A stretch of DNA of 64,000 bases from contig CP142730.1 of NCBI GenBank assembly GCA_036630325.1, forward strand, positions 744,001-808,000, in the 5' to 3' direction. Under the pieces are notes generated by a model, which made no database searches, was not told the DNA's origin, and saw nothing but the letters and a program-made list of their open reading frames with translations. The position numbers were made by a program, and so were the translations under genes. Positions 1 to 64,000 of this stretch are shown piece after piece (position 1 is the first letter of the stretch; each line of letters begins with the position of its first letter). Source of the DNA: Vairimorpha necatrix. Its lineage: Eukaryota.

Positions 1-2481
1 TTTTTTCTGGTATTTTGGATAAGAAGAATTAAGCAAATAAGTAAAACTTAGAGACTGAGATTTCGTCAATATTTTTTCTATAAAAAATATCAAATTCAGG
101 TTTCTTATTTTCATAAGTGTCTCGATAAAAATATTTGGAAATTGAGATGACTCATGGGGCAAGTCACGAATTAAATAATTAGATCGATCTTCTGTTTCTG
201 TGCCCTCGGTGAGCACTAGGAATTTATAGGTTTCTTCTAAAGATTCGGCGTATTTTTTACACATTAAATCTAAAACTGGCTCGTAAATATTAAATCTCTT
301 TTCAGAATTTTCCAGATTTATGTCTTCTAAAATATATTCAGGGAAATCTCGCTTCTCAAAATTGTCTTTTAAATAATCTACGAATATTTCTAGAGATTCG
401 TCTGACAAATACGAAGTCGTGGGGACTTCGACGATCAGGCCTCTTAGAATTTGCTGGTCGATTATTTTTGGATTCTTTGAATTTATAACATGCCCGTCAT
501 TTTGGCCTTTTATTTCGTCTATTTCTCCTTCTATTAATTTCTCTATGTCTTTATTTCTAGAAAAAGGCTCTTCTACGTTTATTCCTAAGTCTCTGTAAAC
601 TTTGTATAGGAAAAAGTTATTAATTTTTAGATTTAGCTTGGTTTCACATCTATTTTTATTATTTGTTTCTTCTTTAATATTTAATATGACATTACATAAT
701 CTATAAATTATAAAGTCAAAATCATTTACAAGATTTTCTCTATAAAATTTCCTTATAAATTGTATTTCTAAATTTTGGCTCTTTTTTAATTCTACATTTT
801 CATAAAAATATTCTATGTCTGTAAAATACGAGTCATTATATTCTAAAGTACAGGGGACTTTATAGTCCCCAAGCCACTTTACCACAGCCTCGTCGAACTC
901 GTCTTTATTAAAAATTTCTAATTTGGAAATATTTTCAAGATATTCTAAATATTCTTGACATATTTCATCATAATCAATAAATCTTACTGCGTCAACAACC
1001 CCAAGGCAAAAAAGCATCAAGTCAAATTCTTTACAGTCAAAATTCGAGAAATCTCTAATTTGTTCTGTTTTAATCCACTTTTTCACTGTATTTGTAAACT
1101 TCTTTATATTTGCAATTTGTTTGTAATTGTCTAAATTTAATAAATTCATGATTTCTTCATTTGTGTAATCTTCTGGATATTTACAAATCAAATCCACTGT
1201 ATTTTTATAATCAAAAAGATCTTCTTTATCAAAAACATGGACAGAATATTTAGACTTATTTATAATTTCACTAGAAAAATATTCCCTGTTAAAAATTAGA
1301 CTTAGTAAAAAACCTCTTTGAATTTTCAATTTGTCATTTAAATATGTCAAAGAATCTAAAAGATTCTTAAAAATATTCATATTTGTGTTTTGGCATTCAC
1401 AAAGCGGCATTTTTGTGTCTACTGAATTTATCTTTTTGATAAAATCAAATTTCTTAATATACTTGAGAGCATCTTCTAAATCTTTATTGGTTATTTTATG
1501 TTTGTTTAAAACAAATTTAAGGATTTCATTTGGATTTTCAAAATTTTCATCGATTTGTTTAAAATTGTCTACGATCTGAAAAATGCAAAAATTTTCTGGG
1601 TTGATTTTGTCAAGATTAATTTTATAAAAACTTAATTTGTCATCACAATAATTTAAAAGAATTTTGAATTCTTCAAAATTTTTAACATTGTAATTTTCTA
1701 AATTTATGTGTAAATTTGTACTATTTTCTGCAAGATTATCTATGTTGTTTTCTAAAACATTTTTTTTATTTTTCAAAATTTCCTCTAATAAAAAAATTTC
1801 TATAAATTTCAAATCTTTGTTTATGCAAAATGGAATTTTTTGGTAAATTTTACACAAAATTTTCCACTTTGTTGTTATCAAAACAGGAATTTCAATCTCA
1901 ACAATTTTATCATAAATCTCTTCTATTTGACCTAAACAGTCCATTATAACATACAAATATTTCAAAACAATATTTGAGTTATATTTAAAAAATTCAATTT
2001 TACTCAAAAAATATTTTCTATTTTCTTCTTTAAGAGTCTCTGGACTATTTCTTACAATAAAAGTAAAAATTTTAAGTGAAAGCAATAAATCTTCTTTCCA
2101 ATCTAAAACTTTGTAAATTTTACTTATTAAGTTTTCTAATTTTACAAATTTTTTGTAAATAATTTTGTCTGTTTTGTACGAGTGGTCTTCTATAAATTTA
2201 ATAAGCCAGACTGACAAAACATCAGTCAAGTTTTTAGAATCAGAATTGATGATTTTTAATAGCAAATCTGAAGAAAGATTTCTTATTTCAGTATTTGAAG
2301 AATTAAAATGTTTTATGAGCGAATTCTTGATCATTATATTGTTTAAAGAAATAGAAGGATCGTCTATGTTTATTAGATCATTAAGTCCTTGTATTATAAG
2401 CTTCTCGGAGTTCTTGTTTAGTTTATTGACACTTTCATAAAGTTGAGAATTGAAAATCGAAGATGTCTCGAATGGGTTCAT
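1..2481 (-). CDS. Large alpha-helical protein, probably Listerin/Ltn1 (Rkr1) E3 ligase; 3'-truncated by the window edge
   Basis: ATG at 2481 follows a CCCC motif. The frame was open wherever checked, including the window start (827 codons, absent from the ORF track because no stop is in the window). The N-terminus MNPFETSS...VNKLNKNSEKLIIQGLNDL...NTEIRNLS...LSVWLI resembles the Ltn1 N-terminal domain. The RING domain would lie outside the window. Confidence 0.55.
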   Translation of the reverse strand, partial: MNPFETSSIFNSQLYESVNKLNKNSEKLIIQGLNDLINIDDPSISLNNIMIKNSLIKHFNSSNTEIRNLSSDLLLKIINSDSKNLTDVLSVWLIKFIEDHSYKTDKIIYKKFVKLENLISKIYKVLDWKEDLLLSLKIFTFIVRNSPETLKEENRKYFLSKIEFFKYNSNIVLKYLYVIMDCLGQIEEIYDKIVEIEIPVLITTKWKILCKIYQKIPFCINKDLKFIEIFLLEEILKNKKNVLENNIDNLAENSTNLHINLENYNVKNFEEFKILLNYCDDKLSFYKINLDKINPENFCIFQIVDNFKQIDENFENPNEILKFVLNKHKITNKDLEDALKYIKKFDFIKKINSVDTKMPLCECQNTNMNIFKNLLDSLTYLNDKLKIQRGFLLSLIFNREYFSSEIINKSKYSVHVFDKEDLFDYKNTVDLICKYPEDYTNEEIMNLLNLDNYKQIANIKKFTNTVKKWIKTEQIRDFSNFDCKEFDLMLFCLGVVDAVRFIDYDEICQEYLEYLENISKLEIFNKDEFDEAVVKWLGDYKVPCTLEYNDSYFTDIEYFYENVELKKSQNLEIQFIRKFYRENLVNDFDFIIYRLCNVILNIKEETNNKNRCETKLNLKINNFFLYKVYRDLGINVEEPFSRNKDIEKLIEGEIDEIKGQNDGHVINSKNPKIIDQQILRGLIVEVPTTSYLSDESLEIFVDYLKDNFEKRDFPEYILEDINLENSEKRFNIYEPVLDLMCKKYAESLEETYKFLVLTEGTETEDRSNYLIRDLPHESSQFPNIFIETLMKIRNLNLIFFIEKILTKSQSLSFTYLLNSSYPKYQKK

Positions 2482-2820
2482 TTGGGGTAGAAAAATACTG
2501 AACATTTTAAATTTATTTTTACGTCTTTGTATGAAAAAAAAAAGAAAAAAAGTTATGAAATAGTTTAATGAAGTAATTTGGAGAAGTCTAAGTGTGCTTA
2601 AATTTATATTGTTGCAAGTCAAAATATTTCATTAAATTTTGTATTATTTCCTTTTTTTTTTATAGACATAAAAAACATTGACAAATCTCAAAAAGTTAAC
2701 AAACATAAAAAATATGGACAGAATCCAAAAAATTAACAAACATAATCTATCATTGGGAAGTTTCAAAAATTTCAAATTTGAATATATTTTTATTGCACAC
2801 CCTCTTATAAATTAATTATT

Positions 2821-4650
2821 CTATTGAAAAAAAATTTCATCAATTTCTAGTGGATCGATAACTGTAAATTTTTTTTCAATAAATTTAAAAAATTTTGTAA
2901 AAATTTCCGACTTTCTAAAATTCTGTGAATCTCCAATTACTATCAACCCTTTTTTACTACGAGTAATCGCAACATTCAATCTTTTAAAATCATCTAAAAA
3001 TCCAAAATCTCCAAAATTATTACTTCTTACTAAGGACAAAATAATAAAATCTTTTTCTCTGCCTTGAAACCCATCAACTGTTTTTACTTCAACATCTTCA
3101 TCTAGAAAATTCTTCAGTAATGACGCCTGAGCCGAATAAGGTGTAATTATACCAATACAATCATTTTTAAAATTTTTTATATTATTTTGTAAAAATTTTA
3201 CTATTTTACAAATAATCAAAGCTTCTCCTTCATTCTTTTTACTATTTAAATCTTCAGTCTCATTAAAATCACTACAATCTGTATCTATAAAAATCATAGG
3301 ACTTTGATCAAATAAATTAATTGACTGTTTTTTATGGCTTAGAATCTTTTTATCATAAAACATTTCATTTGAAAAACTTATCAAATTCGGACACATTCTG
3401 TATTGTAAATTAAGTAAAAATGTCTTGAGATCTAATTTCTGGAAAAGCGATGTTGTCTTTGGGCAAAGTTGATTTGGATCGCCGACAAGAATAAAATGAT
3501 CGGCTTTAATTAAAGTAAGAAATGATTCCACATCAGTAGATTGGCAAGCTTCGTCTATGATTGCCCAGTCAAATTTGGTTTTTTCTTTTAAAGACGAAAA
3601 AAGTGTAGAAAAAACGATCCTTGTATTTTCTACTAAATCTGTCGTATAAGACTTTTTTAGATTATTTTGGATTTTTTTAAAATTTTTCTCGTTTTTATCT
3701 TTTTCAATAAAATTTGTTTTTCTTAAAATTTGCTCCTCTAAATTAAATTTCGTAAGTCCTTTGAGTGAACTTCCTAATCTGTAAAAAATTGGATTGTTTT
3801 CAATAAAATATTTGGATTTTAAAAATCGCTCAATTATATTGTCTATAGTTATATTGCTTGGACCGGCTACTAAGACTTTAAGATTTTGTTTAAGTAATTG
3901 AGTAATTATTTCCACCACAGTTCTAGTTTTTCCAGTTCCTGGTGGTCCAATTATTTTATATGATTTTTTGTTAAAAATTTCACATATTGTCATTTTTTGA
4001 CTTTCATTTAAAAATTCATCGGAATAATCAATTTCAAGAGAAGGCTGCGCAGAAAAAATAGGAGAAATCTCTTTAGTATATTTTATCTTTTTATCAATAT
4101 TTTTCGCAACTTGCTCTAAATTTTTAGGATCTTCAATATCAAATTTATCTTTTGATGACCATAAAAAACTAATAATTTCATCTTTTGCGCTTATTTTTAA
4201 ATTGTAATTTGAACTTATTCTTCTTTTTAAATTATCAATCCATCCTTCCAATATTTCTTTAGGTACTTCTTTACCGTTTTTAATATATTTTTCTAAATTT
4301 TCCAAAATAATGTCATTATTAAAATTAGAATTTCTAATAAGTTTGTAATCTCCGAAATCTATCTTTTTTATCATTTCTACAATAACTTCATCTTCTTCTA
4401 TTGTCAAAATTGTACCTCTTGTTATAAATTTACCAGATGAAATTTTCAATTTTTCTTCGGGCTTCAAAATATTTTTTATTTTTCCTTTAGTTGTAGAACT
4501 TGTTATTTTAAATGTTGTCACATAAGATTCATGTGTTTTGATCTGTTTAGTCAGTTTTGAATTATAAGAAATCGTTGGAGTGTTTTTTTCAGTTTCTGTA
4601 ATTTCTTTTTTCAGATTTAATTTTAAATATTCTTTGAATATCAAGTCCAT
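2821..4650 (-). CDS. Upf1-like superfamily 1 helicase (Hcs1/IGHMBP2-type)
   Basis: 609 aa. Motifs LNESQ, GPPGTGKT, DEACQ, LVGDPNQL, LQYRM, ITPYSAQ, TVDGFQGREKD, RLNVAITRSK. No Upf1 CH domain. Confidence 0.9.
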   Translation of the reverse strand: MDLIFKEYLKLNLKKEITETEKNTPTISYNSKLTKQIKTHESYVTTFKITSSTTKGKIKNILKPEEKLKISSGKFITRGTILTIEEDEVIVEMIKKIDFGDYKLIRNSNFNNDIILENLEKYIKNGKEVPKEILEGWIDNLKRRISSNYNLKISAKDEIISFLWSSKDKFDIEDPKNLEQVAKNIDKKIKYTKEISPIFSAQPSLEIDYSDEFLNESQKMTICEIFNKKSYKIIGPPGTGKTRTVVEIITQLLKQNLKVLVAGPSNITIDNIIERFLKSKYFIENNPIFYRLGSSLKGLTKFNLEEQILRKTNFIEKDKNEKNFKKIQNNLKKSYTTDLVENTRIVFSTLFSSLKEKTKFDWAIIDEACQSTDVESFLTLIKADHFILVGDPNQLCPKTTSLFQKLDLKTFLLNLQYRMCPNLISFSNEMFYDKKILSHKKQSINLFDQSPMIFIDTDCSDFNETEDLNSKKNEGEALIICKIVKFLQNNIKNFKNDCIGIITPYSAQASLLKNFLDEDVEVKTVDGFQGREKDFIILSLVRSNNFGDFGFLDDFKRLNVAITRSKKGLIVIGDSQNFRKSEIFTKFFKFIEKKFTVIDPLEIDEIFFQ

Positions 4651-5536
4651 TAAGGGGGTTGTTAATATCGTTATTAATAAACTAATAATATTTATTTTTA
4701 ATGGGGGACAACAATATAAAAATTATCAAAAACCGTAAAAGTTAGTAGCAAACATGAAAAAAAGTAAATATGACACAAAAAATTTTAATCATCTCGGGGT
4801 TACTTAAATAAATAATGTGCTTTTTTAAATAGTTGTTTAATTATATTAAAAAACATTAAATATGTTAAATTTACAAAGACACATTACAATTTTAGTGTAA
4901 ATCTAAATAGAAAGGGGTTATTGCCGGAAAGTAGATGAATTAAAAAAAATAAAAGCTAAATCAATTAATTTAAAACTGTAAAACCTCAAATTTGTAGCCT
5001 CAATTTCACATTGCTTGGGCATATTCAAATATTTATACAAATTTTCGATTGAAAATTTTTATTTGATTATCGTAAACTGTTTTATAAACTGAGACTGAGT
5101 AAAAATGTGCTTATAAGATCTATGAAATGTTTTCTATGATTTTAGAATTATCATTTTCTCTTAGATGCGACCTGCTTTTCATCACGAGCAAATTCTTAGA
5201 ATATACTTTGACTTTGATTTGGCATTTTTGATAAACTAAAATAAATGCTAAGCACTTTTTTTAGAGTGCTTCTAAGATGCCACGGGTCATTAATTTATTT
5301 TGTATAATATATTTTTTAAGCATTTGAGATATTTACTGTTTTAATGCTAAAATTTATATTGTTTACATGTTCTATAACAATGATTCAATGTGTAGTAGTA
5401 ACGGTCTTCAAATTGGATCAAAAAACACGTAATATTGTAATTACAAATTCAAACTTATTCCTTCTGATAATTCTCTTCGATATTTACATAATATAATCTT
5501 ACAAAAACAACTTAAAAATTTTGTAGAAAAAATTTT

Positions 5537-6560
5537 GGCTAAAGTAACCTTTAGCACACAATTTTCGATATAGGGTTTTTTTTGTTTTTTTTGCCCCTTT
5601 TTTTAAAAAATGGAAGAAAGAAAATGTGGAGGAAGAAACAAAAATAAAAATTAAAACAATAAATTTATTAATGTTTCAAACACAGAACTAGAAGAATTTC
5701 TTTGAATCATGTACCTAAATAAATAAAGCTTGGCACTACACGATGACCTATTTCTATTAGGTATAGCATTTTTGAGGGAACGCCAATTACCTTCGATGGT
5801 ATTGGTATGAACACCAGTATTGGGATCTCGAAAGTGCAACGAGTGGTTAACCATATGGTGTTCTTTAAATATGGTCCTCAAAGAATGATAAGCCTTCCAC
5901 ATATCACTATGTATAGTACTTTTTGTACTTACAAATTTTAATAAATGACCCGTAAGAGTTTCTTTATCTCTTTTTTTAATATATAACACTATTATTCTAC
6001 GTTCGATGGTACGTTCTATCATACCGAAACACCAAAATCCCTTCACTAATTTTCCTCTGTTATGTTTATTCTTTCCTATTTTAATTTCATCAATTTCTAC
6101 AACAACATCTTCCCCGCCTATCTTACTAAAAGAAGATAAATATTTGTCATAAATGTTTATTTCTTTTAATTTTGTTAATATAAAGGACACAGACTTTTTG
6201 GTACAACCTAACATTTGACAAATATATTTACGTGGATAACCAAGAATCCACAGATTAAGTATTTGTAATATTGTTATGTGATTAAGTTGAGAACATTCAA
6301 AGAAAGAATCTTTCCATATAGAAAATGACTTTTTGCAATCCTTCCAAGTACATATAAATAAGCCTTTCCCTTTACGTTGTACTCGAATCCTAGATGTACA
6401 ATTATCACAAACAGTAGGTTGTCTTTTTATTATTAATTCATTATACATCGCTTCCAGTTCATCTCTTGTCCAAATTCTTTCTTCCATTTTTTAAAAAAAG
6501 GGGCAAAAAAAACAAAAAAAACCCTATATCGAAAATTGTGTGCTAAAGGTTACTTTAGCC
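5537..6560 (-). mobile_element. Intact Merlin (IS1595/ISXO2-like) DNA transposon, family A, 1024 bp
   Basis: Perfect 86-bp TIRs (5537-5622 and 6475-6560) starting GGCTAAAG. 8-bp TSD AAAATTTT at 5529-5536 and 6561-6568. Encloses a transposase ORF. Confidence 0.95.
5651..6487 (-). CDS. Merlin/ISXO2-like DDE transposase
   Basis: 278 aa. N-terminal CxxC...CxxxxC, VEIDE, HSDMWKAY, VNHS, HTNTIEGNW. Confidence 0.92.
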   Translation of the reverse strand: MEERIWTRDELEAMYNELIIKRQPTVCDNCTSRIRVQRKGKGLFICTWKDCKKSFSIWKDSFFECSQLNHITILQILNLWILGYPRKYICQMLGCTKKSVSFILTKLKEINIYDKYLSSFSKIGGEDVVVEIDEIKIGKNKHNRGKLVKGFWCFGMIERTIERRIIVLYIKKRDKETLTGHLLKFVSTKSTIHSDMWKAYHSLRTIFKEHHMVNHSLHFRDPNTGVHTNTIEGNWRSLKNAIPNRNRSSCSAKLYLFRYMIQRNSSSSVFETLINLLF

Positions 6561-7771
6561 AAAATTTTTTCTGACACTTTAAGAAAATCCATTTTTATAC
6601 ATCTTAATGTATTTTTTGACATTATATTTTCTTTGCTAACAAACAATAACAATTAATTATAAGAATAACAGAATTGCTCTATTAAAACGTGTGTAATATG
6701 CGTAAAACAGAAATAAATATATCCCATGAACCATTATACATTGTTAATTCTAAAAAAAAATATATTTTAAGCTAAACAAAAATTGGTCAGATATTTTTAA
6801 ATATATGTATGAGAAAAAAAATATGTTCATATATTTTATACAGTTCAAAATCATATCATTTTATCAAAAATTTCAAAGCAATAATTTGACCCATGACGCC
6901 ATTTAAATAAAAAATGTCATTAAAAAGGTTTATCATATTATTAATGTTTTGCTTATAACAATAATTTATTTAGTGTCATATTTAATATACTTTTGAAAAT
7001 TTACTATTTGATCTCGCTTTTTGAATATAATTGACAATTTATTTTATTGGTTTTAAGTTGTCTAGTTAAATTTATAATGTAAAAACTAGACAAAAACATG
7101 GGTATTGTGTATTTGATTTATCTTATTTTCTCTCATCAGACTTTACTTTCGCCAGTGTTTAATTACATTAAAAAAATTATGCAAAAGATTAAAGTAAGCA
7201 TAAGCAACATGCTATAGAATTACACATCGATCAATTTATACGAAAAAGATTTCATTATTTATCAATCAAAATTGTACAAATAAGAAATATGATTTTTAAA
7301 ACAACGGCCTTAACTATACTTTTTATAATTTATTGAAAATAATATAGATTTTGAGATTTAGAATTGATAAACTCATACTTTATACAGATATTCTTGATTA
7401 CAAAATATATTTCATATTTATCGTACACGATCTTATTAACCATTTTAATTGGGGGAAATTAAAAAAGTAGATATGTACCTACGATAATGGTTTTCATTAT
7501 TGGTCATATTTGGTTTATTCATTTATTGGTTTGTGTAGTTTATAATATGATTACGTTTAAAACAAATAAAGCAATCATGAATGTATGATATTTAAATTAT
7601 GATATAAGATTTAAAACTTGTTCTGTTTAGCTTATGAAGATAAGAAAATAATGTAAATAATAATTCGTAAACCAGTCTAAATTAATGTTTTTCCACATTA
7701 AAATAACTATAAATTTAAATTTTTATATTATAATTACAATTAAATTTATATCATACATATACAAAGGACAT

Positions 7772-10072
7772 TTATTGTAATTTTGTTGTTTGATTATTTA
7801 TCACCTCAATCAGATCATCATGTAACCTCGTCCCTGACTCTTGAGATAATAATTCTTCATCACATAATATTTCTAATATATTCTGATACTTGCTCTTACA
7901 CTTTTCTTTTGATATAATATTATTCTCCAATTCCCCTTCAAACATTTTTACTAGAATAGATGGAAACTCTCTTTTACAACATATTTTAACATTTTCTCCG
8001 ATATTGTTTTTTAGATCTCGGTTAAAATTTTCTATCATTTCATTTGTATACTCTTTTATAATGTTTTCATCCCAAGAATTCAAAATTTTTGATAACTCTC
8101 CTATCACATTGTCATGTTCAAAAATGTTTTCTATGGCCTTTGCTCCTTCTTCTATTAATTCATTTTCAAATTTAATTCTTACTTCTAATTCATATAAATT
8201 TTCTACTTTTCTATTTAATCCATCAGTTAATATTTCGTTTAACACTTCACCGAAGATTATTTTGTGCATTTTTTTCAATATACTCATAATTTCTTTTTTG
8301 CATATTGTTTTTTCGACCTCTTTTTCTATGATAGTTTTAATTTGATTTATGTATTTTCTATATTCTTTTTTAGCATCCTCTTGTAAATTTTTGGATAATT
8401 TTTCCCTTATTGTATCGTTATTTATATCTACTTCGTTTTTATTAATTCTATAAGTATTAAGAACTTCGTCCTTTTTAGTATAAAATCGACTAAATCCCAT
8501 TTCATATGTATTTATTTCTAATCCAGTTATTAATGTTGACAGTTCAAGACTACAAATTAATACATGTTTTTTGAAAAAATTTACATCTTTTAAGTGATAC
8601 TCTACAGATTCTTTGTATATTTTGTATAAATCAATATTTTCATTACTATTTGATAGATGTGATTCATTTATGGCGAATTGTCTTTTGTGTTTTTCTTTGG
8701 TTTCAATTAATTTTCCAATTTTTTTAAGCGTATCAAATATTGTATCATTACTACATTCATTTTCGTTCATGTATTTCTCTGCCTCTAAGAATATACAAAT
8801 TTTCATAATATGAGTATTCGATGAATATTCACGACATGATAAATTTTTCCAAAATATATTTATAAGTTGCATTTTTCTTCTTTCAGTGAGGTTGTCGCGG
8901 CCTATCATTTTTTTCATTTCACTTTCGTCTATTAATGACTGGTCAAACATTAAATGAGCGAATATCATACTTAAAGGAGTTCCTGGTTTATTTAAAAGTC
9001 TATTTATGATAAACTCTACTTTGTTTTCATTTTTCATTAGTCTAAAAAACAATTCAACATATTTATCATTAAATTCTAGGAAATAAATCTTTCTAAAAAC
9101 TCTTTTAAACTCAATAATTTTTTTTTCTTCAATTATATTTTCATTGTTAGTCAAATTTGGGTTTTTTTCAGAAAAATAATCATAATGTCTGATATCATGT
9201 GTAAATCTGATTCCATCATTTAATATCGACATTTCAAAATTTCTAGCATACAATTTAATATTATTTAATTCACAAATTGTAAAATGGGATTGGTCGTATA
9301 AACTTATTCCATCCAAATAAACAAGCTTATATAAATCGTAGAAATGCTCACCAATCAGCTTATCGATTTCATTAACGTGTGATGACTCAAATTTGACCAT
9401 TGAGAAAAGATTTGGTTCATCAAGTAATTTATAATCTACTTCAAAACAATAATAAATATTATCTACTTGTATACTAAGGATTAAATAACATTTAAATTTC
9501 GTCTCAACGATTTCAAGTGGTATTTTGTATGTAATCGGATTTTCTCTATAATATTTTAAGTCGATTCCAGTTTGTTTTATCATTCTGTTCCACAGACAAC
9601 TTTGGTTTGTAATACTATCATATAAAATTTCAGGACGTACACTCATTTCTCTTCTTTTAATATTCAATTCTTTAAAATGCTTTATGATTTTTTTATAAAT
9701 TAGATCCACTTCATAATACTTTGAGTCATATATCAAGATTATAGAGTCGGCTAATTTGTTTTTGTATTCAAATAACAATTTTTTTTCAAATTCGTCAACA
9801 ATATTTACAATAGATTTGTTATAGCAGCTAATTATTATGTTTTCCAATTCCTCACTTTGATCCCAAGGGAAAGCTTCTAACCTTAATCTCGCATTTATTT
9901 CATTTTTACTCATATGAAAATTTAATGTTACCTTTAAGTATCTATTTTCAATATTAATGGTAGTATAATTCCTTGCAATAATTTCATCCGTTAATACGGC
10001 GTTAAGCTGATCATAAAAACGTGTCCATGTTTGTATAAATACAATATAGGAAATTATTTTAATTATATGCAT
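7772..10072 (-). CDS. Lineage-specific ~770-aa protein with putative signal peptide (family X, copy 1)
   Basis: 766 aa with CCCCC before the ATG and a hydrophobic N-terminus. Aligns by eye along its length with 30277-32589 (shared LLFEYK, QTGIDLKY, GIRFTHD, REYSSNT, SLYDQS/NLYDQS). Confidence 0.85.
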   Translation of the reverse strand: MHIIKIISYIVFIQTWTRFYDQLNAVLTDEIIARNYTTINIENRYLKVTLNFHMSKNEINARLRLEAFPWDQSEELENIIISCYNKSIVNIVDEFEKKLLFEYKNKLADSIILIYDSKYYEVDLIYKKIIKHFKELNIKRREMSVRPEILYDSITNQSCLWNRMIKQTGIDLKYYRENPITYKIPLEIVETKFKCYLILSIQVDNIYYCFEVDYKLLDEPNLFSMVKFESSHVNEIDKLIGEHFYDLYKLVYLDGISLYDQSHFTICELNNIKLYARNFEMSILNDGIRFTHDIRHYDYFSEKNPNLTNNENIIEEKKIIEFKRVFRKIYFLEFNDKYVELFFRLMKNENKVEFIINRLLNKPGTPLSMIFAHLMFDQSLIDESEMKKMIGRDNLTERRKMQLINIFWKNLSCREYSSNTHIMKICIFLEAEKYMNENECSNDTIFDTLKKIGKLIETKEKHKRQFAINESHLSNSNENIDLYKIYKESVEYHLKDVNFFKKHVLICSLELSTLITGLEINTYEMGFSRFYTKKDEVLNTYRINKNEVDINNDTIREKLSKNLQEDAKKEYRKYINQIKTIIEKEVEKTICKKEIMSILKKMHKIIFGEVLNEILTDGLNRKVENLYELEVRIKFENELIEEGAKAIENIFEHDNVIGELSKILNSWDENIIKEYTNEMIENFNRDLKNNIGENVKICCKREFPSILVKMFEGELENNIISKEKCKSKYQNILEILCDEELLSQESGTRLHDDLIEVINNQTTKLQ

Positions 10073-12579
10073 AGGGGGAAAACTTTTTTTATTAAATATT
10101 TGAATTTTGGATCAATTATGACTCAAAATTTTTAAATTTTTGAAAAAAAATGAATCAGAGCTATTGGTAATGATAGGATTTAAACTCTTGTTTTTATATA
10201 ACATAATTTGAATAATCAAACTTTAGTATCACTTCTTGAAAAAAATCAATGACGTGTATAAACATTAGAATATAATTTAAAACCATAATGATAATTACAA
10301 GTAAAAAGAAAAAACTAATTCCTTTGAAACCCTTTGGCATCCTTTTTATGCATTAATTAACTGCTGAAAAATTAAAATCTTTTACTATAACCTATTATTT
10401 ATAATAGCTACTTACAATTTAATGTTTGTTTACAAACATTAGCTTCTTTTTTTGTTTTTAGTGTTTATATTACATATAGTTTATTATGAAATTTTTATCG
10501 TTATTTTAGATTGGTTTGTTTGATGTAAATCTTGTGTCAATGAAGCAATTATATGAACACAACTTTTGAGTCTTATTATCAATAAAAAATTGAACTAATA
10601 CAATGTCTTGCTCTCTACCATAAAACTAAAAAATCTGACTCAAAAAAAACGACATATTAAAATTTTTAAGCTAAATTATTTTTTAGAACCCCTTAAGTTA
10701 TATTTTCATAAGTAATGTCCTTATGATTTAGATTAAAAATAGGAGTTGTAATGATATTTTAATTTAAATTTTTTATTATTTTGATTTTCTCACTTATATA
10801 TATATATATATATATCGTAAATTAATATATGGGCACGTAATAATATGTTCCCAGATATTTAATGTCAAAAAATCAAATGTATTATATGTCTTTTGGTCGA
10901 TTAAATAATTATTTGGCCACTTTTGGCATTTAAAAGGAATGTACCAGAAACTCTTACAGACTTGTTGTTATATTGTGGGATTCTTGGCATGAAAACAAAA
11001 AACTCAGTTATATTTTTTATTCAATTTCAGTTCTATATTTTAATGGCAGTTTATTAAACATAATTTTTCGAAATATTTATAAAAACTTGATTTATTCCTT
11101 TAAGATATATTTTTTTATTAAAATGTAATTAGTATCATCTTGATATAAAATATAGGTTTAATCCAATAAATCATATACACTTTTCACTAAACCTATTATA
11201 ACAATATAAATTTTCTTTTAACAAAATGCATATTTTCACATTATACATCTTAATTTCTAAATTTATCAATCCTGTGGTATGTAGTTTCTACAGTTTACAT
11301 AAAAAAAGTAGTTGTTGATCTTATACAAAATATGATGACCTAAAATCGTATTGCGTATTCATAACTCTATTTTTGCTTTGATTATTTGTGTTGAAGTGCT
11401 ATAACATTCCATTTAGAAACACATCAGTATTTTTTTCCTTTTCATTGAAAATTATTTAATGTTTTACAATACAAACAAAATCAATATTTACTTATTTTAA
11501 AAATTTTTTATACTCTTAAAGTATTATAATAATATGCATAAAATCAGAAAAGAAATAAAGAGATGATTATAAAGCCAAAACTAAACATTTATTAATTAAT
11601 TTTATTTTATTTTTAAATCGTGGGTTCTAACACCAAACTCTCAAATATAAATTTTTAATTTTTTGTAGCTTATAAAAAACAACGATAACATGTGTAGATG
11701 TACACTTATAGAATAAAATGATTGGAATAATATGACATATATTGATAAATAAAAAAAGGCAAATTTTATGATTACTTAAAAACTTATCAAACGATTTCAA
11801 ATTGTATTTAAAAAAAGCCCAGCTCGGCTAATTCATAACAAAAACATAAGAAACAATTTTAATTATTGCTTCATATTTGTGAAAGCATCTTAGCTATGTT
11901 CAGTGCCAAAAAGAATGACTAATAAAAAAACTAATGACACTATAAAACATGAGAAGTTTGTTTTTGAATCAAATCCCTTAGAAACATCATCAATATTATT
12001 ATTATTAAATTTTTATTTCATACTGGAAAAAAAATAATACAAAAGTTTTTTTACAAACTAATTTCGGTTTTATAAACAAAGGTATAATAGTTAAAGTCGA
12101 ACTTTGTAGTAAATGTTACATTGCTAAATACATCTCATGCAGATTTTATTAGATGTAGAAATTTATTTTTCTTCTCATAAGCTATACTATATTATTCGAA
12201 CATTATATCAAGATAATACATTCTTTTCTATAATGTCGATATTTAAAATTAAAGAACCATTCACTGTCCAAGTTTTTCCTTTTTTTCGAGATACGTTTTG
12301 GTCATAAAATACATAACTGCTGAAAAAATTTATGTATTATCGGTTGATCTTACTAATGGCAATTTTTTTTGTTCGATTTGTGCTTTGGTGCCTGATTTAT
12401 GATAAATTTTCGCTATATTGTAATAGTCATCGATGTTCAACGTTTTTTCCAATTAAGTCTGATCTTTAATCCAATAAATTTGCTTCGTATGACATATAAG
12501 CTATAAGTTAGAAAATTTATGCGCAACTTAGTATTTTTACATGGGCACAACAGCAAACGGATTTTTAAATCTTTTGAAT

Positions 12580-13305
12580 GCTTCATTCTTAGTGTCCAAA
12601 AGAATTCTGTACATACTAATGAAACCAAATTCGTTTTTAGATAAAAACTAAACAGTTTTCTGATACTAAGATGTGCTGAATCTTCTCATATAAAAAAATT
12701 GTTTACAAGAATCACTAAGTTGATTTTTGAAAATTGCATGTGTCCATTCTGTATGGTAATTTACGTATGTCAAAAAGTGATTAAAAGTCCATAACTAACG
12801 TATTTTCATCCTCCTCAACTGTACATAATGTTATATATGGTATTTAAATGCATTTGTTGGTGTTCAAGGGGTAGATCTTAGGATAATTATTGGGATGGAT
12901 AAAAAAGAAGCTATAGTTCTAGTAGACATGTTACTGCCAGATTCTGATGCACGTTTTCTTTAAATTGTGGATAAACATGCTTAACGATGTCTATAAAATT
13001 AAAGAGGTGATGTGCTGTCATAAGATTTAGATTATTATTAGGGGCTTCTGTATTTGTAAATGTTGACTTCCTCAAGTAATTGAATCGTTTGATAGGATTT
13101 AAATGCTGTAAAAATTTATTGACGAGAGATATCTCAAGAAACTAACTGTTCTCCTCGTCCAAAGTCCAATAGATAAGGCAGCTAGCTAAACGACCCATTT
13201 TTCGAAGGACCTTGAGAACGCTATAGACTTTAGAATCAATGGTTGTTATTAAAACCCTTTGAAGTCAGATATGTATAAAAGTTTTCTTCTTACTTGCAAG
13301 AAAAA
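12580..13305 (+). mobile_element. Ancient, AT-decayed copy of the tRNA-headed SINE
   Basis: Collinear matches to the young copies: AATCACTAAGTTGATT...TGTGTCCA, GTTGGTGTTCAAGG, AGATTCTG, GGTGATGTG, TGTTCTCCT..CCAAAGTCCAAT.GATA.GGC and terminal CTTACTTGCAAGAAAAA. The 5' boundary is approximate. Confidence 0.7.
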
Positions 13306-13742
13306 TACATAAATCTTGTATCTATAATGCTCTACATAGATTTGCATCTATTATATATATATATATATATATACATAGAAATGCATTGGAAAAGTAAGGT
13401 ATATAATAAAATATTGCAATTTACATAGATCTGTACGTTATATATTTACAGCAACAGAATAATACTGTTACCTCTTTATATTCTATAATATATAATCTTG
13501 TAGAATTATAGTATAAATTATTATTATTGGACCAATAGCATTATAGGTCAATTGCTTTTTAATACTGTTCAATATGGTATTAGAATAAAGTGTTAACACT
13601 TTTTGTCAACTAAAAAAATCATTAAAAGATTGTTTTTTGTTTTATTACATAAAAATTAACATAATGATAAGATAAGAAAAAAAAACTAGCCACAAATTTT
13701 AGTTATCAATTAGAGTCTAATTAATACGTCAAGTTTATGCTA

Positions 13743-14609
13743 TTAAATTAAGTTTTTATTACACGTTTTTTTCTTATTGTAGTACTTATATCCTAAAAAA
13801 GTCAGTATGAAGCAAATTATAATGCCCATAAAAATCATAAAACTAAAATTTACACTATTATAACTATCTTCTTGCACGGCAAACCCCATAGGTTTCGTAA
13901 TAATTTCTAAAGAAAAATTTCTAAAATCATAATTATCATTGATACATTCGGCCTTAGATAACAGATTCTGATTATTAGTTAAAAATTTTAAGGCACGATC
14001 CATCCAATCATATCTATAACAGATAAAGTACCCATATAATTGACCCGTACAAGTTTTAACAACAAATGTAGGAAGATGTTCACTTTTATTATTCCTTATA
14101 AAACATGTATTTTCTCTAATTATATCTTCAACTAAATTCACAGTTGAGTTTGCTTTGTTAATCTTATCTTTATAACAGAGACGTAGACTATTGTAATATT
14201 CCAATGTAAGGTTTACCATATCATATATAAAATTTTTTTCTTCAATTGAGAATTTATTTAATAAATAAGGATTCCATTTTGTTTTTCTAAATACACTTTT
14301 AATTTTTTTTAAATATGCATCTCTTAAAAAATTACGCAATTCTCTAAAACTAAATATTGAATCATTATTCTCTGTCATATTTTTAAAAATACTATGATTA
14401 GTTATAATGTCCCAAAAAAATACACTATAGCCCCGAACAGCTTCAGAAGACATATCTTCTTTTTTAAAACTGTTCATCAACGAATCACAAGTATCTTGCA
14501 TAGTTAAATTCCTATTAATCATTGAATTTAATAAGTCTTCCATATACTCACCAGCTCCAATTACCGGTATGTCACTTAAAAATATAATAAGATAATATAA
14601 CAAAACCAT
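13743..14609 (-). CDS. Hypothetical type I membrane protein (signal peptide plus C-terminal TM helix)
   Basis: 288 aa with CCC before the ATG. Hydrophobic N-terminus, FSFMIFMGIIICFILTFLGY followed by a basic tail, and several N-x-S/T sequons. Confidence 0.8.
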   Translation of the reverse strand: MVLLYYLIIFLSDIPVIGAGEYMEDLLNSMINRNLTMQDTCDSLMNSFKKEDMSSEAVRGYSVFFWDIITNHSIFKNMTENNDSIFSFRELRNFLRDAYLKKIKSVFRKTKWNPYLLNKFSIEEKNFIYDMVNLTLEYYNSLRLCYKDKINKANSTVNLVEDIIRENTCFIRNNKSEHLPTFVVKTCTGQLYGYFICYRYDWMDRALKFLTNNQNLLSKAECINDNYDFRNFSLEIITKPMGFAVQEDSYNSVNFSFMIFMGIIICFILTFLGYKYYNKKKTCNKNLI

Positions 14610-15880
14610 TTAGGGCAAAATTTATAATTAAAACTTAAACAAATTTATTTAATCATCACTTTTGTATTTTGATTTTGCTTATAGTAAACTTTTAATTTTA
14701 AATTTTGAAACAAACACTAATTACAGAAAAAATCTGACACAGTTAAATACAAATAAAAAAAATAATTTCACCTTGGGATTATAAAAACATGAAAAAAGAT
14801 ACAATATGAATGCATCAGTAAATTAGATATAAAATCAATGATCTAATAATAAAAGCGATTTTGGTAACCAATTAATCTTATTTACCTTAAAATATTTTTT
14901 TATTTTATGTTTACGACATAAAACAATAAAATGAGGGAGTGATTGGTTTGAAAAGATTTATTTGACATATTGAATATCAAAAAACATAAAATAACGTATT
15001 TTAGGCGCAAATTTTCTTTGAAAATAATACAATTTGTGCTTAGACACACAAAAATATTACATATATTCTTAACACCTAAATTAATCGATGTATATGAATA
15101 ATTCTTGCACTAAAGGTATGTTTTACAAAGGATTTTTATATTTTTTTGAAAAACATACATAACACATTTATAGGGCGGGTTTTACGTGTGATGCGTTTTT
15201 AAGCTAGTATTTATATTTATGATTCAAAATGATTATCTCTATCATTTTGAACCTAATTTGTACATTGAGGTTTAAATTTAAATAATGATTTTATTTTCTA
15301 AGCATTAGATTTGGTTAAAAAATACACTCGCAGTATAAAATATAGAATTTACGCTCAACAACTTTAGTTATTGTGGCAATATTTATGCTCGGAGCTTCTT
15401 TATTAGAACGTCTTTGAATACTCTCACTAAGAGTTATAGTATCTTCTTCTTTTATAGCTTGTCATTAAAAATATCCTAACAAATATGAAGGAAAATACTT
15501 ATAAATCTACACCGCAATCATAAACAAAACGTATACTAAAAATTAAGTGAGAAATTAAGCTCCTTGATTCTTTTTTTTCATTGTTCAACCGAATGCATTA
15601 CTTAAAAGCTGTTTTTTGTCGGGGTTCTGTTAGATAAAGAATTTTAAAAGCAAATAAATTCATTTTGTATTAATTTTTTCTCGATATAGTAAGCCGATCT
15701 AGTTAATAAAAATTTTAACTATAAACAGTTTTTATTATTTCTCGAACCCAATATATAGAGCTTATTGTGTTTTTTTAGAAAAATTATCCCCGTTATGCTT
15801 TTATTTAACACTATCAGTTCCCAAAATTATGGGCTGTAACAGTACATTCTATAAAAAAAATTAAACCATATTTTATACAT

Positions 15881-16672
15881 TTTTTTTTCTTGCAAGTAAG
15901 AGGTATGGAGAAACCTTACATAGGGACCAAAGGAATTTGGGTGTGATCCTCGTCCAACTGGTACTGTGAGATTCTCACTCAGTAAAACTTCCTTTATACA
16001 ACTTGTCGGTACAGCAAGCTCCGCCGTATCCATTGGACTTTGGCTCCAGGAGAACACTTTTCATTTATACCTCAAATCGCGTCCAGAGTGACCTCACAGC
16101 GGATATACTTAACGGGCATGGTTATCTATAACTCGAGGAGAGACATCATCGTACTGACTCAAAGGTCCCTACAATCATCTGTATTGCACACACGGCTCCT
16201 TTCACGACCACATCACCAGCCCGGCGTTTTTTTTTGGGCTGCGTTGTCTTTTAGTCTCCCACTAGTTTCGACCACCGTGTTACAGAATCTAGTAGGATAG
16301 GGCCCACGAGACCTTCTATTGCCCTACTTCGTCTAGTCTCTTAATTAGCTCTAGGATCCCACTCTAGAGTGCACCAGCCATGGGCTCCAACTAGGCCGTA
16401 CCCATTAGAGACTTTTATGTTCATTAAGTCACCACAAGGGTGATACTGTTTTTTGGCCCCGAGGTGCGTTTCTACACTATATGCTTATCCCCTTGTGGCT
16501 GGACACACACAGAATTCATCGAATCAACTTAATGATTATCGTGGACATTTTCATCATCTGAGTTGTTCCAACTGCATCATAGAAAGTAGAAACAATTTTG
16601 CAGCCTCTGGGAATCGAACCCAGCCATTGCTCAATGGAAGCATTGCATTCTACCACTGCGCTAAGGGCACCT
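15881..16672 (-). mobile_element. tRNA-derived SINE, young copy 1 (792 bp)
   Basis: 5' tRNA-like head with A box TAGCGCAGTGG and B box GGTTCGATTCC. 3' A-tail. 15-bp TSD CCATATTTTATACAT at 15866-15880 and 16673-16687. About 90% identical by eye to 24832-25622. Confidence 0.9.
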
Positions 16673-16968
16673 CCATATTTTATACATAGTAATAGGGGAA
16701 ATTATTTTCTGTGTATTTTCATATAATCAATTTCAGACATTCCATCACACTTGTAAGCTAAATAATTTAAGTCCTTCTATATGACCACAACATGGATCTT
16801 TTAATTAGACTCAGAATATAATCTATTCTAATGATAAACAAAACATTTTCCAAACCTAGGACAATTTAGAGCTTTTTACATCCAGGATTAAAAATTTTTA
16901 ATACCGAATAATTAAATTCTTATGGTTTAAACATATGTTCATGTTACTTCTTTTTCCTTTTTTGTTCC

Positions 16969-17716
16969 TGTTGAGAATATAGATTTAATAAATTTAACCC
17001 TTAACTTACAATTGTCTTTAACATGGTGGAGAATAAAATTATTGAACCCAAACAAAAACAAAAGAAGAGGTCGTAAGTTCCGTCGAAGCATGAGACGTAA
17101 AAAAAATGCAGTCTAGGTTAGAATGGGGATGGTTGGTTGTCTAACAGAAGAGAAGGTGATGGCTTGCATCAGTCGAGGGACCCGGATAGGTGAAGACGTA
17201 AAGTAGCTATAAAGAGCTATGGAGAAACAGTATTGGTTTTTTTTGATTCGGCATAAGAGTTGTCGAGATTGAGTGCAGTGGTAATCCCACTATTCACATT
17301 AAAGCTATCGTGGCAAGATAGTTGAACCAATAGTGTTCAAAATCCAGAGAGATTTAAAAAGATAAGAAAATCAAAAAGAAACTGTGTTATAGTCGAAGAA
17401 TGAGATAGACGGAAAAAATTCGATTCCATTGTTGGGAAGACATGTGTAAAGAATAATCACATGCCCATAGACTACATGTATTAAAACAGGGAAAGAAAGT
17501 ACCTCGAAGACCAATACTAGAAAGGATTGTAAGACGCGGTAGAGTAAGGCGCAGCCCATGGTCAGTTAACATAAAAATGCACTTTTATTTTGAGAGCCCA
17601 GTAGTAGGCGTAGGAAGTAGTAAAGATAATTTCATCGCTAATTCTGAATTTAGCGCGGGGATGTTGAGAATATAGATTTAATAAATTTAACCCTTAACTT
17701 ACAATTGTCTTTAACA
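16969..17716 (+). mobile_element. Non-autonomous miniature LTR retrotransposon (TRIM-like), 748 bp
   Basis: Identical 55-bp LTRs (16969-17023 and 17662-17716) with TGTT...AACA ends. 5-bp TSD GTTCC. PBS TGGTGGAGAAT directly after the 5' LTR. Purine-rich AGCGCGGGGA before the 3' LTR. No long ORF inside. Confidence 0.93.
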
Positions 17717-18467
17717 GTTCCAAAGTCTGTTTTTTTGCGATTAAAAGTGTCGCATCATTATAATTTATATACCTATTTTTTAGCAAGTGGTCACAAAAAA
17801 TTTTATAGTATGAAATCAATTAAAATATATATAAATTAAAGCTAGAAAAGAGGGGTTTATTAATACCATAAAAAAAATTTATATTTTACTCCTTTTCCTT
17901 TTTTGAACAACCCGTTCAAATGTTATATTTTAAAATCTCACTATTTAGTCTCATTTAATAGCACCACATTATGACAAGAGGCGAGCAGTCAGTAATACCC
18001 CTGAGAACTATACTTAAAGAGGGTCCTTTGGCCATAGACAAACTCCACAGAGAATTGCCAACACAGCCGTATCTATAATCAAACGCCATTTAGTTCATTT
18101 GAATTTATGTCACATATATAGATCCTTTGAGTTACTTAAGATCTATACACCAGAAATGTATTTTAAAAAAACTGAACATATGGGTGTAGATGATTTATGC
18201 TTTGTTATTTTTATATTATTAGAAACATTTGAAAAAGATTTCTCATTACTATCATACGTTTTCGATTTTATATAAGTACTTAATTTTAAAAACCCACATA
18301 AAAAGATTGGATTAATTTTAAATTATGAAAGATCATTGGAAAAGGAAAAAAATTGCTCCTAAAAATTTTCAAGGAACAATGAACATAAAAATCTATTTGT
18401 GTATATTTTCCTAGTATTCTCTACTAAAATTTTTATTTTTAATAAAATAATTTGTTATTTTAAAAAA

Positions 18468-20746
18468 TTATTTTAATAATTGTACAGGAACATCTCTAAT
18501 TGTCAAAAAAACTTCAATAAATATTTTATTTAATATTGTTAAAATTTTGTAAGTCTTGCTTTGGAGATTTCTACATAGTTGTATAATTCTCAGATTCATT
18601 TTCAAACACCTTTTGTAAAACCTTTTGCAATTTATATAAACGACATATTTTTACATTTTCAAATATATTGATTTTTAGCTCTCGGCAAAAATCTAATTTT
18701 AATTTATTTTTATATTCAGTTATAGTATTTCTGTCGAAAGTATTAACAAATATTTCTAACTCTTTAATTATATTGTTATCTTTAAATATATAATCAATTT
18801 CTTGCATTCCCTTTTCTCTTATTTCCCTTTCAAATTTAGTGCTTATTTCCTCATCATATAAATTTTCAACGTCCTTATTATATGCACAGTTTATGATTTT
18901 TCTTGTCGCATGATAGAATATTGGTTCATTAATATCTTTTAATATATCTAAAACACGTTTTTTAAACTCTTTTTCGTATGCATCGATTACTTTTTTATTA
19001 TCTGGATCATCATGAATTCTTTCACTTTCTCCAAAAAGATCAAATTTTCTTTTTTGTTATCTTCTTGATTATTTTCGGATATTTTCTTACTTATTATATC
19101 GTTATTAATATCTAATTCATTTTCATTAATTTTAAAAAAAGACAAAGCTTCTTGTTTTTTCTTGTAAATGTTTCTGTATCTAATTTCATATGAATTTTCA
19201 TCTAAATCTGCGATAAGATTTGATAATTGGACAATAAGTTTGTAGATTTTATTTCTATGAATTTTTATTTCATTTAAGTGACATTTCAAAAACTCACCAT
19301 ATATTTTTGTTAAATCAACCCTCTTTTTTATTGCAGAGTTGCGCACGTTTCTTTTTAAATCTTCTTTTGAATTGATAAGTTTCCCTATTTTTTTAAAGGT
19401 ATCAAACATTGGATCATTACTAACATTATTGCTATTTATCTAACTTTCAGCCTCAAAGAACAGGCAGATTTTTATAATGAACGGAGTCGAAAAATCTCAA
19501 CCTGGAGTAAATCTTTTCCATAACATCTCTATATAATGTTTCGTTAATGTTTCATTAGATTTGTGTTGTCCTATGATATTACCTAATTCACTATCTTTTA
19601 TACAATTTTTTTCTAATAAAAGAAGTGCAAACATTATTTTCAACGCCGAACCATTAGCATTAAAATTCTGAATGCAAGAAATTTCACTTTCTTTCTGTTT
19701 TTTATTAATCTAAAAAGCAATTCAACATAATTAACACGATTTTCATCATGTAATATTAAAGAAGTTTTATAATAGATTTCTTGAAACTCATCTAATGTTT
19801 GTTGCTCAATAGTATTTTCATTGCCAGTTATATTTAAATCTTTTTCTTAATGAATATTTATAATTTTTTGATCATGCATAAAATGTATTCCTTATTTACT
19901 ATCGAGATCTCAAAATTTCTGTTTGTAAATTAAATTTTATGAAATTCACACACTATACACTGTAAATTTTCTTTTAATTTATTCCATCGAAAAAGCAGAA
20001 TTTATACAATTCATAAAAATCTTTACAAATCGCATCATCGGGTTATTCGACATATGATGATTCAAATTTAATAATAGAAAATTTTTTTTTTTCATCAAGA
20101 TCTCTAAAATCTATTTTAAATAAAATATAAATCTTGTTAAACTTAATACTTTAATATAAATAGCATCCTTGATTTATTTCAGCAATAAAATTTGGTATTT
20201 TATAACTATTCAGTTTATTTTCATGATGAGACAAATATTTTCTCATTCGATTAATCATTTTGTTCCACGGGCCATTTTGATCTATAATAACTTCGTAGAA
20301 AATATCAGGACGGCTGCTCATTTCTTTTCTCTTGACATTCTCTTTCATTATATGTGTAGTAATTTTATTGTAAATATTAATTTCAGCGTAAAGTTTTAAG
20401 CTATATATTAAAACAATGTAGTCGACTTCATTCTTATAGTATTCAATTTTTACTTTTTCTTAGAACTCTAAAATAATATTTTCAATAGATTTATCATCAA
20501 ATCTAACTATTATATTTTTTAAATCTATATTGTTTAAAATTATAAAACTTTCGATTTTTAACTCTGCAAATAATTTCTCTTTTATTTAAATCTAAATTAA
20601 AAAATATTTTTAAATATCGTTTAGGTATTGATTACTGCATAATCTCTTTTAATTATTTTCCTGATCATTACTGTATTAAATCTATCATAGATATGATTCC
20701 ATGACTGGGCAAATATCATAAATAAAAACAAATTAATAGTGTTCAT
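18468..20746 (-). pseudogene. Pseudogene of family X (copy 2)
   Basis: Starts MNTINLFLFMIFAQSWNHIYDRFN after a CCC motif. Fragments (ENVKRKEMSSRPDI, MFDTFKKIGKLI, ENVKICR) match copies 1 and 3 in order but are broken by stops and frameshifts. Confidence 0.85.
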
Positions 20747-21406
20747 AAAGGGATAATTTTTTTTTGATTTATTTTGTATTTAAATATATTATTAAAAAAA
20801 AAACAGCAAAGAAACTTTTTATTTGAATAAAAAAATGCAATATTTGTATTCATAAAATTTTGACATGTACCTAAACATAATTTTCAGATGTCAAAACACG
20901 AGATTTTTGAAGGGTAAGACATAAAAAATGTAAATTTTTTCTATTCATAAAAAAAAAGATTCGAAAGCATTAAATAGGACCGTTAATGTATATTAACGCT
21001 CTTGTTGTAATGTAGATTACAAAGTCACGAAGTAGATGACACATGTCTTCGACTGTCACTTCTTTCCGTGCCCGTCAAACATCTCCTAGTACCCGCCAAG
21101 ACAAGTCATACATACAAACCAACAAATAGAAGTTATATGGTTGGTGCAACATTTGGAAATACTTAAATATTTGTAATTTTTTTTCAAATAATCCTTAAAT
21201 CTAAAATAAAACTTAAAAAGAAGTCTGTAAGGAACAACACGTAAAAAAATGGAGTCTGAGAGTAATTTTAAAACTTTTAAACAAAAATAAATCTAATTGC
21301 TTAAAACAGTATTTGGAACACTACTACAAAACCAGCAAAGTCCCACATAACAGATCGTTCGTATCTTTACTTTTTTAAATATCCTGCCCATAGACATTCA
21401 AAAAAT

Positions 21407-22525
21407 GGATCTAGTTTGTTATACGCCCGAATAAGGCGTATAACAAACTAGGTTAAAAAAATTTTACCATAATGAGAACGGTTGTGTCGCAGTTTGAAAT
21501 TTACGTACAAATCCGTAGGATGCCACCTTTACAAATGATTTCTGTTCTGCGAGAACAAAACCTTCTTCTGACCAGTATGTCCTGTTCTAAGTGTTCATCT
21601 GGCATGGTTGAGCGATCGAAGAAAGGCCCAGGCCTTATATGCTGGACTCGCGGCAATAAAGTGTGCAGACTCTACAGGACCACAAAGAGCATTAGAACTG
21701 GATCCTTTTTTGAGGATTTAAATTGCCATTGTTTGAAATCTTCGCTATGATTATGTTTTGGAGCGAAGGAAGACAGATTAAAGAGATTATTTTAGACCAT
21801 GGATTTAGAAGAAACAGCATCGTGGCGGTTATAAACAAGCTGAGGACTATCCTTAAAGTATACTTTGAGGCTGATCCTATGAGATTGGGAGGTCCAGGTA
21901 TTATTTGCCAGATCGACGAAAGCCAGTTCGTCCACAAGATCAAACATCATCATACAGAGCACCATCCAGTGATGTGTGGGTTTGGGGGATCGCAGACACA
22001 TCTCACTCTCCTGTGAAGTGCTATATGGAGATTGTCCCAAATCGATCAGCTGGTGTTTTACTTCCGATCATTGCTAGGATATGTAGACCTGGCACAATCA
22101 TTCAATCAGATGGTTGGGGATCATATGCGAATATCGAAAGAGAGCTCGGGTTCCGTCATCTGGTCTTGAACCACAAGACAAATTTCGTTGATCCGATAAC
22201 TGGAGCCCATACCCAGAACATTGAGTCATTCTGGAATAAGATAAAGCATGTGATTAAGAAAATGTATGGTGTTCAAAAAGCGCAACTTCCCGGTCTTATA
22301 GCTGAACTGATGTTCAGAGATGAGTTTAAGGAGACTGCGTTCATCAGAATGCTAGCTTTACTAGTCATAAGCTAAAAATAAAATAATTATAAAACAAGCC
22401 TGTCTTTTTACAATGCTGCTTTTTTTATCATGCTATAAAAGTTCTTTTCTCTTAAAAGCTCTAATTTTTTATTTCAGGCGTATAAAAAACTAGGTTTGGC
22501 TCCGGGCGCGTAGCAAACTAGATCC
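21407..22525 (+). mobile_element. Merlin (IS1595-like) transposon, family B
   Basis: ~23-bp TIRs GGATCTAGTTTG(T/C)TA..CGCCCG with 3 mismatches. Flanks CAAAAAAT and CAAAAAT form a TSD with a 1-nt indel. Confidence 0.9.
21472..22375 (+). pseudogene. Merlin transposase split by two frameshifts
   Basis: Three consecutive ORFs give CSKC...SIRTGSFF, then LGGPGIICQIDESQF, then VWVWGI...VPNRS...QSDGWGSY...HTQNIESFW. Shifts lie near 21715 and 21952. Confidence 0.85.
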
Positions 22526-22563
22526 CAAAAATATTATATATTAATTATTCATAAATACAAAAA

Positions 22564-22830
22564 TTAATCGATAAATTTAGTATAACCAATTAGGATCGAC
22601 TTACTATAGTCGAGAATGAAAAACTAAAATTTATGACCTTTTTGCAAATGAAATGGAACTAATACATAACCCCGCACAAGGATAGTTCCTTTGTAATGAC
22701 ATGGTGAGAAGTACTGACAAAATACTACAGAAATCATAAGAGGGAGATGATAATTTAACCCTACCTTGAAGCATATATCCAGTCTATTGTGCTAAAAAGA
22801 CTCTAGAGTCCCGTTTTAGAACGACGTCGT
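22564..22830 (+). mobile_element. Degenerate 3' fragment of an RLE-type (R4/Dong-like) non-LTR retrotransposon
   Basis: Broken translation ITN*DRLTIVENEK..YDL.ANEM...VPFVMTW...TKYY...EAYIQSIVLK.TLES is homologous to the 26076-26376 fragment. Confidence 0.7.
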
Positions 22831-23259
22831 GAATACAATCAAAAGATTGCAGAAAAGGAAAATGTGTCTAAATCTTCAAGCACACTAGCAAATATGGCGA
22901 CTGTTAATCTTTTTTTGCATAAATTTTGCTTTTAGATAAAATAAATTAGGGTGATGTAATTAATGCTCTAGATCGAAAATAAAAAATTAATAAGTTTTAA
23001 TGCAAATAAAAATATGTATTATGTAAGAACAAGATGATAAAAATTTACATCATCATGCAAAGAAGGGTTAAAGGATGGTGTTGTTTAAGGGAAATGAAGA
23101 TGATACTTTGGGTTGAAAATTTTAAACAAAACCAAATCCTACATAAACCATAATTTGGGAAGGGCCGAATACTATGAGCGAAATTGAGGCAGAATGTAAC
23201 ATAAATATCTAACTAGAGTCGATTATCTCAATAAATTGGTTGTTGTTTGTTAATTAATA

Positions 23260-24451
23260 GGAGGTACTTTATTTTCTTGCCTCCTCATTAAAAAAATTTT
23301 ATTCACAAGAAAATTATTATATAATCTAACATACAAAGTTCACAAAATTTAATAAAAGATAGTTCATGATTATTATTTTTTTTTTTTCATGAAAATTCTT
23401 TCATAAATAAATTAATTCTATGTCTATAAAGCCCTTTGGAACTATATATATTCTTCAAATAGGATCACAAATTTTCTATATGATTTGTGTGATCTTCATC
23501 TGCGTTTATTAAGTCAATCGAGTGATTTACTATGTAGTGTTTGTTTCCAAAATTTCTAGAGGATGAAGAAGAAGATGGGTAGCAATCAGTTTCTATTGAA
23601 AGGCAAGGTTTTACTCTGCGTCTAAAAAATCTACAATGGTAGTAGATTGTTAATTTATTGGAAATCAAGAACGAATTTTCTACAATTACTTTTCATAATA
23701 CGGCCTATGGTCCATTGAATTCCAGGCATACAATCCAAAGTTGAAGAAGGATTAAATACAATGACCCCGTTGCATATGGCGAAATCATAAATTTGTACGT
23801 AAACAAAAGCTTCTCCAATTTAGTTAGCTGATCACTATTAAGAGCAATTACTTCCATCGCCGTATCCTTATTTTATTATATGAATTTTCACAAATTTATA
23901 AAGATATATTGATTGGTAAGTGGTATAATAAATACCCCGCAAAGAAAGCTCTGTGGATTTTGTGAAATGTAACTCTTCCTTTTTAAACTTAGTACCATTT
24001 TTATGTAAGCTCTTTGAACAGCACTTTTTATTAACACAACGATAAGCTTTAGACCCAGACTAGTGGGAGCATCCACTAATGTTCTTAAGAACAATTCGTT
24101 CTGATGTCGAACAATATCTGCGAGCAATCGTCGTTTTAGAAGACAAAAACCAAAGAAACTCAATTGCTGCTTTATTATTACTAAAGCACACATCTTCACA
24201 ACTATTCATTTCTTGAATAGTCTCCTCAAAAATTGAACATTAAGGATTCAAAAAATTAAAAATTTTCTACCCCCCCCCTATGTTATATCTTTTTGAGACT
24301 ATTAAAAATTCTCAAATCATCAAAAAAATCCTTTACTTCATTAACTTGCTCTCCCCCCCCCCCCGAAAACCAAGTTTAGATTTGTAAAATAACAAGATTT
24401 GAGAGCTTCTTAATATTTTTTTTAGAGGGGGCAATAAAATAAAGTAGCGCC
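23260..24451 (-). mobile_element. Degenerate Merlin transposon, family C
   Basis: Decayed ~35-bp TIRs (GGAGGTACTTTATTTTCTTGCC vs GGCGCTACTTTATTTTATTGCC). The minus strand reads KIGEAFVYVQIYDFAICNG...PGIQW...ETDCYPS...VNHS...HTNHIENL*, matching the Merlin DDE core. Confidence 0.75.
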
Positions 24452-24831
24452 CATTAATGTATATTTATACAACGTTTTAATTATAGCTGTTAGAAATATC
24501 TAAATAAGAGGTATTACTTTACAAAATATACCTTTAAATCTTAAACCACAACATTCCTGCGACCTGATAATGTACATTCTTTTCCCTTAGTAAGATAGAT
24601 CGTTTCTTTATGATTTTAAATAGATGAGTGACATGTCGTTCATTAACTTTATCGTATACATTAATTGGATATGTGTCGTTAAATAGTATATTTACGACCT
24701 CACCCGAATCTAAGGTTTGACAGTCCTTTAAATTTATGTATATGATCTTCTATTAAGACAAGATCGTGTAGTTATGGTTTTTGATAGTTTACTTTTTAAC
24801 ATTTCCTTATACTTTATGTTTTATTTTTAAA

Positions 24832-25622
24832 GGGTGCCCTTAGCACAGTGGTAGAATGCAATGCTTCCATAGAGCAATGGCTGGGTTCGATTCCCAGGGG
24901 CACCAAAATTGTTTCTACTTTCTATGATGCAGTTGGAACAACTCAGATGATGAAAATGTCCACGATAATCTTTAAGTTGATTCAATGAAACTTGTGTGTG
25001 TCCAGCCACAAGGGGATTAGCATCTAGTGTAGAAACGCACCTCAAAGCCAAAAAGCAGTATCGCCCTTTGGTGACTTAATGATACATAAAAGTAACTAAT
25101 GGGTACGGCCTAGTTGGAGCCCAAGGCTGAAGCACTCTAGAGTGGGATCCTAGAGCTAACTAAGAGACTAGACGAAGTAGGGCAATAGAAGGTCTCGTGA
25201 CCCTATCCAACAAGATTCTGTAACACGGTGGTCGAAACTAGTGGGAGACTAAAAGACAACGCAGCCCAATAAAACCGCCGGGCTGGGAATGTTGTCGTGT
25301 AAGGAGCCGTGTGTGCAATACGGAGGATTGTAGGGACCTTTGAGTCAGTACGATGATGTCTCTCCTCGGTTATAGATAACCATGCCCGTAAGTATATCCG
25401 CTGTGAGGTCACTCTGGACGCGATTTGAAGTATAAATGGAAAGTGTTCTCCTGAAGCCAAAGTCCAATGGATACGGCGGATCTTGCTGCGCCGGCAAGTT
25501 GTATGGAGGGAGTTTAAGTGAGTAAGAATCTCACAGTACCAGTTGGATGAGGATCACACCCAAATTCCTCTGGTCCCTATGTAAGGCTTCTCCCTACCTC
25601 TTACTTGCAAGGAAAAAAAAAA
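24832..25622 (+). mobile_element. tRNA-derived SINE, young copy 2 (791 bp)
   Basis: Head GGTGCCC...GGGCACCA with an intact acceptor stem, A and B boxes and a perfect T-arm CTGGG-TTCGATT-CCCAG. A10 tail. 12-bp TSD TTTATTTTTAAA at 24820-24831 and 25623-25634. Confidence 0.92.
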
Positions 25623-25667
25623 TTTATTTTTAAAATGTTTATTCTTTAATAAATATTAAGTTTTTTT

Positions 25668-26760
25668 TTATTTAATGCCTTTTTTAGTGTGAAATTTGTT
25701 GATACAAACATATATGTAACTATCGAATACATTACCAACTCGTTTTGCAATCTTATTGTATTCTCTTTTTTGTTTGGCCTTTGCCGCCGTTCTACTAAAA
25801 CGTTCTATTATACCGTTTGAATAATGATGATATGCAGAAGTTACATGTAACAATCTTGTTTTTTACCAGTAAATTTATGATATGGTCACTGCAATTTTCT
25901 TTTGCTGTATCAGAAAGAAATGTCTTCACATAAAATTTTATTGTACTATTTGCACAGAACATGAATAAATTCAAACTTGTTTGTTCTAAAATACTTTTGC
26001 TGTAGCGTAATTGAAAATAAATTTATTGCAATAAATAAATGAATTTAATTAGGGTATGCTTATTGTAGTTTATATTTATAGTTTAACAAGGATGGGTTCC
26101 GCGTTGGCGTCTCCTGCTTGTAGGTGGCTTCTCGTCTCCATAGTTCTTTCCACATCGGCTTCGTCTCCTCTCCTTCGGTAGTCCAGAGAAATGCTTTCTA
26201 GCGTCTTCTTTAGCGTGATCATCTGGATGTACGCTTCTACCTTCTTAGAGATTTCAAGTCTTGTGGTATAAGATTTGTGAAACTTAGTCACTATACCGTC
26301 CCAAGAGATTACGTAGGGAATTATTTCTGTTTTAAAACCATATATTAGGCCCAGTTCGTTCGCAAGGACATCATATGTAATAAATATATATATATATATA
26401 TATGTTTTCTATTGGGGGGTATAAGAAGGGAAAAAATGTTCATTTAATACAATAAAAGTTTTCTTTTGAACTTTTAATGTCAAAAGCTTTAATATGTCTA
26501 TATCTTATTATTCTTACAAAGTCGGATTTTTTACACTTTAACATTCTCTAACAGTTTATTATGCTCATGATAATCCAATATTTCTGTCAGGTCCACTTTA
26601 ACATAAGCTTTAAAAGAACCTTTGGCTCCTCTATGAACCATTCTTCATAAGTTTAATTATGCCCTCAATGTTATCTCCCTATTAATATTGTTTATTCTAT
26701 AGATTGGTGTGATAAATTCGACGTGTGCCAATTCTGTTTGTTTCTTATTTTTAATTTTAA
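25668..26760 (-). mobile_element. Degenerate Ty3/gypsy-like integrase remnant, interrupted by a LINE fragment
   Basis: Minus-strand fragments MVHRGAK...REC (HHCC-like), FIAINYF..YATAKVF, FLSDTAKE and HVTSAYHHYSNGIIERFSRT (integrase core). Confidence 0.65.
26076..26376 (-). mobile_element. 5'-truncated RLE-type (R4/Dong-like) non-LTR retrotransposon fragment
   Basis: Open frame YDVLANELGLIYGFKTEIIPYVISWDGIVTKFHKSY...EAYIQMITLKKTLESIS resembles the C-terminal end of RLE-clade ORFs. GC-richer than its flanks. Confidence 0.75.
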
Positions 26761-27022
26761 AGCTCATACACCCGAATCCTCCCTACCCATCTAATAATTC
26801 GTGATGACTTAATTTCCCCTTTTATGTTAAGGGCTCCTGGCGCTCTTTGATCTATATAAAAGAAAATTTTTTACAAAAAACCAAAATCTACAGTGCTTTG
26901 TTTCCCATGATGAAACCTACGTTTCCTTCTAATTGATAGTATAATCTAATATGGCCTTTCTCAGTATTTTGATGCAAATGCTATCGGTCGTTCTACTCTA
27001 TCGTGATTTTGATTAAGTATTG

Positions 27023-28028
27023 AGCTAAAGTAGCCTCAGGTAACAAATTTGCATATGAGGTTCTTTGTTTTTTTGCCTTTTTGAAAATGGAGGAAAGAAT
27101 TATGACAAGAGGAAGAATCGAAACAGTAGATAATGGTTTAGCAGTAAAAAAAACAAACTCAATTGTGTACAGTCTGTAATTCTTGAATAATGTTCAATAG
27201 AAAACAAAAATTTTTTTTTGAAATGTACTTGTCAGGATTGTAAGAAGATAATATCTATAATATAGATACTTTTTTTTGTTAGTTCTAGGCATAATTATAT
27301 CATAATCTTGCGAGTATTCAATCTATGGATTCTTTTTTAATCTTGTAAGTATATTTGCCAAAATTTAGGTTGATCTAAGAATTCTATATTCTTGAAATTA
27401 AAAAAAATTTGGAGAAAAAACATTTTTGATAAATATTTATCTTTTCAGTACAATATAGGCGTATAAGATATTGTAGTAGAATTAGATGAAACTAAAATTC
27501 CAAAAAATAAGTATAACAAGGGGGAACTAGTGATACTATTTCAGTGTTTATGTATGATAGAACGTTATATCGAACGTAAAATAATACTTTTTTATATTGA
27601 AAAAAGATATTTAGATCACTTACGGCATTTTTTTAATATGTAAGCAAGCAAAGTATTATATATAGCGATATGTGGATGGATTACCATTCTTCGAATACTA
27701 TATTCAAAGCACACCACGTTGTTAACGTTAATTTCACTTTCAAGATCATCATGCTGGGGTTCATACCAATATCATAAAAGTTAATTAGTGTCCCCTCAAA
27801 AATTCTATACTTAATAGAAATAGGTCAGTAAATAATGGCAAACTTTTTTTATTCAGGTATATGCTCCAAATAACTTCCTCCACTTCACGATTTAACGCCC
27901 TATCAAATTATTTTATCTATTTATTATTTTTGTTCCTTCCTCAACATTTTCTTTCCTCGATTTTTTTTCTGAAAGGGGCAATCCCCTCCCCTATTCAGAA
28001 TTTTTTTCTACGAAGGCCGTTTGTATCG
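27023..28028 (+). mobile_element. Decayed copy of Merlin family A
   Basis: Begins AGCTAAAGTAGCCT...GCCTTTTTGAAAATGGAGGAAAGAAT (TIR plus MEERI). Collinear with 5537-6560 (VVELDETKI..NKYNKG, SDMW, GVHTN) but riddled with stops. Confidence 0.85.
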
Positions 28029-30276
28029 TATTTTAGAAAATAAACAGCTTCAAAAGTTTAAACTAAAAACCTTTTCAACCATCAAATAGTAATTTTTACG
28101 GGAATTTACATTTCTGAAAATTAAAAAAATATTCGAGCTAAATTCAATCTATATAAGAAGCTAGTTATGTTTTTGAGGTTATCACTGGATACTTTGCTCA
28201 GTTTAAAATAAGTTTTTTAATAATTTTTTATTGAAGGCTTTTTTGGCCTGTATTGGTCTTTATTTAGTTCAAACCTGTCATAGCTTTGCTTATGACTTTT
28301 CCTCTCGTAGTTCATGCCCTTCATTTAAAAATATATATCTATAAAAAATAAAATTCTAAAAAAGTTTTTATAAGAAAAAATGATTTTCCTGACATGTGTA
28401 TAATACCACAGTTTTTAAATTGCTGTTGTTGTAGTATTTGCACTTTTAATTTTTTTTTTACTCTTAAATTTTAATTAAGTCAATTATGTTCAATTTTTTT
28501 TTTGTAAACAAAGTCTAGAGACTATTGACAAATATATAGTTAGTCTAGTGATTTTTATCTTAAGAATTGTATAAAAATTATATTATCTGTTTTATATTTT
28601 TAAGATTGGTTAAATTATAGTCTTAGGCAAGATAAATTAGATAAATGTACGTAATTAGCTTGAAAAAAAATCTTTTAAGTCATTATTGCAAACAAACAAT
28701 ATGATTTATAAATTTCTAATAAATTAAAAATTACTTGTCAAACATAAACATAACGTTGTAAAATTTTAAAAATTTTATACATTTTGATTAATTTCAATAT
28801 GTATATATCCATACAAATATGTGCTTAACTAAAAAATATTTCTTCGTTTTTGTATATAAAAATCTTACATATATTTTGTTGGTATAATTTAAAAATGATA
28901 AAATTTTAGTCAATATGTTATTGAAGAAATTTTTTGACTTTTTCGAAGTTTATAAAGTTTAAACTACAAATTATTTATTAAATTTTAACGAAATTTAAAT
29001 TATCAAAATATGTTTCTATTGTAATTATGTAAAATAATATTAATTTTTAGCTTTTAACAATTAACCCAAATTTTATCCACAAAAGGTCTCTAATTTTCTA
29101 AGATAATTTTAAATTCGCTATAAATGTATTTCGGAATACAAAGCGTGCATATGATGAAATATATAGATGTGTAAAAGTGTTTGATACCCTCTTTAAAACA
29201 ATTGTTTTCAATGTTAATAATATGTATGATGAAGAAATGGATTAGGTAAATCTTTATTTTTCGCTTAGGAACGCAATGTATGATTCTTTGATGATACATA
29301 TTTTAAAGTATTAAAGGGATATAAAGCATGTAATATATATATAATTGTAATTTGTTGTTTTTTTTTTGAGAAATATATAAAATTTTACTAAAATTCCAAA
29401 AAAGCATATATATACATATATATATAATATATAGATATGTATCAAAAATGGCTAAAAATACACTATTTACATAATTGAAACTATTATTCACAAATCCCAA
29501 AGAACTTATAAATATAAAATTGTTATTTACATTTTATCTTATTGATATATAACATCAAACTATTATAATATATATTTTTCGTAAGTTATCATATGATTAT
29601 GTTCGTAGAAGATTCTTTTTTAAAAAAGACACTTTTAAATTTTTAATTTTAAGAATTTCGATAAAAATTATTGTTTCTTTATATGAAACATTATTAAACC
29701 TGTTATTAATTGTATAAAACAAATAATAGTTACGATATAAGCAACAATTAGAACAGTATATCTAACATAAATACTAAGAATATAATTATATATATTTTTT
29801 TTCTTTAGAGAGTTATATTAACTATAATATAACAATAATTTAACGTCAGAAACAAAGAACTATTAAATGCAATTTCAATTTGAAGTTGTTTAGTCCAAAA
29901 ATATCGAGTTATGTTTGTTATCTCTGCTATTTTAACGAATGCAATGTTTTGTTTAGTACAGCTTATTTTTATTCCATTATTGTATGGACGTAAATGCTTT
30001 TTCAAGTAGTCTTGCTAACGTTATAAAGCATGCATTCTGGTGTTTTGATAATTGCTCGACCTTTTACACACTCCTAGTATCTTAGTGACGATATATGGAA
30101 CAAATAATTACGGTGAAATGTAAAACGATCTTTTTTATGTAATGAAATTTAAAAATCTGTATCTTACAATCGTAAGTAAAATATGATTTTGATTGTAAAA
30201 ATTATTATATTTTTTCATAAAATAATTAATATCTTAATTTGAAACAAAAATTTTAGATTAAAACGTATTATGAAGA

Positions 30277-32589
30277 TTATTTAATTGATATTCCATTATT
30301 TTGATCTTCGTATATTTTTACTAAAACATCATGTAAATTAACTTCTACTTCCTCAAAAATATCAAATATTTCCTTTTCGCTCAATACCAACAATATTTGG
30401 TTAATATACTTTTCGTACATATGTTTTATATTCATTTCCGTCAAAAAAATATTTTCAAATGCTCCTACTAAAACGTGCAATAAATCTTGTTTACAACAAA
30501 TTCTCATTTTTTCTTTGATTTCAATTTTTATTTTTAAGCATAATTTTTCTATAATCTCTTTTTTATATTTTTTTAGAAAATTTTCATCCCAATAATTTAG
30601 CATTCCAGATAGTTCTTTCATTATTTTATCATGTCTGTATATATTTTCTATAGCTCTAATAACTCTTTCTTTCGATTCAGTAAAAAGTTCAATTTTTATT
30701 TCTTCATCATATAAATGTTCGACTTTTCTATTCAATGAATCAGTTATTACTCCATTTAACGCTTCACTAAATGTAAACATATGAATCTTATCTAATATTA
30801 TTCTTAATTTTTCTTTGGATTTCGTTTTTTCGATTTTGCTTTCTAAGATATCTTTTATTTCGTGTAAATATTTTTTATATTCTTTTTCGGCGTCCTCTTG
30901 TGAGTTTTTAGTCAACTTTTTTCTTATTGACTCAATGTTAATATCTACTTCATTTTTACTAAATCCAAAAATGCTAAGAACTGTGTCTTTTTGGGTGATG
31001 AATCGATTGAATTCCACTACATAGATATTCTTGTCTAATCCCGTGAATAATGCTGATAGCTCTAGGATACAAATCCAAATATGCTTTCTAAACTTTTTAA
31101 TGTCTTCAAAATGATGCTTTACAAAGATTTGATATATTTTTGCCAAATCTGTTATTTTCATATTATCACATAAATGAGATTTATTTGATGTGACCTCTCT
31201 TTCAAGATTTTCTTTAGTTTCAATATATTTTCCTATTTTTTTCAAAGTACCGAATATCGAATCATTATTAACATGATTTTCGTTTATGTATCTTTCAGCC
31301 TCCAAAAACAAACATATTTTCATAGTATAAGTATTCGATGAATATTCACGATATGATAAATTATTCAAAAATATTTCTATAAGTTGTATTTTTCTTTCCT
31401 CGCTAAGTTTGTCCTTGACTATGATTTTTTGTAACTCATTTTCATCTATTAATTCTTGATCTAACATAAGATGAGCAAATATTATATTTAAAGGTCTTCC
31501 ATGACTATTCAAAATTCTCTTTATGAGAAATTCTATTTTGTTTTCATTTTTTATTAATCGAAAAAACAATTCAATGTCGTTGTAATTATACCCTAAAAAG
31601 CAAACTTTTTGTATAATATCCTTAAATTCAATAAAAATTTTTTTCCCGATAATATTTTCATGTTTGGATATACTCGTTTTATGTTTTGAATAATAAAAAT
31701 AGGTTCCAAAATCATGTGTAAATCGAATTCCATTATTAATTACAGAGATATCAAAATTCATGGTAAAAAGTTCAATTCTTTTAATTCCAAAAGTTATAAA
31801 AGGCGATTGATCATATAAGTTTAATCCCTCTAAAAAGATAAACTTATACAAATCATGGAAATTTTTACTGATCATCCTATCAATATCAAGAGTATCTGAA
31901 GATTTAAATTCGAATATATCTAAAAATGTCTCTTCATTAAGTTCTTGCAAATTTATTTCGAATAAATAATACATATTTTTCATCTGAAAAGATAAATTTA
32001 AATGACATAAATCTTTTCTTTCAACTATCACAATCGGTATTGTATAATTTTTAGGATCTTCTCTAAAATACTTCAAGTCAATTCCTGTTTGGCATATTAC
32101 TCTGTCCCACATACAATAAAGATCTACGACAAAATCGTAGGTCAATTCAGGCCTGATGCTCATTTTTTTCCGCTCAACATTTTCTTCTCTTATATATTCG
32201 ATAATTTTTTTGTAAATTGGATCCATTTCACAATATTTTGGGCTATACATTAAAATCACAGAGTCTGCTAATTCTTTCTTGTATTCAAACAATAATTTTT
32301 CTTCAAATTCTTTAACAATATTTTCAATAGATTTGCCATTGCAAATAATAATTATATCTTCAAGATCTTTACTCCTATCCCATGGATAAGTTTCTATCTG
32401 TAATTTTGCATTTATTTCATTTGCGTTAAAAAAGAAGTTTAATTTAACTTTTAAATATTTTCTTTCATTATTAATGACGGAATAATCTCGTTTGTCTATT
32501 TTATTCAAAATTATACTATTTAATTTATCGTAAACTCGCGGCCAACATTGTATAAATAAAAAGAAGGTAATCACAATACTACTATTCAT
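30277..32589 (-). CDS. Lineage-specific ~770-aa protein with putative signal peptide (family X, copy 3)
   Basis: 770 aa, paralogous to 7772-10072. N-terminus MNSSIVITFFLFIQC. Confidence 0.85.
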   Translation of the reverse strand: MNSSIVITFFLFIQCWPRVYDKLNSIILNKIDKRDYSVINNERKYLKVKLNFFFNANEINAKLQIETYPWDRSKDLEDIIIICNGKSIENIVKEFEEKLLFEYKKELADSVILMYSPKYCEMDPIYKKIIEYIREENVERKKMSIRPELTYDFVVDLYCMWDRVICQTGIDLKYFREDPKNYTIPIVIVERKDLCHLNLSFQMKNMYYLFEINLQELNEETFLDIFEFKSSDTLDIDRMISKNFHDLYKFIFLEGLNLYDQSPFITFGIKRIELFTMNFDISVINNGIRFTHDFGTYFYYSKHKTSISKHENIIGKKIFIEFKDIIQKVCFLGYNYNDIELFFRLIKNENKIEFLIKRILNSHGRPLNIIFAHLMLDQELIDENELQKIIVKDKLSEERKIQLIEIFLNNLSYREYSSNTYTMKICLFLEAERYINENHVNNDSIFGTLKKIGKYIETKENLEREVTSNKSHLCDNMKITDLAKIYQIFVKHHFEDIKKFRKHIWICILELSALFTGLDKNIYVVEFNRFITQKDTVLSIFGFSKNEVDINIESIRKKLTKNSQEDAEKEYKKYLHEIKDILESKIEKTKSKEKLRIILDKIHMFTFSEALNGVITDSLNRKVEHLYDEEIKIELFTESKERVIRAIENIYRHDKIMKELSGMLNYWDENFLKKYKKEIIEKLCLKIKIEIKEKMRICCKQDLLHVLVGAFENIFLTEMNIKHMYEKYINQILLVLSEKEIFDIFEEVEVNLHDVLVKIYEDQNNGISIK

Positions 32590-35074
32590 TAAGGCTTATA
32601 AAATTTCACTATAAATAGCATTCGGATTTAATTTTCAGACTAAATGAAAAATTAAATAAATTTTGATGGTTGAATGTACTTTATGAACAATGAAGAATTA
32701 AGTTTTTAATATACGTTAAAAAACTTTGACACGTCTCAACGGTCAAATCTCAGCGTATCCAGACAATTACTCTAAAAATTGATAAACAAATTAAAAAGCA
32801 TCATTTATATATTTACCTTCAAAAATAAGATTTTACAAAAAATTCATTTAAATAATATATAGAAAACTTTTTTACCGTATTCAGTGCGTTTCAGAAAAAT
32901 TTTATACATTTTTTGCCTGAATTTTCCTACATTATTTTGGTAAGTGATAATTTTTGTAATTGTTTGTATGAATTCTTATATTCTATTTGTTTTTTGTTGT
33001 AATAACTTAGATATAATCAAAAAAAATTATAAATTTTTTTTTCAAATATTCCTTTTGATAGATGACTTAAAATGATTAATTTATGTTAAAAAATTATTAT
33101 AACGCATAATTGCTTTACTTTTTATTTTAGATCTGGTTTTAACTAAACGGTTCGATAGAATGTAAAATAAATATACTTAAATCTTTGTACTAATATATGA
33201 GTGAAATATAAACTTTTAGATATAAAAAATAAAATATTTATGAAAAGTTCGTTAATTAAATAAATGACATTTTTGACATGAATGTTCAATTTGTAACAAA
33301 TAAACGTGATAGAAATTTAGACATTTTTTCCACAATAATGAAATATACAGTTATAAAATTAATAAAATTTTCACTTACAAATTATTGCGCTCATGGATAG
33401 CATGTCACATAATTGTTAAATATGAAGTAAATTAATGCTTATAGAAAGTAAGAGAACTTTATAGTGAAGATATATAAACATAGAACATAAATATTAAGAA
33501 ACTATGTTGTAATAATAATTTTTAAGCTTGCTAAATAAAATTTAAAAAAACCTTTGCAAAAATATTTAATATTCATATGAAATGTATATAATATAATCAA
33601 TGGCCTAATATTGAATTTTTTAGATTATCACGCGCCTTTACCTATAAATATATGAGATAGGTTTGTTTATTTTGCTTGCGAACATATAGACAGTCGAAAT
33701 ATGCAAGAATTCGTTTATTTTCGATAACACACGCAGAAAAAAAAACTTTTTACTAAAACGTTGACATATTGTTTTATGTCAATAAGTTCTACATTTTTTA
33801 AGTTAAAATTATGTTATCAAATGTTGTTCACTATAAATTATTAATGTGAATTTTATATCATAAAAAAAATTATTAAATAAGTTTAATTAAACTAATTGCA
33901 GTTTGCTTTTTACAATATTGTAAATAAAGATAGAAATTTTAATCGTTTTCGGTTCTTATAATTGACGCGAATAAATTCTTGAAATAGAATTGACACTACT
34001 ATAAAAACAGGTTAAACTTCCAATATAAATAACAAGATGTATTTTTTTATATAGCCAACAAAGAAATTTTATAATAGGTTAAGGTGTCTCATTAATGCAA
34101 TCCTCAGCAAAAATTATCGATAAAACACAAAAATGCTATATCGCAGCAAATGCACGTGAGCTAATTCATGTAAGTAAAACAAAGATGTAATTATCAGTGC
34201 TTATATGGAAGACATATCCACTAAATATTGTGTAAAATATAGAGAATTGCTTACTGTTATTGGGCGAATATAAGCGTATAACCAATCGGAGATCACAATA
34301 AGAGCCTTGAAAGCATCTCTCTGAACTACGGTCAAGATTTGAAATATTAATAGAGGCACTGAAAGGGGTGTTTGACCAAGCTTATCGTTCCTCAATTATG
34401 TTTTAAACAATCCTGAAAAAAACGAAAATAATAGACTTCTAATTATTTCGTGTTCGAGATATTGTAATTTAATGATATGTGCAATTTATTAAAAATCCGC
34501 TAATCAAAAATTCTTTTTTTTTGATAATTTTCTTTTTACCATTCAAGAATAACTGTTAATTTTATAAAATTATACTATATTAATACAACTACTTCTCTTT
34601 TTTAATCATAAATATATGTAACCTCTTCTTTAAAATAAAAAATATATATATTAAAATTTACAAATAAAATTATGGTTTTTGACTATGAAAAAAACTTAGG
34701 GTTGGTTAATTTGAAATAATTTGTCAAGAAAGAAATATTTATTGGTTATAAATTGCTGTACTTAGAATTAAAAACATAAATAACCATAATTTTCTTTTTA
34801 ATTTGAGGGGTAACACTATTAAGATGTAAATACTTAAAACCATTTTTTAATTTTTTTTACTGTACCAGAAAAATAGATAGTTTAACTTCATATTTAATAT
34901 TATTTTACTAAAATACATCTCAAAAATTAATTGTTTATTTAATTTATATTACGTTTAATTAAATAACGGATATTTAATAACTATACCAAGTATTTTCATC
35001 TGTTCTGTTAGCTCGAATGGCTTAAAAATAAAATATATAATTTTTATTTTTTATTACTATTTTTATTTACCGTT

Positions 35075-37402
35075 ATGGAAAAAGACAAAGATGAAAAACA
35101 TTTGAATTCTAGAAAAATGTTATCAAAAATGAAATATGAAGAGAATAAAATCAAACTTCCAATAAAAAACATGTGCTATAAAAACGATCCTCCTGCTTTT
35201 ATAACGGTCGTCGGATCGAAAAATTCTGGTAAATCTTCTGTTATTAAATCTTTAGTTAAAAAATTTACTAAGCAAACACTTGATCACATTAAAGGGCCAA
35301 TCACATTAACAGTTTCAGTAGACAAACGTGTTACTATTTTTGAATGTAAAGATGATATTCATCAATTTGTTGATACTTCAAAAATATCCGATATGGTGAT
35401 TTTCATTATAGACGCTACTGTTGGTCTAGAATGTGAAACTTTAGAATATTTGAGTTTATTATTAGCACATGGTTTGCCCAAGATAGCTTTTGTTGTCACG
35501 CATACCGACAAAAAAAATGTTAAAAAAATGTTTAAAAAAATAAAAAAACAAATTTATGATGAAATTTGTGATGGTCTAAAATTTTTTTATCTTGGAATGA
35601 ATGATGGAAAATATAACGAAAGTGAAATTTTAAACATGACTAGATTTATAAGTAGTATGAAATATAGACCTATAGAGTGGAAATGTACACATCCACATAT
35701 TATAATCGATAAAATAGACGATATAAATATTTATGGATATGTAAGAGGAGCTTCAATTAATAAAGGAGTAGATGTTCATATACCGGGATTTGGTGACACA
35801 AAAATAAAAGACTTTGAAATTCTGGACGATCCTGTCCCAACTAAAATTGAAAAAAAATTATCGACAAAAAAAATGCTTTTGTACGCTCCTATGATTCACA
35901 AGGAACAAGTCAAAGTAGAAATTTGCACTGAAGAAATAAAAGATACAGAAATTGAACAAGTAGAGGAAATCAAATTATTTAAAAAATCGAAAAATAAATT
36001 AAAAACGGAAATTATTAGTACAGAAGAAATAGTAATTCCTGAAGTTACAGATATGAAACAAGAAATTATAATAGACAATTTAGAAGAAAATGTAATTTCT
36101 GACTCTGATGAAGATCTCGAAGCTATAAAAGAAAAAGTAAAAAACAAATTTAGAAAAGAAGTAAAAACAGAAGAAGATTTTGTAGAGAAATTTAATGAAA
36201 AATATACAGAAGAAGAAAAAAATCTCAAAAATTTTTATACAAAAGAAAAGGATTTTCTGGAAGAAAGTAAGCTGAAAAATGTGTCTAATAAATTGAGGGA
36301 TGTTTCTTATCCGGGCGAATATATAAAAATTACATTAGAAAATATGGTTGATAAAAAATTTGATTTTTCTAAAATATTAATTTTAGGAGTTTATCTCGTC
36401 TCAGAATTAAAACAAGAAATACTTCAAGGAAAAGTTAAAACTAATAAATGGCATAAAAGACTTTTAAAGACCAATGACCCTTTGATTTTCTCGGTAGGTT
36501 GGAGGAGATTTCAAAGTATACCAGTTTACAGTTCAAAAACAAGCGGAGAAAATCGAATGTTAAAATATTCGTTTAAACATGGTTTTTGCCTGATAAATTT
36601 CTATGGATTTGTCGTTCCGCCTGGTACAGGATTTTCAATTTATTCTGAAAAATCAAAATTTAAAGTTTTAGGATATGGAAATATTTTAGATGTGACTGGA
36701 GATCATAATTTAGTGAAAAAATTGAAATTAGTAGGATATCCTAGTAAAATAATGGGCAATACAGCGTTTATAAAAGACATGTTTACTTCCAATCTCGAAG
36801 TACTTAAATTTAAAAATGCTAAAATTAAAACAGTCAGTGGATTAAAAGGCAATGTGAAGAATCCTGTTGGTAAAAATGGAGAATTTAGAGGAGCATTTGA
36901 AGGCGAAATGTTAATGAGCGACATTGTAACTTTGAAATGTTTCGTTCCGTTTCCTTTACATAAAATTTTAATACCAGTAAATAATTTAGTTGAAACTTGG
37001 AAAGGTTTAAGAAGTCTTCGAGAAATTAGAGAAGAATTTGATATCAAAATAGAAGACAAATATATTGAGGAAGTATCTCATGAAGAGTCAAATGATGAAG
37101 AAAGTGAAGAATTTGTTTTACCAGAAGAAATAGAAAAAAGACTCCCACTAGATAAAAGAAATATAAAAGTTATTAATGAAAAAATAGAACTGCCGATTTC
37201 TCCTGAAGAAAAAAGAAGGAAGATTTTTGAGAATGAAATCGAGTTAAAACGAAAACAAAAAGAAATTGCAGAACAAAAAGAAGCAGAAAAAATAAAATCA
37301 AGAAAAGAAAAAGAGAAAGAAAGATTTTTAGAAGAAAAACAGGAGAGACTTAAAAAAACAATAATAAAATCAAATTTGCAAAAGAAAAGAAATCGAAAAT
37401 AA
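35075..37402 (+). CDS. BMS1: Ribosome biogenesis GTPase Bms1
   Basis: DPPAFITVVG..SGKSS, HGLPK, WKCTHP, KWHKRLLKTNDPLIFSVGWRRFQSIP, VKKLKLVGYP, FIKDMF, KTVSGLKG. Confidence 0.95.
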   Translation: MEKDKDEKHLNSRKMLSKMKYEENKIKLPIKNMCYKNDPPAFITVVGSKNSGKSSVIKSLVKKFTKQTLDHIKGPITLTVSVDKRVTIFECKDDIHQFVDTSKISDMVIFIIDATVGLECETLEYLSLLLAHGLPKIAFVVTHTDKKNVKKMFKKIKKQIYDEICDGLKFFYLGMNDGKYNESEILNMTRFISSMKYRPIEWKCTHPHIIIDKIDDINIYGYVRGASINKGVDVHIPGFGDTKIKDFEILDDPVPTKIEKKLSTKKMLLYAPMIHKEQVKVEICTEEIKDTEIEQVEEIKLFKKSKNKLKTEIISTEEIVIPEVTDMKQEIIIDNLEENVISDSDEDLEAIKEKVKNKFRKEVKTEEDFVEKFNEKYTEEEKNLKNFYTKEKDFLEESKLKNVSNKLRDVSYPGEYIKITLENMVDKKFDFSKILILGVYLVSELKQEILQGKVKTNKWHKRLLKTNDPLIFSVGWRRFQSIPVYSSKTSGENRMLKYSFKHGFCLINFYGFVVPPGTGFSIYSEKSKFKVLGYGNILDVTGDHNLVKKLKLVGYPSKIMGNTAFIKDMFTSNLEVLKFKNAKIKTVSGLKGNVKNPVGKNGEFRGAFEGEMLMSDIVTLKCFVPFPLHKILIPVNNLVETWKGLRSLREIREEFDIKIEDKYIEEVSHEESNDEESEEFVLPEEIEKRLPLDKRNIKVINEKIELPISPEEKRRKIFENEIELKRKQKEIAEQKEAEKIKSRKEKEKERFLEEKQERLKKTIIKSNLQKKRNRK

Positions 37403-37482
37403 ACAAAATTTTTTAGAACAATTGTGGTCAAAGGTTTAATTTATACAAATAATTTTATAGCGTCAACAAAGTATTAAATTTT

Positions 37483-37671
37483 TTACTCCTTTAAATATTT
37501 ATCTAATCTTTCTTCAAATTCTTTTAATTTTATAATTAAATATTCGTCCCGTTCTAAATCATTGTTGAGATACTCGTAGATCTTATCAATATTGGTAGAA
37601 AATCCATTTTCTTTATTTTCGTAAATTTCTTCGTCCAATTCTGGGAAATTAAATGAAAACTCATCATCCAT
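37483..37671 (-). CDS. Small acidic hypothetical protein (62 aa)
   Basis: CCC motif just before the ATG, host-like E/K-rich composition, and fills the gap between BMS1 and the next gene. Confidence 0.6.
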   Translation of the reverse strand: MDDEFSFNFPELDEEIYENKENGFSTNIDKIYEYLNNDLERDEYLIIKLKEFEERLDKYLKE

Positions 37672-37709
37672 TAAAAGGGCAATAATGTTTAACTTGTAAA
37701 GACCCCTTG
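37672..37709. promoter_or_regulatory. 38-bp bidirectional promoter with a CCC motif facing each ATG
   Basis: CAT-TAAAAGGGC...GACCCCTTG-ATG. The same CCC-before-ATG motif precedes almost every gene in the window, a known microsporidian signal. Confidence 0.6.
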
Positions 37710-38366
37710 ATGGAAATTGGAAAAAAAATAAATCTTTTTAAGGATTGTATTGCAACTGTTAAATATATTGGAAATTTAGAAGGCGAAGAAGGCATTTGGA
37801 TAGGCCTGGAACTCAATCAACCAATAGGAAAACATGACGGAGTACACAAAGAGAAAAGATATTTTACATGTGAAGAAAAATGCGGCATATTTATGAAAGA
37901 GTCAAAGTTGCGAGAAAATGTTCAAGTGACGAATATTAGTCAAATTTCTAATAATAAACAAGATTTGGATTATGAATATGAAAACAATGTACAGAAAATT
38001 ATAAAAGACAGCGTCTATAAAGCAAAAATAAAAAAAATGAAAACAGAAAATAAAAAAACACAAGAGAAATTAAAACAAGAAAACGAAAATTTAAAAAAAT
38101 CAATAAAAGAAAAAGATTTAATATTGGAAAAATATAAAAACACTACAGAAAATTTACTAGACAAATTAGAATATTTTGAGATAGAAGCGAGAAATATAAT
38201 TGAAAATATAGTAAAGAAAATTAATAAACTAAAAAAGCAATATATTGAAGAAGAAGATTATGAAGAATTGTGTGAAAATTTTAAAGAAATTATGAAAAAT
38301 GCTATAGAAGAGAACACAGAAGATTTAGAAAAAAACATAGAAAAATTTTACAAAAAAATAAATTAA
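37710..38366 (+). CDS. CAP-Gly domain plus coiled-coil protein (dynactin p150/Nip100- or Bik1-like)
   Basis: VKYIG...GIWIGLEL..PIGKHDG...RYFTC...GIF followed by a long coiled coil. ATG at 37710 after CCCC. Confidence 0.85.
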   Translation: MEIGKKINLFKDCIATVKYIGNLEGEEGIWIGLELNQPIGKHDGVHKEKRYFTCEEKCGIFMKESKLRENVQVTNISQISNNKQDLDYEYENNVQKIIKDSVYKAKIKKMKTENKKTQEKLKQENENLKKSIKEKDLILEKYKNTTENLLDKLEYFEIEARNIIENIVKKINKLKKQYIEEEDYEELCENFKEIMKNAIEENTEDLEKNIEKFYKKIN

Positions 38367-38391
38367 GGAAAAAAACATTTCATACAATTTT

Positions 38392-38970
38392 TTAATAGAT
38401 TTCTTGTTTTCTACCTCTTTTCCTTACCAATTCTAATCTTGTCATGACTTCCTCTTGGTTTCCTTGACATGTGTAGCCTTCGTAAAAATTTTTGATAAAT
38501 TTTTCATCGTGCGCACATTTGACAGATTTTTCGAAGACGTAAAGATCGACGGCTTTGTCTTCAGCTTTCGTAGAAATGTACGATAATCCGAAATCAATGA
38601 CAAAAATTTTGTCTTTATAAATAAAATTAGAAGTTGTAAGATCGCCGTGAATTATATTATTCGTATGTAAAATATTAACAAGTTTTCCTATTTCTTTAAA
38701 AATGTCTTCTGAAAGATTTGTAAGATCTTTTACATTTTTACCGTCAATATATTCCATTTTTATAATATTTCCTTCTGTGTGTTTATACACAGGACATGGA
38801 ATTCCTAAAGCATTTAGCTTTATAAGAATATTTACCTCTTTTTTAGTTCTTTGTTTTATAATTTTAGTGTCCAATTCTTCTATTCTGTACTTTTTACGCA
38901 ATCTTTCTTTGTGTAGTAACCCGTCTTTTAAATAAATCACTGACTCGGCTCCCCGAAAAAGAATTTTCAT
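38392..38970 (-). CDS. BUD32: EKC/KEOPS kinase Bud32
   Basis: GAES, KER..KKYR..LD, HGDLTTSN, IDFGL, EDKAVDLYV, RKRGR. Confidence 0.95.
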   Translation of the reverse strand: MKILFRGAESVIYLKDGLLHKERLRKKYRIEELDTKIIKQRTKKEVNILIKLNALGIPCPVYKHTEGNIIKMEYIDGKNVKDLTNLSEDIFKEIGKLVNILHTNNIIHGDLTTSNFIYKDKIFVIDFGLSYISTKAEDKAVDLYVFEKSVKCAHDEKFIKNFYEGYTCQGNQEEVMTRLELVRKRGRKQEIY

Positions 38971-39095
38971 TTGTAGGGCGAGAAAATCTGAAAAAGAATT
39001 TGACAGCGTCTGTAATTTTTTAAAAGAACGAAAAAATTTTAAAAAAAAATAAGATTTTATTCAAAAATTTTTAATCTAAGATTTTATTTCAAAAA

Positions 39096-39722
39096 TTATT
39101 CAAAACTACCAGAAGTAATTTCACATACTTGATAAATATCATCTAATGTGTTTTCTTTGCCTATTTTCACTACATAAATAAATTCATTCTTCGATTTGTG
39201 CACTACCAAATATGACCAGTCTTTTTCATTTTCTTCTAATTCTGTGGGATCTCTGACAACCACGCCATCTATTGCAATAAAATAAAAACAAACAGGCAAA
39301 AAGTTTACTGGGATTTTTAAATGATTCAAAATATGATTTACAATGAGAACTGATGGCTCATAAACTTCACCATCAGAATTGAGAATCCTCAATTCAATGT
39401 TTATTAATTTGACTTCTGTGGCGTATTTGATACACAAAGCTTCTAAATCAATGCATCTTTGATTAATAAAAATTTTCTTCAAAAAACTGTTAAGTTTATC
39501 AGTCCTTTTATAAGCGGCGACACAATTAAAAGATACTATTCCTTCGTTCGGTTTGTCAATATAGGGAGTTCCTACAGATAAATGATACATACCCATTATT
39601 TGTGTGTCTCCGTATGTTATTAAAAAGAAATTTTCTAATTTTTCTATTTTAAAATCTCTTCTCTGTAAAAGGTCTCTATCATCAAGCCGAGTGTAGCTTT
39701 TTAAAAGATCTTTGACGACCAT
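39096..39722 (-). CDS. RRP45: Exosome RNase PH-like subunit, Rrp45-like
   Basis: RLDDR...RR, GDTQ, PYIDKPNEG, IDLEALCI, ILNSDG, DPTELEE. Confidence 0.75.
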   Translation of the reverse strand: MVVKDLLKSYTRLDDRDLLQRRDFKIEKLENFFLITYGDTQIMGMYHLSVGTPYIDKPNEGIVSFNCVAAYKRTDKLNSFLKKIFINQRCIDLEALCIKYATEVKLINIELRILNSDGEVYEPSVLIVNHILNHLKIPVNFLPVCFYFIAIDGVVVRDPTELEENEKDWSYLVVHKSKNEFIYVVKIGKENTLDDIYQVCEITSGSFE

Positions 39723-39805
39723 TAAAGGGCAAAAAATAAATTTATGTTTTTGGAAATCAATTTAATTTATAAAAAAAATATTATTTGTTAGAAGAAATTT
39801 ATATG

Positions 39806-40465
39806 TTATCTTTTTTTATTTTTTTTTGTAATTTTTTTTACTTTTTTTTTATGTTCAGATATATAATTCTGTAATATTAAATATTGTTTTACATTTTTCG
39901 TATTTGGTTTTTCTATATGAATTCCTCCGTAAAACCCTGCTCTTGTTGCTTCATTCTTTAAAATTTCTATGTCTTTTTTATTTTTTAAATAAAATTGTAA
40001 AACACATTTAGTAGACGGTTTAACAACCGAATAAAGACTTGTAAAAAATGTGCGAATTCTCTTTTTAGGAATATGTGACGAGTTATAACTTTGAAATAAC
40101 CATTGTATGGCACTGACGCTTATCACGCCATCAAAAATGCCCGGTTTAAATGTCAGTCCTTCGCCAGCATCACTGCGTATTTGGTCTAAAGATTCGCCCT
40201 TACTTTGACAAATATTTAACATGTCTTTAGAAATGTCAATACCTATCCATTCACAATTATTTTCACTTAAAACACCGCCACTAATGCCAGTACCACAACC
40301 AATATCTAGTATAAGCCCGGGAGATTGTAATTCTAGTAAATCGAAACATTTTCTAGTAATTTCTTTCTGTATTGCTTGAATCCGACTATTTGTTTCATAT
40401 TTTTGTGCATTGTGTCCGTCGTAATAAATTTCAGCGGGCGCAACATGTTCTGGAATTTTACTCAT
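39806..40465 (-). CDS. BUD23: 18S rRNA m7G methyltransferase Bud23
   Basis: PEHVAPAEIYY, ILDIGCGTGISG, GIDIS..ML, FDGVISVSAIQWL, LQFY, AGFYGG. Confidence 0.95.
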   Translation of the reverse strand: MSKIPEHVAPAEIYYDGHNAQKYETNSRIQAIQKEITRKCFDLLELQSPGLILDIGCGTGISGGVLSENNCEWIGIDISKDMLNICQSKGESLDQIRSDAGEGLTFKPGIFDGVISVSAIQWLFQSYNSSHIPKKRIRTFFTSLYSVVKPSTKCVLQFYLKNKKDIEILKNEATRAGFYGGIHIEKPNTKNVKQYLILQNYISEHKKKVKKITKKNKKR

Positions 40466-40506
40466 AAAAAGGGGTAAATTAAAAACGGCTTTTATTAATT
40501 TTTAAA

Positions 40507-42030
40507 TTATTTATTTCTACTAGTTCTGTATTTGTTTATAGCTTCTATAACATTTTCTTGTGTAATTTTCATATCAATATTTTCAAAATTATTTTTTAAG
40601 CATATCAACGCTGCTTCTTTAGCAATACCAGAAATCTCAGCACCACTTAATCCACAAAGAGGTAAACTCGAATAATCAAAATCTTCTATAGGAATATCTT
40701 TAACACACTTTTTGAAAATGTCAATACATCCTTGTTGTGATGGCAATGGGACTTCTATTATTTTATCAAATCTTCCTGGTCTAAGTAAAGCTTTATCTAA
40801 TATTTCTATTCTATTAGTAGCGCCAATCAGATAAACATCTCCTCTATCTTCAAGACCATCTAGTAAAGTTAATATTTGATTTACTATTCTATTACAAAAA
40901 TCATTATTATTTCTCTTTTGGCAGAGCGAATCAATTTCATCAAAAAATATTACACATGGTTGTAATTGTTTGGCTCGTCCAAATAAGTCTCGTATTTCTT
41001 TCTCAGAATCGCCTACAAATTTACTTATTAGTTCTGGTCCTCGTACGCTAATAAAATTACAATGACTCATATTTGAGACAGCTTTTGCCAGTAAAGTTTT
41101 TCCGCATCCAGGCGGCCCGTATAATAAAACACCTGATGGTTTATTAATTCCCATTCTTTGGAATTTCTCTGGATATTTTGATGGATAAATTATACTCATT
41201 TTCAGTTCTTCTTTGACTTCATCAAGAGATCCAATGTTATCAAAAGTTACATGTCCATTTTGTTTTTTTATTTCTTTGATACTTTTTTCAAAATCCGATA
41301 TCTCAATAAAAGTTCTATTTTCTGCTACTGTTGCACTGCCGGCAATTTTAAAAAGTTTTTTTAAATCTCGTGGCGTACAACCAGGCGTCATTTCTGCCAC
41401 TATTGACCAGTCATCAATTTTGTGTGAAATTTTTTCAGAAAAAAATTTACACATTTCTTTTCTTTCGTCAATATTCGGGATTTTAATTAGTAGCTCATTA
41501 TCAAATCTTTGTATAAGTTTTGGTAATTTTACAATATTTTCTACTATTCCTACTATAAGTGATTTTCCTCTATAATTATTCAAATTTTCTGATAGTTGTT
41601 TTATTGATTTAAAATTGTCTTCTTCGTTTAGACTATCAAGATTATCAAATAATATTATTGATTTGTCAGTAATATCCCCCTTTCTAAATGTTTCTCTTAT
41701 TTCTTTTTCATTTTCGCAGTTACCTATAATAATTGGTATTTGATATTCTTGACTTATTGAATGAATAAGAAATGTTTTTCCTACGCCACTGGTGCCGTGT
41801 AAAAGTAAAGTCATTGGCGGAGATTGTCCTAGATTTATATATTCTTGTTTTTTCATTAATGGATTGTAAATTAGAGTCTCTACACTTTTTTTTAGATATT
41901 CTATGCCACCCAGTTTTGATAATTGAGGAATAAAATCATTTTGTTTTAAAGTGTTGTTTAGACTTGTTGTAATCATTTTGTCTCTTAATATTGAGTTTAT
42001 GTCTGTTTGTGACTTATTTTTGTTGTTCAT
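40507..42030 (-). CDS. RIX7: Tandem AAA+ ATPase, Rix7/NVL-like
   Basis: Two AAA modules (GTSGVGKT; GPPGCGKT, ISVRGPEL..KFVGDSE, PCVIFFDEIDSL, RIVNQILT, ALLRPGRFDK), plus MTPG and KLGG motifs typical of NVL/Rix7. Confidence 0.75.
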   Translation of the reverse strand: MNNKNKSQTDINSILRDKMITTSLNNTLKQNDFIPQLSKLGGIEYLKKSVETLIYNPLMKKQEYINLGQSPPMTLLLHGTSGVGKTFLIHSISQEYQIPIIIGNCENEKEIRETFRKGDITDKSIILFDNLDSLNEEDNFKSIKQLSENLNNYRGKSLIVGIVENIVKLPKLIQRFDNELLIKIPNIDERKEMCKFFSEKISHKIDDWSIVAEMTPGCTPRDLKKLFKIAGSATVAENRTFIEISDFEKSIKEIKKQNGHVTFDNIGSLDEVKEELKMSIIYPSKYPEKFQRMGINKPSGVLLYGPPGCGKTLLAKAVSNMSHCNFISVRGPELISKFVGDSEKEIRDLFGRAKQLQPCVIFFDEIDSLCQKRNNNDFCNRIVNQILTLLDGLEDRGDVYLIGATNRIEILDKALLRPGRFDKIIEVPLPSQQGCIDIFKKCVKDIPIEDFDYSSLPLCGLSGAEISGIAKEAALICLKNNFENIDMKITQENVIEAINKYRTSRNK

Positions 42031-42240
42031 TTTGGGGAATAAAAAATTTATAATTTTTTATAAAAAAGACGTTTAACGGTTTTTAATATTATAAAATAGA
42101 GTTTTAAAAAATTATTTTCTTAATTATATAATTTTTTTTGTAATTTAGGATACATTTGTTTATATCGCATTTTATAATTTTCAATACATTTTTTGAAATT
42201 AATTTGATATGTTTTTTAAAATATTAATAATTTTCTACCC

Positions 42241-43119
42241 ATGTCAAATATTAACGAAGAAGTTCCAAAATCAATTGGTTGGTCATGTGCAGTCACTGAA
42301 GATCTCCATCTCGGCCAAATTTCCAGTTTACTTACCCTCGCTCAAATTTCTTCTAATTCTAACACTTCTTTAAAAATTTTACTTGACGATTCTGATTACA
42401 CTCTAAAACCAAATAGAAAGTTAATCGACACTAATTTTATTAATTTAACTTCTAAAATATCTAATATATTACAAAATTTAAATATACAAAATGTCTCTTT
42501 CCACAAATCAACAGATGTAAGAAACAATGAAAATTTTGTCAACGACTTTTACAAATTAATTTCTGTCACATCGGAACAAGACGCGTTTAAATGTCTTGAC
42601 AAACATGACGATGTCAAAATGGGCGATTTATTAGTACCAGTTATTAAATTTTTAGATTTTGTACATTTAGATGTAGACAAAGTAGTTTACAATAATGAGA
42701 AATATATTAGATTAGGAGAAGGTAATAAAGACGTTTTGGATCTTGAAAAAGATATTGGGTTTATTTTTAGTGGTACGATTTTTGATAATAAAAAAAATAA
42801 GATGACTTTTTTTGATAAAATGTCTGCTATTTGGATATGTGAGAGTGAAAAAAGTATAAGTAAAAAGATTAATAAATATTTTTGTGAAGAAGGAAATGTT
42901 GATTGTTATGTGTTTGAGATTTATGAGCATGTGATATTCAAGTTTTATGAAATGAAAAAAAAAATTTTAGAAATTGATCGAGACGGAGAAACATTGAAAA
43001 TTGAGAGTATTGAAGAACTAAAAGATCTGTTTAGGAATAAGAAAATACACCCAAGTGATTTAAAGAATAATTGTAGTCGAATTATAACTAGTATATTTGC
43101 CCAGTTTAATATTAAATAA
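42241..43119 (+). CDS. Tyrosyl-tRNA synthetase-like protein with degenerate catalytic motifs
   Basis: LHLGQ (HIGH-like), KILLDD, then SAI..CES...I.KKINKYFCEEGNV...IDR...IHPSDLK, typical of archaeal/eukaryotic TyrRS. YPxxQ and GGxDQ are missing. Confidence 0.75.
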   Translation: MSNINEEVPKSIGWSCAVTEDLHLGQISSLLTLAQISSNSNTSLKILLDDSDYTLKPNRKLIDTNFINLTSKISNILQNLNIQNVSFHKSTDVRNNENFVNDFYKLISVTSEQDAFKCLDKHDDVKMGDLLVPVIKFLDFVHLDVDKVVYNNEKYIRLGEGNKDVLDLEKDIGFIFSGTIFDNKKNKMTFFDKMSAIWICESEKSISKKINKYFCEEGNVDCYVFEIYEHVIFKFYEMKKKILEIDRDGETLKIESIEELKDLFRNKKIHPSDLKNNCSRIITSIFAQFNIK

Positions 43120-43292
43120 AAAAATTAAAATTTTTCAAAAATTTTTATTTGCTAAAATAAACAAAAAATACCATAAAAATGTAAACTAAATACAAATTAA
43201 CGATACCTTATAAATATAAATATTCATTATTACTATAATATTAATATAAACTAAACACGTCATAAAAATATAATCTTTGTATAAAATTTTTA

Positions 43293-43727
43293 TTAATGTA
43301 GTCCTGTAGACCCAAATCCCGAATCACCTCGTGTCGAACTTTCTAAACATTCAACTTCTTCAATATTGTATTCACATGTCTTTATAATCACCATCTGCGC
43401 TATTCGCATTCCTGCCGTATACTCAAATGGCACATTAGAATTATTAAGTATTTTCACTTTCAGTTCTTCGTTAGACTCAGGCAATATTTTACTATTTATT
43501 GGTTCCAGGCCATGTTTAAGCGCCAAGCCCGATCGTCCAAAAATTATACCTAAATGATTTTTAGGAATAGAAAATATTAGACCTGTTCTTATTTCTGATA
43601 TTTCTTTGGGGTTTATAGTACCACTTTCTAAGACGCTTATATCATAACCGGCTGCGCCTTCACTGTGTCTTTCAGGAATCTTGGCAGATTTGGATAATTT
43701 GGTTATTTTCAATTTAGAAAAAGTCAT
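43293..43727 (-). CDS. dUTPase-family protein (motif III degenerate)
   Basis: Motifs I AGYDI, II RSGLA, IV GMRIAQ and V RGDSGFGSTG are present. Motif III reads SKILPESNE instead of GVIDxDYRG. Confidence 0.85.
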   Translation of the reverse strand: MTFSKLKITKLSKSAKIPERHSEGAAGYDISVLESGTINPKEISEIRTGLIFSIPKNHLGIIFGRSGLALKHGLEPINSKILPESNEELKVKILNNSNVPFEYTAGMRIAQMVIIKTCEYNIEEVECLESSTRGDSGFGSTGLH

Positions 43728-43955
43728 TTTTTAGGGGTTAAGAAAAAAATTAATACCATAAAATTAAAAGACGTGTATAATAAAATAAAAAAATTTATAA
43801 AAATATGCGCAAATTCAAATATTATTATCTATTTAATACAAACTAAGTATGAATCACATGTACAAAAAACTTATTATTTTTACGCTGTTCTAAATTTATT
43901 ACGATTTTGTTAATTTTTCTATTTAAAATTTCTCGATTTTTTATTTTATCCCCTC

Positions 43956-46036
43956 ATGATCAGACAGACTGTTTTCGGTGGCTGCAATATCAAAACTAGA
44001 ACTTCTCTGTTCCATGAAGATGGTGTTTATTTTTGTTCCAGTTCGAATATTCTTATCACAGATGATGTGAAAGTCAAAGAGGTTGTTTTTTTAGACGGTT
44101 TTTTGAATTTTGTACAAGTGGTGAATTCTGATTTTTTATTGTCAGGGGATAATTTAGGGAATTTATATTTAGTAAGAAAAGGAAAGGAAGCAAATTTGCT
44201 TGATAGTGCCAAACAAGAAAAATTAAAATCTAATAAAAATAGATCTGAAAAAATGAGCAATGAAGAATGGGTAGTCGATAAAATCCCTTTTTATAATTAT
44301 TTACAAGACGCCTGTTTTGTAGACCCGAATTTTATAGTCTGCGCCTTCCTCAAAGCAATCAAAATTTACGACTTTAAAAATATGAGTATTAAATCTGAGA
44401 TAGAATTGAACACAGTAATCTCCTGTATGAATTGCAATGACTCATTTGTCTATGTAGGCACTACTAATGGTGACTTGTTTATTTACAACTTAGACTTGGT
44501 CCTCAAGCACACTATAAAAATCCACGACGACAGAGTCCAGGACTTAAAATTCAAGAAAATTAACCAGACGATTTTTATGATTTCAAGCTCGACAGACTCG
44601 ACCATCAAAATATGGCAAATAAATAAGAAATTTTTAAAACATGTCCAGACTTTAGTCGGCCACAATGACTGGGTTTCCCAAGTAAACTGGACACAAGATA
44701 ATTCGATTTTAAGTTCTTCCTCTGATAAAACAATTAGACTTTGGAAGTTTACAGATTTAAAATGGGAATGTGACACTATTTTAGGAGGTGCTGTTGGCTT
44801 TTTAAATGCTTTTATGTCTAAGGATTGTATTATTGGCCAATCTCAAAGTGGATCTTTTACAAATTTGACGAGTGTATTAGTGACTTCATTTCTGGGCACA
44901 CAGACAGTGTCACTAAATTAGATTGGAGTAAGAATTATTTACTGAGTACAAGTTTGGATAAGACAGTGAGGATATTTTACAATAATAGAGAAGTGGGGAG
45001 ACCTTTGACACATGGGTATGAAATACAAACAGGAGCGTTTGTAGAAGATTGGAATTTGAGGATAATAGTAGGCGGAAATGAGACGATTTTGAGGGTATTA
45101 AAGCCGACTTATTTATTTTATCAATCATGTGAATGGATGAAGAACAATCTCAAGCAAATAGCAGAAATGCACAATAATAAAACAAATTTAGATGATAAAA
45201 ACCAACAAATTCATATTTCAGAGGAAGAAGACCTCATATTTGATGAGACTGACTTTAAGTTCGCTTCAGTCCCCGCCGAGTTATCTCTGACCAATGATGA
45301 CATAGACCACTACGACTTCCAAAATGTAAACGAATTTCTTCTTTCTACCACAGGCTTCTCAGAAATAAAAAAGGTCTACGGGCACTACTTCGAGATATCC
45401 GACCTGGCAGTAAGTAAGAATTTTATAGCTTCCTCAAATAAGTCTCTTACTAAGAAATTCGGGGGTGTTTTTCTCTGGAATAAGAAGCTTGAGAATATTG
45501 ATTATTTAGAAGTGCACTCGTATGGGATTAATAAATTGAGATTTTCCCCTGATGAAAAATATTTGTGTTCTGTTTCTAAAGACAAGACATCTTGTATTTA
45601 TGAGATTACTCACTCAAATGATACAATTAATATTATAAATGATAAATGGTTAAAGGTTAAATATATTAATAATGACCATAAGAGAATAGTCTGGGACTGC
45701 GCTTTCTCTTTTGACTCAAAATATATCGCCACTTGTAGCAGAGACAAAAATGTCTTCATTTACGACTTACAAGAAGAAAATAAAATAGTCGCAAATTTCG
45801 TCTTCCAGAATGAAGTCACTGCCTTGGACTTCGGCCCAAAAAATTACACCCTCGTGGCGGGCACAGAGAAAGGGGAAATTCATAAAATTATAAAGAAAGA
45901 GGGCGACTTTAAATTACAAGAAGAAATCATACGAGCACACAGCCAGGGGGTGACAGTCATAAGATTTAATAAAAAAGGAGATTTAGTAGCCACAGGCGGG
46001 CATGATGGCCTGATAAATATTTATAAACAAGAATAA
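43956..46036 (+). CDS. ELP2: Elongator subunit Elp2 (WD40), with one frameshift at about 44855-44865
   Basis: ORF 43956 (GHNDWV, SSSSDKTIRLW) joins ORF 44825 (ISGH..V..LDW, LLSTSLDKTVR, EVGRPLTHGY, ETILRV, LSLTN, KVYGHYFEI, HKRIVWDC). One extra base in GGATCTTTTACAAA restores SGSFYKFDEC. Confidence 0.88.
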
Positions 46037-46477
46037 TAAAATCATATACAAATAACATATAATTTATATTTGACAAGCCAAGCATATAAGATTTCCTTTA
46101 GAGACGGGCCATTTTCTAAAAAGGGTGTTTTTACAGTCGTAAGATTTACGACTATATTTTTTTTTCAGAGACATTGACTTATAGGCCAATCATCCTTCTA
46201 TGACATAGAAGAAGTTGCTTATTAGAATTCTATATATTTTTAATGTTAGTCGCTTTTAGAAAGCATCTTCTTGCAATGCGCTTTTTATAATTCCTAGTCC
46301 ATTTTGTATAATTATATTATTATACTACATTATTTTATTATACTACATTATTATTATACTACATTAATATTAAACTAAATTATTTAATTAAACTACACTA
46401 TTATCATTAACATGTAGTTCTATTCTAGTTCTTTAAATATTTTTCATATTTATTTTTTTCGTTTTTTTTCTTAAAAT

Positions 46478-47965
46478 ATGGGCTATGAAGTCGTCATTAT
46501 AGGAGAAAACATAGACACTTCTCACTACAATCCAGACAACTTAATTCTAAGACCAAACAAATGTCTAGTATCATTTGATACTAAAAACCAGGCCACTACA
46601 GAAATCGACAAAATAAACAAGACAGGGAAAAATAGAGCATTTCTTTATAGCGAAATACAGAAAAATGAGCCATTACTGAAAGACGACATTTTAGAAGAAA
46701 TAAATTACGAAGAGATGATAAACCACCAGTTTACGGGGAATGAGGAGTTTATAGTCCTGAATGATGGAATATTGTCCTTATGGGATATAAATAACACAGA
46801 AGTGTACGGAAATACACAGAAGAAAGGAATTCTAGGGAAGATTGAAGTGTCAAACACGGGCGCCTTCTTGGTGAATTTTGAGGGTAAAAAAGTGGAAATT
46901 TATATAAAAGATTTTAGTGTCTTGTTTTATAGAATGTGGAGTGAGTCAAGTGTAGAGAAATGCGAATTTAGTAAAGACGACATGTTTTTGATAGCGTACA
47001 GTGAAAAGAAAATCCACATATTTAATTTACTAAGGCCAAATGAAGAAAATATAATAGATGATTTTATAAATACATTTGACAGAGAAAATGTCTATTTGAT
47101 TGACCACTGTCTTTATTTCTTAGACAGCAAAAAGGTCTACAATCTCAGAGACAAGATCTTCGTGGAATACCCAAAAGATTTAATAAAAGTCTCAGCCTCG
47201 GGAACACAGTCCTTTTATTTTTACAGTGGGAAATCTCAAATGATAAAATATAAATCAGAAAAATCCACCAGTAAAAAAACCCAAGCAAATATCAAAGATG
47301 TAAACTTCGGCTTCACTACCAAACTGGCCTACGCTTACATAACTAAAAAAATCAAAGATAAAATTCTTTACAACTTAGAAATTTATATAAACGACATGAT
47401 CTTCTTTATAAACTTAGACTCTAAACCAGTAGACTTTAAAATATCTAGTAAAATGATCATTATATTAGATTCTAAAAACAATATAACAATTTATAAAAGA
47501 AGAACAGGAACATATACAAAAACAAAAGAAATAAAAAAAGAAGGAGAAGTACTAATATCACTATCAAAGAACATTGTGTGCCTATGGGACGAAGTAAGTG
47601 AAAATCTTGAGTTTTATGACGATATGAACTTGAGAAGCGTGTATTTACATTCTAATTGTACAAATTTAGAGTGGTCAGAATCGGGAATATACTTGGCGGC
47701 ATTTAGTAAAGTCTCAGGAGTACTGCAAATATTCACTAATAATGGGAAATTAATATTTAAAAAAGTTTATAATGTGTTCAGTGATTTTAAGTGGAGGAAA
47801 TATTTATTGATAGGAGAAGACGAGAAAGAATTAATAAAGGAATATGATGTAGAGGAATATAAAAAGAGACTGGAGGTGAAGAGTAAAGGGGAATATGATT
47901 TGGAGAGTATGATATCACAATGGAAGAGCTTTTTAGTATCTAAGAAAGCACTTATAAGCCAATAA
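46478..47965 (+). CDS. PRT1: Translation initiation factor eIF3 subunit b-like (degenerate RRM plus beta-propeller)
   Basis: N-terminal RRM-like segment. C-terminal LEFYD...H..CTNLEWSESGIYLA...LQIFTNNGKLI...FSDFKWR matches the eIF3b C-terminal blades. Confidence 0.7.
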   Translation: MGYEVVIIGENIDTSHYNPDNLILRPNKCLVSFDTKNQATTEIDKINKTGKNRAFLYSEIQKNEPLLKDDILEEINYEEMINHQFTGNEEFIVLNDGILSLWDINNTEVYGNTQKKGILGKIEVSNTGAFLVNFEGKKVEIYIKDFSVLFYRMWSESSVEKCEFSKDDMFLIAYSEKKIHIFNLLRPNEENIIDDFINTFDRENVYLIDHCLYFLDSKKVYNLRDKIFVEYPKDLIKVSASGTQSFYFYSGKSQMIKYKSEKSTSKKTQANIKDVNFGFTTKLAYAYITKKIKDKILYNLEIYINDMIFFINLDSKPVDFKISSKMIIILDSKNNITIYKRRTGTYTKTKEIKKEGEVLISLSKNIVCLWDEVSENLEFYDDMNLRSVYLHSNCTNLEWSESGIYLAAFSKVSGVLQIFTNNGKLIFKKVYNVFSDFKWRKYLLIGEDEKELIKEYDVEEYKKRLEVKSKGEYDLESMISQWKSFLVSKKALISQ

Positions 47966-48609
47966 AAAATTTTGAGAATATTTTATATTGAATTTAAATT
48001 TGTTTGTACCAAATATAAGTAAGTTTATTTTATAGCATTGAACTATGTGCTTTTAGTTACTTATTATTATATTGATACAAGGTTTTCTATTAGGAGCAGA
48101 TAGATAAACCAAGAAACTTACTATTTTAACAAATAGTAAGTTTCTTTAAGATTTATTAATTTTAATACCTGTATGTTGACGCAGTAAAATATTCCCAAGA
48201 AGGCTGTCTAGGCCAAGATGCCTTACACATATAAAAAATAAATGAAGGCAAGATAGCTAAAATCAAAATGATAAGGCAGCAACCTTCTGAAGAAGCGGAT
48301 ATGTATTTCAACAGAAAAACAAGAAGAACTATGCTTATTTGCTATAATTTAAGATTTCTTAAATAGTTTTAGTTTCAGATCATTGAAATGATTGACGATG
48401 CAGATTTTTGTTTTTAAATATTCATGCAGATTTATTTTCTTTTTATGTCAATTTGCATAAACTATGTAATTTGTTGATTTAGAAAATATTTATAAAAAAG
48501 AAATAAGCTTATCTCGATTTAAAATTAAAATTCTCATATCTTTACTAGCAATAAAAGTTCCTTGATTTTTTGTTCTTTTTATTATAAATTCTCCTTGTTT
48601 TTTATACCC

Positions 48610-51387
48610 ATGAACAAAAAACAGATCTTTGAGGAAACAAAGGCTTACGAAGACAGGGAAAAATATTCCCTCACTGAAATATTTTCAACTTGTTCACAAT
48701 CATTTACAAATTACAAAACACTAAAAAAATTAAAAGAATACAGTTTACCACAAGAAAATTATGATAAATCTGGTATAATTCCAGAAATGTCTATAATCTG
48801 GTATGCACACAATTATAGACTCTCAATATTCAGATATGAATCAAATAATTACGAAGAAATTTGCACTTTTAATTCAAAAATCTTATTTGTTGACATTTTT
48901 ATTCCCAAAAAAGGAATTTTTAATAGTAAAATTTCTTACTGTTTTATTGTGTTTACTGAAAATCAAATTATAATTTACGGAGTAGACAAAATATCTCAAG
49001 CTTTAATAAATACAAACTTCGTAGCTTCAACAGTAAGTAAATGTTTATGTTATTGTTTAAAAAATGGTAATATTTTTATAGGTTGTGAAGATGGAAATGT
49101 TTATGAAGTTATTTATAAAAGTTTAGATTCTTGGTCTTTTAAATTAATGTATTTGTATTCTCCAGATACAAATTTATTAACAAATTTGATACCAACAATT
49201 TTAAGAAGAAAAAAATCGAAAATTATAAAAATGAGCTCAAATGAAAAATTTTTAATTGTTTTAAGTAAAAAAATTACAGTTTATAATATTGAAAGTGGAA
49301 TATTTAAAATAAGAGAAATTAGTCTTTATAAAGAATATATTGATTGTCAATTATTAGAGGAGAAAAATGACAATTTATTTTTTTATTGTGTGCAGCCTGA
49401 CGGGTCAAGAGATTTTTATGATACAAAATATTTGTACACTAAAAAATGCTTCATTGATACAACAGAAAAAGAAGATTTAAAGATAAAAACCTTTTTAAAT
49501 AAGTTTATTGTATTAGAAAAAAATAGATACCAAGGAAGTTTAATACATTTTATTACCGTAAATGAATTCCAAAAAACTAATATTGATAGAAATAAAGCAA
49601 GTGAAAATCAAGAAACAATAAATTTACAAGAAGAAATAACAAATTTCTTCGTAAATGGGAAATTTTTATTTTTAATTTCGAAATCTAAGATTTCATTTTA
49701 TGAAATCTTAGATTTAAAACAATTTGTCATTGTAAGTCGAATAGAAGAAGTTTACAACATGTTTAAAAATTTAGGCTTACGAGAAGGTCTCGCTTTATAT
49801 TTCGACATTTTCTCAATGAATTGCGACGTATCAAAATTAGAATATTTGTGTATTAAAATTGACGAAAATCATATAAAAGGCCTTTTCTCGTTTATTTACA
49901 GACAAATGAAAAAATTTTTAAATATAAAAATTTTCAAAATATTGGAAGATGACAATTTAAAAAATGAAATGGAAAAAACAGTGCAAAAATTTAAAAATTT
50001 GATAAGCAAATTAAAACAAAATGAATTTAAAATAGCCAGAGATTTTATGGATTATTTTATACAATCTGTCAATTATGTCACTGTAATTCATGAATATAAT
50101 ATAAATTTAGAAGACATGACATTTTATAGATTGTTACTTAACGACGAAGCAGAATTTAAAAAACGATCTCTGGATTCTTTAATGGAAATATTTAAAACTA
50201 ATCAAAGTCTTGATACTTTAATAAGTTCATTAAGTAACAAATCTAAAGATTATTTACCACTAGATGAAATTTATTATCATAAAGGCTTTGATTTATTGAA
50301 AAAATATCCATCAAAAGACAAGCTCTGGGAATCTTTGACGAATTTCAAAAATATAAATTTTAATTCTGAAATTATAAAAAAATTTAACGAGTTAAAATTT
50401 TTTACTGGGTCAATAATTTTAATAAGAAAACATTACGACCAAGAATTAAAAATGAAATATGATCATGAAGAAGTAGTAAATTTATTATGTCCAAGTATTA
50501 AATGTAATGGGTCAATTACTAATTGTCTAGAAGATAAAAGAGAAGATTTTTTATATTCATTTTTCGACGCATTAGTTGAAAATTTGTTAGTAAAAGAAAT
50601 CAAAGAAGATTGCGCGTGTTGTGAAATAAAAACTAATATGAAGCTACCAGACATAATAAAATTAGAATCAAAATTCTTAAGCAAATATTTACAAGAGAAA
50701 TCTTTGACAAATTCTAATCCATTAATTTACGAGTTATATTGGAAATATTGCGCCTACAGAGACGACAGAGTTGAAGCAGTAAAATCTTTGATAAATTTGA
50801 TAGATAAAAAAAATATAAATTTAGAAAAAAGAATAGATTTATTAAAAAAGGCAAAGACAGTCTCATTACATTCACCATATCATGATGAAATAAAGAAAAG
50901 GACTATGTTGTCAAATATACAATTAGAATTATTAGAACGAGGCGAAAATTCTAAAAATATAAAATTTCAACTTTTATCTTCTGACAAATTATTTAATGAT
51001 TTCGCTTATAAATATCCAGATTTAGCTTTAAAAATTATTGACCAATCAATTTTTAAAGATAAAAATATTATTAGGAAATATTTAAATGAATGTCTAAATG
51101 AAGATTTTAAAAGCTCAGTGAATTTTCTAATTTCTAATAAATTTGAAGGTACAGTTTTAGACTGTGAAATGATAGGGGAAATTTTATTAGAAAAAATGAA
51201 ACAAGGAGATGAACTTTGTAGAAATTTGTATGAGATTGGATTTAGTTATCAAGAAATAGAAAATTTTATTGAAAAGAAAATTAAAAGAGAAGATGATTTG
51301 GAATTTAAAAATTTTTTAATGGAAGATTTCCGTGTATTTGGTGATGATAAAGTTAGTAATAAAAAGCCCGAGGAATTAAAATGTTAA
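48610..51387 (+). CDS. NUP170: Nucleoporin Nup170/Nup155 family
   Basis: ATG at 48610 after CCC. SGIIPEMS..W..HNYRL.IF.Y, PKKGIF...I, GNIFIG.EDGNVYEVIY, ELYWKY, NLEKRIDLL, LFNDFA. Confidence 0.85.
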   Translation: MNKKQIFEETKAYEDREKYSLTEIFSTCSQSFTNYKTLKKLKEYSLPQENYDKSGIIPEMSIIWYAHNYRLSIFRYESNNYEEICTFNSKILFVDIFIPKKGIFNSKISYCFIVFTENQIIIYGVDKISQALINTNFVASTVSKCLCYCLKNGNIFIGCEDGNVYEVIYKSLDSWSFKLMYLYSPDTNLLTNLIPTILRRKKSKIIKMSSNEKFLIVLSKKITVYNIESGIFKIREISLYKEYIDCQLLEEKNDNLFFYCVQPDGSRDFYDTKYLYTKKCFIDTTEKEDLKIKTFLNKFIVLEKNRYQGSLIHFITVNEFQKTNIDRNKASENQETINLQEEITNFFVNGKFLFLISKSKISFYEILDLKQFVIVSRIEEVYNMFKNLGLREGLALYFDIFSMNCDVSKLEYLCIKIDENHIKGLFSFIYRQMKKFLNIKIFKILEDDNLKNEMEKTVQKFKNLISKLKQNEFKIARDFMDYFIQSVNYVTVIHEYNINLEDMTFYRLLLNDEAEFKKRSLDSLMEIFKTNQSLDTLISSLSNKSKDYLPLDEIYYHKGFDLLKKYPSKDKLWESLTNFKNINFNSEIIKKFNELKFFTGSIILIRKHYDQELKMKYDHEEVVNLLCPSIKCNGSITNCLEDKREDFLYSFFDALVENLLVKEIKEDCACCEIKTNMKLPDIIKLESKFLSKYLQEKSLTNSNPLIYELYWKYCAYRDDRVEAVKSLINLIDKKNINLEKRIDLLKKAKTVSLHSPYHDEIKKRTMLSNIQLELLERGENSKNIKFQLLSSDKLFNDFAYKYPDLALKIIDQSIFKDKNIIRKYLNECLNEDFKSSVNFLISNKFEGTVLDCEMIGEILLEKMKQGDELCRNLYEIGFSYQEIENFIEKKIKREDDLEFKNFLMEDFRVFGDDKVSNKKPEELKC

Positions 51388-51540
51388 AAAATAAAAAAAA
51401 ATTAGTAAAATTTTTTAGCATATTTTTTTAATAGTAACGAAGTAAGATTCGTAATAATATTGCGTCTTTTTGAACTATATAAATTTCAAGTGATTTTGTT
51501 TATCTATGAAAAATGTACTTTGGCTTTCAAACTAAAATAT

Positions 51541-51660
51541 ATCAATATCTTAACATTTTATTGTAATTGAATAAAATCGAGATAATTTTTATGAGAATTC
51601 AACAAATTCTTAACATTTAAATCATAATTGAATAAAATTGAGATAATTTTATAAAAATTT
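51541..51660. repeat. Imperfect tandem duplication, ~60-bp unit x2
   Basis: TCTTAACATTT...TAATTGAATAAAAT(C/T)GAGATAATTTT occurs twice about 60 bp apart, upstream of TOM40. Confidence 0.75.
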
Positions 51661-51718
51661 TAATATTTTTTTTAACGGCAAATTATGATCAAAACATTAA
51701 GTTCAATATTTCACCCCA

Positions 51719-52582
51719 ATGAAATCTTTTTATAAAAAACTCAAAGATACTCTTTTCAACACTCAACTCACTTCTTCTTTTGATACCTACAATAACGAAT
51801 CAAATACCGTTTTTAATTTATCAAATTTTACTGGTATTAAAACTGAAATTTCTAAAACAGTCTCCCCAAATTTCCAAATATCTCATATCTCAAATATTGG
51901 TCCAGATTTCGAATCTAGACAGACTTACGGGACATTCTGTTTTAATAATCTTCTTTTACAGACAAGTATAGACCAAGATAAAATATTTAGAATTAGAGGA
52001 ACCCACATGTTTAATAATTTTTACACTAAATTTCATACAGTAATAGGTAGAAGTAAAGACATATTTACACAAATAGAAATAGATCTTAGAAATCGATATA
52101 ATAATTTGTGTATAAAAATGATACAGCCTGCTATAAAAGGCGCATCATGTGTCTACGTAGGGAATTATATGCAACAATTGGGGATTTTTAGTATAGGAGG
52201 CGAGTGTATAAAAGCAGACGAATATTTAGGACTCTCTTTTGTAGGGAGATATGAAGGAATAGGCCATGTTAGTACAATTTCTTTGCAGCATTTTAATACG
52301 CTGTCAATAGACTACTACAAGACAGTGACGTCTAAAAACAAGAAATCGGCTTTATTCGAGTACGGAATGCATTTTTCGACTAATAGAGAGAAACAAATGT
52401 CTTATGGAGTGGGCGTACGAGTCCACAGTAAGAGAGGTGAAATAATAGGAAGTTTAGATAATAAAAAAGTTTTGAGTCTAGTGTATAATGATAAGTTATC
52501 AGAAGGATTATCTTTGAATCTTAATTGTAGAGTAGGAAAAAATGTATTTGATTATGGATATGGATTTACATATGAGTTCTAA
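51719..52582 (+). CDS. TOM40: Mitosomal outer membrane translocase Tom40
   Basis: FTGIKTEISKTVSPNFQISH, YVGNYMQ, SIGGE, alternating beta-strand pattern, and C-terminal beta-signal YGYGFTYEF. Confidence 0.88.
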   Translation: MKSFYKKLKDTLFNTQLTSSFDTYNNESNTVFNLSNFTGIKTEISKTVSPNFQISHISNIGPDFESRQTYGTFCFNNLLLQTSIDQDKIFRIRGTHMFNNFYTKFHTVIGRSKDIFTQIEIDLRNRYNNLCIKMIQPAIKGASCVYVGNYMQQLGIFSIGGECIKADEYLGLSFVGRYEGIGHVSTISLQHFNTLSIDYYKTVTSKNKKSALFEYGMHFSTNREKQMSYGVGVRVHSKRGEIIGSLDNKKVLSLVYNDKLSEGLSLNLNCRVGKNVFDYGYGFTYEF

Positions 52583-52793
52583 ATTTAGATAATACAAACA
52601 AAGTTATAACTATACTTTTTTTTCTAAACAAATTTTTTAGAAAACCAGATCCTTACAATAAGTAACAGATTCAAAATTAAAAATTTTAATTCTAAATGTA
52701 CGTACTGTTTATAAAATTCACTTTCTGTATGTTATAAAATATTTTCAAATATAACTAATCTGATTATTAAATATTTGTATTTTTTAAATTATT

Positions 52794-53708
52794 TTAATTG
52801 CATTCAATCATTTCATAATCCTTGAAATATTCTTTGGCTTCATTTAAATCTTTTTCTAATACAAAAATAAAAGGATTAGTACCCGCATCAAATGTATAGG
52901 CCATCTTAACCTCATCTTTATTAAAATCATGTATCCTCTCCATAATCTCATACCCTTTATCGGAAATGTACCTAATAGGCGGATAACTCTCAAACATAAT
53001 CGCGTGTATCTCATTAGATTCTCTCATTATTAATTTAAATAAGCTCTGATGATCTCTCGTCTTAATATATTCCTGACATAGAAAAATCTTCTCGTCTACC
53101 CTGTTTAATCTTTCTTTATAAAAGAAACTTGTCTCTTGTGTTCTGCACATTCCTTCTGTACTGCTGACTTTTTTAACTTCTTCATTAATTTTAATTAATA
53201 AAATTTTCATTTCTTTCCACTCGCCTATTGTATAAGACTCATATTTGTCACACATGACTATATTCTTAGGAATGCTTCTACTTCCACTGCCAGAGCACTC
53301 TCTGGCCAAAATACTAAGATCTTTCTCTGAGAAATTAGTTTCATAAAATTTATCAAGAGCCAATACCAAAGCGGAAAATCCAGAAGCAGAAGACGCCACA
53401 CCACAACTATGTGGGAAATTGTTATCTGATTCAATAAGTAAACTTTTAGTATCATTTTTTATTTTTCTAAATAGGTTGACAATATATTCAATTTTTTTAT
53501 TGACCGTTGTTAATTTACCGTTAAAAATAAATTCGTCTTTTTCTTGATCATTGTAAGAGAGGGATGTAGTGGTTACTAGTTTATTACATTGAAAAGATAT
53601 AGACGGATTAGAACAAATGTTAGATTCAATATTCTCTTTGCCCCAGTATTTAATAATAGCGATATTGGGATTAGAAGTTACCGTTATTTTCTTTTTACCT
53701 GTAACCAT
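52794..53708 (-). CDS. MVD1: Diphosphomevalonate decarboxylase
   Basis: PNIAIIKYWGK, NNFP..CGVASSASG, ARECSGSGSRS, VSSTEGM, ESNEIHA, AYTFDAGTNP. Confidence 0.95.
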   Translation of the reverse strand: MVTGKKKITVTSNPNIAIIKYWGKENIESNICSNPSISFQCNKLVTTTSLSYNDQEKDEFIFNGKLTTVNKKIEYIVNLFRKIKNDTKSLLIESDNNFPHSCGVASSASGFSALVLALDKFYETNFSEKDLSILARECSGSGSRSIPKNIVMCDKYESYTIGEWKEMKILLIKINEEVKKVSSTEGMCRTQETSFFYKERLNRVDEKIFLCQEYIKTRDHQSLFKLIMRESNEIHAIMFESYPPIRYISDKGYEIMERIHDFNKDEVKMAYTFDAGTNPFIFVLEKDLNEAKEYFKDYEMIECN

Positions 53709-56448
53709 CTTGGGGTTAATTAAAACATTGCTATAAATCTATGAAATAAATTGATATTTGATTGAATATTTTGAAAGCTTTATATATAAGAAAAATTATA
53801 AAGATTTTTATGATATAATTTTTTAAGTAAACAAAAAAAAGTCCACCTCATTTTATCGAAAAATTGATATTCGTAATCTGATACTACATAATTGACAGCT
53901 CAACAAGAACCTATGAGCAAAAAGTATGATGTAACTAATAAATGAAAAGCAAACAAATTTATTTGTGTAATAATACACATGCATACATTAAAAATGCGCT
54001 TTTTAGTCATTTTACATAATAGGTAATATATAATATTTGATTGAATAACCAGGAAACTGTTTTTGATTTTATTTCTGCAAAATTTGCTTTTTATATTGGA
54101 CATTTATTTTATATACGAAGAATTCAAATTTGCAATATAAGATGACACAGGCCTCTTGGTGGACTCGGTTGTTACTCTCTTATCATAAAGTTCCTCTGAA
54201 CTTTACTTTTTTATATTTCAATAAGACCCCTTCTAGCATCTTAATTAAAAGCTTTAATATTAATTAAAAGATTTTACAGCTCTAAATTTATATGTTTGTA
54301 TTCAAAGATTTTTTAAGAGCGATCTTTGTTTACTTTTAAAGTTTAAATGTTTTTTCATTTTAGACCCAGGTATTCAGTACATACAAAATTTATTTTAAGA
54401 AAGTTGGAAATAATAAACATAAGAAATAATGTTTTATATATAAAGTTAGTTTGAAAGATTTATTTATTTTTCCTTTGACATGTTTTTTTCTTCGACTTTA
54501 AAAAAAACAGAAATTAATGTAAAAAATACACATTTACATGACTAGAACTAAAGTAAAAATACTCCGTAAAACTTAATATATATATATTTTAATATCGGAT
54601 ATACAATAACATTATAGATAATTACCATAAAATTTTCATTATTTTGTATAAAAATCCTATCAGACATATGGATGTTTCTTCACTGATAAAAATATGCTTT
54701 GTCTTTGTTCTCCTTCAGCCCGATTCGCTTTCTAAAAAAAGCTAAAAACAAAAACTTTATACTTAAAAATATAAAGTGGAATATGGGTAAATTAAACGGG
54801 TGCATTTTCATTTTTTATGCAAATGAGTGTTGCTATTTATAATTTTCTTTTTTGTTATCCACGTATTGCTAATTTGATTGAGAAATTATATCTATGTCTT
54901 ATCTATTTTCTCTTTCTGTTTTAGAAACATTAAAAAATCTCCTTTTTAATGACTTGTATTTTGAATTTCTCAAATATAAATGAAAAATCTTAATTATTTT
55001 TCAAAAATAAATATTTATTTAGGAATTTAAAGAACTTCAAATTATCAAAATTATAAATTTTTAGAGTTTTAAAACTGTTAATAAAAATCTTAATTTTTAC
55101 AATAAAATTTTGGCAGTTAATCTAAAAGTAAATAAATTACAACAAGACATTAATTCTATACAATGTAAAAAAAAAATCTCGAAACAATCTTAGCTAAACA
55201 TTAAATTTTATACCAAACTTATATGGAAAGAAGTAAAAAACTAGAGCATTACATCGTTTTAAAAATTAAAGCTTTGGGAGCATTTGCCTGTGTTCTTTCT
55301 CATATAAGAACATAATTTTTTATTTTAGCTCTGTTCTTGAAAATCTTTGTGGAAAAAATCTAAAAGTAAAAAACTTTAACTAAAAAAACTAAACAAATAT
55401 AAATCCATTCATTTTATTGTTGAAAGTTTTATAATGGTAATTTTTTAATTTATAAGTCAAGACTTATCTTTACTATTCTTTCGAATTTAGTGTAAAAAGA
55501 TATATATATGTGCTAAATAACTTTACAACTAATTACAATTTATAGATAATATTGTGCAAGAAAAATATAATATTAATTTACTCCTTTTTAATGTAATTAT
55601 TCTTTATATATAAAAAAGATAATAATGACTTAAAAATGTCTGTAAAAGCGCAAAGCTCCAATTTATTTGCTTAATTTGTCCTTAAAACAAACAAAAACAT
55701 AAAAAACAAATTAAAAAATATATTTCAAAAATACTAAATTAGAAATATTAAAATATTATACACATCATAAAATGTATAAAACACATTTAGTATTAGTAAA
55801 CCCAATTACTTATGTTTATTAAAGAATAAAAAACAAATATAACAATTATTATTTGAAAATCTAATCAACACTAAGTTTTAGAATTATAGATAATAAATGC
55901 TAAATATTTTGTTTATTGTATTGAAAATTGAATCAAATTTTAAAGTGAAATTTTTTTCGATTTTAATTTTATATTTTCTTATCAACATTTTTTTCGAATC
56001 AACTTTTTAAAAAAAGGGTTAAAAATAAAAAAATCAAGTTTTGTATATAAAAAGAAAGGGATTAAAGGAGAAAATTGTACTTATTTTGTAATTTAACATA
56101 ATAATAACATGGGTATATAAAATGTTAATTTGACGTTCTAATCTAAAGAAATTGGTTTTTATTAAAAAAATTAATAAAAAGAAATTAAGTTTAAAGCTGT
56201 TGTGTTGGGCTTTTGATACTTGATTTGTCAAAAAATTTAATAATTACTTTTTTTCCAATTTATTGAACACCCAATTTTTTTTCTTTTTTGATAAATGAAA
56301 AATTTTGTTAACATTTATTTGTTAACAAAATTCAATTGTATATTATGTGTTTACATCCATAAATGAAAAAATTACAAAAAATTTAAAAATACAGTCATAG
56401 AATTAAATGTGTTTACTTAACTTATTAAAGCAAATTTTATAAAAATTA

Positions 56449-56832
56449 ATGATATGTTTATTTGTTTTTTATTTAAATTTACACGTTACAAATTGCTTTA
56501 TAAGAAATAATTTTCGTGACCCCCTAATGTCGATCATACAAGAGATAGAATCATTCCAAAAACTTATAAAAGAAGATATTTCGTTGGGAAATGATATTCA
56601 TCACTTTGAAGAATACGAAAATATTTTAGCAAACTGGGATAAATATAGAGAATTTAAAGCGTTGTATTTACAAAATATTCCATCAGAAGAATTTTATAAT
56701 CTAAGAAAATCAATGAATAAAATTTCTATGCCAAATCTTGAATCTGAAAACAATAAATTGGGAGAGGCTATCAAAAACTTACAATATGAAAATACGTCAA
56801 GTGATTTTAGGAATACATATGACCAAGAATAA
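56449..56832 (+). CDS. Small hypothetical secreted protein
   Basis: 127 aa, hydrophobic N-terminus ending in VTNC, host-like codon usage, AATAAA after the stop. Confidence 0.6.
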   Translation: MICLFVFYLNLHVTNCFIRNNFRDPLMSIIQEIESFQKLIKEDISLGNDIHHFEEYENILANWDKYREFKALYLQNIPSEEFYNLRKSMNKISMPNLESENNKLGEAIKNLQYENTSSDFRNTYDQE

Positions 56833-57699
56833 TAAATGTAGTTTTTTATTAATATTTTTTCAAATCAAATATTCAATTTAATGTTTGTTGCTTTATTTAT
56901 TTCTTTGTGTTTAATAACCAACTACGTCATATTTATAAATAAAATCAAACTTTAATAATCTTAACACAAATAAATTGTGATATGACATTATCTTGAAAAT
57001 ATAAATTTATAAAAACAAACAATGCTTGTATTGAAATTTGAATATTATTTTATTTTTGTTGTCAATATTATTTAAATCAAGTTTTGATTTATAAATCTTT
57101 CTTATCAAAATCGTATTACAAATTTGCTTAATAAACTTTTAGGCAGCAGAATTATGTTTTAAATAATTCGGGTTTGGAGTGTTTCTATGAAAACAAATAA
57201 TAAATCATATATTTTGAACTAAATATGTTGGATATTTAATTAATTGACTCGAAGATATTTCTTTCATACTTTCAAGCATGCAGTCAACTTTTTTAATACT
57301 ATTTCTTTTTTAAATGCTCGTATGCTTATTATTCAAATAATGAAATTTACAAATATACAATCTTGAATCTTCATTTATAAATTAATTATTTAAATCATTG
57401 TATTAGTGTGCATTTGCATATAAAAAATTGATGACATTCTAATTGATTAATTTTAATATTAAATTTTAAAAAAACTCTTTTTGAAGTGCTGTCAAAATAA
57501 TCAGCGTATTTTTTTGTAACTAGATTTAATTACAATAGTAGAGTATGTAAGATATGAATATATAAAATTATAAACTAGTTTCATTATTTGAAAATTCATT
57601 AGATAGTTGCTTCAGTGCAATAAAGTTATCATGAATGACTTGAAAAAATTAATGATATAAAACTACATTATTTATGTGCAAAAGTCTGATATCATAATA

Positions 57700-58260
57700 T
57701 ACAATACCAGGTCTTTACTATATTGTTTATTCCTATGAGAAAAGTTTATACATGTACAAATATCTTCTTATTACTTTATAAGTCATTGCTCTTTAGTCGG
57801 CATATGAAAATTAGTAGCCAATGAGATACCTCCAGACTCAATCTCGGTCAATCTATTATGAACAAGATATAATTGGAAATCTCATATTTATGAAATACTC
57901 TTTACAAAAAACGTGCGATTTTTTTTGCATTTTGTAAAAGAAATTATAAAACAGTATCGGCGAAATCAATAAATAAAAATTTAGCAAATATTAATATAAG
58001 CCGCTAAAAGCCTAATATTTTTGTGTTTGATAAAAAAACAAATTTCTATTTGTTTCACCAATTAAATGACTATTTAAAAAAACCAAAAAAACGACTTTTA
58101 ACAAACAAACTCGTCAACTACACAAGTATTTGATAAACACTATACAATATTCAATGACATTTAGTAGCTTAGAAATAAATTATGGCCTTTTAGATAATTT
58201 TTTGAAGCATATACCCAATTTTTATATTTGAAGATCAAATAAGAATTTATCCAATGGATC
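57700..58260 (+). mobile_element. Highly degenerate RLE-type LINE 3' remnant
   Basis: Fragments NEI..., INISR*KPNIFVFDKK (KPD-like endonuclease motif) and TTGAAGCATATACCCAA (EAY.Q; compare TTGAAGCATATATCCAG near 22786). Confidence 0.5.
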
Positions 58261-61200
58261 CGAAATCAAGATTACGACGGGATGTAATGAAAATGAATAA
58301 ATAATCACTAAAGTTTGAGTTGTTTTTTTTCTATCAGTAAATACGACTGCAAAAACGTGTGAGGACGCAGAATAGCGATAACTTGCCTAAACAAAAAAAG
58401 ACTCAATATGTTAATATTATGTTAGCTTATAAGATAAGATGGTGCGGAAGAATGCGGCAGAACCCCATTCTATATATTTTTACATAAAATTCCTTTCCAC
58501 ATTATAACAATTTTTAATAGCGTTTTTGAATTCTCTTAATTATTTGCATTATGGCATTTACACTTTTTTAGTTCTATTATTAGCGTATATTTTTTAATTT
58601 GAATTTTATTGTTTTTAGATGTTATTAGCAAACATATTCTCAGTACCACTTAAAAGGTTTTTTTACTTAGTTAATATATTGCGGTACTCTTATTCTTATA
58701 ATCTGTTATAGCTACCTAACTGAAGTATATAATTTATTAAATTGTAGTAATAAATAAATAACAATAAAGTCATTTTATATTTCCTGCAATAAGAATATAC
58801 TGTAAAAATCCTGTTCATTATTAATTATTATTGGCGACAACAAGTATTATGTTCTATATGTTATGCAACATTTTAATTTTTGCATAATATACAAATATAT
58901 CAAAAAAATTTTATCATAGATGGACAGCTATGTACGTTATTTTGTAATAACATTTTTTGTTGAAATATTTTAATAAAATTTTATATATACATATAAATAT
59001 AAACTTGGCTTGTTATAATTATATTATTTTAAAAAAAATAAGGAATATATACTACAAGACATCAAATTTGGTGGAACTAATGTTTATCAAAAACATTACC
59101 TAATTATCTGACATTTAAGCTATTGTACTAGATCGTTATGAATTTAATTTTTACATTATTGTCTTGATGCTTGAATCATTAAGAAGAAAAAGTTGTGTAA
59201 AAAAATTGACCAAAACTTTTATTTAGATGTGCACGTTTTTGTATTCATATATTATATGAGAAGATTGATATCATAAAATGGTTAAATTTTTAAGAAAACA
59301 TAATAACTATACATCTTTTTTAGATCGCATAATAGCAATTCAAACAACAGAATATAGAGACATACAGTAAATATTTAAATATTAATTAGCACATGCTAGC
59401 CATATCTGGTAAGCTTGACGCAAATTAAATAATTATTTGGGTTGGAAATATATTATATGTCGTTTTATTAGTTCAAAATTCCAGCGGAACATTGATATGG
59501 ATTTAAGAATTGTTTTTGAGTATCAACAACGCTTGCACATGCTTGAAACGTGCCGAACATATTTTTACGATTTTGTTAAGATATCAAAATTTATGATTAG
59601 ACTCACAATATTTTAAAATTGGTGAAATTCGTATCCTGTATCTATATTGCATCAGCAAAGTTTGAAATCGTCCTAGAATTGCTAAAGTAAATGCAAATTT
59701 TCAACATCGCAACGTATGTAACAATTGTGAAACATTTATATTACTTTTTTAGACATAAATTAAAAAAATTTAAAAACCAACTTGAAAAAAATGTAGCACA
59801 TTGATCATTTCTAGCATCGCGCGAAGATCATAAGACCCAAGTAGGGTTTGCGGCATAAGTTTCAAAGAGCTTAAATTGCTAGCATACCACTAGTCAAGAG
59901 ATTTTATTGATTATAAAAATTATAATTAACACATATTTTAGAGGTATTTAAGGCGTTAGGCCGTTAAAAATGACTGAATAAATTTATTGGAGATAGTGTA
60001 GTCGATAATGTAGGGGTTATACTATAGATGTTATTTATATTGACGGGAAATAAGGATAACGCAATTACGCAATGCGATCTTTTAAATTAAATACGGCATC
60101 TTAAGTGCTAAATTTCTTCGTAAGAACAAACTAACAGTTAAAATATATTTCTTGATGTTAGAATTTATAGGCGTCGCTCATCCTGCAATATATTTTAATA
60201 TTAAAAATATTTTATAATAGACGAATAACTTTTAAATAATAATATTGCAAAGTATTAAATAACACAACTTCTTAATTGTATTTTTTTTGTTTTTGAAGGA
60301 TCACACTAAAAGTATAATGTATAAAAATTGATATTTTGAGATATAACGACAGAAATGATATATTAATATCTTGAAGATTCATTATTACGTCAAATATATT
60401 AATAGAAAAAATATGCATAAAATAAAGCACTGTTTTGATTATAAGTTTATTTAGTTTGTTTCAATTAAAAAGCAACTGAATATATCTCCTTTTACAAATA
60501 AACTTTTAGTGAATACTACATGTTAACACCTAAATAAACTCCAAGAGAATCCAAAGATCTAAAATTAGCACAGACATATGATTAAATACATCTAGAATGA
60601 GTTTTAATATATTTATTTTTATTATATATAAAAGTTTCCTTGTTTAACCTCAAGGATGTCTATATACTATATTTTTGTAGATTTAATCTAAACGTATTTT
60701 TACTATTACATTCTGTGTCTAATATGTATTTTTGAGAACAAAGTGTAAAGAGATATGAGTTCATAAAAAATAATTGGTGAAATTTTTCGCAAAAGTGTGA
60801 TGTATGTTACTGCTTTAAATACTCATAATGGTTTTGATTAATACATAAATCTTCAAAACGCGCATCTTTATTTTCTTTAAACCAATTGTTTTTGAAAAGT
60901 TTTGCATATTAAAAATTTCAAGGACATTTAATATTGTTCTCAATATTTTAGTTGTATTGCCATCAGAGGTAGCAAAGGTGGCTTTTATGACAAGTTAAAA
61001 AATGCCTTATTAATCATATACTATGTTTCAATGCGTAAATTAAGTCACAAAAACATAGCTTAGTTAGATGGTTCCAATGTAAATGTACTACTTAATTGCA
61101 TAAGAAAAATAATTAATCTAAAATATTAATGATATCATTTTTATAAAAGCAAATGATTTTCATACAATTTTTTACCTTATCAATCACGTTATTTTATTTC

Positions 61201-61898
61201 TCGTATTAACAGAATTTGGTTTTTGTTTGCTATAATTTACTATCTAGCTTTTTTCGTTAAACATACAATTTTGTTGGTTTATGGAATTTTTTAATTATCA
61301 AATTATAATACAATGATGCTGCAAGTAATAGCCCCATATAGGTGTTATATATACTTTAAGTTAAACAAAGATGTGAACTATAGTGTCGTATTAATTTATA
61401 CTTAATAGTTGTGTTGTTATGTTTAAGTAGATGAGGTTTTATAATGGAAAAAAATTCTGGTAAGATCACAAAGTTGCTTAAAACTTTCGCGTATTCGTTA
61501 CTATGTAAATTAAACATCATTTTATCTCTAATGCTTAGCTAAATATATCTTGAATTTTCGTTTTTAAGACATATACTGGGCCAATTCACCTTTTATTATA
61601 ATTTACAATTTCGTAATCAATAAAATGCGTTAAATTTTTAGTATCTCGAAGAAAAAACAATAGTAGTGTTAATATTTATGAAAAATAAATTTGTTCATTA
61701 TATTGAATTCAATAAGTAGGTATTTTACAAATTAAAGCCCACTCCAATGTTTGCTTAAATACTGGCTCCACGATGCTACACGTCATCAAAACCAAATGTA
61801 ACTGTTTTTTTTTATATTTTGAATTTAAGACATCTACCTTAAAATTCATATTTCCGTTATTAATTATCTAAAAATTAATATTTCTCTCCCTATTTTAT

Positions 61899-62417
61899 AT
61901 GTTTTCCTTCTTTTTTTCCTATATTGTCTCTATTCCCATATCTTATTCTTCTATTATTAACAGTCACATGATCTACGTCTGTATACCTAAACAAGATTTA
62001 ATCAACAAAGACTTCACTATATTCCTAAAATCCTCTCTAAATTTCAAAGATGTTGTCATCACCAAATCATTTATAACTCACAAAGTAGATTCAAAAAACA
62101 GATTCCAATCTTTTTCAATTTTAAATAAAAACGAGTCCGTGTTTTTATATGATATTTATAAAGACAAATTATCAAGAATATTAAGCCTAGATGATGCGAT
62201 ATTCCTAGGACATTGGATTAAAAACATAGATGAGTCTGAATATTTTATAGAATTACAATATTATGATGAGAAAGGGAATATGAAAAAATTTTATACATCT
62301 AAATTTTATTTTTTGAGAGATAAGTTGAATTTTGTGAATTTGAGTGTCGAGCAGAATGATGAAGAGATAATTAGTAAGTTTAAGGAATCTTGTACTTTTA
62401 ATAATAGCGGAGAATAA
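61899..62417 (+). CDS. Hypothetical protein with hydrophobic N-terminus (possibly secreted)
   Basis: 172 aa, CCC motif upstream, N-terminus MFSFFFSYIVS. Confidence 0.7.
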   Translation: MFSFFFSYIVSIPISYSSIINSHMIYVCIPKQDLINKDFTIFLKSSLNFKDVVITKSFITHKVDSKNRFQSFSILNKNESVFLYDIYKDKLSRILSLDDAIFLGHWIKNIDESEYFIELQYYDEKGNMKKFYTSKFYFLRDKLNFVNLSVEQNDEEIISKFKESCTFNNSGE

Positions 62418-63655
62418 ACAAAATGATATTTAATAAAAAAAAACTTAAAATTTAATATTATGCTTTAAATAGAATAAAATATTGATATTATTATACTATT
62501 AATAATATGCTTATAAATAGAACGTATTCTATAATGAATAGGCAGAATGAGTTGCTGCATAAGCGACATTCTCCACTAGACACATTGGCTCTACTTAATG
62601 TAAGACTTAAATAATAACTTAATTCTCGAAATTATAGAGCTACTCTACATATGCGCCGACGGAGCATATTAGGGTCTATTTTTATACTTCTATGTCTAAC
62701 ATTCATTTTCTTGTATATTTATTTTATCATTCATAAATATCTTTCAAAATATCTTTCATAAATATCTTTCTTATCTTTTATTATTATATATCAAAATAGA
62801 AGAATGTCTCTTATTGCCTCTTTGTGCCTTCTCTTTTAGTATTTTATAAAGATTTATTAAAAAATTAAAGAAGTACATGGTGATCATTTAATAATAACAA
62901 TGGAAAGGCGACTTAATTATCTTTTCGATAAAAAAATTTGTACATTTTTTATATATCCATGTCTCACTATATTATTAGTATGATTTATTAAAAAAAACAT
63001 TTTTTTAATTATTAAAAATTTCTAAGATCAAATACCGGAGGAATGTTAGTAGAGCTTTTTTACCAGAATTAGAGCCACTAATATTAAACTTATATTATGA
63101 ATCTTACAAGAGCAAAAAGATAAATATTTTAACTAATAATTAATATCATATATCCTCCCGCCCATTATAATGGCTTAATTTATTTTTAAAGTACCCTTCA
63201 AATATATTAATTTTTTGTTTATTAAAATATTCAATTTTAATATATTTTAGTAATTGACACGAGTAAATTATATATCAGATCTTACTTTATTAGTACCAAA
63301 ATAGGAATTTATATGATGTCTAATAAAATATTAATTTATATGATGCTTAATGAGATATTAAATTACAAACAAATAAAAACTTTTTTATAAATTTTACATT
63401 TTTTGAAATTTAGTATTGTAGACAAATGACGTGGTATTTGTTTATAACTTGTAAACAAATTCTTAAAGTACCTCTTTTTTTACATAAAATTCATTACATA
63501 TTTCATGTTGTTTTAAAAATTTATTACATATTTCATATTGTTATCAATAAACATCCCATTTTTTTTTAATCAATATACATTTCATTTTAAAGTATAATTT
63601 CTAAATTCACTTTTTTCTTATCTAAATCTTATCTTTTTTTACACCCCCTTCTTTT

Positions 63656-64000
63656 ATGTTCTCTACATTACAGAAAGTATCAATCCTTGCCAAAGGTAGA
63701 TATTCAGAAATTTACAAATTTCTCGATACAACTTCTACAGATTTATTTGTAATCAAAAAGCACCCTAAAGTAATAGGCGGTTCTCTAAAAGAGTGCAATG
63801 TAAGAGAACTAGAAGTTTATAATAGAATTTATACTGATAAAATGTTTACACACAAGAATATTATAAAGTTTTATGGGTATGTTGAAGATGAAGATGATGG
63901 ATATTTTAAACTTGAATATGTAAATGGATATGATTTGAATAGAATAATTAATGAGTCTAAGACTAATAAAATTGAGAAATATATTAGTAAAGAGAAGATA
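63656..64000 (+). CDS. Ser/Thr protein kinase, N-lobe only (runs off the window)
   Basis: CCCCC then ATG. MFSTLQKVSILAKGRYSEIY...VIKK...RELEV...HKNIIKFYG...KLEYVNGYDL covers subdomains I-V and is open to 64000. Confidence 0.85.
   Translation, partial: MFSTLQKVSILAKGRYSEIYKFLDTTSTDLFVIKKHPKVIGGSLKECNVRELEVYNRIYTDKMFTHKNIIKFYGYVEDEDDGYFKLEYVNGYDLNRIINESKTNKIEKYISKEKI

Follow-up and report, generated by a model that had tools for sequence, protein, structure and literature searches.

The SINEs derived from tRNA genes (SINE2) combine a tRNA head carrying A and B boxes with a body of unknown origin, an A-tail and target-site duplications (TSDs); they are non-coding and occur in many copies (PMC3531059). 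The element described here, from the microsporidian Vairimorpha necatrix, is alike in all of these respects. It differs from the SINEs collected in SINEBase in its length, about 782 nt without the tail against 75-662 nt over 175 families, and also in its microsporidian host, its R2-like structured tail and a source sequence that stayed nearly fixed over 31% of neutral decay (PMC3531059). Some fungal SINE-like elements are similar in length and copy number, e.g. mgsr1 (800 bp), Egr1 (700 bp), EGH24 (900 bp) and MgSINE (472 bp); this likeness is one of descriptions, not of sequences, and the passage of PMC5063351 that describes them mentions no R2-like module. SINEs with LINE-derived tails are found in Lepidoptera, at 252-333 bp far shorter than this one (PMC3272025, PMC8010984).

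The tail itself recalls three other described systems. With the R2 3′UTR (Rfam RF00524) it shares a closing stem with a bulged A, a UUUUAG word, helix P2 with its GUA.G/AAUC loop, helix P3, the words AAG.UUU and UACCUC, and a 3′ end placed before a poly(A). However, it scores below the cut-off of that family, lacks model positions 1-78 and a 32-nt hairpin, has an upper P1 stem 3 bp longer, follows no R2 ORF and does not lie in 28S rDNA. An ENE is a loop rich in U that binds poly(A) and requires a G-C pair beside its U-strands; ENEs are linked to LTR retrotransposons, and in Evade the ENE lies between the ORF and the 3′ LTR (PMC12501189, PMC13541005). Like the ENEs of KSHV PAN, Arabidopsis Evade and plant and fungal transposons, the SINE tail has two U-rich strands by a G-C pair and a stem with a bulge, shortly before the A-tail of a transposon RNA. 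Unlike them, its U4 and U3 strands are closed by a multi-way junction, the RNA is a putative Pol III transcript and the triple helix is only predicted (PMC12501189, PMC13541005). Finally, the Drosophila R2 SIDEs are also non-autonomous and end in R2-type 3′ sequence, but they carry an R2 ribozyme at their start and are inserted in 28S rDNA, whereas the SINE is tRNA-headed and dispersed (PMC3414825); of the two marks of an R2 SIDE, a 5′ HDV-like ribozyme and an rDNA target, it has neither.

The literature that we searched, mostly outside subscription journals and without the 2016 ENE survey of plant and fungal transposons, describes no microsporidian SINE and no such module outside R2. The term 'SINE' is absent from PMC7313128, PMC12558613 and PMC12449221; PMC11585130 reports no SINE in the genome studied there, the passages of PMC13702014 use the word only for a RepeatMasker category, and PMC10946416 mentions only MITEs for Nosema.

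The window that we analysed is a stretch of 64,000 nucleotides of contig CP142730.1. It holds two well-preserved copies of the element and an old relic, with the following parts.

24820 to 24831, forward strand: left TSD of copy 1, 12 bp, by sequence inspection
24833 to 24905, forward strand: tRNA-derived head of copy 1, with A and B boxes and an intact acceptor stem, nearest to tRNA-Ala(UGC)
24911 to 25036, forward strand: predicted three-way-junction domain of copy 1 (consensus 79-204), where local fold stability is highest (z -3.0, boundaries set post hoc)
25037 to 25497, forward strand: middle body of copy 1, non-coding, apparently constrained in the source lineage
25498 to 25605, forward strand: 3′ four-helix module of copy 1, related by comparison to the R2 3′UTR core (RF00524); 24.7 bits, E 0.0009 with a model built from two metagenome contigs
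25613 to 25622, forward strand: A-tail of copy 1, 10 nt
25623 to 25634, forward strand: right TSD of copy 1, 12 bp
16673 to 16687, reverse strand: upstream TSD of copy 2, 15 bp
16599 to 16671, reverse strand: tRNA-derived head of copy 2, acceptor stem damaged
15889 to 16598, reverse strand: body of copy 2, including a decayed 3′ module (about 15896-16002), 94.5% identical to the consensus
15866 to 15888, reverse strand: A-tail (15881-15888) and downstream TSD (15866-15880) of copy 2
12570 to 13309 (approximate boundaries), forward strand: third, very old relic of the family, about 51% identity
26031 to 26408, reverse strand: 5′-truncated end of an RLE-type LINE beside copy 1, given as context; a partnership with the SINE is a possibility

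An initial annotation of the window had placed one copy at 24832-25622 on the forward strand, where 24832 is a single extra G before the head, and the other at 15881-16672 on the reverse strand. Both lie exactly there, with a mean column identity of 93%, flanks included. The A and B boxes, the A-tails and the TSDs of 12 bp (24820-24831 / 25623-25634) and 15 bp (16687-16673 / 15880-15866) were likewise as annotated, and so was the GC-rich body (0.46-0.47, where most 1-kb bins have about 0.2-0.3). The annotation had interchanged the two copies in part: it is the one at 24832 that has an intact acceptor stem, no TTTT and the word TACGGAG, and the one at 15881-16672 that has a broken stem, one TTTT and TACAGA. 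The 3′ module of copy 1 bears private substitutions in both of its U-runs.

The window also hosts an IS1595/Merlin-type transposon (5525-6572), a 279-aa frame (PF12762) flanked by perfect inverted repeats of 98 bp, with related pieces at 21457-22375 and about 27270-27970. Three paralogues of a secreted-looking protein family of ~775 aa lie at 7772-10111, 18571-20459 and 30277-32595; one is broken. A methyltransferase of the window counts proteins of Encephalitozoon (55-60%) and Nosema (64%, over 60% of its length) among its nearest named relatives, which marks the host as a microsporidian.

Across the genome (15.0 Mb, 12 contigs) about 140 copies are recognisable. Three patterns, allowing up to 3 mismatches, gave 140, 139 and 122 matches, and reversed-pattern controls gave 0. 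A TSD is present in 29 of 31 distinct top copies, and a stricter search for exact TSDs found one in 46 of 78, with lengths of 10-19 bp (mode 14, mostly 10-16 bp); copies with a TSD often carry 1-4 extra letters at the 5′ end. Among pieces of at least 84% identity 95 of 111 are full length, and all full copies seen end in A-tails. The longest stop-free frame in the consensus, over all six, is just 86 aa, i.e. there is no coding capacity. The family is thus a SINE, with a tRNA-related head that has A and B boxes, a non-coding body and scattered copies that have TSDs of their own and end in a simple tail. This bears out the annotation's reading of a long tRNA-headed SINE inserted by independent retrotransposition events.

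The 183 distinct pieces that we compared, which are the fetched loci, a part of the family biased towards pattern matches, range from 62 to 99.7% identity to the young consensus. Of the 18 copies in subfamily A2 we examined 17, and 14 of these differ from the A2 consensus by no more than 0.6%; the median A-tail is 18 nt in A2 against 10 in A1. These near-identical copies and longer tails indicate that the family is active, or was so very recently. The full-length young copies of both A1 (30/33) and A2 (17/17) contain a T4 in their interior, which is almost invariably the GTTTTAG of consensus 683-689, so that freedom from TTTT, which had been put forward as a Pol III signature, is not a family trait. 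The best host match to the head is tRNA-Ala(UGC), with a score of 73.5 against a median of 50.5 over 43 host tRNA predictions, and the three next-best matches of the A1 head are also Ala. The 'Met' call by ARAGORN reflects a drifted anticodon loop. The loop has drifted between subfamilies, which renders the annotation's question of an ambiguous anticodon moot. At its cut-off Rfam found only tRNA in the window.

The fetched loci also record a good deal of rearrangement. At L090 (1085-1870), L110 (1022-2631) and L248 a young 5′ part is fused to an old 3′ part of a type that we call 'B', heads are duplicated in tandem, and SINE copies have been inserted into the B box of other SINE copies. At a further locus (L003, 1490-2300) the depth-weighted letters of run X3 are A2-type at several diagnostic sites (32,965/34,217 at 1935; 26,807/28,249 at 2172). 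In run X1 the A2 letters are in the minority (32/432 and 10/233), near the genomic share of A2, 18 in ~140. The A2 excess in X3 is a lead only, since expression cannot be read from contig depth and none of the runs that contain the element, X3 included, is catalogued as RNA.

The part of the element that stands out is its end. Comparison reveals a conserved four-helix module in the last ~105 nt, in the order P1, U4-6, A, P2, P3, P4, U3-5, P1′: a closing stem P1 with a bulged A, a U4 strand, three helices round a junction and a U3 strand. In an Rfam scan RF00524 matched the last 106 nt of an A2 copy with 21.5 bits (E 0.044), and a shorter scan gave 16.7 bits, with 56 of 83 aligned letters identical, by hand count, in three colinear blocks; the alignment has four two-sided changes in two helices. 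With both scores under the gathering cut-off of 38 bits, and in a tRNA-headed, dispersed element instead of the 3′UTR of an R2 ORF in 28S rDNA, the tail is not a member of RF00524, although the core helices are kept with compensatory changes. The match was not reported for copy 1 of the window, nor in larger scans, and a genome search with RF00524, in which 49 of 652 candidates were scored, gave a single unrelated match (E 7.5).

With the shared motifs cast as a gapped pattern, we found two contigs in a metagenome collection (L308 and L309) and none among viral contigs or prokaryote genomes. The pattern fixed about 26 letters common to the SINE and the Rfam consensus; P3 was left free on both strands, P2 on its 3′ strand, and P1 and P4 on their 5′ strands. 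Since L308 and L309 are 98% identical over the module, they count as one independent element. L308 scores 46.4 bits with RF00524, above the cut-off of 38, a value that is high partly by construction of the pattern. Upstream of its module lies an ORF that has a weak zinc knuckle, and all seven relatives of this ORF (7/7) carry PF14223, the Copia-type gag domain. Over the 13 pairs of P2-P4 the SINE and L308 show 5 two-sided changes, 8 identical pairs and 0 broken ones; both keep the bulged A in P1, which is three pairs longer in the SINE.

A topology descriptor, composed after the metagenome contigs had been seen, matches the consensus, A2, the middle-age consensus and both contigs. It misses the oldest-class consensus and the two decayed window copies, and matched 2 other, unrelated places in 128 kb of window sequence; among 300 shuffles, be it of the SINE or the metagenome module, 0 pass. 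A model trained on just L308 and L309 gave 7 matches in 245,948 bases (34 sources), all of them SINE tails, including that of copy 1. No LINE or LTR locus was matched in these bases, nor was the decayed module of copy 2. With filters off, the next score was 9.5 bits, against 24.7-28.1 for the SINE tails. These comparisons relate the SINE module, at the level of sequence and predicted pairing, to the core of the fly R2 3′UTR and to the module behind the Copia-type gag ORF.

Two further observations belong here. The full-score RF00524 match behind a Copia-type gag ORF comes from a metagenome (L308, 316-419; L309, 24-119), and in these short contigs no R2 sequence was seen. A looser module pattern gave 7 viral matches, several inside or antisense to ORFs; the helices are absent from these and we take them as chance.

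The position of the module suggests a mechanism. U4 and U3 lie beside the pair G683-C761, and the A-tail begins 11 nt after P1. Pol III would read through the internal U4 and yield an RNA of ~800 nt. The U4 and U3 strands would then clamp the element's own A-tail as U.A-U triples, in the manner of an ENE. This clamp would stabilise the RNA and/or present its 3′ end to a LINE reverse transcriptase, which would insert the RNA by target-primed reverse transcription (TPRT). Insertion by an RNA route, with TSDs, and conservation of the 3′ fold are the observed parts of this scheme. On the modelled part, an ENE-like poly(A) clamp is a serious possibility, as is a purely protein-recognition signal; some other function of the tail is unlikely. 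The module has the U-rich strands on both sides beside a G-C pair and the downstream A-tract of an ENE. It lacks the simple upper stem that closes the U-rich loop; a junction of three helices takes its place, so we do not class it as an ENE. With 4 and 3 letters its U-strands are also short.

We hold a broader version more tentatively. The 'R2 3′UTR' core may be a portable 3′-end module that binds poly(A), a junction-type ENE, common to fly R2 LINEs, Copia-type gag elements and the SINE. The U4, which resembles a Pol III stop, would be kept for the sake of this module, and the frozen 700-nt body may be a chain of functional RNA modules.

Alternatively, the tail may be a stringent LINE-recognition signal, taken from the 3′UTR of an R2-clade or other RLE LINE, perhaps via an insect host, and the SINE would be mobilised by an unseen LINE with the same tail. 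SINE tails often derive from LINE 3′ ends (PMC5786205), protein binding and TPRT of R2 depend on its 3′ sequences (PMC3414825), and the RF00524 match is on the right strand and ends 11 nt before the A-tail. Against this alternative, the tail count (122) is not above those of the body (140 and 139). The 19 tail matches outside the body lists consist of 17 SINE copies cut by the edge of a fetched piece, one short 5′-truncated copy with a TSD and one piece of 38 nt, with 0 LINE ends. Moreover, the copies are dispersed with TSDs of 10-16 bp, not gathered at one rDNA site, and the presence of the same module behind a gag-type ORF argues for a general RNA function. This alternative is doubtful in our view, with one point in its favour from the search for partner LINEs: 150 of 835 reverse transcriptase candidates were scored, so another LINE may exist.

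That search covered three RLE families and one APE family, and the SINE tail is absent from all four. An RLE-type LINE has an intact ORF of 1,199 aa with CCHC and PD..E motifs; its family copies are 99.5-100% alike, and 14 of 22 have TSDs of 10-14 bp. An APE-type LINE has an ORF of 1,242 aa and occurs in nested arrays. Both types end T-rich, not in A-tails. The annotation had suggested that RLE-LINEs mobilise the SINE, and this stands as a possibility: TSD lengths overlap (10-15 bp for RLE) and an intact young copy exists. TSD length is all that matches, however, as the 3′ ends, whose comparison the annotation had proposed, share nothing. An RLE-LINE and a LINE not found here are each a reasonable candidate for the partner, short of being probable, and an APE-LINE is a weak one. 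A profile search with PF14529 gave nothing, and no relatives of the RLE reverse transcriptase were found in viral contigs.

The LINEs are of some interest in themselves. At least three RLE-type families (L043, 1120-4752; window 26031-26408) have T-rich insertion sites, TSDs of 10-15 bp and T-rich tails without poly(A), with one intact young copy. The APE-type LINE (L063, 1140-5270; L064-L082) also has an upstream ORF, nested head-to-tail arrays, an AATAAA followed by a T-rich tail and a GC-richer 3′UTR, and its arrays carry old 'B' relics of the SINE. Downstream of one LINE end (L047, about 4880-4960) lies a GC-richer stretch with a candidate CUAAUGA...GAAAC arrangement that recalls a hammerhead core.

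The history of the family points to constraint on its source. The oldest class (33 pieces, near-duplicates removed) is 31% diverged in the body by AT-biased decay, with symmetric C>T and G>A and a GC content down to 0.37. Nevertheless, the consensus of this class is 91.5% identical to the young one. Lineage-level changes affect 37 of ~710 body sites, 2 of them in consensus 73-172, and 13 of 72 head sites, i.e. the head changes faster than the body. Old copies are 48-63% alike mutually but share 64-72% with the young consensus; a source that barely changed would give such a star pattern. The source lineage appears to have evolved at about a sixth of the neutral rate over the whole body, a figure that may understate lineage change somewhat as the old pieces were aligned to the young consensus. 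Selection among source copies, for expression, stability and capture by reverse transcriptase, would keep the body nearly fixed while inserted copies decay.

A frozen body could also mean that the source is a host-beneficial ncRNA gene, a tRNA promoter with a functional 700-nt RNA, of which the copies are processed pseudogenes. BC1 and the ID elements are a case of an ncRNA gene with such copies. The slow body, kept at a GC of 0.47 against AT-biased mutation, and the faster head (13/72 against 37/~710) would suit this explanation. Against it are several coexisting, recombining subfamilies instead of one master, the A-tails on all full copies seen and the failure of the body to match any Rfam family. 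The captured host ncRNA that the annotation had considered did not turn up either: the RNase P/MRP core is absent, and a telomerase template is limited to one 7-mer, a match at chance level to the TAGG/TTAGG telomeres. We regard a host gene as distinctly unlikely, and selection on the SINE source itself as the preferred reading. The contig ends (L143-L146) carry telomeric arrays that are an irregular mix of TAGG and TTAGG.

A plainer account would be that of an ordinary long SINE with no special structure, whose likeness to R2 is due to chance. The annotation had pointed to many nested complements, yet perfect ones are no commoner than in 40 shuffles at 5-7 bp (191 vs 178±11; 66 vs 62±9; 18 vs 17±5), and 8-mers number 8 vs 5±3. 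Of the eight helices that it listed, three as written (GACAAC/GTTGTC, ATCCGCTGT/ACGGCGGAT and GGAGGGAGTTT/AAGGCTTCTCC) occur in only 1 of 80 young copies; the conserved 3′ module does include ACCAG/CTGGT and the GGGAG/CTCCC core. Folding is no more stable than in shuffled sequence for the window copies (z 0.01 and 0.08, from 20 shuffles each) and reaches z -2.0 and -1.9 for two near-consensus copies (20 each), and none of 24 sliding 90-nt windows falls below z -2.3. The consensus 79-204 folds as a three-way junction with z -3.0, its boundaries having been set after folding, and has no Rfam match. The test for covariation among genome copies that the annotation had called for gave a best p of 0.001 over 1,589 candidate helices, and none survives multiple testing. 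Lineage changes leave predicted sense-strand pairs intact slightly more often than matched neutral changes do, but not significantly so (P 0.10, or 0.21 in the shift test), and as a control the antisense strand does better (P 0.0007, or 0.009 in the shift test).

Two candidates for compensatory change, pairs 349/371 and 420/515, were not significant, and the latter is also biased by the search pattern. We had also considered 'family B' (65-70% identity) as a covarying sister; its substitution spectrum is that of neutral decay, and its shared helices are not above 12 column shuffles. Two of its copies share both flanks and hence stem from one old insertion, passively duplicated.

The weak whole-element fold (z about -2), the lack of covariation among copies, the RF00524 score below cut-off and the fungal SINE-like elements of 700-900 bp on record (PMC5063351) thus fit an ordinary SINE. 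The four helices, common to three unrelated contexts with two-sided changes where the search pattern left letters free, and a module model that matches SINE tails only, do not, and we find this account very unlikely. As for the annotation's large structured RNA, cross-element covariation upholds it for the last ~105 nt and the fold of consensus 79-204 does so weakly; the rest of the body gives it no support.

That the body harbours a self-cleaving ribozyme, as the annotation had also proposed, or the remnant of a group I/II intron is extremely improbable. In its favour are one GAGCCGTGTG word, similar to how group II domain 5 begins, and a possible H-type pseudoknot at consensus ~335-380; against it, the SINE copies have no Rfam ribozyme or intron match at E≤10, the CUGANGA core is absent from both strands, a loose HDV-like descriptor found only 2 overlapping antisense matches, covariation in the pseudoknot is not significant and full-length copies dominate, which internal self-cleavage would not favour. 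Motifs of telomerase, RNase P/MRP, group I/II introns, box C/D RNAs and hammerheads gave nothing beyond chance. The body had 0 matches in phage and plasmid collections, and its patterns found none in metagenomes and 2 contigs without further likeness in the viral collection.

In summary, a long-lived, still active SINE, derived from tRNA-Ala and equipped with a conserved 3′ module, is the probable explanation of this family. It is an active SINE that exceeds every SINEBase family in length, from a parasite group without a described SINE in the literature searched. Its frozen body raises the question of what fixes 700 non-coding bases against strong AT-biased mutation. If the poly(A) clamp is true, it would give a function to a long-studied fold of retrotransposon 3′UTRs and define a junction-closed type of ENE. 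It would also mean that RNA modules move between the LINE, LTR and SINE classes and across kingdoms.
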